DNA of 64,000 bases from Myxococcota bacterium. Its GTDB lineage: Bacteria; Myxococcota_A; SURF-8. A program made the position numbers and the translations under genes. Shown here one piece after another: positions 1 through 64,000 of the stretch (within the stretch, counting starts at the first letter, position 1; each line of letters starts with the position of its first letter). The stretch is from positions 4,864,001-4,928,000 of the forward strand of contig OZ223209.1 of the NCBI GenBank assembly GCA_965140415.1, read 5' to 3'. The notes beneath the pieces are model-generated. The model ran no database searches, had not been told where the DNA came from, and saw only the letters and a list, made by a program, of their open reading frames with translations.

Positions 1-153
1 GACAATCAACGTCGGATTGAACAGAATGGCCTTGGCCATGGCGGAGATGTCTCCCAGCCCGAAAGCTTTGGCTTTCATCCCTTCCTTGATCAGGATATTG
101 GCAACGGCGTTGGCGACCAACGCAAAGAGCAAAACCAGGTGGATCATCTTCAT
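1..153 (-). CDS. Small multidrug/DMT (SMR/EamA/ArnE-like) membrane transporter, N-terminal part; runs off the left edge
   Basis: Manual minus-strand translation from ATG 153 gives MKMIHLVLLFALVANAVANILIKEGMKAKAFGLGDISAMAKAILFNPTLIV. The hydrophobic helix with ANILIK is typical of small DMT subunits. AAGGA RBS upstream. Not in the ORF track because truncated. Confidence 0.65.
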   Translation of the reverse strand, partial: MKMIHLVLLFALVANAVANILIKEGMKAKAFGLGDISAMAKAILFNPTLIV

Positions 154-167
154 AATGATTCGTTCCT

Positions 168-1136
168 TTATGGCTGTAGGTGCTGCGCGAGTTCGCGCAG
201 CGCTTCAGGCAGAACACGCAGAAAATCTTCCGGTACGGGGGCGGTAAACGAACGCGCCGGGAAACCGTCCGCTTCCGGCAACGACAACGAGAGCGCGTGC
301 AGCATCAAACGCGCCGCGCGCAAACCGGGACCGCCATAGAGCTTATCGCCGATGATCGGAGCGTTCAATTCCAGCATATGCAAACGCAGTTGATGGGTGC
401 GCCCCGAATGCGGCGACAATTTCACCAGGCTCGCGCCATTGGCACTACCCAGCACTTCATAATCCGTTACCGCCGGGCGGCTGTGACGCCCGTCCACGCG
501 CATGCATTTATTGCGCTTGGGATCGAAACCGATGGGAGCATCGACGCGCCCGCTTGCAGGTAATTCGGACTTCGGCAATACCAGCGCCAGGTAGGTTTTC
601 TGTGCGAGATGCTGTTTGAACACCTGATCCAGATAGCGATTGACCGGCCCCTGCCGTGTAAAGAGCACGACGCCGGAGGTATCCCGATCCAGACGATTGT
701 ACAGGGAAATCGGCCCGAATTTCTCCAAGGCCAGCGAAAACAGATCGCCTCCCTGCCCTTTGCGAATGGCGTGCGTCAACATGCCCGCCGGTTTATTCAG
801 CGCCAGCATTTCCCGCGCATCGCGGATCAGCCAGCTCTTATCGAAGCACGGCAGCTCGGAGAAATTCCGGGAAGATTCACGCTCCGACTTTGTGGCGGGT
901 TGCGTTTTTGCAACTGGCGCTTGCTCCACGGCCTGGGCCACTTCAATGCGATCGCCGTTATGGACTTTCCAAGAGCAGAGCCACACCAGCTTCCCGTTGA
1001 TCTTGACTTTCCGTCCCGTCACCAGTCGCTGCACGGCTCGCTTGCCTATACCGGCCTGCTCGCAGATCACCCGATCCAGGCGCGTTCCACGCTCCAGGTC
1101 TTTAACTGTCAGCTTGATGGACTTTCTCTCCGTCAT
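168..1136 (-). CDS. RluA/RluD-family 23S rRNA pseudouridine synthase with N-terminal S4 domain
   Basis: S4-like RLDRVI...GRKVKING; motif I LNKPAGML; catalytic motif NRLDRDTSG; GRTHQLRLHM...PIIGDKLYG; RLMLHA. Confidence 0.93.
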   Translation of the reverse strand: MTERKSIKLTVKDLERGTRLDRVICEQAGIGKRAVQRLVTGRKVKINGKLVWLCSWKVHNGDRIEVAQAVEQAPVAKTQPATKSERESSRNFSELPCFDKSWLIRDAREMLALNKPAGMLTHAIRKGQGGDLFSLALEKFGPISLYNRLDRDTSGVVLFTRQGPVNRYLDQVFKQHLAQKTYLALVLPKSELPASGRVDAPIGFDPKRNKCMRVDGRHSRPAVTDYEVLGSANGASLVKLSPHSGRTHQLRLHMLELNAPIIGDKLYGGPGLRAARLMLHALSLSLPEADGFPARSFTAPVPEDFLRVLPEALRELAQHLQP

Positions 1137-1236
1137 CTTTTCCTTTTTCTAAGTAGCATCCCTGTAGGTCGCCTGTTCATGCCCTACGTTGGAGCATGTC
1201 TCCCGACATACTCCAAAGGTTCATGCAGAAACGCGA

Positions 1237-2310
1237 TTACTCGCTTGCTTCCGTATCGATCACCATACGAATAATGCCGCCTACTTGCTCCGCTTCCTCA
1301 AGTTCATCCCCAACCAAACGCAACGGGAAGAGGTCGTCATCCAGCGGCACATCGTTTTTCGTCATCGCCAGTAGAATATCATCGTTTTCCGCCACGCGGG
1401 CGCTGGGCAGCGCCAGCTGCTCCGAATACAAGCGTACCATGTAACCGCTTTCAATCACTTCACCCTGCTCCGAATACAAGCGTACCATGTAACCGCTGGC
1501 AGCCAGATCCCGATTGAAAGCCTGCGCGTCGTGAACGTTTTCATCATCCACGCGCCCGACCAATAGCCACAACGGAATTCCGCTCCACACATTCGCGTGA
1601 TCGTCCGTCCAGCTCTGGCCGTGACATCCCGGCGTCGCGCCGGATTCGAACGTTGCGCGATCCATGCTTTCGGTACGCGCACCTTCCAGTTCCAGCGTCC
1701 AATCCGCTCCCAGTTCCACAACCTCAATTCTCGCCACCTGCTTGATCCACCAGTGACCGTCGGTCAGCTGTTCGGCCTGCTCGGATACAAAGGCCAATCG
1801 CAAGGGACCACCGTCATCTTCCGTCAGCGTTCCATTCGCATTCTCATAAGCCAGAATCAGGATCAGATCCTTGTCGTATTCAATCGCTTCACCGCTTTGC
1901 GGATCGAAAGTCGCCAGCTTGCGCCCCTGCGCCTGATCGTGGGACAGCGTCATGGCATAGTCATCCGAGGCCACGATGCGCAGCCCCGCCCCATCCGGCA
2001 ATCCGCCGATATCCTCCAGCAGATCCAATACCGAAACGCCCGTCCAGATAATCGGCGCGGCGATGCTGCCCACGCTTGTCAGCCAGCCGCCATAGCCTTC
2101 CGTCTGAGTGCGCTGCATGAAATCCGCTTCCGAGATCGTAACCTCATTGCCATCCAATGCAGCCAAGGTCACCGTAAACGATGAAGCATTTTCTCCCTGC
2201 TCTTCCAGATCCGCATCGCCATCCACCGTCGAGTCGGAATCGGAGCAAGCACAAACCAATAGCATCATCAATAAAGCCAATCCCCACTGCAACTGCTTTT
2301 TCACTTCCAT
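1237..2310 (-). CDS. Lipoprotein with two molybdopterin-oxidoreductase-like (Oxidored_molyb fold) domains
   Basis: Lipobox LVCAC-SDSD. Twice the pattern W(T/S)G(V/I)..(L)L...ILLA.....G.....PLRL, plus WWIKQVARIEV. Start set at ATG 2310 with GGAGGG RBS rather than TTG 2325. Confidence 0.6.
   Translation of the reverse strand: MEVKKQLQWGLALLMMLLVCACSDSDSTVDGDADLEEQGENASSFTVTLAALDGNEVTISEADFMQRTQTEGYGGWLTSVGSIAAPIIWTGVSVLDLLEDIGGLPDGAGLRIVASDDYAMTLSHDQAQGRKLATFDPQSGEAIEYDKDLILILAYENANGTLTEDDGGPLRLAFVSEQAEQLTDGHWWIKQVARIEVVELGADWTLELEGARTESMDRATFESGATPGCHGQSWTDDHANVWSGIPLWLLVGRVDDENVHDAQAFNRDLAASGYMVRLYSEQGEVIESGYMVRLYSEQLALPSARVAENDDILLAMTKNDVPLDDDLFPLRLVGDELEEAEQVGGIIRMVIDTEASE
1417..1497. repeat. 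Perfect 33-bp direct repeat (1417-1449 and 1465-1497) inside the CDS
   Basis: ctgctccgaatacaagcgtaccatgtaaccgct occurs twice, 15 bp apart; encodes SGYMVRLYSEQ twice in frame. Confidence 0.95.
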
Positions 2311-2424
2311 CGATACACCCTCCAATCAAGCATGATCGTCCCGGATCATACGAGGTATTGCCGGATTGAACAAGCGCTTTTTCCCAAAGCTTTTGCGACA
2401 AAGCTGCGCCCGGGTATAGCATGA

Positions 2425-2454
2425 AATAGTGATATTCGTTTTATAGTCACTATT
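2425..2454. promoter_or_regulatory. Palindromic operator-like site AATAGTGA-N14-TCACTATT
   Basis: Perfect 8-bp inverted repeat in an AT-rich intergenic patch ~115 bp upstream of the 1237-2310 gene; regulator unknown. Confidence 0.45.
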
Positions 2455-2611
2455 AGTTGATTTGCACTACTGGATATGGGTGCCCGGGTCTTCGATTCGG
2501 TACGAATCGATGGCCCGGAATCAGAGAATGTACACGGTCATTCGCCTTTCAGGCGAAAGGCCGTGGCACCCTTGGTTGTGGCGCATTTCAAATAATGCCT
2601 ACTCTAAAAGC

Positions 2612-2698
2612 GGGTGCCATGGGCAAAGCGAAGAATCACGTAGCTTGCCCATGCTGTTATCGAACACGGGCAAGCCTGCGGCTTTGGTCGCGCCACCC
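2612..2698. repeat. 87-bp nested-hairpin dispersed repeat, family B, copy 1
   Basis: gggtgccatgggcaaagc...gcttgcccatg..cacgggcaagc...gctttggtcgcgccaccc; homologous to 19492-19578 and 28321-28407. Confidence 0.85.
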
Positions 2699-2764
2699 CG
2701 AAAATAAGACCTGTTTGCAATGTCTTGTGAAGCATGCTTCGTTTCACTCAAGCATCATCCCAAT

Positions 2765-2793
2765 TTGCTTGTCCAAGATCTTTCCCATATAAT
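2765..2793 (+). promoter_or_regulatory. Putative sigma70 promoter for the DUF1648 gene
   Basis: TTGCTT-17 nt-TATAAT, 32 nt before ATG 2826. Confidence 0.5.
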
Positions 2794-2825
2794 GCAACTA
2801 CGTTATTTAATCCAGGGAGACGAAG

Positions 2826-3380
2826 ATGTACTTCGCGCAAACCAGCGCCAAACGTCGCTTGCTGCTGCATTTTCTAAACGGCGGCCTGTTACTGGCGCTC
2901 AGCGTTACCTGGGCCATCCTTTGGGAAAAACTCCCCAACCCCTTCCCCATTCATTTCGGTCTCAATGGCGAGCCGGATCGCTTCACCGAACCGGGAGCGG
3001 AAGTTTTCATCGTACTCGTTCTATTGCCCTGGTTGATGACTGCGCTACTTTACGCCACGCGCCTGCTGATACGTTTCAGTATCAAGCATCCGGCGATCAT
3101 GAACCTGCCGAACAAAGAGCAATTCCTGCAATTACCTCAACAGCAGCAGGAATCTCTTTTACTGATCATGTTCGAATTCTCCATTGCACTGGCATTCACG
3201 TTGAACCTGGTTTTCGTCTGCGCCGGAATCGGCTCGCTGTTGGTTGCCTTTCAGATTCTGCAACGCCTGCCGGTGATGATCCTGGTCAGCCTGATCCTCT
3301 TATCCATCGGAATCGTGGTCATCTACCTGATTGCCTTCAGCAAGGCCATTTCTCGATTGGCACAGGAAAAAACGGAGTAA
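2826..3380 (+). CDS. DUF1648 (SdpI/YhfL-like) membrane protein
   Basis: LPNPFPIHFGLNGEPDRF signature after the first TM helix; about 4 TM segments; GGGAG RBS. Confidence 0.8.
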   Translation: MYFAQTSAKRRLLLHFLNGGLLLALSVTWAILWEKLPNPFPIHFGLNGEPDRFTEPGAEVFIVLVLLPWLMTALLYATRLLIRFSIKHPAIMNLPNKEQFLQLPQQQQESLLLIMFEFSIALAFTLNLVFVCAGIGSLLVAFQILQRLPVMILVSLILLSIGIVVIYLIAFSKAISRLAQEKTE

Positions 3381-3794
3381 GCGGGCAACGACTTCAAGCG
3401 GAAATCCGGGCAAATCGCAACCGAATTTCTGACACCCTGTAAAGTACGCCACATAGCGCCCACACCTGCACTGAATTCGTAACTCCTTCGGTAGGTACAC
3501 ACTTGGTTGCGGCAGAATTCGCGATAAAGGGGAAAAAGGCATTACTTTGGCCTGTCTGCCGGTTTGCCGCACTTATTTACAGAAGCTATTCACGCTATTT
3601 TTCTGTAGTAGCGAGAGACTACCCTACCTGAATTTGTCTTTAATAATAGTCACTTATGCACAACCGCAAGAAAAAGCAGAAAGCCTTAATCGTTAGAAAG
3701 AATGAAGAACCCATATCGTGCTTGTTTGCGGCAGGATCGTGCAGAACCAGGCTGCTTCGTGTTTTACAGTATTCATTCTTAGCAATGTCTTCTT

Positions 3795-3861
3795 GTAGCG
3801 GCGAGACGTAAGCCCGCCGAGAAACACCAATAATTACGGCTGGCTTACGCCTCGCCGCTAC
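3795..3861. repeat. GTAG-tagged REP/REPIN-like palindrome, family C
   Basis: Arms gtagcggcgagacgtaagcc (3795-3814) and ggcttacgcctcgccgctac (3842-3861) are 19/20 complementary; lies between convergent genes. Confidence 0.75.
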
Positions 3862-3996
3862 GGAAATCAAGAAAACACATCTCGCTATTATTGATTAAGA
3901 ATCATTCTATGCAAATGGCATAATCACACCACGTCCGCAGGGTGATGTAAGACCGAGCTTATCAGAGGTGGTTTTACGGCCTACTTATATATGCGC

Positions 3997-4197
3997 TTAA
4001 TGAGGCTTGCGATTGTAGTCTCTCAGATGATCTTCGGGATTCCCATTCCGGGAATCATCGTCAGCCGCCTCGTCTTCATCGGGAGCCAGCCAGCCGAATA
4101 AATCCGAGTCCTTGCAACGCTTGGAGCAGAAGGGACGATACGGATTTTCTTTGTTATATTCGGTTTCTTTGCCGCAGCGGGGACAAATGACTTTCAT
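3997..4197 (-). CDS. yacG: DNA gyrase inhibitor YacG (zinc finger)
   Basis: CPRCGK...NPYRPFCSKRCKDSDLFGW plus acidic tail; start overlaps the clp stop (ATGA). Confidence 0.9.
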   Translation of the reverse strand: MKVICPRCGKETEYNKENPYRPFCSKRCKDSDLFGWLAPDEDEAADDDSRNGNPEDHLRDYNRKPH

Positions 4198-6554
4198 GCC
4201 CGGCTTGCCTCCCGCTCTTCATCCGAAGCTTTAAAACACAAGCCGCCGGTTTCATCGACGAAAACCGAAATGCATTGGCCACGATGCGCATCACCACGCA
4301 AAATCATCGAAGCCACTGGCCCTTCGATTTCGGATTGAATGGCCCGTCGCATCGGACGAGCTCCAAAACGAGGATCGTAACCGCCGGCATGAATCAATGC
4401 ATCGGTTACTTCCGGGGCAAATTGCAGCTCGATATTTTTCTCTGTTGCCAATTTGCTTGCGCTGGATTGAAGCAGCAATAACGCGACCTGGCGCACTTCC
4501 TCGCGCGTAAGTCGCCCGAAGACGATCACTTCGTCGATACGATTGAAAAGTTCGGGAGAAAGCGAGCGATGAATGACTTCGTGAATTTTCTCCTGAAGTC
4601 GCGACGCCTCGTTTTCCTCGTCGGCAAATCCGATTCCACTGCGCCCGCGACCGAAGAATTCCGCTCCAAGATTGCTGGTTAGAATCACGACGGAATGCGT
4701 GAAATCGGCGACTCGCGCCATGTTGTCGGAAAGTCGCCCGTCTTCCAAAATTTGCAGCAACAGCTTCTGTACGTCGGGATGGCTTTTTTCGATTTCGTCA
4801 AACAGCACGATCTGGAAAGGATGACGGCGAATGGCGTCGGTCAAGGCCGCGCCGTCGTTAAATCCGACATAGCCAGGAGGCGCACCGATCAATTTGGCGA
4901 TGGAATGCGACTCGGAAAATTCACTCATATCGAAGCGAATCATCGCATCGCGCTGGCCGAACAATTCCGCCGCCAATGCCTTTGCGATTTCCGTTTTTCC
5001 CACGCCGGTAGGTCCGACGAACAAAAAGGAACCGGTCGGCCTGTCGCCGGAAAAACCGGCCACGTTGCGCCGCAGCGACTCTCCGAGGCGCTTTAAGGTA
5101 TCACGATGCCCCACGATGTGATTGGCCAGGCGCGATTCCAGCGACAAATACCGCTCCGAATCACTGGATAACAAATGCTCCACCGGCACTTTCGTCAACT
5201 GGCTGACGACCTCCGCCACATGCTCTTCGGTGACTTCGATGGCTTTGGATCGTCGGGCACGAGAGCCAGCTAAATCTAGAATTGTCAACGACTTATCCGG
5301 CTGATGCTGATCGCGCATATAACGATCCGTCAAACGCGCAGCCAGCCGCAAAGCCGGTTCGGTAAAGGCGGTACCATGATGATCTTCGTAGCGATCCGCC
5401 ACCGAGCGTAAAATCGCGCGCGTCTCGCGCTCGTCGGGCTCGTCGATTTCCATCAGGTGAAAACGTCGGGACAGCGCAGGGTCTTTTTCGATCGTCTTTC
5501 TGTATTCATCCGTGGTCGTCGCACCGATACAGGGAAAATCGCCGCTGGCCAAGGCCGACTTCAACTCTTGAGCGATATCCTGCGAGCCGTCCACCGATCC
5601 TTGGGCGATCTGGTGAATTTCGTCGAAAAATAAAATCACCTGCCCGTTTGCCTTCGACACTTCCCGCCGCAAGGCATCGATGCGCTCGGAAAACGATCCG
5701 CGTAACTGTGTCCCTTGTAGCAGACGAGACGGTTCCAACTGATAGATACGGCGACTCTCCATCCCCGGCACGCTATCGGGCATATGCGCCAATCGCCAGG
5801 CCAGACCTTCAACGAGCACCGTTTTTCCGATTCCCGGAGGCCCGATAACCAAGGGATTATTGGACTTGCGCTTGTTTAGAATGTCCACCAGTTCTTCGAT
5901 TTCGCGATCCCGGCCCACCACCGGCTCCAATAGCCCGTTTAGAGCTTTTTCCACCATATCCGTAGCCAGTTCCTGCAAAACGGGAAATGCTCCCGAAGCC
6001 GGAACCGCTTTTCTGGTGGAATGCACCGTCGTAACCTGCGGCGCGGCGACCGTTTGCGCTCGCGGAGCAGGTTGACTTTGCATGGAAGGATTTGTGGATT
6101 TCTTCACCTGCCTGCGCCGATGCTGCTCGAAAATCGAGGCATAGCGGCGAGGCATTTTATTGACTAATAACGAAACGGCCTGATTGCGTAGATAAGGAAT
6201 TCGCACGCCCGCTCGTTCAAAAAGATGATACGCGCGGGTTTGCCGATGGCGAGTGAGCGCAACCAGCAAATGCAGGCAATTAACTTTCGGATTTCGATAC
6301 TTGACCGAAGTTTCTTCCGCAATTTCAAGTAGTTCTTCTACGGCCTCTTCCGTTTCGGGAAAATTCTTATCGACGTATGGAAGTAAAGCTTCTTCCGAAT
6401 ATCCCTCTTCGGCAAGCAGCAACCCACCGGAATTATCCAGCATATACAATGAAAACAGCACGTGCAGGCTGTTTAAAGGCTCTCCCAGCAATTCGGAAGA
6501 ATCCAGGGCTTCATTCAAGGCGTATGTCAGCTCAGGACTGTAGGCTCTGCCCAT
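4194..6554 (-). CDS. ATP-dependent Clp protease ATP-binding subunit (ClpA/ClpC type, two AAA+ domains)
   Basis: Clp N-domain; Walker A GPPGIGKT and GPTGVGKT; Walker B LFFDEIH and LFDEIEK; GATTTDEY; LIGAPPGYVG; IGF ClpP-binding loop; GARPMRR; no evident UVR/M coiled coil. Confidence 0.93.
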   Translation of the reverse strand: MGRAYSPELTYALNEALDSSELLGEPLNSLHVLFSLYMLDNSGGLLLAEEGYSEEALLPYVDKNFPETEEAVEELLEIAEETSVKYRNPKVNCLHLLVALTRHRQTRAYHLFERAGVRIPYLRNQAVSLLVNKMPRRYASIFEQHRRRQVKKSTNPSMQSQPAPRAQTVAAPQVTTVHSTRKAVPASGAFPVLQELATDMVEKALNGLLEPVVGRDREIEELVDILNKRKSNNPLVIGPPGIGKTVLVEGLAWRLAHMPDSVPGMESRRIYQLEPSRLLQGTQLRGSFSERIDALRREVSKANGQVILFFDEIHQIAQGSVDGSQDIAQELKSALASGDFPCIGATTTDEYRKTIEKDPALSRRFHLMEIDEPDERETRAILRSVADRYEDHHGTAFTEPALRLAARLTDRYMRDQHQPDKSLTILDLAGSRARRSKAIEVTEEHVAEVVSQLTKVPVEHLLSSDSERYLSLESRLANHIVGHRDTLKRLGESLRRNVAGFSGDRPTGSFLFVGPTGVGKTEIAKALAAELFGQRDAMIRFDMSEFSESHSIAKLIGAPPGYVGFNDGAALTDAIRRHPFQIVLFDEIEKSHPDVQKLLLQILEDGRLSDNMARVADFTHSVVILTSNLGAEFFGRGRSGIGFADEENEASRLQEKIHEVIHRSLSPELFNRIDEVIVFGRLTREEVRQVALLLLQSSASKLATEKNIELQFAPEVTDALIHAGGYDPRFGARPMRRAIQSEIEGPVASMILRGDAHRGQCISVFVDETGGLCFKASDEEREASRA

Positions 6555-6640
6555 AACTTCTCATCATTCCATTTCGATGTGTGACAACAGGGACCGATGC
6601 GGCGAGAAACACCTCGCCCGCAACCGAGAAAAATATACTT

Positions 6641-6669
6641 ATTATAACCGATTGCAGATCCCCGGTCAA
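6641..6669 (-). promoter_or_regulatory. sigma70 promoter for clp-yacG
   Basis: Minus strand reads TTGACC-17 nt-TATAAT, ~85 nt upstream of ATG 6554. Confidence 0.65.
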
Positions 6670-6775
6670 GTTCGTGACACGACCAAAAGGAAGGTTTTCG
6701 TTTACAAATGCAATTCGAATTCGAAGAAGACGATTGAGTCGGAATGCGCCCTGTTTCCGTTTATAACCACGGATT

Positions 6776-7711
6776 TTATGGGAAATCCACTCGTTCGGAG
6801 ACCGTATTCTGCAACGCCGACACCAGGCGCATCAAGCTGTCGTTGATCGGCGTGGCGATTTGATGAGTCTGTCCCAATCGGCTGACATAACCGCAAATCG
6901 CATCGATTTCCGTCAAGCGGCCATGTAAGACATCTTTCAACATGCTGGAATGATTATCCTTAGTTAACTCCGCGACATCGCGTGTCTTTTGCACCAACGC
7001 AGCAGCATCGAGCGCAATAGCTTCCGCCTGCGCCACCTTGACGACCTCCTGCACTGCCAATTCTGCAAGCGCATCCAATTCCGGCTGTCTGGCAACGTGG
7101 CCATTGGGCAGCCTCAACAAAGCGGTTAGCGGATTGATGGCGCAGTTGATCGCCAACTTGGCAAACAGAATCTCTCGAATCGAGTTTGAAGCCGAAACCG
7201 GGAAGCCGCCGCATTGTGTCACATTTACAATGCGCTGCAAACGCCCGCTCATTTCTCCATTCCATTCGCCGATATTCGTTCCCCCCACACCGACGTGATG
7301 CAGAATTCCGGCTTCATCGATATACGCGCCGTTGATGGTCGACGCCGCCAGCACTCGTTGCCGGCCCAGTTCTTTTTGCAATATCTCCACGTTTCCCATG
7401 CCGTTTTGCAGGGAAATCACGAGCGTTTCCGGTCCGAACAGTAGCCGATGCTGACGCAGCGCGGTTTCGGTATCGTAGGCTTTTACGGTAATGAATACGA
7501 CGTCCGGTGTTTCGATTTCAGCGGCATCGGTAATCACCCTGGGATGCACCGTGAAATCTCCCGCTGCACTGCTGAGTTGTACGCCATGAGACGACAAGCG
7601 CTCGGCGGTCCTGCCCGCTCGGGCGACCAGGGTCACATCCAGACCGGCTTTGGTCCAATACGCTCCCGCCAGCGATCCAATGGCTCCCGGTCCCACGATT
7701 GCAAGTCGCAT
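6776..7711 (-). CDS. panE: 2-dehydropantoate 2-reductase (ketopantoate reductase)
   Basis: GPGAIG Rossmann motif; TVKAYD; SLQNGMG; KLAINCAINPLTAL; SSMLKD...TEIDAICG. Confidence 0.92.
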   Translation of the reverse strand: MRLAIVGPGAIGSLAGAYWTKAGLDVTLVARAGRTAERLSSHGVQLSSAAGDFTVHPRVITDAAEIETPDVVFITVKAYDTETALRQHRLLFGPETLVISLQNGMGNVEILQKELGRQRVLAASTINGAYIDEAGILHHVGVGGTNIGEWNGEMSGRLQRIVNVTQCGGFPVSASNSIREILFAKLAINCAINPLTALLRLPNGHVARQPELDALAELAVQEVVKVAQAEAIALDAAALVQKTRDVAELTKDNHSSMLKDVLHGRLTEIDAICGYVSRLGQTHQIATPINDSLMRLVSALQNTVSERVDFP

Positions 7712-8014
7712 ACAACACCTCCTTCATTCGTGCGCGTATCCTACGACGCTCACCGGTTGCGGTCAAGCCGGATCGACGAGAATTGTCGCGTGGGAATTGA
7801 AAAACAATGGGCCGTATGGAACCAGACGTCTTGCCATTACATATTCATGTAGAGCTTATTTTTTTCATCCATATATATTTTTGTAACGCTCTGTCAAAAA
7901 AGGCACAATCCAATTGAGAAATACATGGCTTTTGTTGTATAGTCTCTACATTGAACTGATCGAAAATATCTGATTTATACCCGGAAATGCACTGGGTTGC
8001 AGGGGACATTGCAG

Positions 8015-9115
8015 ATGATTCAACGGACAGGCTTATTGTTGATGCTGATGTTGGTACTCGCTTACAGCATAGCACCATCTCTTTCGGCGGAAGAATCGCC
8101 CGGCATCGTGGTCTGGAAACTCCAGGCCAACAAAGGCGTGGATGACGCAGACGTGAATTTAATTTCGAACTTCGTGGCCAACCAGGTGGCGAAGTATTCG
8201 GGAAGCAAGGTCATTTCCGAGGCGGATATCCAGACCATTCTGAAGGGAGAGGAAACACGCCAGCAATGCGGTGCGGAAGATACCTCCTGCGTGGCGGAGA
8301 TCGGCGCGGCGCTTGGCGTTCCGGAGGCGGTTTCCGGTGACATCGGCAAGATCGGCGATTTCTGGATGCTGAACCTGCGGCGCATCAACGTCCGTTCGGC
8401 AGAGGTGATCGGGCGCAGCAGTCGAAATATTGATGGATCGGTAAACGACCTTATTCGGGCACTGCCGGAATCGGTGGCGGAATTGTTCGGGACCTCACCC
8501 CCCGGCCCCCTCTCCCACGGAGAGAGGGAGAGCGAGCCGAAGGCCAAACCCTCGCCTCCGGCAGAGCCTGGGCGGCTATATGTGAAATCCGAACCTACCG
8601 GAGCCAGCCTGTTTATCGATGGTGATCGCATGGGGGAGACGCCCTTTAAGCAAAAGGTGGATGTCGGTGAGTATAGGCTGGAACTGAAACTCGACGGTTA
8701 CAAAACGGCCAAGGAATCCGTAAGGGTGAAATCGGAAGAGATTGTCCAACTGAATCTTACGCTAAAGCGGGATTACCCGATGAACCCCTACAAGAAGTAC
8801 GGCTATGTCACCTTCTTCACGGGTGTCGGTGTGGCGGCCTTTTTAGGCGGTGTCGGTTTCGGGCTTGGCGCGAATTACGCCGATGAATATCAAACGAAAA
8901 CATCGGGCTCAATTAACGACTTGCGTGACAAATCGCAGACGATGACAGGCGTAGGTTATGCCGGAGTATCCATCGGTAGTGCGTTGATGGTAACCGGTAT
9001 TGTCTTATGGGCGCTTTCGCCTGGTGATGAGGCTTGGTGGGAGGAGCATCAGGTATCCGCAGGACCGACTAGTGATGGATCAGGGGGTATGTTGACAGTC
9101 GGGGGGGCATGGTGA
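8015..9115 (+). CDS. Secreted PEGA-domain protein with N-terminal CsgG/DUF2380-like domain and C-terminal hydrophobic hairpin
   Basis: Signal peptide; C...SCVAEIGAALGV...GDIGKIG; PEGA motif LYVKSEPTGASLFIDG..MGETP; myxobacterial-type C-terminal tail. Start ATG 8015 chosen. Confidence 0.8.
   Translation: MIQRTGLLLMLMLVLAYSIAPSLSAEESPGIVVWKLQANKGVDDADVNLISNFVANQVAKYSGSKVISEADIQTILKGEETRQQCGAEDTSCVAEIGAALGVPEAVSGDIGKIGDFWMLNLRRINVRSAEVIGRSSRNIDGSVNDLIRALPESVAELFGTSPPGPLSHGERESEPKAKPSPPAEPGRLYVKSEPTGASLFIDGDRMGETPFKQKVDVGEYRLELKLDGYKTAKESVRVKSEEIVQLNLTLKRDYPMNPYKKYGYVTFFTGVGVAAFLGGVGFGLGANYADEYQTKTSGSINDLRDKSQTMTGVGYAGVSIGSALMVTGIVLWALSPGDEAWWEEHQVSAGPTSDGSGGMLTVGGAW
8492..8530. repeat. CCCTC-type REP-like palindrome inserted in frame in the PEGA gene (family A)
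   Basis: acctcaccccccggccccctctcccacggagagagggag encodes TSPPGPLSHGERE in the interdomain linker; similar hairpin to 12215-12250. Confidence 0.65.
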
Positions 9116-9441
9116 ACCTCCCCCGTCCGTCTTCGACGTCCGACCCCTCCCATCGGGAGGGGCAAATCGCCTCCCCTACTGGGGGAGGTCGGAGCACGGC
9201 AGGTGCTCCGGGAGGGGAAATGGTGAACCTCCCCCGTCCGTCTTCGACGTCCGACCCCTCCCATCGGGAGGGGCAAATCGCCTCCCCTACTGGGGGAGGT
9301 CGGAGCACGGCAAGTGCTCCGGGAGGGGTCATGGTGAACCTCCCCCGTCCGTCTTCGACGTCCGACCCCTCCCATCGGGAGGGGCAAATCGCCTCCCCCA
9401 CTGGGGGAGGTCGGAGCGCAGCAAGCGCTCCGGGAGGGGTT
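9109..9441. repeat. Tandem array of three 111-bp units, each a pair of inverted REP-like palindromes (BIME-like, family A)
   Basis: Near-identical units at 9109-9219, 9220-9330 and 9331-9441. Half A (e.g. 9115-9163) and half B (9169-9217) are divergent inverted copies of CCCTCCC-hairpin-CCGACC-CCC..GGGAGG. Confidence 0.95.
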
Positions 9442-9819
9442 ATGCCGGAACGAATCGTAAAAGGGCAAAAGATCGCGCCTCTGAAAAAGCGCCTGTCGCG
9501 CGAATTTCGTAGAACCATGACTCCCGCGGAAGCGAAGTTCTGGTCGTTGGTTCGCCGCAAGGCGATTAACGGTTGCAAATTCAGGCGACAACAGATCATC
9601 GACGGGTTTATCGTAGATTTCTATTGCCACGAACGGAGTTTGATTGTGGAGATCGACGGCGACATACACGCAGAACATGTAGAGGAAGACAGGGTCCGAC
9701 AAGAGCACCTGGAGAATCGCGGCTTCCACGTCCTGCGATTCCAGAACGTCGATGTACTCAGCAACACTGACACAGTATTGGAAACGATCTTCGAAGCAAC
9801 GAGGAGCGATCATGTTTAG
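9442..9819 (+). CDS. DUF559 / Vsr-like (very-short-patch-repair fold) endonuclease-domain protein
   Basis: REFRRTMTPAEAKFWSLVR...GCKFRRQQIIDGFIVDFYC...LIVEIDGDIH...DRVRQEHLENRGFHVLRFQN. The ORF is open from 9109, but ATG 9442 follows the GGAGG at the end of the last repeat unit. Confidence 0.88.
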   Translation: MPERIVKGQKIAPLKKRLSREFRRTMTPAEAKFWSLVRRKAINGCKFRRQQIIDGFIVDFYCHERSLIVEIDGDIHAEHVEEDRVRQEHLENRGFHVLRFQNVDVLSNTDTVLETIFEATRSDHV

Positions 9820-12193
9820 AGCCATGCGCCTATCTTACACTATTCATCTAGTCTCATTCATCATTCTCTTGCTCCTCTCCTCCTGCAACCTCTTCCTTCC
9901 CGCGCAGGGCTCTGAAGGGCAGCCATGTACAGACGGCGGACTTTGTTTTGATGGCTTGGTGTGCATCGATGGATTCTGCGTGAACCCGAACACGCCCGAC
10001 GGAGATCAGGAGACAAAACCGGATGGAGATGAGGATTCCGTGGATGGCGACACCGATAACCCACCTGATGGGGACATGGATACAATAGACGGTGACTTGC
10101 CTAGCGATGGGGATACCGATGAACCAACGGACGGAGATAAGGATACTGTAGACGGTGACTTGCCCACAGACGGCGATACAGATGATCCAACGGATGGTGA
10201 TAAGGATACAGTGGACGGTGATACAGATACCCCACCGGACGGCGACCAGGATACCGTAGACGGCGATCTACCTACCGATGGGGATAACGACCCAGACCTC
10301 GATATTGAAGCCGATACCGATGAAGAAATTGAAACGCCCCCCGGCTTTGTACCAATCACTGCCGGTACCTTCTGGATGGGTTCGCCGGGTGGAAGCTGCC
10401 CAAGTGGCTATCCGGAAGATTGCATCGACGAGCTGGGGCGGTATGCAGATCGAGAGGAGCTTCACGAGGTGACCTTAACTTACGATTTCGAGTTGCAGGC
10501 GTACGAGGTGACGGAAGCGGATTTCGAGACTGTGATGGGCTGGAATCCGGTGGATACGCATAATGCGGCTTGCGGTTTCGGCTGCGGGGATACGCATCCG
10601 GTAAAGTACGTGTCGTGGTTTGATGTGTTGGCGTATGCGAACGAGTTATCCATCGATGCGGGTTTGACACCCTGTTACATATTTTCGGACGTGACGTGCG
10701 GGGACAGCTCGACTCAGGGTTCCAGCTACATGGCGTGCATGAATACAACGCAGAAGGGGATAGAATCTGCGACGGTGACCCTGGCAGGCGGTGCGACGAA
10801 GCCGCAGGACTGTGAGGGTTATCGTTTGCCGACGGAGGCGGAATGGGAGTATGCGATACGAACAGGCAACCAGTACACGGCGTTTTACCAGAGCGATGGC
10901 AACGACGGGACGATCACTCAAACAGGAACAAGTCCTGTCGATCCGAACCTGACGCAGATCGGCTGGTATGGCGGCAACAATAGTCCGTATGGCACGAAGC
11001 CGGTTGGCGGCAAGGAACCTAACGCCTGGGGCTTGTACGACATGAACGGGAACGTGTATGAATGGACCTGGGACTGGTATCAGTCGTCTTACCAGAACGA
11101 TGTAGCGACCGACCCCATAGGTCCGACGACACCAGGCTCGTTCCGCGTCTCTCGTGGCGGCTATTGGGACGGCGACGCGCAGTTCTGCCGGTCGGCGTAC
11201 CGTGGCTACAACTCGCCCGGCGGTCGCTACTACTTCCTTGGCGCTCGCCTTGCCAGAACGTTGAATCCGCCCACTCCCGGTTTCGTCTCGATAACCGCCG
11301 GAACCTTCTGGATGGGCTCGCCGGATGGGACCTGCCCGGCGGGCTATCCGGGGAGTTGCACGAGCGAGTTGGGACGGGTTTCGGATCGGGAGGAACTTCA
11401 CGAAGTGACCTTAACCTACGATTTCGAGTTGCAGGCGCACGAGTTGACACAGGGGGAGTGGACAGCGTTGATGACGTGGAATCCAAGCCATTTTGACACT
11501 TGTGATAGTGCTGATGGCAGCACGTGTCCGGTGGAAACCATCTCCTGGTACGACATGTTGGCATATGCCAACGAGTTGTCATCCGATTCAGGTCTGACTC
11601 CCTGTTACGTGTTTTCCGATGTGACCTGCGAGGACAGTTCGACGCAGGGTTCAAATTACATGGTGTGCATGAATTCGACGCAGGGCGGGATCAATTCTGC
11701 AACGGTGATCTTAGCTGGCGGCGCGGCAAAACCGCAGGACTGCGAGGGTTACCGGCTCCCCACGGAAGCGGAGTGGGAATATGCGGTCCGGTCTGGGAGT
11801 GAGTATACGGCGTTTTATACGAGTGATGTTAACGACGGGACGATCACGTATACGGACTGCACTCAGGATACCAACCTGAGTCAGATCGGCTGGTATTGTG
11901 GCAACGCAAGCAGTACAACACATCCGGTGAGCAAGAAAGAGGCGAATGCTTGGGGCTTGGTTGACATGAGCGGGAACGTGTATGAATGGGTCTGGGACTG
12001 GTATCAGGCCGATTATCAGAATGATGTAGGTACCAACCCCATAGGTCCGACGACACCAGGCTCGTTCCGCGTCTCTCGTGGCGGCTATTGGGACGGCGAC
12101 GCGCAGGGCTGCCGGTCAGCATACCGTGCCTTCTACTCACCCGGCCATCGTAGCGACGTCCTTGGTGCTCGCTTGGCCAGAACCAGGCATTGA
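9812..12193 (+). CDS. Lipoprotein with Asp-rich DGD linker and two tandem FGE-sulfatase/SUMF1 (C-type-lectin fold) domains; candidate DGR target
   Basis: Lipobox LLSSC; Cys-rich mini-domain; DGD repeats; twice FWMGS...YRLPTEAEWEYA...NAWGL.DM.GNVYEW.WDWY...RVSRGGYW...CRSAYR...LGARLAR; GAGGAG RBS before ATG 9812. Confidence 0.88.
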   Translation: MFRAMRLSYTIHLVSFIILLLLSSCNLFLPAQGSEGQPCTDGGLCFDGLVCIDGFCVNPNTPDGDQETKPDGDEDSVDGDTDNPPDGDMDTIDGDLPSDGDTDEPTDGDKDTVDGDLPTDGDTDDPTDGDKDTVDGDTDTPPDGDQDTVDGDLPTDGDNDPDLDIEADTDEEIETPPGFVPITAGTFWMGSPGGSCPSGYPEDCIDELGRYADREELHEVTLTYDFELQAYEVTEADFETVMGWNPVDTHNAACGFGCGDTHPVKYVSWFDVLAYANELSIDAGLTPCYIFSDVTCGDSSTQGSSYMACMNTTQKGIESATVTLAGGATKPQDCEGYRLPTEAEWEYAIRTGNQYTAFYQSDGNDGTITQTGTSPVDPNLTQIGWYGGNNSPYGTKPVGGKEPNAWGLYDMNGNVYEWTWDWYQSSYQNDVATDPIGPTTPGSFRVSRGGYWDGDAQFCRSAYRGYNSPGGRYYFLGARLARTLNPPTPGFVSITAGTFWMGSPDGTCPAGYPGSCTSELGRVSDREELHEVTLTYDFELQAHELTQGEWTALMTWNPSHFDTCDSADGSTCPVETISWYDMLAYANELSSDSGLTPCYVFSDVTCEDSSTQGSNYMVCMNSTQGGINSATVILAGGAAKPQDCEGYRLPTEAEWEYAVRSGSEYTAFYTSDVNDGTITYTDCTQDTNLSQIGWYCGNASSTTHPVSKKEANAWGLVDMSGNVYEWVWDWYQADYQNDVGTNPIGPTTPGSFRVSRGGYWDGDAQGCRSAYRAFYSPGHRSDVLGARLARTRH
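11141..11260 (+). repeat. Candidate DGR variable repeat VR1 (C-terminus of FGE domain 1)
   Basis: Codons at positions that are typically Asn in FGE-type template repeats are all NNY; paralog of 12065-12184. Confidence 0.55.
12065..12184 (+). repeat. Candidate DGR variable repeat VR2 (C-terminus of FGE domain 2)
   Basis: Differs from VR1 non-synonymously only at codon positions 1-2 of NNY codons; followed by stop, a pyrimidine-rich tract and a hairpin. Confidence 0.6.
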
Positions 12194-12214
12194 ACCCTTT
12201 CGCTTTTACGCTTT

Positions 12215-12330
12215 AACCTCTCCCCGCCCCTCTCCCAGTGGGAGAGGGGTCGGAGCGCAGCAGGTGCTCCGGGAGGGGCTATGAACCTCCCCCGTCCGTC
12301 TTCGACGTCCGCCCCCCCATCGGGAGGGGC
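12215..12330. repeat. Family A REP-like composite (half B then half A) downstream of the FGE gene
   Basis: cccctctcccagtgggagagggg hairpin, then gtcggagcgcagcaggtgctccgggagggg, then aacctcccccgtccgtcttcgacgtccg...catcgggaggggc, matching the 9109-9441 unit halves. Confidence 0.9.
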
Positions 12331-12396
12331 AAACAAAACAACGGCCCGCAAGCATTAAGCCCACGGACCGTTGATTTTTTTAGAAACAGAATCTCT

Positions 12397-14025
12397 TTAC
12401 AAGGCTTCACCGCGCCCCTGGCGGAATTCCAGCGCCTTGGCCAGCTTGAAGAAATCACCGTCGATCGGCACGAAGCGCAAACGGGTTTTGAAGGTTTTGG
12501 GATTGATCAGCGTCTCGAAACGCACCCGCTTGATTTCCAGGTTGTCACCAACCGAAACCATGCTGCCGAATTTGCCTTCCTTGATGAAACGGAACGCGCC
12601 CATGCCCAACTGGCTGCCCAGTAGCACGTCGAAAGCCGACGGTTCGATGCAGCGCGTGGTATAGCCGATGGAACCTTCTTTGACGGTCAGATCGCGACCC
12701 GTGCGCTTCTTGAAACGCTTTTCCAAGGCGGCGGCAATCGTTTGACCGATACGGGCGTCACTTAGGACCAGATTGCCGTGCTCGTCATACTCTTTAGGCT
12801 TCATCGATTCGGGGAGCTTGTCTACCAGACCTTCCGACACCAGAATGACGCCGTAGCGCTTGTCCGCTTTTTCCCGACTGAGTACCAGATCCACCAATTC
12901 ATCCGACAAGGCTTTGAGGTCGAATTCATCGCCCTGTTCTTCCGGTCCGATCATACGCACGGCTTCACCGGCGATTCCGGCACCCAAGGTATACCAGCCC
13001 GCCTTGCGGCCCATCAGCTCCAGCACGAAATAGCATTCGGTCGTACGCACTTCGTTGTTGTAGATCTTGATATCCTGCCGCGCGCGTTCGATGGCGGAAA
13101 AGTAACCGAAGGTCCAGGGAATGCCGTAATAATCGTTGTCGATTGTCTTGGGCACGTGCACCACCGGCACTCCCAGCAGATGCAGATAGTAGGCCGTTTT
13201 CAGCGTATCGTCACCACCGATGGAAATCAGCGAGCTGACACCCATATATTCCAGCGCATCCATGACATTACGCAGCTTGCGGTTTTTCTTCGGGTCTAAA
13301 AGATCGGTTGCCTTCTGGATTTCCAGATCGCCGATTTTACTTGGATTCGCACGCGACGTACGCAGCACCGAGCCGCCCTGCTGGCGGATTTTGGTAATAT
13401 CATCCAGTTCGAGCGATTTGAAGTGGATGCCTTCCGTCAGCTTTTTGGGATCTTCCCGGTCGAAATCCTGTAGGAATTCATAACCCTTGTAAAAACCGAT
13501 CACGTCGAAACCATCGTTTAGAAATTGCAGGGCCGTGGTCGAAATGACGGCGTTGGCTCCGGGAGCCGGACCACCGGAAAATAGCATCCCAATGCGTTTT
13601 TGGCCGTGGGAAATAAATTGCCTCCCCTTTTTGATGCGTTGAATATCCGCCTTGGCGATCTTGGTTTCTTCTTTAGCTTTTTTGGCTGTCGCTTTCGGAG
13701 CTGCAACCTTTTTGGGCGCCGCTTTCTTCGTTGCCGCTTTTTTCGCTACAGCCTTTTTGGTTGCAGGCTTTTTCGCAGCAGGCTTCTTTGCTGCGGTCTT
13801 TTTGGCTACCGCCTTGACCGGTGCTTTTTTCGGGGATTCTTTTTCTTTCGCTGCGACAATCGAAACCACATTGTTCTTCCGCTTGGTCGCCTTTTTGGCG
13901 CCGTCTGCTTTCTTTGCAGGTACCACGACTACATTCTCCTTTTTCTTGCTTGTCGCTTTTGCCTTGGCGGCAGAGGATGCCACCCCTCGGACCTTGACCG
14001 CTTGTTTCGTTGCTTTTGCAGGCAT
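12397..14025 (-). CDS. pfp: Pyrophosphate-dependent 6-phosphofructokinase with ~130-aa Lys/Ala-rich histone-H1-like N-terminal extension
   Basis: SGGPAPGAN, GGSVLRTSR, GGDDT and PKTIDND (the Asp/Lys combination diagnostic of PPi use), ELMGR, SEG; N-terminus KKTAAKKPAAKKPATKKAVAKK. Confidence 0.88.
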   Translation of the reverse strand: MPAKATKQAVKVRGVASSAAKAKATSKKKENVVVVPAKKADGAKKATKRKNNVVSIVAAKEKESPKKAPVKAVAKKTAAKKPAAKKPATKKAVAKKAATKKAAPKKVAAPKATAKKAKEETKIAKADIQRIKKGRQFISHGQKRIGMLFSGGPAPGANAVISTTALQFLNDGFDVIGFYKGYEFLQDFDREDPKKLTEGIHFKSLELDDITKIRQQGGSVLRTSRANPSKIGDLEIQKATDLLDPKKNRKLRNVMDALEYMGVSSLISIGGDDTLKTAYYLHLLGVPVVHVPKTIDNDYYGIPWTFGYFSAIERARQDIKIYNNEVRTTECYFVLELMGRKAGWYTLGAGIAGEAVRMIGPEEQGDEFDLKALSDELVDLVLSREKADKRYGVILVSEGLVDKLPESMKPKEYDEHGNLVLSDARIGQTIAAALEKRFKKRTGRDLTVKEGSIGYTTRCIEPSAFDVLLGSQLGMGAFRFIKEGKFGSMVSVGDNLEIKRVRFETLINPKTFKTRLRFVPIDGDFFKLAKALEFRQGRGEAL

Positions 14026-14123
14026 ACTTCTCTCCCTTCGAGCAATCTCCCCCTCAAAGTCCGTATTTCAAATGAAGCAAAGCAACTGCGGACATGCAGC
14101 TACTCCACATTGGAATCATGCTG

Positions 14124-14153
14124 ATTTTACGAGTACAGGTTGTGCATTGTCAA
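14124..14153 (-). promoter_or_regulatory. Putative sigma70 promoter for pfp
   Basis: Minus strand TTGACA-18 nt-TAAAAT, ~100 nt upstream of ATG 14025. Confidence 0.55.
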
Positions 14154-14191
14154 TGAATTCGTCGGTCCTGGACAATAAATATCGGTTAATT

Positions 14192-15862
14192 TCAGGGATT
14201 CGCCAGAATGTAACCGCTTATTTCCTGCTTCAGTCGTTCCGCGCGATAAATCGAGAATCCGGTGGAAAGCTGCCACACTTTTTCACCTGTTGCCGTAACT
14301 TCGATCAAGCGGGAAATCTGTCCCGGTTTGTTTTTACCGAAAGTAATCAGCGTATTTCCATTATCCAGACGGTCGGCATCGCCATAGGCCGGACAGAAGA
14401 TGTCCGGGTCCGGTCGATACGACCAGACGGCCTGTGCCTGCATGCTCTGCGTGTCGTAGTGCAACTCCACCGCGCGACTGTATTCGCGAATGTTGTAATC
14501 TCCGTTATCAAATATCAGAATATTTCCATTGGGTAGAATTTCGGGAGCATGCTGTCGATAAAAACGATCCGCCTCCGGAATATCGAAATCCCCATGCTCG
14601 CCCAGCTTCCAAATCACGTTTCCCGTGGCGTGATCCACCTTGAACAAGGTGTACTGGTTGCGAGAAGAAACCAGAAACGCATCTTCATTTGGAAACGGTT
14701 CGACCGTGTTCACATGCGACCAATCGGTTTTCAGCACGTCGGGCCGGTAATGCTCGCAGATATTCCAGCTCCAGATATCCTGCCGCAAGGTCATGTCGTA
14801 TTCACGCACACCACCGGCAAAATACGGTTCCAAATCGCCGGGGCAGTCGTAATAGGTCGTAAGATAAATCAATTTCCCTTCGCCGTAAGTCCGAATATCG
14901 TGATGGACGAACAGGTCTTCCTCCCAGAGCACCTGCCCTTCCCAGTCGACGATGGCAGGCGGGAATACGTTTCGATTACCGCCGATCAGAATTCCCTGTT
15001 CAATCGTACGCACATCCGTATCCGCGCCCTGGTGTCGGATTGCGCGCCGATGATACCAGCGAATGCGTCCCAATTCATCCACGATCACGATTAACAGCGG
15101 GCTTTTATTGACTTCATCATTCTGATTGAAGAGCGTCCAGCCGGATTGAATTTTACTCGCATCGAGTGTGTCGATCGTAAAAACCGGAACGTTTTCCGGC
15201 AGCGGTCCGGCTGTGGCCAGCTGCACAGAGAAGCTGCTCCCGGCTTGCGCCTTGAATTCACATTCGGCTTCGTCGTATAAGCCCATCACAAAAACCTGAT
15301 GATGTGTCTTGGCGGTATCGTCATCGAAAGACCGGCTGTAGTCATCGCCACAGCGAACCTGAAGATGCGTGGCAACGGCAAGATCTGTTTCCCATTCCAC
15401 ATAATACGACAAGCTGTTGGCCGGATTCTGAACCAGGAAAAAGTTTCGAATTTCAACCGGCTGTCCCATGTCGGGCTCGATGTCGGGCTCGATGTCCTCT
15501 TCGAATTCCGTATCCGGTTCCCATTCGATGTCAAACTCGTCGCCTTGTTCCTCTGCATCCGGCAGATCCAAATCGCCATCGATGACGTCATCCGTCTCTA
15601 CTTCTTCCACTTCCATTTCCCAGACCGAATCGAAATCCAGATCGGCGTCTGTCGTATCACCGTCGGAAGGGATGACGTCATCCGTATCCTGTTCGCTTTC
15701 GATATCTGTTTCATTATCTCCGTCGATCTGCGGATCGGCATCGCCATTTACATCCGTATCGCTATCGGAACCGCCGGGATCGGTTGAATCCGAACTACAG
15801 GCGAAAACACCCAACAGCAAAGCCAGTAAGATGGTGGCAAACAGCAGAGAATAAGCACGCAT
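14192..15862 (-). CDS. Aryl-sulfate sulfotransferase (ASST)-like beta-propeller lipoprotein with acidic DGD linker
   Basis: Lipobox VFAC-SSD; HHD, DWSHVN, LVSSRNQ, FYRQHAP, FDNG, YSRAVE and GDADRLDNGNTLIT motifs; ATG 15862 with GGAAGGG RBS. Confidence 0.8.
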   Translation of the reverse strand: MRAYSLLFATILLALLLGVFACSSDSTDPGGSDSDTDVNGDADPQIDGDNETDIESEQDTDDVIPSDGDTTDADLDFDSVWEMEVEEVETDDVIDGDLDLPDAEEQGDEFDIEWEPDTEFEEDIEPDIEPDMGQPVEIRNFFLVQNPANSLSYYVEWETDLAVATHLQVRCGDDYSRSFDDDTAKTHHQVFVMGLYDEAECEFKAQAGSSFSVQLATAGPLPENVPVFTIDTLDASKIQSGWTLFNQNDEVNKSPLLIVIVDELGRIRWYHRRAIRHQGADTDVRTIEQGILIGGNRNVFPPAIVDWEGQVLWEEDLFVHHDIRTYGEGKLIYLTTYYDCPGDLEPYFAGGVREYDMTLRQDIWSWNICEHYRPDVLKTDWSHVNTVEPFPNEDAFLVSSRNQYTLFKVDHATGNVIWKLGEHGDFDIPEADRFYRQHAPEILPNGNILIFDNGDYNIREYSRAVELHYDTQSMQAQAVWSYRPDPDIFCPAYGDADRLDNGNTLITFGKNKPGQISRLIEVTATGEKVWQLSTGFSIYRAERLKQEISGYILANP

Positions 15863-16071
15863 CGCGAACCCTTCCAATATAGCAAAATAATGCACATTCA
15901 GATTTCTATGCAAGCATGCCCGAAGTGAGGTGAAAATGCAAGGAGGAGACGGCAGAAGTCGTGTATGGAAGAAGCGAATGCCGCAGATGGAAACGCTTGA
16001 TTGGTTTGGGGGAGGTGGCGCACCGCCCGTTAATACCCGCAGTGGGCGATGCGCCGGAGGGAAGAGAAAGT

Positions 16072-16992
16072 CTATTCATCCAGTGAGCAGTGTGCTTCCC
16101 CACTGTGACCTAACGTCAACACCGCATCCAGGAACTGGTCGTATACATCCATGAATTTCAGATCTTCCTGGGTGACATCCAACACACCATCCTGGGCCAA
16201 TGCCGCAAAGGGGCCGAAACCTACCGCCATATAGTTGATGGCTTCTTCATCATCCGTATCCGCCGGAGCATCTTCGCTATAGTCGCCGAAGATATGGTCG
16301 AAGTGGAACGTCGCCTGCGCTTCGCCCTTACCGTTGGGCTCAACCACACCGATGTCTTCAGGGTGAGGACCGCAGCTGATGTAGTTCATTTCCTCGGTCA
16401 GCTTGATAGTGAAGGAAACGCTGTCGCTGGTTTCATTGTTGACCGCCGTACCGATCATGACAACACTGTAACCTTCATACTCCGCTACCAAGCCTTCGCT
16501 TTCCGAACTAGCCTTCTCGATATTGAAATTCATGAAATTGTAGTTACCGATTTCCACGTCGGCGATCTGTCCCAGTTCGATCGGGTCCGGTCCTACATGC
16601 CCGTCGATGAAAAATTCGCCGACCAGCGCCGCGTGCGCCGTTCCTTCTTCGATGGTGGCATGTGGATGACCGGCATGGGCGCGCAGATCGGCAGGAAGCA
16701 GTTTTCTTGCTTCGGTGGTGCCATCGCCGTCGGTTTCTTCGACATCGCCATCTTCTTCGGTAACGACAGCCTGATACGCCGTCGGTCCTACGATATTGAT
16801 GTAGACGTGATCGAAATCGATTTGCCAGTTATCTTCGGAAACGAAACCATCGCGCACGAAATCTTCTGCGTTGAGCGTAAAGACCAGCGTTCCGGTTTCC
16901 GCCACTTCTTCGTCGTCATCGCCGCAGGCAACCATCAATCCGAGTGTCCCTAACAGCACTGCCAGCATCCAGATACTCAATCCCTGTTTCAT
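16072..16992 (-). CDS. His-containing lipoprotein, DUF4382/MbnP-like partner of a TonB-dependent metal receptor
   Basis: Lipobox LMVAC; GTLVFTLNAEDFVRDGFVSEDNWQIDFDHVY; HAGHPH; TFHFDHIFGD; C-terminal GHSGEAHC; AAGGAGG RBS; directly downstream of the TBDR. Family assignment is from memory of similar cyanobacterial proteins. Confidence 0.6.
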   Translation of the reverse strand: MKQGLSIWMLAVLLGTLGLMVACGDDDEEVAETGTLVFTLNAEDFVRDGFVSEDNWQIDFDHVYINIVGPTAYQAVVTEEDGDVEETDGDGTTEARKLLPADLRAHAGHPHATIEEGTAHAALVGEFFIDGHVGPDPIELGQIADVEIGNYNFMNFNIEKASSESEGLVAEYEGYSVVMIGTAVNNETSDSVSFTIKLTEEMNYISCGPHPEDIGVVEPNGKGEAQATFHFDHIFGDYSEDAPADTDDEEAINYMAVGFGPFAALAQDGVLDVTQEDLKFMDVYDQFLDAVLTLGHSGEAHCSLDE

Positions 16993-17113
16993 GTTCTCAT
17001 CCTCCTTGTTTCGTGAGTCAACCAACTCGCTACTTTTCCTGAATAATACTTTTTCTAACGATTCTCGATTCCGGGCTCCCCGTCATCGACTTCTTGTTTC
17101 CGTTTTTCAATTA

Positions 17114-19303
17114 TTAAAACTCAGCCGTTACTCGTAAGCGTGCCGTGGTTGGCTGCCCCGGTGTCACATGCAGGCCCACCAGTTCCTCGCCGTTGGGCTC
17201 GGGACGCGAGGGATAGGCATAGACGGAGTCATACCAGACGGCATTGAACAGATTTTCCACGGATAGCGTGACGCTGATCGGTTTATGCTCCCACCCCACC
17301 TGCACGTCCACGACGTAATAGGAATCCGACTCGTAACCCAAGTCGTGCGCGCGCGGTCCCAGAAACCGGCCCCGAATGGAACCACAGAATCCACTGGGAT
17401 GCCGCACGGCCAGCAGGTTGGTCATCAGCCATTCGGCCATGTTGGGGATCGGGTCGTCGGTGTCCACGAAACGCGCGTGCACGTAGTAGACATCCGTTCC
17501 CAGATACAACCATTCGACGGGGGAAATACGGAATTCGAAATCGGCTCCAAGACGGCGGCTCTTGCCGCGCGGGATGCTCGATCCGAATTCGCTGTCGAAT
17601 ACCGTTTCCGATTCTTTCTCGGCCCACCAGCCCGTCAACGCCAAGGTCAGCCGTCCCCCCCACAGTTTGACTCGGTTACCGACTTCGGCACTCATGATCA
17701 CCGGAATGGTGGAATCTTCTTCCCAGGCAAGTTGCCGTGCGTATACGCTTGTAAAGCCGCGACCGAAATTCAAGAACAGGTTCCAGGGTTTGACCGGCTG
17801 GAAGATCACGCTGACTTTGGGTGAAATCGCATACGCCATGGTGTCCATATTCGCCGCATCGTCATCGATAAAAGGTGTGATATTTCGGTAGATATCGAAT
17901 TCGCCATAGTGATCCTGGCTGCCATCGCCGTTGTAGAAAATGGAATCGAAACGCAAGCCAACGTTCACACGCACCCAGTCGGTCAGTTTCATGCGCTCAT
18001 CCACATACACGCCCAGCGACGTTTCATTGAAATCGTAGTGATTCATCAGGTTGAAGCGTTCACGGTTTTCCGTGTTCGCCTGCAACTGATCCACCCAGTC
18101 ACTACGCAGATTCAAACCGAATTCCGTGCTGAAATCCATCTCACCGAGAATGGCGAAATGACGAGCGTTGGCATTGACTCCCGCATAGTGGCGCTCGTCG
18201 CGCTGTTCGATCTGATCGCCCTTTTCTGGATTGAAGTAATAGAAACTGTAATTGCTCCATATCCGTGTATGCTTGTAATTGTAATAGCCCTGTACGCGGC
18301 CTCTCCATTTTTCCTTTTTCCAGTCGTAGGTCAAGCCGACCAAATGACGGTCCACATCCACCCGATTGGACTGATCCAGCGAATCGAAACGCGACACCTT
18401 GCCTTCTTTGATCCATTGCAAGGGCAGGATGTCCGCCGCTTCACTGCGCGCGGCATAACCAACGTACATCAAACGCAGTTCATTACCTTCTCCCAGATTG
18501 AACCGCTGATTCAGAAAACCGCGCGTAGACCAGGCATCACCCGGATTGGTGTAACCCGAGGTTCGTTCCGCCTGAATCACGAGATATGTATCGTGCCCCA
18601 GCCAGGACTGGTGCAGCCCTCCCTCGACTTCTCCGAAATCATCGCTGCCGCCGCCCACCGTCAGTGCATAATCGTAACCGGGATCGGTGTAGGGAATGTA
18701 GTCGATCACACCGGCAGTGGCGAAATTGCCATAGCGCGGATCGTAGGGACCGTCCATAACCGTAATCTTCTTGATCGTTTCCGGGATGATGAAATGCAGA
18801 TCCAGATATCCAGCGCCATGAACATGGCTGGTTTCGTTTAAGGGAATGCCGTCTAAAAACGCGACGACGTCCTGCCCGTGCTCGGCATCGAAACCGCGTA
18901 GAAAGATCTGATGCGCTTTGGCGCCACCGGTATGCTGGGTAATATGCAAACCCGGAATGAAACGCAGCAAATCGCTTGCGCTTTTTCGCGGATAGTTCAT
19001 GAAGTCTTTATTGCGCACCGTCATATCCGAAGCAGCGGACAGAGGCCGGTCCGCAATTACGGTTACTTCATCCAGTATCGTTCCGACTCCCGAGTTTTTA
19101 TCCGCAGGGGAATCAAACTCGCTGTCGTCGATTTCGGATTCCATTTCGTACACGGCGTCCTGTTGGACGTCGCTTTCAGGCACAGGCGAAGCACTTTCGC
19201 TGTTGCCAGTTTGCTGCTGGGCGACAGCGGAATTGATACCGGCAAATAAGAACATCCCTATCACGGCTGTACTTACGAACAAGAAAAGCGTTCTTGGTGT
19301 CAC
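17114..19303 (-). CDS. TonB-dependent outer-membrane receptor with His-rich plug
   Basis: TonB-box-like DEVTVIA; plug QHTGGAKAHQIFLRGFDAEHGQD...HVHGAGYLDL; GPYDPRYGNFATAG; GLRFD; ENLFN; C-terminal Phe. Confidence 0.9.
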   Translation of the reverse strand: MTPRTLFLFVSTAVIGMFLFAGINSAVAQQQTGNSESASPVPESDVQQDAVYEMESEIDDSEFDSPADKNSGVGTILDEVTVIADRPLSAASDMTVRNKDFMNYPRKSASDLLRFIPGLHITQHTGGAKAHQIFLRGFDAEHGQDVVAFLDGIPLNETSHVHGAGYLDLHFIIPETIKKITVMDGPYDPRYGNFATAGVIDYIPYTDPGYDYALTVGGGSDDFGEVEGGLHQSWLGHDTYLVIQAERTSGYTNPGDAWSTRGFLNQRFNLGEGNELRLMYVGYAARSEAADILPLQWIKEGKVSRFDSLDQSNRVDVDRHLVGLTYDWKKEKWRGRVQGYYNYKHTRIWSNYSFYYFNPEKGDQIEQRDERHYAGVNANARHFAILGEMDFSTEFGLNLRSDWVDQLQANTENRERFNLMNHYDFNETSLGVYVDERMKLTDWVRVNVGLRFDSIFYNGDGSQDHYGEFDIYRNITPFIDDDAANMDTMAYAISPKVSVIFQPVKPWNLFLNFGRGFTSVYARQLAWEEDSTIPVIMSAEVGNRVKLWGGRLTLALTGWWAEKESETVFDSEFGSSIPRGKSRRLGADFEFRISPVEWLYLGTDVYYVHARFVDTDDPIPNMAEWLMTNLLAVRHPSGFCGSIRGRFLGPRAHDLGYESDSYYVVDVQVGWEHKPISVTLSVENLFNAVWYDSVYAYPSRPEPNGEELVGLHVTPGQPTTARLRVTAEF

Positions 19304-19452
19304 GGTTCAGCCTCTGTAGCATGGGTTTGGAATTCGTGCTACCTATTTGGATATCATGCTACCGACAGAAAATGCAAGTCTTTGTTAAAAATTTCCAAGG
19401 AAAGTCCCCTGGTCGACTCTTGCTGTATGAATAGATTAAGCATTACTCATTA

Positions 19453-19491
19453 TTAGCAATGTCTTCAAGTAGCGGCGAGGCGTCCGCCTAC
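19453..19491. repeat. Truncated family C (GTAGCGGCGAG) element with its conserved flank, fused to a family B copy
   Basis: ttagcaatgtcttcaagtagcggcgaggcgt matches 3779-3809 with 3 mismatches. Confidence 0.7.
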
Positions 19492-19578
19492 GTGTGGCAT
19501 GGGCCAAGCGGAGAGAAACGAAGCTTGCCCATGTAGCCCTTGAACACGGGCAAACCTGCGGTTTAGCCCGCGCCACCC
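19492..19578. repeat. 87-bp nested-hairpin dispersed repeat, family B, copy 2
   Basis: gtgtggcatgggccaagc...gcttgcccatg..cacgggcaaac...gtttagcccgcgccaccc. Confidence 0.85.
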
Positions 19579-19684
19579 TGAAATCAACCCGCTTTTTCGG
19601 CAGGCTGATACCACGCCACTATGGCACAATCTCACAGTATTTGTGGCCATATATGACTAATACCTAGTCTGTTGTAAAAGACAA

Positions 19685-21079
19685 TCAGTGGGCGAAATCA
19701 CCGGCAGCGATCAGTTGCTGCATTTGCAGGATGATCGGATTGGAGGTGCGGCTTTGCTTAATTCGTTCGAGTGGAAAGGTGCGGAAATTGAAAAACTGGA
19801 TGATCTGCTCCAAGTCCGAAACCTGAAGTTGCGGCGACGCGAAGGGGAAAAGCAAGGGGTCCAGATCTTCCAAGGGACGCTCGGCCACCAGCTCCGGGTG
19901 TCGTTCGAATTCGACCGTTCCCGGAATCAGGGTGTAAATAAGCAGAGAGGTGGTCAAGCCCAATGAATACACGGATAGAATGTCTTTTAAGATGGACGTG
20001 CGCGTTTGCCAAGGCTGCCCGACCAGCAACACGCAAACCAGTTGCTCGTTTTTGAAACCGGCGCGTTTCAACGTATCGACCGCTTTCAATAGTTGCGTAA
20101 AACCGGTTGGCCGCCCGGTGCGCTTTCCCCATTCCTCATCCACGGTTTCCAACGCCAGGAACACTTCGCGAAAACCGGAACGGAACATGCGCTGGGCGAT
20201 GCGGTCGTTGATCAGGTTGGTTTGTACACCTTCGGGCGCTAAAAAGCGCAGCGGCAGGCCGCTCTCGATCAGGCCGTCCATCATCGGAATGAAATGACTT
20301 TCCGCCTTCAAGAGCAGGTTGGATTCCCAGAAGTGGTATTCCTGCACACCATGCTTTTTATAGGTGTCGTGTACCTCGCGGATAACGGACTCCGGGTCGC
20401 GGAAACGCATCTTGCGGCCTTCCAGCAGACTGACCGCGCAATAGGTACAGGCATTCGGGCAACCGACGGAGGTTTTGAGAATCGACGCTTCAATGTCCTG
20501 CCGCCCGGTGATTTCCAGATCGGGCGACACATCGTCCAGTTCAGGAAGATCGCCGACGTGCAGATCGTCCGCGCCACATTGAGCGGCTTTCTCCGGGCAC
20601 AGGGTCGGGTAGACGCCGCCCAAGTGAATCGTGGCATTGGGATGCGCCTTGCGGCACAGTTCCACCGTTTCATGCGTGGTCCGCCAACTCCAGGTAAAGA
20701 TGGACGACACATAGATATGATCCACATCCGACAGCGCACGAAGGCGGGCAGACAAGTCTTTCTGCGTCAATCCGATTCGATATACCGGCTTGCTGCGCCC
20801 TTCCACGGCGAAGTTTCCCATGGGCGCATCGCGCACCTTGCGTTCGGGACGCGCCAACTCCGCGACGTTATCCGCTTCGATTACCCGGCTTTGCGTACTT
20901 GGCAAAAAGGCGTCGATCAAGCTGACCCGATGTCCTTTCTGCTCGCGCAGATAACGCGCCAACCGCAACAGACCAAGCGGGAAATTGGTAGAGAAACTGG
21001 TGGTCCAGATCCGCAGCGCATCCGCCGTAGCATCGATCGGCGGATAGACGAGCACCGAATGCGGCTGACGTGTACTCAT
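19685..21079 (-). CDS. Cobalamin-binding radical SAM enzyme
   Basis: VLVYPP...PLGLLRLA...LGGVYPTL B12-binding domain; TSVGCPNACTYC (CX3CX2C); ATG 21079 with AAGGAG RBS. Confidence 0.85.
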   Translation of the reverse strand: MSTRQPHSVLVYPPIDATADALRIWTTSFSTNFPLGLLRLARYLREQKGHRVSLIDAFLPSTQSRVIEADNVAELARPERKVRDAPMGNFAVEGRSKPVYRIGLTQKDLSARLRALSDVDHIYVSSIFTWSWRTTHETVELCRKAHPNATIHLGGVYPTLCPEKAAQCGADDLHVGDLPELDDVSPDLEITGRQDIEASILKTSVGCPNACTYCAVSLLEGRKMRFRDPESVIREVHDTYKKHGVQEYHFWESNLLLKAESHFIPMMDGLIESGLPLRFLAPEGVQTNLINDRIAQRMFRSGFREVFLALETVDEEWGKRTGRPTGFTQLLKAVDTLKRAGFKNEQLVCVLLVGQPWQTRTSILKDILSVYSLGLTTSLLIYTLIPGTVEFERHPELVAERPLEDLDPLLFPFASPQLQVSDLEQIIQFFNFRTFPLERIKQSRTSNPIILQMQQLIAAGDFAH

Positions 21080-21160
21080 GCCGCCGCTCCTTCCGTTTTC
21101 CGGCAGTCGGCTACGCTGTTTCGGGCAACGCGGCAAAACAACTTGCTGTTATAGGATACG

Positions 21161-23968
21161 TTAAAATCCAACTTTGTACTCCAAGACGTCTTCCAGTTCC
21201 TCGCTGGTCCAGTTCATCTCGGCCCAGCCTTCCAACGAGTCGGGGGGAACGAAACCCAGTTCGCAGGCCATGTCGAATAACGGTGTGCCCGGATACGGCA
21301 CGTAGCGATTCAACCGCCAGAACCAGGCGTCGGGATTATCCCGCTTGATGGCTTGCGTCAATTCAACGGTAAGCTGGCGTTCCTCTTCCGTTTCGGTGGG
21401 AAAGCCCATCATGAAGATGTACTCGGGAACGATTCCCACACGCTTAAGTTTCACATTGGCATCCAGAATATCCTGGGCCGTGATTTTTTTGTTGATCATG
21501 GCGAGAATGCGATCCGAGCCGGACTCCGCGCCGATGTGCACGTGCCGCAAGCCGGAACGATGCAATAACGCCAAATCCTCTTCCGGCATCTTGTTGATAT
21601 CGCTGATGCGCATCGAGGCGGTCCATTCGACATCCAGCTTGCGCTGAACAATCAACTCCGCCATTTCTCGCGTTCGTTTGTGACTGACGAAGAAGTTGTC
21701 CTCGCAGATATTGATCTGCGTAACGCCACGCTTGGCAATACGCTCGATGTCATTCACGATGCGTTCGGCGCTCTGCCCGCGCCAGCGGCGTTGTTGAATG
21801 CGTGCGATGGCACAGAATGCGCAGTTATGCGGACACCCCCGGCTGGTATACATGGCCCACAACAGCCCGCGCTTTTCGTAGGCCGCGAGATCCACCAACT
21901 CATAGGGAACGGGAGGCAGGGTATCCATATCCAGATGCGGCCTGGCTTCGTTGTGAACGAGTTCCCCGTTCAAGCGCTTGAAGGAAAGCCCCAAAACGCC
22001 ATCCGGTTCTTCACCCCGCTTCAAACATTCCACATACTCTAAAAACGTCTCTTCCCCTTCGCCGCGCACCACGACATCGCAGAATGGGCTCTTCAGCGTT
22101 TGCTCCGGCAATAACGACGGATGCACGCCGCCCCACACGATCGGCAGATCGCCTTGCAGCGAACGGACGAAACGGGCGATCTCCAGTGCGTTTGCGATCT
22201 GGCGACTGATAAAAGACGAGATTCCCACACACAGCACACCGGCCTGCACCGCCTTGACGATTTCATCTTTCCATCGTGGCTCGATGCGCTGATCCACGAT
22301 TTTTACATGAAGGTTGTTTTCTTTTAGCGGTCCCGCAAGATGAAGCAGGGACATCGGCAGTTGCAGCACCGGATCGACGCTTTCGCAATCCGGGAAAACC
22401 AGCAATACATCCGGCTTTTGCTTGGGAGCCGGCATCGCATCCAACCAGCGCCGCGAAAATAGAACGCTGCGAAGCCCGATGCGGTTTCGTTCATCGGAAA
22501 AACAGGCGGCTTCCTTTGAGGCTTCCGTTGCTTTTGCGAAAGCGGCGCGCAGAATCATATGAACGCCCAGCTTCCGCAAGTCAACCACGGCGGTCTTGAT
22601 ACGCTCCCTGTCGTTGTCGTACAAGGTGACACGCACTTCAATTCCAGCCTGCACCAGACGCCGGATGCCCTCGATCTGCTGCGCCAAGGCATCGGGCACA
22701 CCGGAGATGCGCGCCAGAATTTCCGCATCGTACGCGAAGAGCGCCACTTCGGCCACATCCACCCCCGCCTTGTACAACGTTTCCGCAAGCTCCGAATCTT
22801 CCGCACAGGCACGCGCGTTGGTATGCACGATGACATTTGCCCGCGTAGCATCAGCCAGAGAAAGGATTTCCGTAATATCCTCTCGCAGCAACGGCTCGCC
22901 GCCAACCAGAACGAGATCCGGCGTTTCACGACCTTTCAACGCGTCGAGTTGAGAACGAATCTCATCGAACGGCTTTGAGGACTGCGCACGCACGGAACAG
23001 AACGAGCAAGCATGATTGCATCCTCCACCCAGATCGATTTGCGCGGGTTTCGGTCCCGGCACCAAGGCGCTCTGCTCTTCGATGCCGCGCAACATCTCTT
23101 TTGCAAACAGGCTGCTGCGCTGTGGGCAATCGCCCCGGTGGCAGTCGGAATTGAACAGCCGCGCTCGCGACATCCGATCCAGAATCAATTCGAACGGTTC
23201 CTCGCGCAGGTTGCCGTAACTGATCGGGATGAAATTACAGGGTTGCACCTCGCCATACGGCGACACGTAAATGGAGCCACCCACCACCGCTTTACAGTGA
23301 GTAAAGGTGCCGGTTTCCTCTTCCACGATATAAGTGAAGCCGTCGCCGGTAAGGGCGCGCACGCGGGCCATCTCTTCCGGGTCTAACAGGATGTCCTTGT
23401 CTTTCAGCCAGTTGCCGGAACGCATCGGAAAAGCAATGCGTATGCCTTGCGCACCGCCTTTTTTAGCGTGTTCGATAATCCCCTGTAACTCGCCGTTATC
23501 GACATAGCCCTTTACCGCACAGGTGGAAAGATGAAGCGACAAGCCCGCCTCGCGGCAAGCATCCATCGCCCGCATCACTCCCTTGAACGACCCCTTGGTG
23601 CGCTGAAAGGCATCGTGAGTTTCTTCGGAGGCTCCATCCAGACTGATGAACAGACGATACAAGCCGCGCTGTTTCAGTTCCGTTGCCATTTTCAGGTTGA
23701 TGTTCTGGCCGTTGCTGTCGGCGGTCACTTCCCTTGTCATCTGCGCGGCATAGGAAACCAGATCGAGGAAATCGCTGCGTAAGGTCGCTTCGCCACCGAA
23801 CAGGTTGATCGTGCGCGCGCCCAGATGAGCCGCGTTGCGGATCACCGCCTTGATTTCCCTGGTCGTCAGTTCCAGGCTGCGGTCGACCGGATATTGTCCG
23901 GCACTGCAATGCACGCAGTTGCACTGGCAGCGATAGGTGATGCCCATAATGAGCTTGGAAATTCTCAC
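21161..23968 (-). CDS. Triple radical SAM fusion: rSAM-SPASM/twitch + MoaA-like rSAM + cobalamin-binding rSAM
   Basis: Three CX3CX2C motifs: CQCNCVHC (23906-23929), CNHACSFC (22997-23020), CPHNCAFC (21812-21835). GGE motifs in domains 1 and 2; SPASM-like C...SPYGEVQPC...GN; B12 domain LPMSLLHLA, WGGVHPSLLP, RGEGE. GTG start with AAGGAG. Confidence 0.88.
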   Translation of the reverse strand: MRISKLIMGITYRCQCNCVHCSAGQYPVDRSLELTTREIKAVIRNAAHLGARTINLFGGEATLRSDFLDLVSYAAQMTREVTADSNGQNINLKMATELKQRGLYRLFISLDGASEETHDAFQRTKGSFKGVMRAMDACREAGLSLHLSTCAVKGYVDNGELQGIIEHAKKGGAQGIRIAFPMRSGNWLKDKDILLDPEEMARVRALTGDGFTYIVEEETGTFTHCKAVVGGSIYVSPYGEVQPCNFIPISYGNLREEPFELILDRMSRARLFNSDCHRGDCPQRSSLFAKEMLRGIEEQSALVPGPKPAQIDLGGGCNHACSFCSVRAQSSKPFDEIRSQLDALKGRETPDLVLVGGEPLLREDITEILSLADATRANVIVHTNARACAEDSELAETLYKAGVDVAEVALFAYDAEILARISGVPDALAQQIEGIRRLVQAGIEVRVTLYDNDRERIKTAVVDLRKLGVHMILRAAFAKATEASKEAACFSDERNRIGLRSVLFSRRWLDAMPAPKQKPDVLLVFPDCESVDPVLQLPMSLLHLAGPLKENNLHVKIVDQRIEPRWKDEIVKAVQAGVLCVGISSFISRQIANALEIARFVRSLQGDLPIVWGGVHPSLLPEQTLKSPFCDVVVRGEGEETFLEYVECLKRGEEPDGVLGLSFKRLNGELVHNEARPHLDMDTLPPVPYELVDLAAYEKRGLLWAMYTSRGCPHNCAFCAIARIQQRRWRGQSAERIVNDIERIAKRGVTQINICEDNFFVSHKRTREMAELIVQRKLDVEWTASMRISDINKMPEEDLALLHRSGLRHVHIGAESGSDRILAMINKKITAQDILDANVKLKRVGIVPEYIFMMGFPTETEEERQLTVELTQAIKRDNPDAWFWRLNRYVPYPGTPLFDMACELGFVPPDSLEGWAEMNWTSEELEDVLEYKVGF

Positions 23969-24008
23969 GTTCGGATTTCTCCTTCATCCAATCCGAAAGC
24001 CATGCGTT

Positions 24009-25076
24009 TCACGCAAAAGACAAGCGCCGCGCCTGCCGGATGTACTGTTCGATACGCGGGTTGGTCTGGCTCGTTTTAATCAATGACTGCGCCGCCCGTT
24101 CGGTCCAGATGGAAAAAGCCTGCAACCCGGAATGCTTGGGCCATTGCAGCACGTCATGCGCACGGCTTTGAATGCGCTCGGCATTGAGATCGTCGATCGA
24201 ACCCAGGATAAACTGATCGATCTCGTTGACGTTCTCCCGCCCTTCTGGCGCTTCGAACTCGCAGGGCGACATGCCGAAACTGCCGTCGGGGTAAAACTCC
24301 AATACCGACAACGCCAGCAGATCTTCCGGATAGGCGTGCTCCGCGCGATACAGCGCTTCGTTGATACCATCCAGGTATACATTCTTACCCGCCAGCACTT
24401 TCTTTACGATATCCGCAAATAAGCCTGTCAGTTGCTCGCGCAGCGCTTCGATCTGTTCCGCCGTCCAGCGATAGCGCACCAGTCCCGGTAAAAACTTGAC
24501 GACTTCAAATCCCATATCATCCGTTAAATAGCGGTACATCTCCCGCAGACGTTGCACCTCCTGCGGCAATACTACCGTAGCGGCGCAGACGTTCGCCGGA
24601 CCGACTTCCTTTAGCAGTTCTCTGGCGTTCTGTTGACGCCTATCGAAGGTCCGGCGGTGGTTGTCCGTCCAGAGACTTTCATCCATCAATTGCTGGCTGA
24701 TATCCAGGCTGAACACCACCTTGACCTGATGCGCTTTCAGTATCGCGCGCAAGTCGCGATCCAACAGAAAGCCATTGGTGTACAGATACAGTTCGATTTC
24801 TTTATTGCTGGCGGCTTTCTTTTCTCCGGCGTAGCGCAGCACTTCCATCATACCGGGCATCTGCACCGTCGGCTCGCCGCCGTAAATGGCGATCTTTTTC
24901 GATTCTCCGGCGCTATCCACCACGAAATCGATGGCTTTGCGCATGATCGCCGGGTCCATATCCTCATCGGTTTTACGCACGATGCAGAAACGGCAGTTCA
25001 CGTTGCAGCGCGTCGTGATCATCAGATACGCTTTCTCAACCAGAATGCGTTCGATTGTCGATTTGGATTGGACCAC
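24009..25076 (-). CDS. Radical SAM enzyme (AslB/anSME-like core, apparently lacking SPASM cysteines)
   Basis: ITTRCNVNCRFC, YGGEP, YTNG, FSLD. Confidence 0.85.
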   Translation of the reverse strand: MVQSKSTIERILVEKAYLMITTRCNVNCRFCIVRKTDEDMDPAIMRKAIDFVVDSAGESKKIAIYGGEPTVQMPGMMEVLRYAGEKKAASNKEIELYLYTNGFLLDRDLRAILKAHQVKVVFSLDISQQLMDESLWTDNHRRTFDRRQQNARELLKEVGPANVCAATVVLPQEVQRLREMYRYLTDDMGFEVVKFLPGLVRYRWTAEQIEALREQLTGLFADIVKKVLAGKNVYLDGINEALYRAEHAYPEDLLALSVLEFYPDGSFGMSPCEFEAPEGRENVNEIDQFILGSIDDLNAERIQSRAHDVLQWPKHSGLQAFSIWTERAAQSLIKTSQTNPRIEQYIRQARRLSFA

Positions 25077-25111
25077 CTGGGTTGCTTTCTCTTTCCGTGG
25101 CGTTGGTTCGC

Positions 25112-26401
25112 CTACAAGGCTTGATCGCCAAAGTTCTTACGTTGGATCTCCCCGGACAATTCCTGGGCGCGTTCGAAATAACTTTGGAAAACTTTCTTCG
25201 GCACCTGCTCGTCCAGCAACAGGGGATTCTCTACGCTTTTATAGCCGATGCGGCTGAAGTCCATGTCGTGCGTCACCTTGCCGCGCTCGAAAGCGATGTC
25301 CCAATATCCCGAACCCGGCCAGGGAGTGGCTACATAAACCCAGATGATACCATCGATATCCTGTTCGTAAAACCACTCCATGAACTTCAAAGTGTCTTTC
25401 ATGTCTTCTTCGGTTTCGGTTGGATTGCCTAAAATCACGCTACCCAACAGCTTGAAACCGTGATCTTTGGCGCGCAGGAAATTGTTCTTGTTGTTCTCCA
25501 CCCGCGCCTGAATGCCTTTCATGTACTTGATCAGCCGCTCGCTACCGCTTTCCACTCCCGGCAGCAGCACGTGAATGCCGATATCCTGCAAGGTTTGGTA
25601 TTCTTCGTCGCTGAACTGGCGATTGGCAGTGCGGATGAAGCAGGTGCAGTCGCGTAAACGAATGTCCTCCGCATACAACAGCTCACGCAATTTCTTTGTG
25701 TAACTCAAGAAATTTCCAAAGGAATCGTCCCAGATGTTGTAGCTTTCCACACCGGTTTCATCGAACATGGTGCGGATCTGCTGCATCAGGTTTTCCACCG
25801 GCATCATCCGAAACACCGGATCGAAACGCACGGAACTGCAAAAACGACAATTACGGAACGGACATCCCCTGGCGGAAAGCAGCGCCAAGCGCGAATCTTT
25901 TCGCCCTGTAAACTGCGACAGAAACGGGTAATGCGAATAATGCACGATAGGAATTTCTTCCGGCTTGAGGATGCGATCCGGTGTTAGCTTGTGATATTCG
26001 TTACTTGGACGCAGCGTGATTTCGTCGTTCACCAGTTGGCGAATGACCCGCTCCCCTTCTCCGGCAGCCATGAAATCGAACACTTCCGTGTCGTAACGAT
26101 CCAATAGCGTGGCATGTACGCCGCCGATAAAATACAGTTTGTCGGGGTAGGCTTGCTTCAATTGTCTGGCAAGCGCGCGAGCCGGTTCGTATTCATAGGT
26201 TACGGCGCTGAAACCGATGGCATCCGCCCAGGGCATGCACTGCTCGATATAGTCGCTGTCATCGGGATGAATCGCAATACGTAACTTATCGGGCTGATTG
26301 ACATAACTGGCGATGGACAACAGCGAATAAAGCATGTCGCCCTTATGCGGGTTTGCTACAATATCTTTAGCCACATTGGGCCGGATCAGCAATACATTCA
26401 T
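25112..26401 (-). CDS. Cobalamin-binding radical SAM enzyme (class B methyltransferase-like)
   Basis: VLLIRP, IGFSAVT, IGGVHATL, GEGE; SARGCPFRNCRFC (CX4CX2C variant); WDDSF; GVESGS; GNPTETEED; TPWPGS. Confidence 0.87.
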   Translation of the reverse strand: MNVLLIRPNVAKDIVANPHKGDMLYSLLSIASYVNQPDKLRIAIHPDDSDYIEQCMPWADAIGFSAVTYEYEPARALARQLKQAYPDKLYFIGGVHATLLDRYDTEVFDFMAAGEGERVIRQLVNDEITLRPSNEYHKLTPDRILKPEEIPIVHYSHYPFLSQFTGRKDSRLALLSARGCPFRNCRFCSSVRFDPVFRMMPVENLMQQIRTMFDETGVESYNIWDDSFGNFLSYTKKLRELLYAEDIRLRDCTCFIRTANRQFSDEEYQTLQDIGIHVLLPGVESGSERLIKYMKGIQARVENNKNNFLRAKDHGFKLLGSVILGNPTETEEDMKDTLKFMEWFYEQDIDGIIWVYVATPWPGSGYWDIAFERGKVTHDMDFSRIGYKSVENPLLLDEQVPKKVFQSYFERAQELSGEIQRKNFGDQAL

Positions 26402-26493
26402 CGTGCAGCCTCTGTCGCTTCAACTATTCGTAGCTGCACTGTACCCCATTCGCGAGCCTAGGTCAATCGGCCTTGCAGGGTTCGGAAACTATT

Positions 26494-26512
26494 GATAATG
26501 ATAGGCTTTTCT
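26494..26512. promoter_or_regulatory. Possible Fur/PerR-like box upstream of the radical SAM operon
   Basis: GATAATGATAggcttttct matches the first 10 nt of the Fur consensus; the second half is poor. Confidence 0.25.
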
Positions 26513-26527
26513 TGCTTCCAAGAGCGA

Positions 26528-26570
26528 AGAAAACACAAAGGCCGCAACGAAGTGCTCGCTGCGGCCTTTG
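26528..26570 (-). terminator. Intrinsic terminator after sodB
   Basis: Stem caaaggccgca/tgcggcctttg followed on the minus strand by tgttttctt. Confidence 0.7.
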
Positions 26571-26616
26571 GATTCGGTTTCACTTACCGTCGCATCGAAA
26601 CGACGGGATGTAGAAA

Positions 26617-27204
26617 TTACTTGGCTTTGTTCAGGTTTTCCGCCACGAAATCCCAGTTCACCAGGTGATCCAGGAAGGTGTCGATGTACTTGGGCCGCGC
26701 ATTGCGGTAATCGATGTAATAGGCATGTTCCCAGACATCGATGGTCAACAGTGTCGGCGTACTGGTACGCACCGGCGTATCGGCATTGGCGGTTTTATCG
26801 ATTTTCAGCTTGCCGTTTTCCCAGACCAGCCAGGCCCAGCCGGAACCGAACTGCGTTGCGGCAGCATTGGAGAATTCCCGGCGGAAATCCTCGTAGGAGC
26901 CGAAATCCTTCTTGATCTGCTCTGCCAGTTCACCGGTCGGCTCGCCGCCGCCGTTTCCGGAAAGGCAGTTCCAGTAGAAGCTGTGATTCCAGGTTTGCGC
27001 TGCATTATTGAACACACCGCCATCCGCCGTTTGGATGATTTCTTCCAGCGTTTTGTTTTCTTCGGCCTTGCCCTTGACCAGGTTGTTCAGGTTGGTGACA
27101 TAGGCATTGTGATGCTTGCCATGGTGATAATCCAGCGTTTCCGGGCTGATATGCGGATTCAGGGCATCTTTGGCAAAGGGTAGATTGGGAAGTTCAAAAG
27201 CCAT
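26617..27204 (-). CDS. sodB: Iron superoxide dismutase
   Basis: HHGKHH, FNNAAQTWNH (Fe-type), FGSGWAW, DVWEHAYY; AAGGAG RBS. Confidence 0.95.
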   Translation of the reverse strand: MAFELPNLPFAKDALNPHISPETLDYHHGKHHNAYVTNLNNLVKGKAEENKTLEEIIQTADGGVFNNAAQTWNHSFYWNCLSGNGGGEPTGELAEQIKKDFGSYEDFRREFSNAAATQFGSGWAWLVWENGKLKIDKTANADTPVRTSTPTLLTIDVWEHAYYIDYRNARPKYIDTFLDHLVNWDFVAENLNKAK

Positions 27205-27437
27205 GATCGTCTCCTTTATCGAAAAATATGGATAAATGGTCCTTACTGGTTGTGTTTTCCGCTTGTGCTGCGGACCGTCCGTGCGCGTTAGCGCTGCATT
27301 TTCAATACCCCTTAATAAATACCAGCTGTTTGTTGATTACAACCAATCAGCGGTCCCATTCATTCCGGGGTCAGTCATTTCGTTAGAGCCGCAAATTTAC
27401 GATCTTATTTCATTAATTCCCGGCTATTCGGGATTCC

Positions 27438-28178
27438 TTACTTCGCTACCGCAGCAAACCGGGTTTCGACATCCGCCCAGTCTACCACATTCCACCAGTT
27501 CTGGATGTAATCCGCGCGTTTATTCTGGTATTTCAGATAATAAGCGTGCTCCCAGACATCCACCAACAACAGCGGTTGCGCACCGGCAAGCCAGCTACTT
27601 TGATGATTCAACACGCTAAGCACGTATAAGCGCTTGAAGCCGGGATGATACACCAAGACGCCCCAGCCATTGCCTTCGACCGTCTTGGCCGCCTGCGCGA
27701 ACTGTCCCAATAATGCCTGCTGCGAGCCGAAATCCTTGGCGATCTGCTTGGCCAGAGCGCCGGTCGGCGCGGCCTTGGCTACTCCTTTGGGTTTCATGTT
27801 GCTCCAGAAGACACTATGATTGATGTGCCCCGATCCGGCGAAGGCCAAATCGCGTTCCAGGATTTTGATGGAGGCGAAATCTCCCTTGGCGCGTGCTTCG
27901 ACCAGAGCTTTTTCCGTAGAATTCAACAGGTTGACATAGCCCTGATGATGTTTGCCGTGGTGAATTTCCATGGTTTGCGCATCTAAAAACGGCTCCAAAG
28001 CGTCATACGCATAAGGTAGTTTAGGCAATTGATGTTCTCCCACCGCCGGGGCCTGCCCACCAACAGCCAGAGGCGCAGCCGAAGCCGCCAGGCCAGCCCG
28101 CGCCACATTCGGAGCGGCAACCGCCGCCAAACCTCCCAATAGCGCCGCATTCTTCACGAATTCACGTCTGGTTGTCAT
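27438..28178 (-). CDS. Tat-exported Mn/Fe superoxide dismutase
   Basis: Twin-arginine signal TTRREFVK...ARA; HHGKHH, GSGHINH (Mn/cambialistic-like), EGNGW, DVWEHAYY; GGAGG RBS. Confidence 0.9.
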   Translation of the reverse strand: MTTRREFVKNAALLGGLAAVAAPNVARAGLAASAAPLAVGGQAPAVGEHQLPKLPYAYDALEPFLDAQTMEIHHGKHHQGYVNLLNSTEKALVEARAKGDFASIKILERDLAFAGSGHINHSVFWSNMKPKGVAKAAPTGALAKQIAKDFGSQQALLGQFAQAAKTVEGNGWGVLVYHPGFKRLYVLSVLNHQSSWLAGAQPLLLVDVWEHAYYLKYQNKRADYIQNWWNVVDWADVETRFAAVAK

Positions 28179-28320
28179 GGCTCCCTCCTATCTCGTTAGG
28201 ATTACAGGTATTCTTGCAATATCGTACCCTTAGATCTGCTGAAGGCGAATTCTATTCCAACCGATTTTTCCGCGATGCCGGTGGAGCCTATCACAAGATA
28301 TTGCGATTGGCTTTGAAAAC

Positions 28321-28407
28321 GGGTGGGATGGGCTAAGCGAAGAAAAACGCAGCTTACCCATGTGGCGCTTTAACACGGGCAAGCCAACGGCTTAGCCCGC
28401 GCCACCC
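28321..28407. repeat. 87-bp nested-hairpin dispersed repeat, family B, copy 3
   Basis: gggtgggatgggctaagc...gcttacccatg..cacgggcaagc...gcttagcccgcgccaccc. Confidence 0.85.
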
Positions 28408-28562
28408 AGAAATCAGACAGGTTTGTACCTTCTTGTCATGCTCCCATGCCGATGCCGCCGTCATGTCATCCCCGTTTTCCCTCGGCTCACGCTTGACTTA
28501 CGCGCCTGCACAATAGTACAGTCTTAATAATGATGTAATCTCCTCCGCAACCGGGGAAATCG

Positions 28563-29465
28563 ATGGTGATACCGACCCGTTTCATTCTGCGCGCGCTAAT
28601 ACTGGCGATCCTGCTACTGGGATGCTGCTGGACGGTTCCGCGTTCCGCCGAGGCCGCACATCCGCTGCGCTTGACCGACTACTCCCCGCAGAGCCGCATC
28701 ACACTGGAAATCGGCGGTGGTCAGATAGACGAGCCGCTGCCGGCAGATTTCATCCACTACCTGCTCGAAGCGGACATCAACGTGTATCAGGGGCTGCACA
28801 TCCAGTTCGGCATTCCCTTTTCCGGCTATTCCGGCATAGACGGCGGCGACAACTTCATCCGGGGCAACCTGCTGCTGGGAGCCACCTACCGCATGAGCCT
28901 GACCGGCTGGTTTCAAGTCGGTTTCGGGCTGAAGTTTTACCTGCCGACCTACGAACGCGCAGAAATCGACAACCCCGGCCTAGCACAAGATCCGCGCCGG
29001 GCGGTGCTGAGCCACTGGCACTATCGCTTCGGCTACGCCATGGAAGACCACGCGCCCATGGCCGCCGAAATGGCGCTGCTGTTCGAACACATGGGCTTTT
29101 TCACGCAACTGGAAGGGGCCTTCACATACGCGCCCATTGTCGATGAACCGGACGGCGTCAATCGCAAAGACAACGTGCTGATGCTGCAATATGGGCTAAG
29201 CGTTGGCTATGACATTCTTGGGTATGTGGAACTGGCCGCGACACTGGCCGGGCTTTGCGATCCCTCCGACGACGGCGCGAACCTGGGAGACATTGTCGGT
29301 CTGGCCGCTGATCGTCCCCGCAGTTTTCACGTTGTCAGCGTCGGCCCGCGCGCGCAATATAAATGGTTCGCCATTCGCTTCGAAGCCGCCTTTCCCTTGG
29401 AAAAACGTTTCCGCCAGACCTTTGACCCCTACTACACCGGCGCGTTACAGGTGCAGTTCCCATAA
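28563..29465 (+). CDS. Hypothetical outer-membrane beta-barrel-like protein
   Basis: Signal peptide ending AEA; alternating amphipathic strands; C-terminal GALQVQFP. Confidence 0.55.
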   Translation: MVIPTRFILRALILAILLLGCCWTVPRSAEAAHPLRLTDYSPQSRITLEIGGGQIDEPLPADFIHYLLEADINVYQGLHIQFGIPFSGYSGIDGGDNFIRGNLLLGATYRMSLTGWFQVGFGLKFYLPTYERAEIDNPGLAQDPRRAVLSHWHYRFGYAMEDHAPMAAEMALLFEHMGFFTQLEGAFTYAPIVDEPDGVNRKDNVLMLQYGLSVGYDILGYVELAATLAGLCDPSDDGANLGDIVGLAADRPRSFHVVSVGPRAQYKWFAIRFEAAFPLEKRFRQTFDPYYTGALQVQFP

Positions 29466-29491
29466 CCCACAGAGCGAAAAGGAGGGGGAAG

Positions 29492-31870
29492 ATGTTCTAC
29501 CGGGATGAAACGAGAAAGTGGGATTCCGGTTTGCAAGTTCCAGCATGGTGTCTGCTCTTACTGTGCGCCGCCCTGCTCTTTTCCTGCTCCAGCAATGACA
29601 CCGGAGTCGATGGGGATGTGGATAAGGAACATGTTGATGTAGAAAAGGGTGACACGGAAGAGAGACGCGAGCAAGAAACGGATTCAGATCCCGACTTCGA
29701 TAACAATGGAGATGCAGACCGCGACCTCGAACTGGATATGGATACCAATGATACTCAGGAAACCGAACCTGATTTAGAGTCTGATTCTGATTCTCCTGCC
29801 GATGGGGATCTGGAACAAGATGCCGATCTTGAATTGGAGATTGAGTTCGGTTTCGATTTCGACATCTATGATATTCCGGTTAGTGATGGAGATGAGGATG
29901 AAGAGCCTGCCCATGAACCGGATACCGAACCGGATGATGGATGGGAACTGTTCCTGCGTCCCGAAGAACCGTTGTTTGGAGACTGCGTTCCTGGAACCGC
30001 CAAGTGCTCCGAAGATCGCACCAAGGGCTATCTATGCTCCTATGAAGGCAAATGGGAACTCTGGGCCACGTATCGACCTCCGGCCTTTTGTGCAGGGTGC
30101 GAAGCCAAATTGGATCACATTTACGCCTGCACCGGGAGTTCCAATGATTTTCCCTGTACGGGCGCAAATGGGATTATCACCCCAAGCAATGCCATCTATA
30201 AGTACGGCGAGCGTCCCATCGTTGCAGTACAAGGCCCTGGCGGGCCTTGCGACTTAAGCAACAGAGGTGAAATCGATGTGGAGCATATTCGCTGCAAGAA
30301 CGACCCCTTTTATTGCGGTGAGGGAAAGGAATGCCTGTTGTTGTTCTACGGTGATACTGGATGGGGCGAATCCTGCGAAGAAACCCAATGGTACGGCTGC
30401 TTTTGGGAAGAACAGGCCAAGGTGATATACCCCTGCGCCAATGGCTGCACGGAGAGCGTTGGTGAAATCAATTCCGGAATGAATGTTCCCCTCTATGAAT
30501 CGGCGCGTTGCCTGGGAGAGGAACCACTGGTCGTGTTCAATCATGACTTCCCCAATGATATTGTGGATCGCAGCTGGTGCAGCTCATATATGGGAGGCAG
30601 TTATTACGATAAACGTATGTCTAGCCCGGATGACTATTGTAGTAATAATGGTAAAGAAGAACTCCGTTGCTATCACGGGATGTGTATTCCAACGGATTCT
30701 CCTTACTGCCAATGGTCTTTCGATTGCACAGACGGCAAGACTTGCGTAGAGGGTATCTGCCAGCCCTACGAGCCGAGTCTCGATGGCGATTTGGAACAGC
30801 CTGTTGAATTATGCGGAAATGGAGTTGTAGACGCTGAAAACAATGAAGTCTGTGATCCTGGGATGGAAGTGCTTTGCTCAGATCTGGGACGCCCAGGCTC
30901 CACGCAGTACGCTGTCTGCAAAGCAGACTGTTCCGGTTGGGAAGAGGATAATTGTTTGTGCGGAAACGGGCAACAGGATCCCGGTGAAGTTTGCGAACTG
31001 GGACAAACAGAAAGTTGTGAAGCACTCGGCGTACCGACCCCCGAAGCGGAAGCCGTCTGTGCGAGGGATTGTGCCAAATGGAATCCAACATCCTGTTCTG
31101 TAATGGAAGCGCCAGAATGGATTCCTATACCCGCAGGAACATACCAAATGGGTTGCGTACCACAGGATACGCTCTGTATTCCGGACGAATCACCGCGTCA
31201 TCCGGTTACGGTCGATGCGTTTGAGATATCGGAAACGGAAGTAGCTTATGTTCACTATCTTCATTTTCTAAACTCCCATGGAGCGGCTTGCGATAACCAC
31301 TCCTGTGTGGACATGAGTCTTGGGGCCCTTCCATTCAAAGAACGTGATGGCGTGTGGAACATGGATCTGGATAGAATTACAATTGCCCCTATGTCAGAAG
31401 TGACGTGGTATGGAGCTAAAGCCTTCTGCGAGTGGGTCGGTGGTCGTCTGCCGACCGAAGCTGAATGGGAATATGCGGCTCGTACCGGTTCGGATGCCAT
31501 CTATGCCTGCGGCGACGATCCGGCCTGTCTGGAAACAATCGCATGGTATGATCAAAATTATTACCATCAGAGTAGCCAATTGGAACCGAACGCTTGGGGA
31601 TTATACGACATGCAGGGCAATGTCTGGGAGTGGGTCGCCGATTGTTGGCATCTAAATTATGATGAAGCTCCCGGTACCGGAACACTCTGGGAGGGAGGCG
31701 ACTGCACCTATCGAGGAGTGCGTGGAGGCGGTTGGTATCACAACGTCCAATTTGTCAGCCCGTTTTTGAAATTACGGGTATCCAATCGGGATTGGTATCC
31801 TCCAGATTATTCCAGTGAATCACTAGGTTTCCGCTGTGTGCGAGATATCCAGGAAAGTAGCCCACAGTAG
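29492..31870 (+). CDS. Lipoprotein with acidic DGD linker, Cys-rich (CGNG myxobacterial disulfide-type) repeats and C-terminal FGE/SUMF1 domain
   Basis: Lipobox LLFSC-SS; CGNGVVD..EVCD and CGNGQQDPGEVCE; YQMGC, RLPTEAEWEYAAR, NAWGLYDMQGNVWEW, RGGGW, LGFRCVR; GGAGG RBS. Confidence 0.85.
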   Translation: MFYRDETRKWDSGLQVPAWCLLLLCAALLFSCSSNDTGVDGDVDKEHVDVEKGDTEERREQETDSDPDFDNNGDADRDLELDMDTNDTQETEPDLESDSDSPADGDLEQDADLELEIEFGFDFDIYDIPVSDGDEDEEPAHEPDTEPDDGWELFLRPEEPLFGDCVPGTAKCSEDRTKGYLCSYEGKWELWATYRPPAFCAGCEAKLDHIYACTGSSNDFPCTGANGIITPSNAIYKYGERPIVAVQGPGGPCDLSNRGEIDVEHIRCKNDPFYCGEGKECLLLFYGDTGWGESCEETQWYGCFWEEQAKVIYPCANGCTESVGEINSGMNVPLYESARCLGEEPLVVFNHDFPNDIVDRSWCSSYMGGSYYDKRMSSPDDYCSNNGKEELRCYHGMCIPTDSPYCQWSFDCTDGKTCVEGICQPYEPSLDGDLEQPVELCGNGVVDAENNEVCDPGMEVLCSDLGRPGSTQYAVCKADCSGWEEDNCLCGNGQQDPGEVCELGQTESCEALGVPTPEAEAVCARDCAKWNPTSCSVMEAPEWIPIPAGTYQMGCVPQDTLCIPDESPRHPVTVDAFEISETEVAYVHYLHFLNSHGAACDNHSCVDMSLGALPFKERDGVWNMDLDRITIAPMSEVTWYGAKAFCEWVGGRLPTEAEWEYAARTGSDAIYACGDDPACLETIAWYDQNYYHQSSQLEPNAWGLYDMQGNVWEWVADCWHLNYDEAPGTGTLWEGGDCTYRGVRGGGWYHNVQFVSPFLKLRVSNRDWYPPDYSSESLGFRCVRDIQESSPQ

Positions 31871-31880
31871 ACAACAATTC

Positions 31881-32050
31881 ATGTCGGACAAGAATTTTGT
31901 CCGACCTACGCCTGACCGAAACGTTACGCGCGGGATGCAATCCCGCACGATCCCAAGACAAGCGTTTAGCAGCAACATTTTCCCGTAGGTCGAATACAGT
32001 GTACCCGACATTTCCGATTGATGTCGGGCAAGACATTTGCCCGACCTACG
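31881..32050. repeat. Cluster of three GTAGGTCGG-type REP palindromes (family D), BIME/REPIN-like
   Basis: 31881-31910 (reverse), 31985-32011 (forward), 32021-32050 (reverse); consensus GTAGGTCGR-N-YCCGACAT; lies between convergent genes. Confidence 0.8.
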
Positions 32051-32098
32051 CCTACGCCAAATAACAAAACAAGAAATACCTGTTCCATCAAGCACCAA

Positions 32099-32127
32099 TA
32101 AAAACGGGGCGTCCTTTCGGACGCCCC
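32099..32127 (-). terminator. Intrinsic terminator of the giant gene
   Basis: Stem ggggcgtcc/ggacgcccc with a GAAA loop on the minus strand, followed by gttttta. Confidence 0.8.
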
Positions 32128-32163
32128 TAGTGTTAGAGGGTTAGAGTGGTTACGTCACATCCA

Positions 32164-35100
32164 TCAATCCTGGTTGGGCGACGGTGCGGCGCAACGGAAG
32201 CCGATGGTGTCGTAACCGTAATCCGGAGGCAAGTGACCGCGAGCCGCGCCGCGCGTTTGCGAGGCATTGTCGAACCACGAACCACCGCGATAAACCTTGT
32301 CCTCACAGTTGTTGATACAGCCCGTATCTCCACCGCAACCAAGCTTACACGCGGCCATCGTATCCAGGACCGGATCCTGACCGGCTGCCGGCACCGGATC
32401 GTAGTCGTTGGATGTCGGATACTTGCCGTACCAGTCGATGACCCACTCGTTGACGTTACCGGCCATATCGCAGATCCATTCGGCTTCTTCCGTGCTCCAC
32501 TCCTTCATACGACCATCAGAGGTCATAATCGTAGAACGTCCGACGGTCTGCGAATCACCGTCGAAGAAGCAACCGAAGGTCGTATCGCCCACCGCCGTAG
32601 CAGAGTAGTTCAACGGCTTCTGGTTGTTGAAGGACGCGTCATCCGGTGACGTAGAACCCCACGGCCAGATGTTGGGCGAGGAAAGCGGCTCCCCGGTACC
32701 CGCGTCGTAACGCCATTCACCGTGCGCAGCGGCTTCCCATTCATGTTCTGTGGGCAGACGCATGTTCTTCCACAAGCAGAACTGTTGCGCCTGATACCAA
32801 CTCACATTCAACACCGGGTAGTCGTTGAAGGTCGAATCGGTGAAGTAGTTGGGACGCGTTGCGCTTGTATAGCCCGCTTCCGGGTTACCCGAATGGTTTT
32901 CGCAACCGGTGGCACACTGGGAATCGACAGGCGAACAGTAATGACTGCCCGAACACTTCTGTCCGTTGGCAGGCAGATAACATTCCATCGATTCCGGCGA
33001 CCAGACCCAACCCGAGCCGTAGGTCGCTTCACAATTGGCTGTGTCGGTTCCCGGATAACAGGTCACGCCGTTGGTCGAGTAAGCCGTCTTACACGCGCGG
33101 TAGTCGGCATTGTTGACTTCCTCGGTGTAGAAGTAGAAGGCGCTGATCTGACCATAATGCGGCGTTTCGTCCGTCGGTCCACCACTGGAACCGAACAGGC
33201 CGATACCCGAACCGATACGCACCGAACCCGGAGGCGCCACATCAACCTTGATTCGGATGTGCTTGGGCTCACCCCAATCCAGGTATGGCTGGTTGTTCAT
33301 GTCCACGGCGTTGCTGCGCGCTCTCACATGCAGCCAGTAGATGCCATTGACGGTGAGCGATTCCGAGATCTTCTGGTAGATGTTGTGCGTCTGCGTGATC
33401 GTCTCGCCCACTTTGTCCGGACAGGAATCGATACAAGCCGTGTCCGTTCCACAAGCATCGCAGTCCAGGCTTACCGGCGGTTCCTGCTGGTTGAACAGCA
33501 AGCTGTATTCCTGCACACGCGGATCTCCGAATTCCGGCAGGTTGGTCGCGCCGGTATCGGTTGCACCGAAGTAGAAGACGGGCTCGTAGCAGTAGCTGGA
33601 ATCCGAACACCAGGTGTCGTCCGTTCCGCCGATATCGGGATTGTAGGTATCGTGCGTCGTGGAATCGATGACCGAAACCACAGGCGGCGTACGATCCAAG
33701 TTGATCTTGCGATGCGAGACATCACCCCAATCCGCGCCGGCAGCACAACTGATCGCCGCCACGTGGAACCAGTAGGAACCGTCCGCACGGTTATTGGTAT
33801 AGGTCTTGGATTGCGCTGGCAGGACGTATTCATTTTCCGGCGTCACCGGATCATTGCAGGTGCCGCAGACTTCCGTCCATCCCTGACCGGAGTTCGTCGG
33901 GTCGTAGGAACCGTCGTAATCGTTATTATCCAACCCGATATAGCGGTAGCACTTGACGCCGCTTCCCGCAAAGGCCGAATACTGCACCTGGATCGGCTGG
34001 TTATCCGAGTACCAGTTGTTGGCCTGCGGCTGATTGGGCACGGTGATGGCAGGCGGCGTAGCGCCATTCATCTCGACCACGATATGGTAACGCTGCACGT
34101 CGCTCCACAGGCTGAATCCACCCGTGGAATTGCGCGATGTGTTGCGGGCGCGCACGTTGAGATAGTAGCTGCCATCCGCAAGCCCCGAGTAGGTGCGGGT
34201 GAGTCCTGTAACGATTTCGTGTCCGTCCGTTGTGGAATCCGGATCGCAATCGCCCTCGTCTCCCGGACCGGCAGAAGCATACAGATTGATGCAGAAGTCC
34301 TTCAACTCAGACAGCGACTCAGTCGCAGTCCAGGAGAACTCCGGAGCATCGTTATGCACCGGCGTATGTTCCGGGTGCGTAGAGGATGTAATGCTCACGT
34401 TTGTAGGCGCGGTGTTATCCACGTTGACCAGGTACGTAAACGGCAAGCTCCACAGTCCGGCGCCGTTCTGTACGATCACCTTGAAGTACCACACACCATC
34501 TTCGGGGCTGGTCAGCGCCTCCGAGAAGTCGAACCCGCCTTCCGGATAAGCCTGTGCGGTACCACCCGGCGTAAAGACCGAATCTTTACTGATACCAGCC
34601 TTATAATAGGTGATACCAGACAGGTCGGAGGCCGTAGCGTGTGTCACGGCGGTCGTAGCCTGATACCAGTAGGTCTGCTCCGGATGCGATGTCGATTCAA
34701 TCGTCACCGCAGTCGGGCGCGTACCATCGATGAGAATACGCGAATGCGTACACGCACCCCAGGCTCCGGTTCCGTTCTGCGCCCTAACGTGGAAGTAGTG
34801 CGTACCGTCAGCCAGACTCGGCGTGGTGTAGGTGGTACCCGTACCCATTTCGGTGTTGCAGGTACAGGAGGTCGCATTGGCATCCGTGGAGTAACAGTAG
34901 TTCTGAATACCCGAATCGTCATCATCCTCCCACTCGAAGTAGGCGGTACGATCGGAGTTCCAGACATCCGGATCGTGCGACTTCACCGTGATGGTCGGAG
35001 CAGGCGGCGCTGTCGTATCGACATGAATCATGAACAGCGTCTGCGCTCCCCACAAGCCTGAACCATTGCGTGCACGTACGTAGAAGTAGTATGTACCGCT

Positions 35101-38100
35101 CGACTTCACGCCGGTCCACGTATTTCCATCTCCCATATCCGTTGTACCGGCATCACCCACAGAGGTGCGCATGGCATAGGAATAGGCCGAAATACCGGAA
35201 GGATCATCCACGGCTGACCAGGTCAACGTAATGGCACCACTGCTATACCACTCGTTCTGATCCGGATGCGTCGAGCTAACAACGATCGGTGCATCAGGCG
35301 GAGAGGCATCCACACGTAAGATGTAGGAATGATCCGGGCTCCACAGACCGGCACCACTCTTGGCACGGATATGGAACACCCAGATACCGTCGTCCAAGGG
35401 ACCGAGCGTATCGGTTTCCTTGGAAGCCGCCCACATAACCGTTTCCGGGGCGGTGCAGGTAGCAGGAGACTTACACAGCGCATAGCTGTAACCCTCGATC
35501 TCCGAATCCGCAGTAAAGCGCCAGTTCATCAACGGAGTGTTATTCGAATACCAGTTCGTCTGGCTAGCATGCGGATCTCCGTAAAGGTAAGACAGCGCAG
35601 GAACATCACTGTCGACCTTGAACAGCCACGGTGTACAACCATCGGCGGAAGAGTTGCAGTTGGACTCCCACTCATGATTGTCGTGGGTCTTGACCTTCCA
35701 ATAATAGTCATCGTTGGCCAAGTCGACCGGAGGCTGCCATGTGTTGGAGGTAATCCAACCGGAATCCCACACGTTGTCTCCTGACTCGGCATCTTCGCCG
35801 GTGGCCAGGAAGAACTTGTAGAATTCGATGTCGTCCGCATTCGGATCGACAACCGCAGAAGCAGTCAGGGTCGGACGTTTTTCCGCAACCCAGGTTCCGT
35901 TCGGCGCAGGAGCCACGTGGTTGGATTCCGGCAGGCGCATATTGGATTCGAAAGGCATACTGGGCGATGACCACGCGGTGGTGGTTCCATCGTAATCGTA
36001 CTGCTTATCGTAACCCTTAGCGTAGATACGGTTGTTCTGAGTATCTCCGTATCCATCCAGCAGCAACCAGCGGAAAGTCACCTCCAAGCGGTTATCATCC
36101 ACCTGCGTAACGGAACTCGTTCCACTGGAAAGCGCCACTAAATTATTCCCGTAGCCGCCTTCTTCGCTGAATCCTCCACCGCTTAGACAAGCCGGGAAGG
36201 AACTGCACGCCCAGCGGAAGTAGCCACGGGCATTGGTAAAGGAAGGCTCGCCGCTCTGTGCGACCACGATGTCCACGGTGGTAATGTTTTCCACTTCGTT
36301 TTCATCGTAGATCGTCACAACAGCCTCCTGGTAATCCAGGTAGCTCGCCCCGACCTTGACCACGGTCTGAGTGCGCGTGACCGATGAGATCTCGCACAGC
36401 TTGTTGATGCGAACGATGTAATGGGCGGTTTCACCCCAGGCCGCAGGAGCGGCATTGTTCTGCGCCCGCACATGGAAGTACCACACACCCGGCGTCAGAT
36501 CGCTGATGTCCGCTGTTCCCTTGACCTTGGTCAAGTCGTCATTGGGGGCCGTCCAGGAACCGTCGTCGCTCAAGCAGGCACCCGTGCATTCCGTGTAGCC
36601 GGTCAAACCGGTTTCCGGAATGGTGCCCACGTTTTTATCGATCAGGTAACCGAACTTGGTTACGCCGGAATAGGCCGCAGACCAGAACTGGAAGCTCGGA
36701 TCGTTGTAGTCTTCCGGGTACCAGGTATTCTGGTCGTCGTGAGTGCTGGACTCGACGATCGGCAGGAATGGACCGGTATCGATACGTACGCGGTAACTGG
36801 TGGTCGGTCCCCATTTCTTGGTATCGACCACGTTGTTGATGGCGCGCACGTTGAAGTACCACTCACCGCTGCTCAGAGCCACGGCAGGCGTATAGGTGGT
36901 TCCCATACCTTCACTGTCGGTATCCGGAATACCGGGGTTATCCGCTGTGAGGCTATAGGAGTAACCGGACACACCCGATAACAACGGAGTTCCCGGCGCC
37001 CACGTGAAGGTAGGCAATCCATTGTTCACCCATTGATCCGGATCGGGATGGGTGGAACTGCTCACAGTAGGTGCAGTGGGAGCCAGATCGATCTTGATCA
37101 GGCGATGCACCGGAGGCGTATACCAAACTCCCGTATTGGACTGGGACTTCACATGGAAGTACCACTGACCACTGGTCGGGAATGTATAGGAATCGCTCGT
37201 CACCGATCCGTCCACGATGTTCGCATCCGGATCTTCGGTGGCGTTCGTACTGAATTCATAGGCGTACTGCGCAATGCCGCACGCGCTGGCGCTGCTCCAG
37301 GTGACTGTCGTACCGGCTGCCGAGTACCAGGAAGCACTGTTCGACTGCGTGGTCACGCTGGTAACAGCCATCGAGGTAGGACCGGTATCGATGCGGACCT
37401 GGTAATGCTTGGCCGGTCCCCACAAGCCGGAATTCGACAACGCGCGGATATGGAACCAACGCGTTCCATCCGGCTCATCGCTGTAACCGGTGAAGTTGGT
37501 CGATCCCAGGTTCGCCAACGAGGCGCTGGTCCAGGACTCCGGCGGAGTCGGCGGAGCCGTATCGTCGATAACATAGAAGTAACCGTCGATACCGGAAGTC
37601 GCCTGACCGTTCCAGGTAAAGGTCGGGTCGTTGTTGCTGGAACAATCGTCATCGGTGTAAATATACAGCGTACCGGTGTCATGCGTCGGCGAGGTCAGGT
37701 TGCTGATCGTCGGCGGCGTGGCATCGATATTGACCTGGCGGTGACGATATTCCGACCAGAGGTTCGATCCGTTCTGCGCACGAACGTGCAGGTAGAACGT
37801 ACCGTCGGCAACGTCAGAGATACAATAGGTCGTCTGGTTATCCACGGTATGTACCGTAGCAGCATCACCCAGCGGTTCATCATCGAAGTACCATTCATAC
37901 ATTCCGATTCCGGAATCGTCCGAGGCACTCCAACCGAAGCAGACTTCACGATCCGGATACCACAAATTCTGATCCGGATGTGTGGTGGACCACACCGTCG
38001 GCGCTTCCGGTCTGGAAGCATCCGGTGAAGTCTCATCGATGACGAGCGAAGAAGCCGACACGTTTCCATCGGCATCCACCGCATCCACTCGGAAGTACCA

Positions 38101-41100
38101 GGTCTGCATATCACCCGCCATATGCACGTAGCTCGGCGTGCCGACCGGCGGATAGGAATTCAGAGTTATTGCCGCAGTGTTCAAACGAGAACCGTAGGCT
38201 TCGATTTCGATCACGTCCGCAGAATCACCGGTTGTATTAAACGGAGATTCCGTGATGCCGTCGAACACCAAGGCAACGGATGTAAGATCGTACCCGTTGA
38301 TCGCCGCACTTTCACGTCCCAGTTCGTATCCGAGCTGACTGCGATCGGCAGCCCAGTCGTTAACAGTCAGAATACTGCCACCCTGGCGATACACCTGCAA
38401 CTTCTGGCGTTTGTAGATACGGTTATCACCATCCCAGAAGTGTACACGCAGCTTGGAAACAATTTGGTGCGAAAGATCGAACGGCCAAGCGATTTCATCA
38501 AATCCCGGGTACAAATCGTACCAGTAGCTGGAAGTATCATGAGAACCATCTACCGAATAAGAACAATTCTCACTCAAGCCGGTACCGGAGAAACTACACG
38601 ACGATCTCAATAGGTTAGCCAAGTCCGCTTGTGTCTGCGAACCGTACACATTGTAGTGGTGGGCATCCGCAACCGGGTTCCACTCGATGATGAATTTACC
38701 ATCGCCGGCAACACCCGGAGCCTGCACGGGAACATCGGGATCCACACCCGGCATACCCACTGTGGCAGCCAAGCCGGCGGGAGTAGTCGGAGGCACACGG
38801 TCCACGTTGATCAATGGCGCACTCTCGACCCAAGGAGACTCGTTGTCCAGAATATCCACGCACTTATAGCGGAACTGGTAAGTCTCACCAGGCGTCATAC
38901 CATAATAGTAGTAACTCGAAGCACTGGATGCCAACGTTCCACCAGGCATCGGAGCCGCCGGAGCGGCCCAACCGCCACTACCGATCTTGGCTTCGAAGTA
39001 AACGGTTTGCATACCGGAAGTATCGTCTGTCGGCGTAGGCCAGCTCACGACTACCGCATATCCACTTTCCTCGTACGTGAAACTGAGCGGTCCCGTACAA
39101 TTCGGCGGAGTCTGATCCAGCGTAATGGTACGCGTAATCACCGACGACATATTCTCACCGCCATCGCGGCAGAGCATGTTGACCGTGCGTATACCATCGC
39201 TGCTGCTATCCAGCGGCCACGGAACCACATTGGGCACTGTCGCCGTGTCGTAGATGTCTGTATACGAAGTCGGCAGATAATCCGGCGTCGTTTCGTTCTT
39301 CAACGCGTATTCGATCGGCAACCATGGATCGGAGGCCGTGATATACAGCGTCACGTTCGGGGTACTGGTATAAGTCGGCGGTGTCGTCGGATCGTTGATT
39401 TCGAACGAACAGACCGGCGGCTGAGTATCGATCAAGACGCTGCCATCGGTTGACCAGGCACTGGCATTGTCAACAGCATCGTATGCAACCACATGCACGT
39501 ACCACAGGCCATCGGTCAGATCGACCGGATGTTCCTGGTTCACGCTGCTATCGAAATAAGCATTCCATGTAGCCGTAACCGGGAAGGACGGATTCTCCGA
39601 CCATTCCATCAGATAGGTATTGGTAGCCCGCATTCCAGACAATGCATCGACAGACGCCGTCCAGTTCCAGATCGGTCGTTTGTTCGGGTTCGGTGTGGCC
39701 GTAGTCGGCGCACCCGGACGAGAAGGACCGGTGGTATCCAAGTCGATACAATCCGGCGTGGTCGTGCTGATGTTGAAGGCCGGGTCACGCACCCAGGCAT
39801 ACACGCAGCGTTCGCCATCGGTCGAAGGACCGGTGGAAACGATCAAGGTATGGTTGGTCGGCGACTCGAAATCTTCCCAGCTGGCCGGAGGCGTAGACGT
39901 ATTGGACAGCTTCATCCAGTTGCAGTCCTCACCGGAAACGGCGATTTCCACAGTTACGTTTTCCGAACCGGTGTAGGCATCTCCACCGTTTATGGTGATG
40001 CTGTGCACCGTACAGAATACGGTATCAACCTCAACCGTACCGACAGGCGAGGATGCGGAACGGCGTCCCGCCTTATCGTAGACGTAAACGTGTACGTACC
40101 ACACATCATCATCCAGCGGAGCCGTGTGAGTAAACGACGGAGAAGCACCATCGTTAGAGATCCAGGCCGACTGTGCCGAAATCTCTTCCATCTGGTTGCC
40201 TTCATTACTCGTCCAGAAGATCTGGTAAGTATTGGTAGCACGCAAACCGGAAGGAGCATCCGTGGCCGCCGTCCAAGACCAGGTCGGCGTAGCGGTATTG
40301 ATCGGATTGGCCGTGGTAGACGGCTGACCCGGTGCAGCCGGATCTGTCAGATCGATCCAGAACGGACCGATGGAAACCTGCTGATCGTCCCAGTTGCCGG
40401 TATTATCCACCGAACGAACGCGGACATAGTTGTTCTGACCTTCCTGCAGGGTACAGGTAAAGGAGGTTTCCGACTGATCCACGTTTTCGGTTTCGTCGCC
40501 GGTTCCCGGAGGATCGCAGACCACCGCGTAGCCGCTCAGCCCGGAAATGACATCTTCCACCGAAACATGACGCACACGCAGGTTATCGATCAGGATTTCC
40601 TGCAACTGGTTGGCACTGTCATGCTCCTTGAAGAAGAAGCGGAAATCGCGTCCGGCAACGGCATCCGTCTGCAACACGGCACGGAAAGTACCGGTTTCAG
40701 TATTGGAGCAGGTGAAGTTGTCCATCGCCTTGGCTACCGTTGAATCGGTATCGACCAGCGCCGACTGACCGGTTACCTGCAACTTCGTGGAAGTATCGTT
40801 CTGATCCTCGAAGTAGAAGTTCCATCCGTTTGTACCGGTACCATCGGAACAACGGTAGGCGAACTCCAACAGGAACAGGTTGCTCGGTTCATTAAGCAAT
40901 TCAACATCCTGCTCCAGATGTGTCGTGGTCGTTCCGTCACCATTGGTGGAACGTGCCTTCCACGAGTAGTTGGACGATCCGTCGAAGTTACCAATCATCC
41001 GCAGCGAGCAGACATTGTCGCTACAATCGACTTCCTCGGTCCAATGGCCCGTATCTTCAAAGCCACCGTCGGTGAAGCCATTATTATAGTTACCATCCGC

Positions 41101-44100
41101 ATCGAGCACGTTTTGCACGAAGGTGTACGGAGTTCCTTCATCCGCCGGGGCGATCCACTGCACATCGACATCCGCCGCAGCGTTCCACGTACTGGCGACA
41201 TGGCCACTGGTGGTTTCCAGATCCGTCACTTCCAGCGGCGGCACGATATCATACGCGCCAGTCGCTTCAAGCGTGTTGGCGTCGGGCAGCGGCGCAACAA
41301 GGAAGTTATCCGCCTGCGCGAACACCTGGTTGTAACCGGAGTAGATACCGGCTTTACCAGGAGTCAGGACCGGGGAGGAATCGTCGACGATGTCGAACAC
41401 CTGATAATCATCGATGTAGGCGCGAATGCGCTTACCCTTGGCGATGACCTTGATGTGATACCAGCGATCGGTGCTCAACGAAACCGGCAAGTCCAGAACC
41501 TTGGCATCCAGCACACCATCGTTTCCAATGGTAGTGGTGCGTTTGAGCAAGCGCACGCCAGGCCAGTTCGGAGACTGAATACCCAGCACCAGGATGTAGT
41601 ATTCCGAAGGACTGCTGTAGCGGAAGATCAGACCCATCTGATCGTCGTCGTCGTTGTACATATCCGCTTCAACAATGACGTCGCGTTCGACAAAACCATC
41701 GTATACGAGTCCCAACGGAGTGTTCTTGTTTGCACTCTTGGCCACACCGTTGGTGAAGCTCCAGTTGGTTCCCGCGCCGTCATCCAAAACTTCAGAGTAG
41801 TCCGCCTTGGTGGCCGGATCGCCGAAGGAATCCGCATAACCACCCGCAGGGCTGTAGATTCCATCGCCATTACCAGGCGCGTAGCTGACCACATTCTGCC
41901 ACATCGGCCAACCGAACACTCCGGTTTCCACTTCCTGGCCGTCGTAGTACAGCATTCCAGCGCCGTCGGTGACGATGAGATCGCCTTCCTGCACGTTAGG
42001 AATGGAAACGTGACCCGGGAAATCATCTCCACCTGAACCGGTGGTGGTGCCACTGGAGCGGACAGAGCCATCCTGCTGATAGACCGTGTAGCTCACATCA
42101 TATTGATCCGTCGCTACCGTTACATAATCCGTTCCACCTACAATGGTGAAGGCATTGGCAAGGAAACGCTTGGGCAGCAGAATCTCACCATCACTACCAT
42201 CGCCATCACCAACAGCCATTGCGGAAATCGGCTTGTTCGCCACGATACGGAAGGCCGGACCGATACCATTTCCGCCGGTTCCGGTCAGTTGGACGTAATC
42301 ACCCGCATTGGTGCAACTTCCAGTCTGAGTCGTACCGTTGGAACGATAGGCCGTAAAGCTGGTGCCGGCTTCGTTACAAGCGACGTAGGAATTGCTACCG
42401 GAAGGCACACCAAGCACTTCGGTGTCCAGCGGCGGAATCGGCATGTAATCGTCACCCGAAACACCGTTGGCGCTGTAGTAGGCCAATACCGGCTGCGTGG
42501 CCACGATACGAATCACACCCTTGGAAAGCGTCAGGCTGTCGAAGCGGAAATGCTCATTGGCCGACAGGCTGCGGGTCGCATCCGGAGTACCGGAGTTTCC
42601 GGTGTAGATTCCAACGCTGGTGCCATCGGAAAGAGCCAGCACGTCGATCATCGGGCTGCCGTAGCGCGGCAACATGATCGCAAACGCCGTATCCGCGAAT
42701 CCTTCCGGAACCAGCATTCCACCCATATCGGCTGTAGCAGGTCGCGCAGTAAACGGACCTGTTCCAACCAGGCGTGTCGTCGGATCCAGTTCGGCTGCCG
42801 AGAAGTTGCCCGCCTCGCCGCGGTTCAAGGTCAACGAACTGGTACCATTGGTAATCTTGTTGTTGTCAACATACGACACCACACGCAAGGTCGAGGTCGC
42901 GAACTCCTCGTTGACGACATACTGGGCATAACCCGGATCAATGGGAGAAGCCACTCGACGATAATTCTCCCAGTCGAAGCTCCAAGACAGATCGATCTTG
43001 GTTCCATCGCCAGCGGCGGCGGTGCTCAGATTACCATTGTACGTCTTCGTACGGTCGTCAACCACGAAGGTCTGCGTCGCGCCGAAGACATCGGCGAACC
43101 CGGTGAACTTGGCCGCAACCGAGAAGTTGTACACATAACCATTGGCCAGGCTCTTCACCACGATCGGCGCACCGCTCGGGTTCCAGTCCGCCAAGGTCTG
43201 CCAGACCGGAGTGGAACTGGTGAGCGTGCCATTGGCCGCCAGGTACTTACCGGTGGTTTCGCTTTCCAGAATGGAGTACAGCGTTCCGGTTGGGTTCAAC
43301 GAATCCACATGCAACAGCAATTCGGCTTCGCCTTTTTCGCTGTTAAGCGGATAGGTTCCCAGGCTCGACAACAAGGGTTTGCCAGGTGCACTGATTTCGT
43401 AAACCGTAATACTCGCGGTTGCTGGAGTAGACAGGTTACCCGCGCGATCCTGCGCAACGACCGTCATGTCCCACACACCGCGGGTCAGATCCACAGTATG
43501 TTCGTAAGAGGTCGACGTCGTCGTTGCCGTATAGGGACCGGCTCCTGCTCCGCCACCCTGTTTCTCCCAGGTAAGCAGGAAGGTTTCGGTGTCGTGCGGA
43601 CCGGACTGCACGCCGCTACCCACATCACCGGCCCAGGTCCACTGCCACAGTGGAGTACGATCGCCGGTTTCCAGCGAACCCGCCGACAGCGACGCTACCG
43701 CCGCAGGAGCGGTTCCATCGTAATGGATGGTATCGGTGTACACGGTCGGACTGCTCGCCGGGTTACCCGCCTCATCCACGAAGATGACGGATACCGTCTT
43801 GACACCATCGATGCTACCATCCAATGGCCATGCATACGGAGTGGAGAAGGTGTCATCGGTGTAAGTAGCGCCATCGTTGCTAACACGAATTCCGTATTCC
43901 TCGGTCGAGGTCAGATACAGATCCACATTGGGATCGTTGGTGTAAGCCGGTCCGGGCGCGGTCGCGCTGTTGATGACCACGGAACCGGTAGGCGCTATGG
44001 TATCGATCTCGATTTCGACGGTAGCCGAAGTGGTGAAGTTGCGCGCCTTATCGAAACCGACCACCTTGAAGCTCCAGATACCATTAGTAAGCGGACCGAT

Positions 44101-47100
44101 ATCATACAGAGTGTTATTGGTGAAGCGCCGCTGCGGCGTTCCAGCACCCTGCCACCAGTAGACTTCGTAACGCTGGGTCGTCGCCGGACCGGAGAGAGCA
44201 TCCGTCAGGGCGCTCCAGGTACAGCGCGGCGTCGTGTCATTGGTCAAACTCGGGCAGGAAACGGTCGTAATCGGATTCGGATCGGTTACATCCACACCGA
44301 TGGTATCACTAGTGATATTCGACACGTTCCAGGCCAGATCCTTAAAGCGCACCCGCGCCTCATGGTCGGCACGCTCGGTGTTGGGAACCAGATCCAAGTT
44401 TTCATAAATCGTGCTGTAACCGATCCAGTCTTCATCCGCAGTTGAAGGATCGGCGTTGGCCGCGATGGTCATCTTCTCGGTATCCGAATCGGAACTGAGC
44501 GTCAGATCCACTTCGTAGTAGTTGACCCATTCCTTGTTACCTTCGATGACCACGGAAATGTTCTGCGGAGCAGCCGTATCGACCAGCACCGTTCCGAAAC
44601 CGGAATGGCTGCTCGACTTGTTGCCCGCATTATCAATGGCATAGGCCCAGAAATACCAGGTACCGTTAGCCAATTGTGTAGTGTGAGTGTAGCTCGTGGT
44701 CGTAGGCGTCGCCTTGCGAGTAGAGCTTTCCTGCCCAGGCGTCGTGGACCAGTAAACCTCATAACTTGCCACACCCGAACCGCCGGTATCGGTGGCCGCC
44801 GTCCAGGTCCAGACCACCGGACTCGTAGCCCCACTCGCGTCTTTCCAGTTATGCGGGGTACGATCGGCAGCGGGAACCCCGGGCTGACTCGGAGGCACAC
44901 GATCCAGGAAGATGGTCGCCAGGAATGGACCGCTCTGGTTCACGTAGTCTTTACACCACATGTACACGGTCTTGCTTCCATCAGCCTTGTTGATGCGATC
45001 ATCGGTCACCAAGTCATGCGGATACATTTCCGGCACGAGCGGATCGCCGCCGAAGGCATTCCAGCTACCCAGGCTGATGTCGTTTTCATTGACAACCTTG
45101 AAGGACACCGCCGGATTGACCGGATCGTTGGAAATTTCGGCTGTTACATCTTTGCTGTTGGTGTAGCTGTCTCCACCGTTCAACGCGATCAGACAGTCCG
45201 GAGCGTTGGTATCGAGAGTCACGTTGAAGCAGCGCTCCTCACCACTACCCAAGCTGTAACGGGTATTGCCGCCACCATCTTTGTAGCGCACACAGACAGT
45301 CTTGGCACCATCGTTGTTGGACAACGTCCAGGTAGTGACATTCGGATTGAACGGACACCAGCCACCCACCACTGCTCCCGAAGCACACAGATTCGTGGTT
45401 TGCCACGAGGTATCGGTCTCGTTGCGCATCTGCATGTAAATCGGCGACCAGACATCGGTGGCGGTCAACGAAATCGTGACTTGTGGATCCCCCACGTAAC
45501 CATCGACGTTGGCAATGGATATGGTACCGGTCGGTCCCTGGCGATCCAGGTAGATCGTATCGGTAATAGTGCCGGTCGTGGGGTTGGTGTTGCCGCCGGT
45601 ATCGCTGATCTGCATGTACACGATCTTGGGACCATCTACATCTGATAACAGGAAGTTTTCATAAGCCGTAGCGATGTTATGGGAGGGAACAGGGAGCCAA
45701 CCGGTCGCCACATTATTGTTGTTGAACTGGGCCAGAATCGGCGTCCAGGTCTCTACCGGATTGGTCGTCTCGGTAACATACATATCCACCGAGCGCGTTG
45801 CGGTAAACACCGCTCCGCCCGGAGTGCTATCGTGCTCGCCATGCGGCCACATGGCAAAGGTACCGTTAGGCGGACGGGTATCCAGAATGATGGACGCTGT
45901 ATCCATGCTCTCGTTCTCACCCGCATCCCAGCACTTGACGTACACGTAGCGATTCGCCTCAACTTCACCACCGGAGTAGGACAATCCCCATGATCTTTGG
46001 AACGTATCGGAGGGTACCGCTGTAGCTGTGGCATAACTTGAGGCCAGACCACCGATGCTATTGGCAATCGAGTATTTCACCGGGCCCCATTGATCCGTAC
46101 CGGTAATACTCACCGTCACATCAGGACTGGAGGTACGCGGACCGTTCGGAATTGTAATATCCACCGAACAAGTCGGACCGGACTGGTCGTAAATGATCGT
46201 ATCGGTGTGTTCCACAATATGGCCACCGCCATCGTAGAAACGAACCGTAACCGCCGGAGGTTGAATCTCATTGGGTGTAATCGACCACGGATAGGTGGTC
46301 GTGAACGGAATACCCAGGCCATCATCTCCACAATACCAGGCGTCACTGTCATTACGGACACAGAACGTGATCGGCGTCCACAAATCGGTGGCGGTCATGT
46401 GCAGATTGACGGAATCGGAACGGGTAAAGGACTCGTTACCATCCAGAGCTTTAATGACCAGGGATGAAGTCGGTCCCGTCGTGTCGTAGTAGATCTGGTC
46501 CGTAGTATCCGAAGTCGTGATATTCTGCACGTCATCCATGAAACGCGCGTAAACAGTGTATTGCTTATCGCCATTGGCAGGCAACTGCCATACCATGCTG
46601 CTGGAGTAATTCTGCCAACAATCATCACCGGTACTCGGCATACCGCCGAACGGGGAGTCCTTAAAACATACCTTCGACGCATCGGTAACATTCATCGTGA
46701 TCGTGACGTTGCGATTGGCATCGTCAGTAAACTCGTTACCCGGACCCTCGCCTTCGATACGGAACAGGCTGACCTGCGGCGGGGTACGGTCGATCTCGAA
46801 CGGTCCGACGATCAGAGAATTGGCACTCCAATTACCGGCGAAGTCGACCGCGCGCACGTAAATGTAATGAGTCCCTTCGCTAAGCGCTTCGGTCGTCCAC
46901 GAAGTCGAAGTCGTGTCGATGCTCGGACTTGCATTGGGAGTCGTGCTGTTAACTGCATGCCAGACATCGTATCCGGCGATACCGGTAGCCATGGTCACGG
47001 CCTTGACCGGCAGCAGTTTCAGATCGTCTGCCCAGTAAGTACCGGAACTGTTCGGGTTCTGGGCGATCACCTGCAACTTGGTCACACCGGCAGGCACGTG

Positions 47101-50100
47101 GAAACCGCGAGACAAGGATGTCCAGCCTGTGCCGGTGCTTTCCAACGGAGTACCGAAAACGTTCGTCCAGGCACCATTGTAGTAGGCCACCTGTAAGCGC
47201 AAGGCTGCACCGTTCGGCGAGCGGAACATACCGCTGACGAAGTAGTCCGAGCCACCGCTGGGCGTTGTCGTGATATTCACGGTTTGATACACATCACCCG
47301 CGCTGGTCCAGCGATACATGGCCTTACCTTCGTAAAGCTGTTCGCTGAAGCTGTCGCCCGGACCGTTTCCGGTGCCGCCGGTATCCAGCCACGAAGTGGA
47401 GAGCTGCTCGAAACCGCCGTCGGCCAGCATGTTCTCGCTGTTGCCTTCCAGATCGTGCGCCTCGGAGAAGTAGAAGTATTCGCTTCCGCCGTCGCTCGGA
47501 GCCTGCCAGACAACGTTGATGGTGTTGTCGGAAGTCGCTCCCGTCGCCGGGTTGGAAGAGGTAAGGGTCGGCATCGAAGGCGCCGTAGTATCTGTCGCGT
47601 TGACATCAATGTGTCCGCCAGGTCCGGTCAGCGGAACGATCGAGAAGTTGTCGAAATAGGCCGCAGGTTGGTTGCTCTGGCTTACGAAGCCAACTTCACC
47701 GGCCAGGTACGCCTCCGTACCACCACCGGAAGTGTTGGTATCGCGGAGACTGAACTGCATCTCGTCGTTGATGTAGAATTTCAACTCGTTAGCAAACGCC
47801 ACGACCTTGAAATGATACCAACTTGTTGCACTTACCGTGTAAGGCTTACTCTGCAATGCCGTCGAGGTCGAATTGCGGCACACCTTCACAGTATTACTCT
47901 GACGATGCAGTACAAAAGCATAGTAGTGCGAAGAATTCAGCGCGCGGACCATCAGACCAAAGCCGTCATCATCTTGATTGTACGCATCGACCTCCGCCAC
48001 GAAGTTGTGGAAGGTGTTTGTGTATGCAATCGTGGTATTGACGTTCTGAGTTGTATCATCCGACAGCGCATTGGGAGCGATACTGTGGGTAGAAGGCGTA
48101 ATGCTCCAAACTTCCCCGGTTCCGATCGTAACATGATAGTTAGCCAGGGTGTTGGAAGAGAAGCTGTCGAAATAGCCATCCACCGGGTTGTAACCGGCCT
48201 CGAGACCGACATCGGAACGATGCAGGGTCTGGTATTTGCCGTGGGTGTACTCGATGGTCGAGAGATCGGCACCGGAAAGCTGTACCGGTCCGAGATACAC
48301 GGCGTCGATAATCGTTTGTTCCGAACTGTACGGAGTCAGCGTCAGGGTATGCCAACCGCGAGTCAGCGGGGTCGCCTTCATGGCCGTACCCATACTGAAA
48401 CCCCAGTTGTAAGCGCCACCCGGAGGACTGATCGTATAAGCGACGCTCGTCGCGCCATCCACACTCCAACGCAACTGGTTGTTGGAACTGCTCGTGTAGT
48501 ACCCACGCACATGCAGGAAGTACACACCGGACGTTTCGATAAAGAATCTCTGCTCCAAGCTCTGACTGGTGGAGGTAAACTTCCGGTAGGCACCGCCGGA
48601 GGCCAACTCCCATGCCGTATACGGAGTGGAGCCAGAATTGGTTTCGAAATCTTCTGCCTCCCAATAGATACCACCATTGTTGTATCCCACTCGAACCTGG
48701 TTGTTGGTTCCATCCGGTTCGGCGGTCAGGCTTGCCGTGTTTTCAGGCTGCGTACGATCCGGAGTTGTGATTTCAGCAATCGCACCCAAACCGGTGGGAT
48801 CGCCCAGACCGACGAAGTGGGCATTCGCACGGAAACCGTACGTCGTATTGTCATGCAGTGGTTCGTTCTGACCGCCGGTGGAGGCGTCGTTCAGATAAGC
48901 GATTATGACACCATCGTCACCACCCCAATCTTCAAGAGTACGCCAGGCGGCTTCGGCCTCGGTCGCACCCAGGGTGCCGTCGGCCCGCAGGTAACTGGCG
49001 GTCACGTTTTCTTCGTAAATGGCGTAAGTGGTACCAGCAGGGTTACCACTGGCATCAACCACCAACTGCACTTTGGCCGCCTCGGACAGCAACGGCACTT
49101 CCGTAACCGCTGAAACCGCAGAGGCGTTCGGAGTGTTGATCTGCACCAGGTACACGTTACCGGAATCGGAAGTCGTGGACCAATTGCCCACGGCATCCTT
49201 GGCCTGCACACGGGCGTACCACATGTGGTTACCTTCCAACGGCTCACCATCGGGGATGGTAAAGGAGTTGGTCGTCGGGTAGTAGGTGCGTGAGGTCGTA
49301 CCAGCGCTATCCATACCCAGAATCAATTTGTAACCATTGACACCGGAACCCGGAGTCGGATTGTCCGTCGCCGCCGCCCAACTCCAGGTGGGAGTCGTAT
49401 CCGCAGTTTCGGTCAGGATCGCGGCACCTTCATATACCCAAGGAATTCCAGGAGTATTCGGGTTGATCTGATCCACCTTCAGTGTGAAGGTTTCCACATC
49501 GCTTTGACCGGCCAAATCGACATTCTTTACCCGCAGGTAATAAATCCCCGAACCCAACGAAGCGATTTCGTCGTTGAGCACCACATACGGATTGTTGGAG
49601 CCGTTCAGGCCGTCCGCATTGAGGCTGGGAGTACAGGTATTGGCAGAATCCAGGCAGTACAGATAACTGCTGGCAGACGGACCGGCAGTGTTAGGCCACT
49701 GACAGGTCGCCGCAGAATTGGAACCCCACTGATCGTCTGTATAGTTGGTACATGTGATCGGTGTAGGCAGAGTCGGAGCCTGGTTGTCAACACGAATGAC
49801 GAACTGACGCACCGTAGAGGTCCCGCCGGTATCGGTGGAACGTACATACAGATAGGATGTGCCCGTCGAACCACCCGGCAACAGCGGGTTTAGAGTGACG
49901 GCGCGATCCGTGTCGGTATCGCCATTATGCGGGGTCCAGGCACAACTGCCTGAACTCGAAGATTCCGTGTAGCAGCTCTGCGATGTTCCCGGACTTGGAC
50001 CGGTCGTCTTCGTCCAGCTACAATCCAGACTGGTATCCGTTGTCCAGCCACCGCTGGCAACATTGCCGTGACTGTCCGTACAGGTAACCGAAGGAGCCGC

Positions 50101-53100
50101 AGGCTTGCTGTTATCAAGCTTGAAGGGTCCATAGGTATACGCCGGACCCCAGTTGCTGCCGCCATCACGGCCACGCACATGCACGTACCAGGTTCCTAAA
50201 GTCGTTCCGGTTACAATACTGCCGATAGTGCGAGCCGTATCGGTCGTCGTATCGCTCGGGGTTGTACCGTCGTAAGTCGCGCTGTTGTCCAGCTGCACGT
50301 AGTAGGCCGCCATCGGCGTAGTAATGGTGCTGCTGGTGACTTCGCGAATGCTGAAGTTATCGACCACCATGGTCTGTGCGGCGGGGGTGTTGTTCCAGCC
50401 CCAGGCATGCAGGTAGTAATCGTAATTACCGGCACCGCTATGGTATGCAACGACATGACCGGCTTCACCTGCGGAACAAGTGAACTGGTACATGTTCTTC
50501 GTTACTTCGCTGCCATCATCCAAATAGGCTTTGGCGGCGGTGTCGCGAATCAGACCCGTTGCGCTATATGGCTCTTGCCCCATGTCGAAACGCCAACCGT
50601 TGCCGCTACTGGCGGTCAAGCAACGATAATCGAATTCGAGCACAAAGTTCTTGCCACTCTGGCCCACGACCGGAGCATGCATCAGCAGAACCTTGCTGTC
50701 GTTCCAGGTTCCGGTACCCTTGGCCTTCATGTACCAGGACTGACCGGAAATATTCAGACCGGGATAAGAACCGGTTCCATCGATACGGAACTTGCAGTTA
50801 TTGTCACCACATCCGGTATCGTAGGTCACACCGGTGCGCGCCAACACGTTATCGGCCTTCGGACCGACGCCACCTTCGAAGTTGCCATTGGCAAATCCGG
50901 CAGAGGTGTTGCCCTGGGCATCCATGGCAACCGACTGGAAGTAATAGCTGTTACCGTTGGAATTCGGGGCGTTCCAATCCACCGAAACGCTGGAGGTATT
51001 GGTCCAGGTGTTGTACGCAGGCGTGTTGCTGGTAGCCGCCACCGCATCGGGAGCGACTTTGTCTTTGGCGTCATCCACAGACAGATTCCAGGTGCCGCCG
51101 CTTTCCGTACCTTCCAGATTGACCAGGCGGAAGTTGTCGAACTGAGTATCACCGTAATGCGTATACAGCGCGACGCGTCCGGGAGCATCGGTCAACAGGT
51201 AATCACCCGTGACCTGACCGACCAGTTGATCGTCGATGTAGCAACTGTAATCGCGATCGGTCACGATGACGCGCATTTTGTGCCAGCTTTGCTTGCTGGA
51301 ATTCACGTCGTAATTCTCGGCCAGCCAACCCGCGCCAGTCGATCCGAACCGGTAGATACCGGAGTGCGGCGTACCACCGAAGTAGTAACGGCAGGAAATG
51401 AAGGTGTCGTAATCTTCATACGCGAAGTTGAGACCGGCCACAGAACCGGAAGAAGTCGGCGAATAGATGTCCACTTCCGCCATGTAGTAGCGATTGTTCG
51501 GATCGGCGGATTCCACTTCCAGGATGTTCCGGTAAGCCTGCGCCACTTGCGTAATGACGCCGTTGCTTTCCGTCCAGGAACCGTAGCGGGAAATCCAGCC
51601 ATTGGTCACGCCATCATTGAAGTCGTCGTAGAAGCCGCCTTCCGGCACGTATTTTCCACGAACATTGCCATCGGCCACCTGAGCGTAGAGACGCTGGGAC
51701 AGAGCATGACCGTAAATCAGGTTGTTGGCACCGTGATTGATATCATGCGTGTACAGGAAACGACCGTCGGTAAACAGCGTTCCGATGTTGGCGGTGGATT
51801 CCCCGGAAATGGAGAACGTTGAGATCGGGCTGCCACTATACACACCCGTTCCATCCACCCAGTCGCCGGTACGATACACACTGATCTGACGGTGCGTGTC
51901 GCCCTGACCGCCGACATACAACAGACCGTTGTTGTAGGCGATACCTTCGTAAGCGGTAGTCGTACCCGGAGAGAAGGAACCCTGCGCCGTAACGGAGGTC
52001 GCCGTCGCGCTATTGATGGCGTAACGGGAAATGGTGCCGTCCCACAAACCAAGGCAGTACAGATACTTGGAGTTACCGGTCATGTCGATACATTCCGGCA
52101 TGGTGCTCGAGCCACCAATCATAGTACCGGTCCAGGTGTCGCCGTAGTCACTTACCGTCCATTTGTAAACGGTTCCATTGCTGCCACCCTGGCTAAAGAG
52201 CATGTTCCGGAACGGTTCGTAAACGATACTATTGGCAATACCCGTGAACGTAGTGCTCTCAGGATCGCTACCTTGCATACTATTTGTATCCCAAGACCAC
52301 TTAGAATCAAAGCGTGCCAGATGCCGCGTTTGCACGGAAGTGAAGTAATCCTGCTTCCATCCCGCACGATTCTGCGGTACGTAATCGATGCCGCGCTCCA
52401 AGGGGCTGGCACCGGTAGCGGCCATCACGATCTTCTGATCCGCAGCGTATTTCGCTTCGATCAAGGGATCGCTGCTGATCGGGAAGGGCGTCGGATCTTT
52501 CATTGTCAATGCAAGATCCACGCGGTTCTGGGCCAGATTGGCCGTAGGCGTAACCGTCGGTTCCAGAATCGGAGTTCGGTCGTTGGCGCGCACCGCTGAA
52601 GACGGTGAAGCCGTATAAAGCACACCACTCAAGTACTTGGCGGTGACGACGAATTCAAACACGCCGGCATCGTTCAGACCGGTGACTTCCAACCAGCCGG
52701 TGTTGCTTCCCTGCCAGGCGGCTACGGTCTGCCATTGCGCGCTGGTGGCAGTCAAGCTGCCATCGGTCGCAACGTATTTGCCGGTGCTGACTTCGTAAAT
52801 GGAATACTGCACCGTCGAGCCGTTCGTTCCCGGATCGATGGACAGCATCACGTTGGCCATTTCGCGGTTGACCGGATCGTCTTCCGGCGCATAGGCACGG
52901 GTAAGACCCGGAACGCCGACCGTCACGATTTCAACCTGACCGTTGCCGGACCAGGCCGACCAGTTCCCGGCTTTGTCTTTCGCGCGTACGCGCATATACC
53001 ACGTACCCGGTGTAAGCCCGGTAGTCTGATGACTGAGGTTGGTGTCGGTAACGCAGGTATCCGTTGTGGTCGGATCGGAATGGGTAGCCCAGCAGACCTG

Positions 53101-56100
53101 GTAAGGAGTGCTGTCCAGACCCGAACCGGTGTCCGTTTCGACGTTGCCGGTATAACCCGGATCGGAGCTGGCAGTCCAGGTCCATGTGGGATTGACATCA
53201 TCGGTGTCGGAAAGACCGCCATTGGCCTGCGGGGTACCAGGAGTAGAAGGCGCCGTGCGATCGTGGAAGACCCAGTCTTCCATCTTGTCGGCATTGGCAG
53301 TGGCGTTGCCGCCGCCATCTTTGTACCAGGCAAACACTTTGTGTTTACCTTCAATAGTTAGCCCGCTGCTCGTTTTGAGCGCCTTGGTGGTCGAAGTCGT
53401 CCAGTTTGCATAGGAACCGCCGGTGCAGTTGGTATAGCTGCTGCCGGTACAGGCATCGAGCTTATACTGCTTGGTGTCCCATTGCGGTGAACCGTCCGTA
53501 CCGGAAATGGTCACGGTGGCGGCAGTACCACTGATGTACTTGTTCGAAATGGTAATGCTTCCCGTCGGTGGCCACTCATCGTAATAGATGTCGTCGTCCA
53601 TCGCATTGGAAATATTACCGGCGCTGTCCTTGAACTTGGCGTAAACCTTGTTACTCAAGTTCTTCGGCTTGCCACCATCACTGGTATCCGCAACGATAGT
53701 CCAGTTCTTCGAGAAGGCAAAAGCCTCGAACGTGCTCGGCTCTGCGCTGCCTTCGTTCCAAACCTTCATATGTGTCGTATCGGAACTGGCACGCGTAAAG
53801 TTCAACGTAACCGGCAAATCGCTGGTAAAGGTTGCATCGTTTTCGATCTTGATCGTCGAATCGTTGGGAGCGGTGGTATCGATCGTCACCTCTCCAATCG
53901 ATGATGAAGACGACTGGTGGCAGTACTTGTCGTACGCATACACCTTCATTTCGTAGGTGTGACCATCCGCCAAGGTGGAGGTCTGCGTCCAGGAGTTTGT
54001 GTTGTCTACATCGAAGGGACCATTTGGCCATCCGGTTGCACCCTTTTCACGCCAATAGAGACGGTAAGTGGGGGCAGGAGCACTACCCGGCATACATCTC
54101 TGCTCGGTAGAGCCATCACCTACGCCATTGGCCAGACCGATACCTTCCACGCCCGACTTGTGATCGTGGGAGGCCGCCCAGTTCCAGGTCGGTGTCAGGC
54201 TGTTGCGGGCGGACACAGACGGCGTGCCCGGTGCGGTCGGAGCTTCAGGATCGTAAGTCACGTGCTGCGTAAAGGCTGTCGTGTTGGTGTTGTCCAACAC
54301 ATCTTTGATATATACACACACATAGGATTCCACCGTCACAGCGCCACCATCAATGGGCCAACTCTGCCTGCATCCCACCGTGCCACTGCCGTAATCTGTC
54401 CAGGTTCCGGAGGCATTGACACCCGGGCAACCCGAGTTGCCGTTAGAGACCTGATATTTCATGTTTCCGGCGGCGGTGTGGCTGTCATCCTTGAAGTGCA
54501 GATCCAAACGCACATTCTTGGTCGGCGTAATACTGATTGCCGAAGTGCTTGTGCCGCAGGTCACCGTGGTTTTCTTGATTTCCACTGCATTGGTGGAAGT
54601 GTAACCGCTGGCGACTGTAGGCGCAGTACGGTCAACACGCACGGAACCGTAATTTGAAAGTGCGGAATAGGGATTCAGAATCTGATCCCTGGCGCGAATG
54701 CGGAAATACCATCTTCCATCGGAGAGATCCTGGTTCGGCGCACCCGTCATGGCATTGGGGTAATTCAAAGGAGCGATCGATCTGGCCGCATTGTTGGCAT
54801 TCGTATTCGTACCCCAGCGCAATTGATATCCGGTGTCCGCATGCAGACCGGTACCATCTGGTTCCACACAGACATGCGTTGAAAGGTTACAGTTACCATC
54901 GCAGTACGGGACACCATGATCCTGGCATTCGTAGTATTGATCTCGCGTGGCATTCCACTGAATGGTCGGTCGAGCAGAGTTTGTCCATCCGTTGATGGTG
55001 TTCAGCGCCACAGGAGTGCCGGTAACCGGCATAGGCGACAAGGTATCCAACAGGATGAAGTCATCAGTCGGTGATGCCATGGTATTGCCGAAGGCATCAC
55101 GGCACCACACATACACGTAGTTGTCGCCCTGCGTATTACTCAGCGTATGCGACTTATAGCCAGTATAGCTTTCCCAGGCGGAGCAGGAAGACGAGGAGTT
55201 GCTGATACACATTTCATCCACAGCCGCCACACCGCCACTTAATGTCAGTGTAACCGCAGGATCTTTGGTGCTGGCTGCACCACCATTGATTACCACACTA
55301 CAGTCCGGCGGTGAATTGTCCAGCTCAATGGTCGCATGAGCGGGAACATCGCTTACGTTTCCACCGCCATCACGCAACCAGATCCAGACATGCTTGGTTT
55401 CATCAGAGTCAGTATTGTTGATGTAGAAATCTTCGATCAAATCACCAGAAACCGATCCCCATCCGGTCGCAGACGGTTCACAGTGAACCGTTCCTGCACT
55501 ATTTTCGCATGCCCGGTAGTAGTAAGGAGTCCACTGATCGTTACTGTACACCTCAAGATCAACCGTGCGACTGGTTGTGACTCCTGAATAGTTTCCAATA
55601 ATGCCGAAGCCGGTAATGACCGGTCCTACCGTATCCACCTTGATGCTGTCGTTACAAGAGACGCTGCTATTGAAATTACCCAGGGCATCCTTGACCTGGA
55701 CGTAAGCCTTGTAGGTGCTGTTGTGGGTGAGTCCTCCCAAGGTGAAGTCAACCCAATTGCTGGTGGTCGCCGGGAAGGGGGAGTACCAACTGGTATAACT
55801 TCCTCCATTATTGTTTGAGGTTCTGTACCAACCCAAGCCTGCCGGATCGCTGCTGCTTAGACTAAGCTTGACAGGGGCTTGCATCGTATAGCTGGTATTA
55901 TAGAAAGTGTTCCCATTCACATCCTTGCCTACACCCTCAACCACCACGTTACAAGAAGTCGGTCCTTGATCATCAAAGTAGATGTTGGTCGGATTGGCTG
56001 CGGAAATATTGATATCCGCCGCATTGGGACAACCGTCACTGTCGGCACCGGAGCCGTCCATGGCGAATACGTAGAGAATCTTGTTGCCGTTCGTACAATT

Positions 56101-59100
56101 GGTGGAAGTACCACACAGACTGTGATTGACAGTAGCAGTAGAACCGCTGGTCACGTAAGTCTTCCAGCAGGAATCACTGGATGCAGGTGTACTGCTGTCG
56201 TTTTCCTGGATACAAATCTTCAACCGATTGCTGCTGAAGGTCCATGAATCGCTGGCGACAAAACGCACCTGGATGTCGCGATCATTGGTGTAGGTATTGC
56301 TTCCAACAGTGCTGGTGGGGCTGGCAATGATGCTGGGCTGCGTGGTAAAAGCAGGGCCGGTATCATCCAGGGTAATGGCGTCGGTCACGTAGCCACTACG
56401 ATGGTTACCACCATCTTTGAACCAGGCGTATACGGTGCGGCCTTGATCGCCGGTGGGAAGTCCGTTGCTCCAGGTGATGGTACCCTGTACACTTTCAGTT
56501 ACACTGTCAGGTACGGACAACCAGCCACCCGCCGTCACAGACGGAGTGCTCGAACTCGTCGAGAAGTAAACCTTACGTGGTGTCCAGGTATCCCAAACTT
56601 TTACATTGACATTCACGGTTCGGCTACAAGTTCGTGCCGCGCCGTTATTGACTTGAATCCACTGATTGCTAGGGGGTTGTGTATCGTAGATGATGGTGTC
56701 CATCAAACCGTTACTGACCAACTCACTTTGGGTGTTACCCAAAATGTTACCCGCTTTATCGCGCACGAAAGCGTAAATCGCCTTTTTACCCTCCGGACGC
56801 GAAACCTGCCAGTTGTTGACCAGAATCCGATGGTCGGAATCGGAAGAAGGAATCGTGTAGCGCCAGTCATCCTCCCAACAGTCGGGATCGCCGGTGGGAC
56901 AGTCGGCGGAGCTTTCACGCGGATAGCGGTAAATCTGGAGGTTGTCGAAGCTAACGGCATCGACACCACCTTTGTAACTACTATAAGGATACCACTCGAT
57001 ATAAAGATCGTTAGTTACATCGCTTGAGCTGGTCCCCAAGATAAATGGATTCGATTCGAAGAAACCAGAATCGGGAAGAGAATCGCTAGTACGGCATCTG
57101 AAACCGTTATTAGCGGCGACGTAAGTCGATCCGATATAACCATGTGGCCAGACACTTTTAGCGTTGGTTCTGTTATAAATTCGTAGAGCGTAAGGCTTGT
57201 TATTCGTGTCATTAACGACACATGCATAATCGAACCCACACTTCCACTTCCAGTTGCCAGGCACATAGCGATTTACAGCGGCTCCATCGTTGGCGACGGT
57301 GGGCTTATCCGTGTAAACATTGTAAGCACCATTCCAACTGGTAGAACTACCACCGACGAAACGCTGACGGAACAGGACACTCCAGTCAGAAACATCCCGG
57401 GTTTCTCTTCGGTCAACATTCATCGCGTAGGTGCTAAAACCTGCATCTTTCAGTCTGCGGGTACGATGACGAGGATTGTAAACTTCATCGAAGGCATCCG
57501 CATTGGTGCTGTCTAAGTCCGTTAATGCCCAAGGCGTTTCGAAATCATAGTTGTGAATCCAGTTGTCGGTCACCATGACTTTGACGTCGCCCGTGGGATC
57601 CTGGCCACAGACCTGTAAATCCACCGTGCGGCTACCGGTATGCGAATCACCATCATTACTGCACGCACCGGAGCGACCGTCGCGCCAGATGGAGAGACCA
57701 TCACTGGTGGGATCGACGTTGTCGTAGTAAACCTTTAGCGGCCTGCTGGGGCTATAGCTATTCGCCTCGGCGCAGTTACCCGCATAATCTTTGAAATACA
57801 CATAAAAATTGGTCAGCCCCGAACCGACGGTCTTGCTGTACGTCCAATTTCCGCTGGCCGCACCGCTATTCCAGGTTAGCCAGTTGGCGGAACTGATCGA
57901 ACCGCAGGAGGGATTAGTGTTGGCCATAATGGCAAACTTGATCGGCGTAGAAGTTTCCGCCGTTCCCACATTCAACTGGAACTCAACCGAATTGTTGTGG
58001 ACGTACTTGGTATCGCCAACCAGATAACCGCTGTTGACAGCCGCATAGGTGCCCGAAGGCGGAGTACCATCGATCGTACAGGTGCTGGTCGAACCCCAGG
58101 TGCCGTTACCCGCATTATCATAGGTTCGTACCTGGAAATTAAATGTGCCGGAAGGCATGGTATTGGTAACGGTCGCGTAGCAATACGTTGCGTTGCAACT
58201 GCTATGATTGACCTGGTAAGTCCGATCGAAACCGGGACCCCATACGTGCAGATCGTAGCGATGCGCCTGGCGCAAGCAGGAACACAGGGTGTCGTCATCG
58301 GCGTTGGTGCTTGTGTTGTTATAGGCATCGTTACAAGCCGAACTGCTGGCGCAGTTGTTATCACCGGCGGAATTGGTCCAACGCACGCTAGGTGTTGTAT
58401 CGCTGTTGTACGATCCCGAATAACCCGCACCGGCCTGCGGCGCACCGGAAGCTTTGGGAGCATGGGTATCAACCCAAACGCTCTGCGTCGCCCAGCTGGA
58501 GGAACTTGTATGATACGCAGTCTCTCCCACACAAGTCGAGTTACGCGCTTTCATCTGAATGGTCTGGTGACCATCGCTGACGCGATAATTATTGCTGCTG
58601 CTCGAACTATTGTTATAGCGCTGCGAATGGTTCAGTGGATCTTGCCCAAGTCCGGAAAGAACGGTCGTTTTCCAGTTGTTACTGTCTACCCATGTTGCGC
58701 GAACCTGGTACTCCACAATCGGAGAAAAGTCAGCGGCTTTGAAGGTGAAGGTATGGTCGGACGTATTATTCCAGACAGCTCCCAGGCTACGGTTGGAAGT
58801 AATCGCATGTCCCCAGGGGGGGTAGCCGTCCCTGCGGTAAGTATGTGAGAACGTATCTGCATTACCAGCATGATCAGTAACGGTACAAATGAGATCCCAG
58901 GGATCTTTACCATCATTGCCGGTAGGATCATTTGACCCGCTTGGATGGGACATGGTGATAGAGGTGGCAGTAACCGATTTTGGCAGAACGGTATGAGTAT
59001 AACCCACCTTGCGCCAGTAACAATAAATGGTTTTCACTCCACTTGGTGTATCGTGAGGAGTAATGGTATAGGTCGGTGCAGAATTGAACCAGCAATCACT

Positions 59101-61044
59101 GTTGTAACATGTGCCGCAAACCTGTGGCCAGTTTGGCGCTGTCGGTTTTCGTGTATCCGACCCGATCCAGAAATGGCCGTAGTTCGTTTTCGTATAATCG
59201 GCGCCAGAGGTGTCGTAATTACTGGTACTATTACTCAATGTAGTATACTTGTTCGATCGGTCATACGCGCGCACACAGAACGTTTTGTACTGGTTCGAAG
59301 TAACATGCCAGGCGCTGTCGGTTGGAGTAAAAGCCTCCATTTTTTCGTTTTCCCCCCAACCGGAGCTGTTTACGTAATAGTTGGGAATAGACGTGCTGCA
59401 ATTGGCATTGGTGGCAATATGATAACGGAAATACTTCAGCCCACGAACGGTTTCGTTTGCTCTGAAACGAACCAAGATATCGGAATCGTTGTACCAGTCC
59501 TTGCCGGTATAACCATCGGCTTTTACGTACAGATCCGGAGGTCCGGAGTTATCCATGTAGTAGGTCTGACAAGAAGTACCCGAACCATTGTTTGCATTGT
59601 CATAGCCTTGCATACACAGACTATACTGGCCATTTCCGGGGATGTAAGTCCAAAGCTGGTAACTGTTGTCAGAACAGTTCTCGGTCGAACAGGTCTTACC
59701 GCCTTGAGCCCGACCCCATGAAGGCCAGGAAGTCCACATCATCCGGAACTGCTTCGGACCGGCAACGCTATCGTTGATTTTCCAGGTGATCTTTACGTTC
59801 GAGAGATCGGAATACTGCCAGGATCCATACGGAAAATCGGGAGAGGTTGCAATTCTCTGAAAGGTCGGACCGGTTTTATCGTACCAGATCTTCCACTGGC
59901 GCTTTCCGGTACGTTTATCCTCTGCAGTAGCATTTCCCCAATTAGCATCCGCAAAGGCTTCCCAGCCAAAACTGCGGAAACTGAGCCAATATTTGTTCTC
60001 CGTAGTAGGCGTCGTGGCGGAATAGGGAGTCGAGGTGGTCGTCACACCGCTTCCACCATCGTAACTGGGATAAGTATTGTTGGTTCTGAAGGTGTTACTG
60101 GAGAAATACCGAAGCTTACTGTACATCGCAGCTCCACCGTCACCACTTACTACCTGAGTGCCGCAACCCCACCAGTCGTGCGGAGTAACCGTAAGAGTTT
60201 TCCGGCTTTTGATATAATCGCCATAGTCGGTGGAAAAACCCGAAATTTCGAAGAAACCTTCGTTACCCTTGTAGGTAGAATACGGATTGGAAATACTGGA
60301 AGATCGATAGGTACCTCCCCACATGTTGTGTACGATGTTAGAAGTGCCACTGTAATGGTAATAATCTTCCAGGAATTTGTCGTCTACATGGATGATAAAA
60401 TAGATTCGCTTCCAGGTCGTGCTCCAATTCGGCATTTGTCGATAAAAAAGGATTCGATGCTGAGGCAAATCGGTATAATCGCCTTCGCAATTATCACTGG
60501 AACACCCATCATTATGGAAATTGCTACCCACGTGTACAGATGAACTTTTCCCTCCGGAGTAGAGTAAAATATCGTACCCATTATATACATTTCCATATCC
60601 ACCATAACCAACCCAGCTTGTCCAGCCGGCACTGCCACTAAGCCTGTAATAGGTGTACGCGTAATGTAATGCACCTTCATTTGACGTTCCGACATAAGTG
60701 CGAACAAAAATCCGGCCTCCGTTGTAAGCACGGAAACGCACAGCTTTCCAGTGCCCTTGGCTGGTATAGTACCCAGTAGGACATAGAAATGTATCGGTGT
60801 AACCTTTAAAGGTTCCGTTGCGAGCAGCATATTGCTTGTGGTTGGTGGTTGCTGTTCCACCATGCCAGAAATAATCGTCGATATCGGTATCGTACCCCCG
60901 CCCACCAACATAGTTCCAACCATCATTCCATACCGCCAGAGCCGGCTTTTCGGAAACAAACAGCAAAACCAGCAGAACCGCCATCGACAGAGTCGCCCCA
61001 ACCAGGAACCGGAATGAATCCGTCGTCATACTCCGTCGCTGCAT
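32164..61044 (-). CDS. Giant secreted protein (~9,626 aa): many Ig-like/FN3 repeats, ConA-like and CBM-like domains, C-terminal FGE/SUMF1 domain
   Basis: Single uninterrupted ORF. ATG 61044 has a GGGAGG RBS and a Sec signal ending PALA. Recurrent D.T.P junctions, ING...T...V.L and G.K.VY..F.D..GN repeats, PTW.W.A..D..SG, STHPDQ..WY. C-terminal RLPTEHEWEAAA, DMAGNVNEWV, RGGSW, IGFRCA. Confidence 0.9.
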   Translation of the reverse strand: MQRRSMTTDSFRFLVGATLSMAVLLVLLFVSEKPALAVWNDGWNYVGGRGYDTDIDDYFWHGGTATTNHKQYAARNGTFKGYTDTFLCPTGYYTSQGHWKAVRFRAYNGGRIFVRTYVGTSNEGALHYAYTYYRLSGSAGWTSWVGYGGYGNVYNGYDILLYSGGKSSSVHVGSNFHNDGCSSDNCEGDYTDLPQHRILFYRQMPNWSTTWKRIYFIIHVDDKFLEDYYHYSGTSNIVHNMWGGTYRSSSISNPYSTYKGNEGFFEISGFSTDYGDYIKSRKTLTVTPHDWWGCGTQVVSGDGGAAMYSKLRYFSSNTFRTNNTYPSYDGGSGVTTTSTPYSATTPTTENKYWLSFRSFGWEAFADANWGNATAEDKRTGKRQWKIWYDKTGPTFQRIATSPDFPYGSWQYSDLSNVKITWKINDSVAGPKQFRMMWTSWPSWGRAQGGKTCSTENCSDNSYQLWTYIPGNGQYSLCMQGYDNANNGSGTSCQTYYMDNSGPPDLYVKADGYTGKDWYNDSDILVRFRANETVRGLKYFRYHIATNANCSTSIPNYYVNSSGWGENEKMEAFTPTDSAWHVTSNQYKTFCVRAYDRSNKYTTLSNSTSNYDTSGADYTKTNYGHFWIGSDTRKPTAPNWPQVCGTCYNSDCWFNSAPTYTITPHDTPSGVKTIYCYWRKVGYTHTVLPKSVTATSITMSHPSGSNDPTGNDGKDPWDLICTVTDHAGNADTFSHTYRRDGYPPWGHAITSNRSLGAVWNNTSDHTFTFKAADFSPIVEYQVRATWVDSNNWKTTVLSGLGQDPLNHSQRYNNSSSSSNNYRVSDGHQTIQMKARNSTCVGETAYHTSSSSWATQSVWVDTHAPKASGAPQAGAGYSGSYNSDTTPSVRWTNSAGDNNCASSSACNDAYNNTSTNADDDTLCSCLRQAHRYDLHVWGPGFDRTYQVNHSSCNATYCYATVTNTMPSGTFNFQVRTYDNAGNGTWGSTSTCTIDGTPPSGTYAAVNSGYLVGDTKYVHNNSVEFQLNVGTAETSTPIKFAIMANTNPSCGSISSANWLTWNSGAASGNWTYSKTVGSGLTNFYVYFKDYAGNCAEANSYSPSRPLKVYYDNVDPTSDGLSIWRDGRSGACSNDGDSHTGSRTVDLQVCGQDPTGDVKVMVTDNWIHNYDFETPWALTDLDSTNADAFDEVYNPRHRTRRLKDAGFSTYAMNVDRRETRDVSDWSVLFRQRFVGGSSTSWNGAYNVYTDKPTVANDGAAVNRYVPGNWKWKCGFDYACVVNDTNNKPYALRIYNRTNAKSVWPHGYIGSTYVAANNGFRCRTSDSLPDSGFFESNPFILGTSSSDVTNDLYIEWYPYSSYKGGVDAVSFDNLQIYRYPRESSADCPTGDPDCWEDDWRYTIPSSDSDHRILVNNWQVSRPEGKKAIYAFVRDKAGNILGNTQSELVSNGLMDTIIYDTQPPSNQWIQVNNGAARTCSRTVNVNVKVWDTWTPRKVYFSTSSSTPSVTAGGWLSVPDSVTESVQGTITWSNGLPTGDQGRTVYAWFKDGGNHRSGYVTDAITLDDTGPAFTTQPSIIASPTSTVGSNTYTNDRDIQVRFVASDSWTFSSNRLKICIQENDSSTPASSDSCWKTYVTSGSTATVNHSLCGTSTNCTNGNKILYVFAMDGSGADSDGCPNAADINISAANPTNIYFDDQGPTSCNVVVEGVGKDVNGNTFYNTSYTMQAPVKLSLSSSDPAGLGWYRTSNNNGGSYTSWYSPFPATTSNWVDFTLGGLTHNSTYKAYVQVKDALGNFNSSVSCNDSIKVDTVGPVITGFGIIGNYSGVTTSRTVDLEVYSNDQWTPYYYRACENSAGTVHCEPSATGWGSVSGDLIEDFYINNTDSDETKHVWIWLRDGGGNVSDVPAHATIELDNSPPDCSVVINGGAASTKDPAVTLTLSGGVAAVDEMCISNSSSSCSAWESYTGYKSHTLSNTQGDNYVYVWCRDAFGNTMASPTDDFILLDTLSPMPVTGTPVALNTINGWTNSARPTIQWNATRDQYYECQDHGVPYCDGNCNLSTHVCVEPDGTGLHADTGYQLRWGTNTNANNAARSIAPLNYPNAMTGAPNQDLSDGRWYFRIRARDQILNPYSALSNYGSVRVDRTAPTVASGYTSTNAVEIKKTTVTCGTSTSAISITPTKNVRLDLHFKDDSHTAAGNMKYQVSNGNSGCPGVNASGTWTDYGSGTVGCRQSWPIDGGAVTVESYVCVYIKDVLDNTNTTAFTQHVTYDPEAPTAPGTPSVSARNSLTPTWNWAASHDHKSGVEGIGLANGVGDGSTEQRCMPGSAPAPTYRLYWREKGATGWPNGPFDVDNTNSWTQTSTLADGHTYEMKVYAYDKYCHQSSSSSIGEVTIDTTAPNDSTIKIENDATFTSDLPVTLNFTRASSDTTHMKVWNEGSAEPSTFEAFAFSKNWTIVADTSDGGKPKNLSNKVYAKFKDSAGNISNAMDDDIYYDEWPPTGSITISNKYISGTAATVTISGTDGSPQWDTKQYKLDACTGSSYTNCTGGSYANWTTSTTKALKTSSGLTIEGKHKVFAWYKDGGGNATANADKMEDWVFHDRTAPSTPGTPQANGGLSDTDDVNPTWTWTASSDPGYTGNVETDTGSGLDSTPYQVCWATHSDPTTTDTCVTDTNLSHQTTGLTPGTWYMRVRAKDKAGNWSAWSGNGQVEIVTVGVPGLTRAYAPEDDPVNREMANVMLSIDPGTNGSTVQYSIYEVSTGKYVATDGSLTATSAQWQTVAAWQGSNTGWLEVTGLNDAGVFEFVVTAKYLSGVLYTASPSSAVRANDRTPILEPTVTPTANLAQNRVDLALTMKDPTPFPISSDPLIEAKYAADQKIVMAATGASPLERGIDYVPQNRAGWKQDYFTSVQTRHLARFDSKWSWDTNSMQGSDPESTTFTGIANSIVYEPFRNMLFSQGGSNGTVYKWTVSDYGDTWTGTMIGGSSTMPECIDMTGNSKYLYCLGLWDGTISRYAINSATATSVTAQGSFSPGTTTAYEGIAYNNGLLYVGGQGDTHRQISVYRTGDWVDGTGVYSGSPISTFSISGESTANIGTLFTDGRFLYTHDINHGANNLIYGHALSQRLYAQVADGNVRGKYVPEGGFYDDFNDGVTNGWISRYGSWTESNGVITQVAQAYRNILEVESADPNNRYYMAEVDIYSPTSSGSVAGLNFAYEDYDTFISCRYYFGGTPHSGIYRFGSTGAGWLAENYDVNSSKQSWHKMRVIVTDRDYSCYIDDQLVGQVTGDYLLTDAPGRVALYTHYGDTQFDNFRLVNLEGTESGGTWNLSVDDAKDKVAPDAVAATSNTPAYNTWTNTSSVSVDWNAPNSNGNSYYFQSVAMDAQGNTSAGFANGNFEGGVGPKADNVLARTGVTYDTGCGDNNCKFRIDGTGSYPGLNISGQSWYMKAKGTGTWNDSKVLLMHAPVVGQSGKNFVLEFDYRCLTASSGNGWRFDMGQEPYSATGLIRDTAAKAYLDDGSEVTKNMYQFTCSAGEAGHVVAYHSGAGNYDYYLHAWGWNNTPAAQTMVVDNFSIREVTSSTITTPMAAYYVQLDNSATYDGTTPSDTTTDTARTIGSIVTGTTLGTWYVHVRGRDGGSNWGPAYTYGPFKLDNSKPAAPSVTCTDSHGNVASGGWTTDTSLDCSWTKTTGPSPGTSQSCYTESSSSGSCAWTPHNGDTDTDRAVTLNPLLPGGSTGTSYLYVRSTDTGGTSTVRQFVIRVDNQAPTLPTPITCTNYTDDQWGSNSAATCQWPNTAGPSASSYLYCLDSANTCTPSLNADGLNGSNNPYVVLNDEIASLGSGIYYLRVKNVDLAGQSDVETFTLKVDQINPNTPGIPWVYEGAAILTETADTTPTWSWAAATDNPTPGSGVNGYKLILGMDSAGTTSRTYYPTTNSFTIPDGEPLEGNHMWYARVQAKDAVGNWSTTSDSGNVYLVQINTPNASAVSAVTEVPLLSEAAKVQLVVDASGNPAGTTYAIYEENVTASYLRADGTLGATEAEAAWRTLEDWGGDDGVIIAYLNDASTGGQNEPLHDNTTYGFRANAHFVGLGDPTGLGAIAEITTPDRTQPENTASLTAEPDGTNNQVRVGYNNGGIYWEAEDFETNSGSTPYTAWELASGGAYRKFTSTSQSLEQRFFIETSGVYFLHVRGYYTSSSNNQLRWSVDGATSVAYTISPPGGAYNWGFSMGTAMKATPLTRGWHTLTLTPYSSEQTIIDAVYLGPVQLSGADLSTIEYTHGKYQTLHRSDVGLEAGYNPVDGYFDSFSSNTLANYHVTIGTGEVWSITPSTHSIAPNALSDDTTQNVNTTIAYTNTFHNFVAEVDAYNQDDDGFGLMVRALNSSHYYAFVLHRQSNTVKVCRNSTSTALQSKPYTVSATSWYHFKVVAFANELKFYINDEMQFSLRDTNTSGGGTEAYLAGEVGFVSQSNQPAAYFDNFSIVPLTGPGGHIDVNATDTTAPSMPTLTSSNPATGATSDNTINVVWQAPSDGGSEYFYFSEAHDLEGNSENMLADGGFEQLSTSWLDTGGTGNGPGDSFSEQLYEGKAMYRWTSAGDVYQTVNITTTPSGGSDYFVSGMFRSPNGAALRLQVAYYNGAWTNVFGTPLESTGTGWTSLSRGFHVPAGVTKLQVIAQNPNSSGTYWADDLKLLPVKAVTMATGIAGYDVWHAVNSTTPNASPSIDTTSTSWTTEALSEGTHYIYVRAVDFAGNWSANSLIVGPFEIDRTPPQVSLFRIEGEGPGNEFTDDANRNVTITMNVTDASKVCFKDSPFGGMPSTGDDCWQNYSSSMVWQLPANGDKQYTVYARFMDDVQNITTSDTTDQIYYDTTGPTSSLVIKALDGNESFTRSDSVNLHMTATDLWTPITFCVRNDSDAWYCGDDGLGIPFTTTYPWSITPNEIQPPAVTVRFYDGGGHIVEHTDTIIYDQSGPTCSVDITIPNGPRTSSPDVTVSITGTDQWGPVKYSIANSIGGLASSYATATAVPSDTFQRSWGLSYSGGEVEANRYVYVKCWDAGENESMDTASIILDTRPPNGTFAMWPHGEHDSTPGGAVFTATRSVDMYVTETTNPVETWTPILAQFNNNNVATGWLPVPSHNIATAYENFLLSDVDGPKIVYMQISDTGGNTNPTTGTITDTIYLDRQGPTGTISIANVDGYVGDPQVTISLTATDVWSPIYMQMRNETDTSWQTTNLCASGAVVGGWCPFNPNVTTWTLSNNDGAKTVCVRYKDGGGNTRYSLGSGEERCFNVTLDTNAPDCLIALNGGDSYTNSKDVTAEISNDPVNPAVSFKVVNENDISLGSWNAFGGDPLVPEMYPHDLVTDDRINKADGSKTVYMWCKDYVNQSGPFLATIFLDRVPPSQPGVPAADRTPHNWKDASGATSPVVWTWTAATDTGGSGVASYEVYWSTTPGQESSTRKATPTTTSYTHTTQLANGTWYFWAYAIDNAGNKSSSHSGFGTVLVDTAAPQNISVVIEGNKEWVNYYEVDLTLSSDSDTEKMTIAANADPSTADEDWIGYSTIYENLDLVPNTERADHEARVRFKDLAWNVSNITSDTIGVDVTDPNPITTVSCPSLTNDTTPRCTWSALTDALSGPATTQRYEVYWWQGAGTPQRRFTNNTLYDIGPLTNGIWSFKVVGFDKARNFTTSATVEIEIDTIAPTGSVVINSATAPGPAYTNDPNVDLYLTSTEEYGIRVSNDGATYTDDTFSTPYAWPLDGSIDGVKTVSVIFVDEAGNPASSPTVYTDTIHYDGTAPAAVASLSAGSLETGDRTPLWQWTWAGDVGSGVQSGPHDTETFLLTWEKQGGGAGAGPYTATTTSTSYEHTVDLTRGVWDMTVVAQDRAGNLSTPATASITVYEISAPGKPLLSSLGTYPLNSEKGEAELLLHVDSLNPTGTLYSILESETTGKYLAANGTLTSSTPVWQTLADWNPSGAPIVVKSLANGYVYNFSVAAKFTGFADVFGATQTFVVDDRTKTYNGNLSTAAAGDGTKIDLSWSFDWENYRRVASPIDPGYAQYVVNEEFATSTLRVVSYVDNNKITNGTSSLTLNRGEAGNFSAAELDPTTRLVGTGPFTARPATADMGGMLVPEGFADTAFAIMLPRYGSPMIDVLALSDGTSVGIYTGNSGTPDATRSLSANEHFRFDSLTLSKGVIRIVATQPVLAYYSANGVSGDDYMPIPPLDTEVLGVPSGSNSYVACNEAGTSFTAYRSNGTTQTGSCTNAGDYVQLTGTGGNGIGPAFRIVANKPISAMAVGDGDGSDGEILLPKRFLANAFTIVGGTDYVTVATDQYDVSYTVYQQDGSVRSSGTTTGSGGDDFPGHVSIPNVQEGDLIVTDGAGMLYYDGQEVETGVFGWPMWQNVVSYAPGNGDGIYSPAGGYADSFGDPATKADYSEVLDDGAGTNWSFTNGVAKSANKNTPLGLVYDGFVERDVIVEADMYNDDDDQMGLIFRYSSPSEYYILVLGIQSPNWPGVRLLKRTTTIGNDGVLDAKVLDLPVSLSTDRWYHIKVIAKGKRIRAYIDDYQVFDIVDDSSPVLTPGKAGIYSGYNQVFAQADNFLVAPLPDANTLEATGAYDIVPPLEVTDLETTSGHVASTWNAAADVDVQWIAPADEGTPYTFVQNVLDADGNYNNGFTDGGFEDTGHWTEEVDCSDNVCSLRMIGNFDGSSNYSWKARSTNGDGTTTTHLEQDVELLNEPSNLFLLEFAYRCSDGTGTNGWNFYFEDQNDTSTKLQVTGQSALVDTDSTVAKAMDNFTCSNTETGTFRAVLQTDAVAGRDFRFFFKEHDSANQLQEILIDNLRVRHVSVEDVISGLSGYAVVCDPPGTGDETENVDQSETSFTCTLQEGQNNYVRVRSVDNTGNWDDQQVSIGPFWIDLTDPAAPGQPSTTANPINTATPTWSWTAATDAPSGLRATNTYQIFWTSNEGNQMEEISAQSAWISNDGASPSFTHTAPLDDDVWYVHVYVYDKAGRRSASSPVGTVEVDTVFCTVHSITINGGDAYTGSENVTVEIAVSGEDCNWMKLSNTSTPPASWEDFESPTNHTLIVSTGPSTDGERCVYAWVRDPAFNISTTTPDCIDLDTTGPSRPGAPTTATPNPNKRPIWNWTASVDALSGMRATNTYLMEWSENPSFPVTATWNAYFDSSVNQEHPVDLTDGLWYVHVVAYDAVDNASAWSTDGSVLIDTQPPVCSFEINDPTTPPTYTSTPNVTLYITASDPWLPIEYALKNETTPDYLPTSYTDIYDTATVPNVVPWPLDSSSDGIRTVNMLCRDGGENMSSVITRTITLDQTPPNCTGPLSFTYEESGYAVVVSWPTPTDDTSGMQTVYFEAKIGSGGWAAPAAPMPGGTLASSASSYYYYGMTPGETYQFRYKCVDILDNESPWVESAPLINVDRVPPTTPAGLAATVGMPGVDPDVPVQAPGVAGDGKFIIEWNPVADAHHYNVYGSQTQADLANLLRSSCSFSGTGLSENCSYSVDGSHDTSSYWYDLYPGFDEIAWPFDLSHQIVSKLRVHFWDGDNRIYKRQKLQVYRQGGSILTVNDWAADRSQLGYELGRESAAINGYDLTSVALVFDGITESPFNTTGDSADVIEIEAYGSRLNTAAITLNSYPPVGTPSYVHMAGDMQTWYFRVDAVDADGNVSASSLVIDETSPDASRPEAPTVWSTTHPDQNLWYPDREVCFGWSASDDSGIGMYEWYFDDEPLGDAATVHTVDNQTTYCISDVADGTFYLHVRAQNGSNLWSEYRHRQVNIDATPPTISNLTSPTHDTGTLYIYTDDDCSSNNDPTFTWNGQATSGIDGYFYVIDDTAPPTPPESWTSASLANLGSTNFTGYSDEPDGTRWFHIRALSNSGLWGPAKHYQVRIDTGPTSMAVTSVTTQSNSASWYSAAGTTVTWSSASACGIAQYAYEFSTNATEDPDANIVDGSVTSDSYTFPTSGQWYFHVKSQSNTGVWYTPPVHRLIKIDLAPTAPTVSSSTHPDPDQWVNNGLPTFTWAPGTPLLSGVSGYSYSLTADNPGIPDTDSEGMGTTYTPAVALSSGEWYFNVRAINNVVDTKKWGPTTSYRVRIDTGPFLPIVESSTHDDQNTWYPEDYNDPSFQFWSAAYSGVTKFGYLIDKNVGTIPETGLTGYTECTGACLSDDGSWTAPNDDLTKVKGTADISDLTPGVWYFHVRAQNNAAPAAWGETAHYIVRINKLCEISSVTRTQTVVKVGASYLDYQEAVVTIYDENEVENITTVDIVVAQSGEPSFTNARGYFRWACSSFPACLSGGGFSEEGGYGNNLVALSSGTSSVTQVDDNRLEVTFRWLLLDGYGDTQNNRIYAKGYDKQYDYDGTTTAWSSPSMPFESNMRLPESNHVAPAPNGTWVAEKRPTLTASAVVDPNADDIEFYKFFLATGEDAESGDNVWDSGWITSNTWQPPVDLANDDYYWKVKTHDNHEWESNCNSSADGCTPWLFKVDSDVPALSYLYGDPHASQTNWYSNNTPLMNWRFTADSEIEGYSYALCKSPATCTAPETVMWAASKETDTLGPLDDGIWVFHIRAKSGAGLWSPDHSYILRVDASPPDAPIVVSSTHPDQNEWYSSGAITLTWSAVDDPSGISAYSYAMRTSVGDAGTTDMGDGNTWTGVKSSGTYYFYVRARNGSGLWGAQTLFMIHVDTTAPPAPTITVKSHDPDVWNSDRTAYFEWEDDDDSGIQNYCYSTDANATSCTCNTEMGTGTTYTTPSLADGTHYFHVRAQNGTGAWGACTHSRILIDGTRPTAVTIESTSHPEQTYWYQATTAVTHATASDLSGITYYKAGISKDSVFTPGGTAQAYPEGGFDFSEALTSPEDGVWYFKVIVQNGAGLWSLPFTYLVNVDNTAPTNVSITSSTHPEHTPVHNDAPEFSWTATESLSELKDFCINLYASAGPGDEGDCDPDSTTDGHEIVTGLTRTYSGLADGSYYLNVRARNTSRNSTGGFSLWSDVQRYHIVVEMNGATPPAITVPNQPQANNWYSDNQPIQVQYSAFAGSGVKCYRYIGLDNNDYDGSYDPTNSGQGWTEVCGTCNDPVTPENEYVLPAQSKTYTNNRADGSYWFHVAAISCAAGADWGDVSHRKINLDRTPPVVSVIDSTTHDTYNPDIGGTDDTWCSDSSYCYEPVFYFGATDTGATNLPEFGDPRVQEYSLLFNQQEPPVSLDCDACGTDTACIDSCPDKVGETITQTHNIYQKISESLTVNGIYWLHVRARSNAVDMNNQPYLDWGEPKHIRIKVDVAPPGSVRIGSGIGLFGSSGGPTDETPHYGQISAFYFYTEEVNNADYRACKTAYSTNGVTCYPGTDTANCEATYGSGWVWSPESMECYLPANGQKCSGSHYCSPVDSQCATGCENHSGNPEAGYTSATRPNYFTDSTFNDYPVLNVSWYQAQQFCLWKNMRLPTEHEWEAAAHGEWRYDAGTGEPLSSPNIWPWGSTSPDDASFNNQKPLNYSATAVGDTTFGCFFDGDSQTVGRSTIMTSDGRMKEWSTEEAEWICDMAGNVNEWVIDWYGKYPTSNDYDPVPAAGQDPVLDTMAACKLGCGGDTGCINNCEDKVYRGGSWFDNASQTRGAARGHLPPDYGYDTIGFRCAAPSPNQD

Positions 61045-61329
61045 AATCGCCTCCCTATGCCCGTTTCGGCGGTGTGAGGGGTGATCGGATCGAACCTGTT
61101 GATCTGGGTAGTAGGTCTGCATGGTCATAGCCTTTCGAAAGATTCCTGCCGTCCCTAGCCCCAGGGAACGGGAAGAATACTCCCAAGCTCCGGAATTCGG
61201 AGTTAAATGAACCTTCGCATTCGAACGAGTCGAAATACGAAAAGAATGTCGTCTGTTGAGTTGCTTGTTCATTACGAACACGTCACCTCGTAAGTAATCA
61301 TTTTTTCAAACAACGCGGCGCGCGACACA

Positions 61330-64000
61330 TTACTTGTCGCCGTCGCTTTCGTCGTCATCATCGTCATCATCATCGTCATCATCGTCGTCATCGTCCGATA
61401 CGATAACCAGACAAATTCCCCGATCACCGCAGATTTCACCGGCGGCGCACCCGTCGTAACCAATGCAGGTGAGCGCGCATACGGAACCGTCGCAATAGCT
61501 GCCTTTTGGACAATGAGTATCGTTCTGGCACGTAGGATAGAGATGAATGCGATCCTCATCGCTACCAGAACACTTCCCGCGCCCGTCGCATATTTCATCA
61601 GGCGGACAATCTTCATTCAGGAAACAATCCGCATAACAGACCATCTGCCCTATCGAACAGAAGGAACCACGCGGACAATCCGCCGGTCCATCGCAACTGA
61701 TTGTCCGGGCTTCGCAACGTCCCCGCTCTTTATTACAGGTCCGAGGTAGCGAACACTGATCGTCACTGGTACATTCGCTAATGCAACGACTGTTCAACAT
61801 GTCACAGTGGAATCCCTGGTTGCACTCCTCGTCTGTGAAACAAGTGTCAACAGCACGTTTATCACCGGCAGAACCCTGACTGACTTCGCAACGACCTTCG
61901 AGTCCGCAAAATTCCCCTGGACTGCAACCCAAATCCGGATAGGCGCAATCGGTGACGCAAATTCCTTCCTCACATCGTGAGTAGTAATAGCACACGCCTT
62001 CCGGACCTTGATCACAAGTATGGTACGAATAAGCCGTATCGGCATCGCCCCCCTGGCAGCGCCCGCGATTATCGCAAACCGACCCTTCTGGACATTGGTT
62101 GTCACCAAAACAGTCTGCGGTGCATTTGTCCAGATTGCTGTCGCAATAGAGCCCCTTGGGACAGGCTATATCCCCGTATTCATTACAATTGTACGCACCG
62201 GAATTACACAGGTTGTTTTCACCACACCATTCTCCATCCTGACAATGCTCATTCAACAAACACTCTTGAGTGCAAAGCTTGACCCCTTCAACAGGACAAG
62301 TAAAGTTTTCCTCACAGTCGTCGTCATTGAAGCAGGGACCACCATACCTCGGAAATGGCAGTTCCAGATCGCCATCTGGGCCATACGGCGTGCAACGCAT
62401 GGTTTCCGAAGCACAGTAGGAATTTTCCGGACAAGAAGGCAGACATTCCGTTTCACAACGGCCTTCTTCATTACAATAGTAGAGACTCGGGCAGTCTTCC
62501 AGAACCGTACAGGCCTGGTCGATGTCGTAATCGGTGGGAGCCAGATCATCGCAGTCGATATCCCCGACTCCGCAAACCACGCAATGACCTCTAAGGCTGC
62601 AATATTGTTCCGGATAACATCCATCTCGCGGCGGTTTGCAATCCGAAGTACATACCTGGCTCGCCACGTTGCAATACTGGTAATCCGGACATTCATCATC
62701 CGTAACACAATTGATTACCACCGGCCAATCGGTCGTCTCACCCGCATCCAGATCACCATCGGGCGGTCGCGGCACACATTCGCCCAACATGCTGCATACG
62801 TTGTCTTCACCGGGGCAGTCATCATTGCTCAGGCAGTCGGAAATGCACTTCTGCGCTTGTGTGTCACAACGATAACGGAACGGGCAGTTGACGTCTTCCG
62901 TGCAGAAAATGTAATCGCCATCCGCCACGATTTCTTCGCAGCGACCCACATCATTGCAGTACCAACCACCCCAACAATCATCATCGCTGGCGCAAATCTG
63001 ATCGCAGAATCCATTGTTGCAGAAATGGCGGAACTCACAATCATCATCAATTACACATTCCGGCGGCGGCGGTTCACACATACCGAATTCATTGCAGATA
63101 TAGTCGATACCGCTGTTGCCGTAATTCGCACAATCTTCCAGGCTGACGCATTCCCGGCAGCAGTTGCCTTCGCAACAACTCCAGCCTACACCACAATCCT
63201 GCACAACCGTCTGTTCGGTACAGGAACCGGGAGCGTCTCCTTCCGTATCTCCATCGCTGCCACAATTCAAATCGAGTTGGCAACGACCATGCACACAGTC
63301 GTAACAGGTCGGACATTCGCTGTCGAAACAGCAACCTACCGTACAATGAGCGCCAATACTGTAATCGCAATACTGACAATTCGGACAATCCGTATCGTAT
63401 TCGCAGGACTGTCCCATATCCTGATCGCCCTGACTATCCGGCTCGCAGCGTCCCCGCTCAAGCCGGCAGGTCGATCCCTGCGGACAAGCGATCGTGTCGC
63501 TGCACTCATACTCGCATTCATGCAAAATGGTATTACAATACTTACCCCAAGGACATTGGGCGTCAACCTGACAAACTCCTGAATTCAGATCGATATCAGT
63601 CAAGTCGATATCCAGATCGCCATCGATTCCGACCCACACGCAGAAGCCGTCATCCGGGTTACACTCGTAACCGGGCTCGCATTCCAGCTCCGGGGGATGG
63701 CAAGGACCCGGTGCGCATAAAAAGGTTGTAAAATCACAATAGTAATAATCCGGACAGTCCGGATGATCGATGCAGAAAGAGGCGCCATCCCAATCGTCGT
63801 CCCACTCGAAATCCCCATCCGGAGGCAGTTCGTCGGGGTCTCCAGGAGGCATGTCCAGATCGCCATCAACAGGAGAATCCGAGTCAATATCTCCCGGCGG
63901 GGTGTCGGGATCGGCGTCGCCTGGCAGATCCAGGTCGCCGTCGCCGGGAAGATCCGGGTCTGCGTCTCCGGGAAGATCCGGGTCGACATCCACATCGCCA
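61330..64000 (-). CDS. Cys-rich repeat protein (C..D.DC..G..C modules) with DGD acidic spacers and C-terminal poly-Asp; 5' end beyond the window
   Basis: More than 20 Cys-rich modules; DADPDLPG repeats at the window edge; frame remains open to 64000. Confidence 0.85.
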   Translation of the reverse strand, partial: GDVDVDPDLPGDADPDLPGDGDLDLPGDADPDTPPGDIDSDSPVDGDLDMPPGDPDELPPDGDFEWDDDWDGASFCIDHPDCPDYYYCDFTTFLCAPGPCHPPELECEPGYECNPDDGFCVWVGIDGDLDIDLTDIDLNSGVCQVDAQCPWGKYCNTILHECEYECSDTIACPQGSTCRLERGRCEPDSQGDQDMGQSCEYDTDCPNCQYCDYSIGAHCTVGCCFDSECPTCYDCVHGRCQLDLNCGSDGDTEGDAPGSCTEQTVVQDCGVGWSCCEGNCCRECVSLEDCANYGNSGIDYICNEFGMCEPPPPECVIDDDCEFRHFCNNGFCDQICASDDDCWGGWYCNDVGRCEEIVADGDYIFCTEDVNCPFRYRCDTQAQKCISDCLSNDDCPGEDNVCSMLGECVPRPPDGDLDAGETTDWPVVINCVTDDECPDYQYCNVASQVCTSDCKPPRDGCYPEQYCSLRGHCVVCGVGDIDCDDLAPTDYDIDQACTVLEDCPSLYYCNEEGRCETECLPSCPENSYCASETMRCTPYGPDGDLELPFPRYGGPCFNDDDCEENFTCPVEGVKLCTQECLLNEHCQDGEWCGENNLCNSGAYNCNEYGDIACPKGLYCDSNLDKCTADCFGDNQCPEGSVCDNRGRCQGGDADTAYSYHTCDQGPEGVCYYYSRCEEGICVTDCAYPDLGCSPGEFCGLEGRCEVSQGSAGDKRAVDTCFTDEECNQGFHCDMLNSRCISECTSDDQCSLPRTCNKERGRCEARTISCDGPADCPRGSFCSIGQMVCYADCFLNEDCPPDEICDGRGKCSGSDEDRIHLYPTCQNDTHCPKGSYCDGSVCALTCIGYDGCAAGEICGDRGICLVIVSDDDDDDDDDDDDDDDESDGDK
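61351..61395 (-). repeat. Poly-Asp tract (15 consecutive Asp codons, mixed GAC/GAT)
   Basis: gtc/atc triplet run on the plus strand just before the stop. Confidence 0.9.

Follow-up and report, generated by a model that had tools for sequence, protein, structure and literature searches.

Introduction

To our knowledge, radical SAM enzymes have almost always been studied as single catalytic units, and the two-domain FO synthase is the only multi-domain precedent that can be cited from a paper. In one published account FO synthase (FbiC) is described as carrying two complete radical SAM domains, which generate two separate 5'-deoxyadenosyl radicals in the course of one overall reaction (PMC11917521). 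The protein considered here, P0001, is encoded in a 64,000-nucleotide stretch of DNA from a Myxococcota bacterium, the whole of which is referred to below as the window, and it has three such domains, termed D1, D2 and D3. P0001 resembles FbiC in combining several complete radical SAM domains in a single polypeptide, and the system built on its first two domains (D1D2) occurs in nature in both split and fused forms, as does FbiC (CofG plus CofH). Unlike P0001, FbiC as described has two domains rather than three and neither cobalamin nor an auxiliary-cluster domain; the likeness is taken as an analogy of mechanism rather than of family membership, and neither CofG nor CofH is among the 25 best of the 106 NCBIfam families matched by P0001.

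Other described systems resemble parts of the protein. The AhbD/NirJ/MoaA-like enzymes (TIGR04545, TIGR04055, TIGR02666) share with D1 the CX13GX4C start of the auxiliary domain, and the fold of D1 matches those of MoaA, PqqE, anSME, SkfB and SuiB, but D1 keeps three auxiliary cysteines only and D2 has no auxiliary domain. Class B (cobalamin-type) enzymes such as OxsB, TsrM, MgmA/QCMT (9CCB), CysS and TokK have the order seen in D3, a B12-binding Rossmann domain followed by a radical SAM core, with BchE, ApyD and HpnJ standing out by sequence, each below its cut-off; D3 differs in being the C-terminal third of a larger enzyme, and its top structural neighbours, OxsB and AprD4, are not methyltransferases. 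HxsB and HxsC (TIGR03978, TIGR03977), according to their NCBIfam descriptions, pair a SPASM-type with a non-SPASM radical SAM protein, but D1 and D2 are fused, the P0001 locus has no His-Xaa-Ser peptide gene, and D2 scores 44.6 bits against the HxsC cut-off of 267.9.

P0001 reaches the cut-off of no curated NCBIfam family: AhbD (TIGR04545) gives 177.9 bits over three stretches against a cut-off of 500 (61.8 for D2 alone), NirJ2 146.5 against 500, BchE (TIGR02026) 159.1 against 481.35 and MoaA (TIGR02666) 124.6 against 284. Because these scores lie so far below the cut-offs, any chemistry assigned to P0001 is extrapolated. One homologue from JGI, P0009, bears a BchE-type name (anaerobic Mg-protoporphyrin IX monomethyl ester cyclase). 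The best curated group is AhbD/NirJ/MoaA-like for D1 and D2 alike and BchE for D3, so that of the three subfamilies proposed in an earlier note on this DNA, the B12-type D3 stands apart whereas D1 and D2 share their best match. An ESM Atlas search with D1-D2 returned generic radical SAM clusters only, and a literature search listed no paper on an enzyme with three (or multiple or tandem) radical SAM domains like P0001, in agreement with the note's remark that its author knew of no characterised enzyme with this architecture. The architecture is uncharacterised but not unique. Other three- and four-domain radical SAM fusions occur in metagenomes; a search for longer fusions (1638-4675 aa), which was a weak one, gave none at E up to 1e-10.

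A single gene with three radical SAM domains

It is clear that P0001 is a genuine, conserved single gene with three radical SAM domains. The GTG start codon is preceded, at a distance of about 10 nt, by a Shine-Dalgarno sequence (AAGGAG), the frame runs through all 935 residues with no internal stop, as had been claimed from the first reading of the sequence, and the three CX3CX2C motifs (residues 14-21, 317-324 and 712-719) are found exactly at the positions first given for them (Table 1). Searched over its full length, P0001 gives three Radical_SAM matches in Pfam (E 1.3e-69), together with a B12-binding domain at residues 538-644 and a SPASM match at 225-273. The same three-domain architecture is common to six further full-length proteins, 41-60% identical to P0001 and drawn from separate ENA, NCBI, Logan and JGI assemblies, and the proteins of this kind (type A) number at least eight in total. 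The earlier note had allowed that a misassembly might have produced the fusion. An error of assembly or gene calling that joined adjoining radical SAM genes would find a natural source in the split relatives that do occur (a 514-aa D1D2 gene followed by separate B12 genes in L004/L005), but it is exceedingly improbable given an uninterrupted frame, six full-length homologues from different assemblies, and contigs of two samples, one in each, that cross both the D1/D2 and the D2/D3 junctions with no joints, indels or mismatches. The contig of the first sample spans 20900-24200 of the window with no differences and that of the second (1820 nt) spans 22372-24191; both runs come from a single study, and the window's genome may itself derive from the first.

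Table 1. Features of the P0001 locus, in window coordinates.
Feature	Coordinates	Strand	Basis
First operon gene, 429-aa B12-binding radical SAM protein	25112..26401	-	Pfam
Second gene, 355-aa radical SAM protein without SPASM domain, upstream of P0001	24009..25076	-	Pfam
P0001 gene, 935-aa triple radical SAM protein	21161..23968 (including stop codon)	-	Open frame
D1 (aa 1-295), radical SAM core plus twitch/half-SPASM auxiliary-cluster domain	23084..23968	-	Pfam, fold matches
CX3CX2C motif 1 (C14, C18, C21)	23906..23929	-	Cys in 24/24 covering rows of alignment A4
D1 auxiliary-cluster cysteines, C225-x13-G239-x4-C244 ... C281	23126..23296	-	A4 conservation
D2 (aa 296-500), compact, complete radical SAM core without auxiliary domain	22469..23083	-	Pfam, AF2 model
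CX3CX2C motif 2 (C317, C321, C324)	22997..23020	-	Cys in 26/26 rows of A4; invariant in A6
Cys489 codon, D2-D3 linker	22502..22504	-	Invariant in 26/26 D1D2 proteins, including stand-alone forms
D3 (aa 501-935), class B (cobalamin-type) radical SAM module	21164..22468	-	Pfam, fold matches
B12-binding Rossmann domain (aa 538-644)	22037..22357	-	PF02310, 70.9 bits (cut-off 32.1)
CX3CX2C motif 3 (C712, C716, C719)	21812..21835	-	Cys in 24, 25 and 25 of 26 rows of A4
Gene B, 483-aa B12-binding radical SAM protein, directly downstream of P0001	19685..21136	-	Pfam
Promoter-like site before operon, TTGACC-17-TACAGT	26438..26466	-	Consensus match only
Terminator-like hairpin, 16-bp stem plus T run, between operon and upstream SOD gene	26536..26570	-	Sequence

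Domain anatomy

Scanned separately against Pfam Radical_SAM (PF04055, cut-off 29.5 bits), D1, D2 and D3 score 82.2, 67.2 and 95.8 bits, well above anything chance would give, and each combines this match with a CX3CX2C motif, a GGE-type motif for SAM binding and the core fold of the superfamily, a partial (beta/alpha)6 barrel. D1 alone also gives 25.5 bits for SPASM, and D3 66.5 bits for the B12-binding domain (cut-off 32.1). In D1 the GGE motif at residues 58-60 is kept in 24/24 covering rows of alignment A4, and the model of residues 1-295 is matched by SkfB (Z 26.6), SuiB (Z 25.0), PqqE, MoaA and anSME. Members of the SPASM subfamily carry a seven-cysteine motif and two auxiliary [4Fe-4S] clusters, whereas a twitch (half-SPASM) domain has CX9-15GX4C with further cysteines and a single auxiliary cluster. 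D1 has C225-x13-G239-x4-C244 followed by C281, with the three cysteines and the glycine each present in 26/26 rows, and its match to PF13186 (SPASM) covers profile positions 1-52 of 67. To judge from the sequence, the auxiliary region is twitch-like rather than a full seven-cysteine SPASM domain, because the invariant cysteines after the core number three only; the SPASM/twitch cysteines noticed earlier behind the first motif are recovered in their twitch-like form.

D2 is related to D1 at a BLASTP E value of 0.004 only. Its AF2 model (pLDDT 88.6) contains six alternating strand/helix units, and Foldseek matches it to BlsE, SuiB, PylB, SkfB, MoaA, GDGT-MAS and NifB, with E values between about 1e-8 and 1e-7 and TMq about 0.7. 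G356 and G357 are each glycine in 25/26 rows, and residue 358 is glutamate in 20/26 and aspartate in 5/26. It might be supposed that catalysis is confined to one or two of the domains, that D2 (or D1) survives as a structural or cluster-carrying remnant, and that P0001 amounts to a B12 radical SAM enzyme of the ordinary kind, supplemented by an accessory Fe-S domain. The shortness of D2 (about 190 aa), its lack of a substrate-capping auxiliary domain and the variable aromatic position inside its motif (G in 9/26, F in 7/26 and W in 3/26 rows) are what such a remnant might show. Such a history is nonetheless distinctly unlikely, as the cysteine triad of D2 is invariant in 26/26 rows, GG(E/D) is kept in 25/26, the domain has been retained through deep divergence, including a stand-alone 515-aa clade, and it is predicted with high confidence as a full core. 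These results speak against the degenerate middle domain that the earlier note had considered. The linker that follows D2 contains Cys489, which falls within a low-confidence part of the model and is a candidate fourth ligand of the D1 auxiliary cluster.

The structural matches of D3, which span residues 516-933 with about 350-400 aligned residues, are to OxsB (Z 33.1), AprD4 (31.9), TsrM (29.6), MgmA (29.4) and CysS (28.7), and its best sequence match in the PDB is 9ccb, MgmA/QCMT (3.1e-19). By fold and domain order D3 is a class B radical SAM module, with the B12-binding domain preceding the third motif as had been proposed, and it is predicted to bind cobalamin; AprD4 has a D3-like fold, yet is not known to bind cobalamin. 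P0001 as a whole would thus hold three plus one Fe-S clusters and cobalamin, a count predicted by the three cysteine triads, the twitch cysteines and the B12 domain, and to this extent the earlier estimate of at least three to four clusters plus cobalamin is carried forward as a prediction. The model of the entire protein, which had been suggested as a check, has pLDDT 90.2. Its pTM is 0.64 and pLDDT in the linker (480-516) is below 50, so that the placement of D3 relative to the rest is not predicted.

The operon and its relatives

P0001 is the third of four radical SAM genes that are separated by intergenic gaps of 24-40 nt and encode six radical SAM domains in total. With the upstream terminator and the promoter-like site, these gaps mark the four genes as one operon, as read from the DNA. 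The 355-aa protein carries its CX3CX2C motif at residue 24 and one further cysteine near the C-terminus. The next gene downstream of the operon encodes a TonB receptor of the heme/B12 type. Rfam at gathering scores detected no RNA family in the whole window, and at E up to 1 it gave none in 19200-19800, so that no cobalamin riboswitch is seen before the TonB receptor gene. In genome G118 the orthologs of the 429-aa and 355-aa proteins are adjacent and lie on the same contig as the triple gene, but these two genes accompany the triple in the window and G118 only, that is in 2 of 6 genomes checked.

The association with gene B is broader. A B ortholog 60% identical to that of the window follows the triple of L001, and fusions of the B family to D1-D2 are seen in L002, L003, L006, L011-L014, P0103, P0106 and P0012. 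Wherever sequence past D1-D2 is visible (the window, both L001 sets, L002, L003, L004/L005, L006, L011, L012 and L013/L014), a B12 radical SAM module is either fused or encoded by the next gene at every locus. Quick trees were made of the D1D2 proteins (leaving aside P0010 and P0011, which are N-terminally cut) and of the B12 enzymes, with SH-aLRT as the only support; in the second of these, fused and separate B forms are interleaved in one clade, and D3 arose once (clade support 99), from within B12 enzymes that otherwise stand alone. Relatives fuse a B-type enzyme at the position that D3 occupies in P0001. The conserved core, as these comparisons delimit it, consists of the D1-D2 didomain and another B12 enzyme besides D3, which in the window is gene B. 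The fusion patterns favour joint action of the domains, which lends some substance to the earlier description of an assembly-line enzyme, a description that stays a conjecture.

Substrate and proposed mechanism

The reading we favour, to which we give about an even chance of being right, is that P0001 is an enzyme with three active sites and that the operon tailors one substrate by successive radical steps. All three sites look competent in sequence and model; their activity and the order of steps are what we infer. Each domain would hold a [4Fe-4S] cluster and SAM for itself and be able to form a separate 5'-deoxyadenosyl radical, with one extra auxiliary cluster held by D1 and cobalamin by D3. 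D1 and D2 may act in the manner of FbiC, two radicals serving one transformation such as C-C coupling, rearrangement or oxidative decarboxylation, while the auxiliary cluster of D1 would handle an electron or the substrate. D3 and gene B could contribute subsequent steps that depend on cobalamin. Of these, methylation of unactivated carbons is the most likely, being the commonest option for such B12 chemistry, which in class B enzymes also includes ring contraction and dehydration. Together with the two upstream genes, six radical SAM domains would tailor one substrate in succession, and P0001 itself probably performs several radical steps on one molecule. A ribosomal peptide is most likely not what the operon acts on; a lipid, cofactor or small metabolite that the cell makes in any case appears likelier, because the clusters hold almost only radical SAM genes. 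No scaffold-building genes were found.

The nature of the substrate is where other readings must be weighed. P0001 might be a maturase of peptides or proteins, of RiPP or post-translational type, in which D1 cross-links or epimerises and the B12 modules add methyl groups to side-chain carbons, comparable to proteusin-like pathways or to the methylation of glutamine in MCR. The best solved folds for D1, SkfB and SuiB, are peptide maturases, the MgmA/QCMT match of D3 acts on a protein, the RiPP enzyme ApyD scores 149.9 bits on P0001, and the 355-aa neighbour is matched best by PapB (100 bits) and other peptide maturases; the family scores, however, fall far under their cut-offs (750 for ApyD, 340 for PapB). 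Pfam detected no peptide-recognition domain in the operon proteins and no PqqD-like/RRE domain in P0001 at E up to 0.1, and there is no room for an N-terminal one, since the motifs begin at residue 14 in D1 and 24 in the 355-aa protein. Small ORFs in the window gaps 19303-19685 and 26401-26617 look random, the gaps of G118 hold no convincing precursor ORF, and an all-against-all comparison of ORFs of at least 35 aa, drawn from the window and 17 loci, turned up no conserved small ORF apart from gene shadows. The one precursor candidate, 5' of the type-B fusions, was rejected, as it is merely the shadow that a conserved lipoprotein gene casts on its opposite strand. The P0001 locus thus does not present the recognition domain and adjacent precursor gene of a RiPP maturase. 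This lowers the RiPP reading without dismissing it, since some RiPP maturases have no recognition domain and a precursor might be encoded elsewhere; a peptide or protein substrate is on the whole unlikely.

Tailoring of a cell-surface sugar polymer or glycolipid is less probable again. It draws on P0148, in which D1-D2 shares a polypeptide with a GT2 glycosyltransferase and one more radical SAM domain, on the GT1 domains fused to several B12 radical SAM relatives, on a PF03706 membrane protein of L005 that is flanked on both sides by B12 radical SAM genes, at 3-9 kb from the D1D2 gene, and on a score of 135.7 bits for HpnJ on D3. That score is far below the cut-off of 577.6, and no glycosyltransferase, sugar-nucleotide or export gene is present in the window operon, L001-L003, L006 or L012.

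A more specific version of the successive-radical reading, in which D1-D2, C489 (completing an inter-domain Fe-S cluster) and the B-type enzyme form an obligate multi-radical machine that remodels a tetrapyrrole-type cofactor in Myxococcota, has only a slim prospect of being correct. Weak hints of a tetrapyrrole are that AhbD/NirJ is best for D1 and D2 and BchE for D3, that in G118 two nitrogenase-like (NifE/BchN/BchB-like) proteins adjoin the orthologs of the 429-aa and 355-aa proteins, and that a heme/B12-type receptor lies downstream of the operon in the window. A nitrogenase-like link in the window's own genome was considered and rejected, as its two NifH/D/K-like sets are at a distance of about 3.8-4 Mb, with no radical SAM genes beside them. 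Were the tetrapyrrole reading true, it would mean a previously unrecognised machine and a new cofactor pathway.

With three radical sites, four predicted Fe-S clusters and cobalamin, P0001 would be a model for the coupling of radical steps on one substrate. D1-D2 and its invariant linker cysteine, paired with a particular B12 enzyme and with partners that vary by lineage, make up a new conserved unit, and the data raise the testable hypotheses of a physical complex and of a metabolite, probably a heavily modified one, in Myxococcota. The value of this one case is tempered by the recurrence of multi-radical-SAM fusions in uncultured bacteria.

Other genes of related clusters

The 340-aa protein encoded in type-B clusters (P0250 family) is represented by nine clusters only, none of them named, and has no match in Pfam, a PDB profile search or NCBIfam; its sole lead is a likeness to aromatic prenyltransferases in the ESM Atlas. 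The copy in the window's genome lies far from P0001, among unrelated genes. In one relative, a region of roughly 37 kb encodes about 20 radical SAM domains.

The triple gene and its authenticity

The triple, as the 935-aa protein of window:21161-23968(-) is called here, is read from an uninterrupted frame of 935 codons with zero internal stops, which starts at GTG ~10 nt 3' of an AAGGAG Shine-Dalgarno sequence, and its CX3CX2C motifs (residues 14-21, 317-324 and 712-719) agree in position with an earlier note that had described a single stop-free polypeptide with three such motifs. Pfam finds three Radical_SAM stretches (E 1.3e-69) in the whole protein, and the parts scanned singly, D1 (residues 1-295), D2 (296-500) and D3 (501-935), score 82.2, 67.2 and 95.8 bits, all above the cut-off of 29.5. 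A search of 5.8 billion proteins, with 100 matches from 7997 scored candidates, returned six homologues besides the triple itself with 100% query coverage and the same three domains (P0003, 60% identity; P0004, 59%; P0005, 44%; P0006, P0007 and P0009, 41%), originating from ENA, NCBI, Logan and JGI assemblies, along with three further partial homologues (P0008, P0010 and P0011); an eighth protein of this layout, P0102, came from a search of representative sequences. A single contig of sequencing run X1 covers 20900-24200 with zero differences from the window, and a 1820-nt contig of sample X2 (22372-24191) crosses both domain junctions, and neither was reported to have a joint or an indel over the gene. 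Because X1 and X2 come from the same study, and the window's genome may itself derive from X1, the homologues are the stronger argument against an artefact. The misassembly fusion that the note had entertained is thus not borne out, and the triple gene is not an artefact.

Domain anatomy

The protein has three radical SAM cores, each intact and conserved, plus a single auxiliary-cluster domain and a single B12 domain. Conservation was counted in a 37-row protein alignment (A4), using for each position only the rows that cover it. In D1 a SPASM/twitch domain begins with CX13GX4C, but no more than three auxiliary cysteines are invariant; it is twitch-like, and one auxiliary cluster is predicted. 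Cys489, which lies in the disordered stretch linking D2 to D3, is invariant in 26/26 D1D2 (didomain) proteins, stand-alone forms included, and could be the missing fourth ligand of that cluster. In structural alignment, model residues 1-295 match SkfB (Z 26.6) and SuiB (25.0), then BlsE, viperins, PqqE, MoaA and anSME. The suggestion that the middle domain might be degenerate finds no support: the D2 triad is invariant, and the model of D2 alone (pLDDT 88.6) has six strand/helix units, so that a complete radical SAM core is predicted, with Foldseek matches to BlsE, SuiB, PylB, SkfB, MoaA, GDGT-MAS, MgmA and NifB (E about 1e-8 to 1e-7). Residues 516-933 align with OxsB (Z 33.1), AprD4 (31.9), TsrM (29.6), MgmA (29.4) and CysS (28.7). 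The whole-protein model has pLDDT 90.2 and pTM 0.64, with linker pLDDT <50 at 480-488, 493-496 and 512-516.

Positions of genes, protein features and side observations (row counts from alignment A4)
Feature	Position	Strand	Remark
Large protein, FGE-sulfatase domain	9752-12193	+	813 aa
Phosphofructokinase	12397-14025	-	
Arylsulfotransferase-like gene	14192-15913		
B12 radical SAM gene (B)	19685-21136	-	483 aa; after triple
Radical SAM gene	24009-25076	-	355 aa; between 429-aa gene and triple
B12 radical SAM gene	25112-26401	-	429 aa; first operon gene
Terminator	26570-26536	-	16-bp stem; upstream of operon
Fe/Mn superoxide dismutase genes, tandem	26617-27204; 27438-28178	-	directly upstream of operon
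Large protein, FGE-sulfatase domain	29492-31870	+	792 aa
9705-aa ORF	32164-61281	-	
D1 triad	C14, C18, C21		Cys 24/24 rows
D1 GGE motif			24/24 rows
D1 auxiliary residues	C225, G239, C244, C281		26/26 rows
SPASM match	residues 225-273		Pfam
Fer4_12 match	residues 315-379		Pfam
D2 triad	C317, C321, C324		Cys 26/26 rows
D2 glycines	G356, G357		25/26 rows each
D2 acidic residue	E358		E in 20, D in 5 rows
B12-binding domain	residues 538-644		Pfam
D3 triad	C712, C716, C719		Cys in 24/26, 25/26, 25/26 rows
~340-aa family members	L001:7187-8440; L012:15271-16521; L003:15960-17069; L002:6170-7765; L039:9838-10863		L039, own genome
712-aa frame	G000:C1:4263295-4264557		own genome
NifH/NifD/NifK-like sets	G000:C1:1047000-1066999; G000:C1:906000-925999		L047; L048

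Family assignment

The triple stays below the cut-off of every curated NCBIfam model. Its best matches, in bits against cut-off, are AhbD (177.9/500), BchE (159.1/481) and ApyD (149.9/750), followed by NirJ2, a 'lipid biosynthesis B12' family, MoaA and HpnJ, and membership of AhbD, BchE or MoaA was rejected on these sub-cut-off scores. D2 scanned singly is led by AhbD, MoaA, ScmF, Tes and HxsC, and together these matches place D1 and D2 in the same broad group; the two are not recent duplicates, as BLASTP between them reaches only E 0.004. D3 shares 23% identity, across the stretch that aligns, with the 483-aa product of the next gene, and 26% with the 429-aa product of the operon's first gene. 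Each part belongs to a superfamily already known. In the literature searched, with most subscription journals outside its scope, no enzyme bearing three radical SAM domains was found described, in keeping with the note, to which no characterised enzyme of this architecture was known. The triple is a real, conserved, uncharacterised architecture, and the D1-D2 didomain family is newly delineated.

Layouts, fusions and distribution

Comparison by tblastn of the parts against 17 loci, with domain mapping of 41 proteins, distinguished three layouts. Type A, D1-D2-D3 fused and followed by B as a separate gene, is that of the window and of L001, whose B ortholog is 60% identical; type B, D1-D2-B fused and followed by another B12 gene, occurs in L002, L003, L006, L011-L014, P0103, P0106 and P0012, with a B part that shares 35-44% identity with the 483-aa protein of the window; and in the split layout of L004/L005 a 514-aa D1D2 protein precedes B and then a B12 gene. 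A quick tree built from 36 B12 modules puts the fused D3s in a single clade (support 99), next to ~520-aa stand-alone enzymes; the 'next gene' proteins of the type-B loci make up a different clade (support 100), and fused and separate B orthologs interleave. A quick D1D2 tree of 35 rows requires one change for type A (support 69), places type B within a clade of support 98 and gives the ~515-aa stand-alone D1D2 proteins their own clade (support 100). By the layouts and both trees D1-D2 plus B is the conserved unit, with D3 a lineage-specific insertion between them. A small unnamed family of ~340-aa proteins, which comprises nine protein clusters and lacks a Pfam match, has members within the type-B radical SAM loci; ESM Atlas offers aromatic (ABBA) prenyltransferases as a lead only.

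The triple is one among several multi-radical-SAM fusions, three motifs being present in 14/41 proteins examined and four pattern matches in P0130 and P0138. P0132 joins a MiaB-like module to D1-D2 (three motifs); P0130 (1260 aa, found on 10 contigs) has a MiaB-like N-terminus, further domains and D1-D2 at its end, the CX3CX2C motif and the Pfam Radical_SAM stretch each occurring four times; P0148 combines D1-D2, GT2 and a further radical SAM domain; and three motifs are also present in P0217 and in P0035. In genome G118, contig C24 (47.6 kb; L001, L040 and L041) packs ~20 radical SAM domains within ~37 kb, including a second D1D2 set and two B12 radical SAM modules within one 1393-aa protein, together with a class I methyltransferase. 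It also carries neighbouring orthologs of the window's 429-aa (50%) and 355-aa (49%) genes, adjoined by two proteins (777 and 387 aa) that resemble nitrogenase component 1 and have no NifH-like partner beside them.

The distribution of D1-D2 is patchy: 13/401 sampled genomes of the phylum have a match at E <=1e-30, only 6/401 have one spanning D1 and D2 (the window's genome, G118, G148, G313, G018 and G048), and 0/5 genomes of the same family as the window's genome have a match. A 1.84-billion-protein library gave 157 representatives at E 1e-30, at least 19 of which, among the 150 listed, span D1 and D2. The window's genome, a single 5.98-Mb contig, has one copy of D1-D2 and is notably rich in radical SAM genes, with 94 PF04055 matches, 90 above cut-off; the triple is its only frame with three, and a 712-aa frame has two. 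The same genome holds two NifH/NifD/NifK-like gene sets; their H-like proteins fall below the cut-offs of both NifH (270-286 bits) and CfbC (265-273 bits), and their D-like subunits (723-737 aa) bear N-terminal extensions of ~330 aa.

Possible function

The partnership of D1-D2 with a second B12 enzyme is conserved across relatives, and we give roughly even chances to the triple being a multi-step tailoring enzyme. D1-D2 would spend two radicals on one transformation, by analogy with FO synthase as described in PMC11917521, and D3 and B would perform cobalamin-dependent steps, most likely C-methylations; that D3's two top structural neighbours, OxsB and AprD4, are not methyltransferases counts against the methylation reading.

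It is improbable that the triple is instead a peptide or protein maturase, although D1's best folds (SkfB and SuiB) and the best family of the 355-aa neighbour are peptide maturases, and MgmA (PDB 9CCB; PMC12931638), a structural match of D3, acts on a protein. A non-peptide substrate is favoured because there is no space for a recognition domain ahead of the cluster motifs, no conserved precursor-like ORF was found at the loci compared, and the radical SAM clusters examined have no scaffold-building genes. For the favoured non-peptide reading, this last feature suggests an existing cellular molecule; a tetrapyrrole or cofactor is a specific but improbable candidate, hinted at only by sub-threshold family likeness and a single neighbourhood, that of G118.

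Operon and surroundings

The triple belongs to a minus-strand operon of four genes with intergenic gaps of 24-40 nt and a total of six radical SAM domains. The terminator and a promoter-like site stand between it and the two superoxide dismutase genes; this pair adjoins an oxygen-sensitive radical SAM operon with a strong terminator between, and the second dismutase has an N-terminal extension of ~45 aa. Downstream, a 382-nt gap is followed by genes for a TonB-dependent receptor and an acidic lipoprotein and by the arylsulfotransferase-like gene, which are missing from related loci and show no sign of membership in the radical SAM system. Among solved structures the receptor comes closest to BtuB (plug domain only, 1.3e-11), and its best NCBIfam families, of heme type (77 bits) and B12 type (53 bits), are both far below cut-offs. 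In the 9705-aa ORF, TRF finds no tandem DNA repeat that scores >=200, and the ORF's first 5000 residues have no PDB sequence match at 1e-5. The phosphofructokinase carries a Lys/Ala-rich N-terminal extension of ~140 aa resembling the histone H1-like protein HC2.
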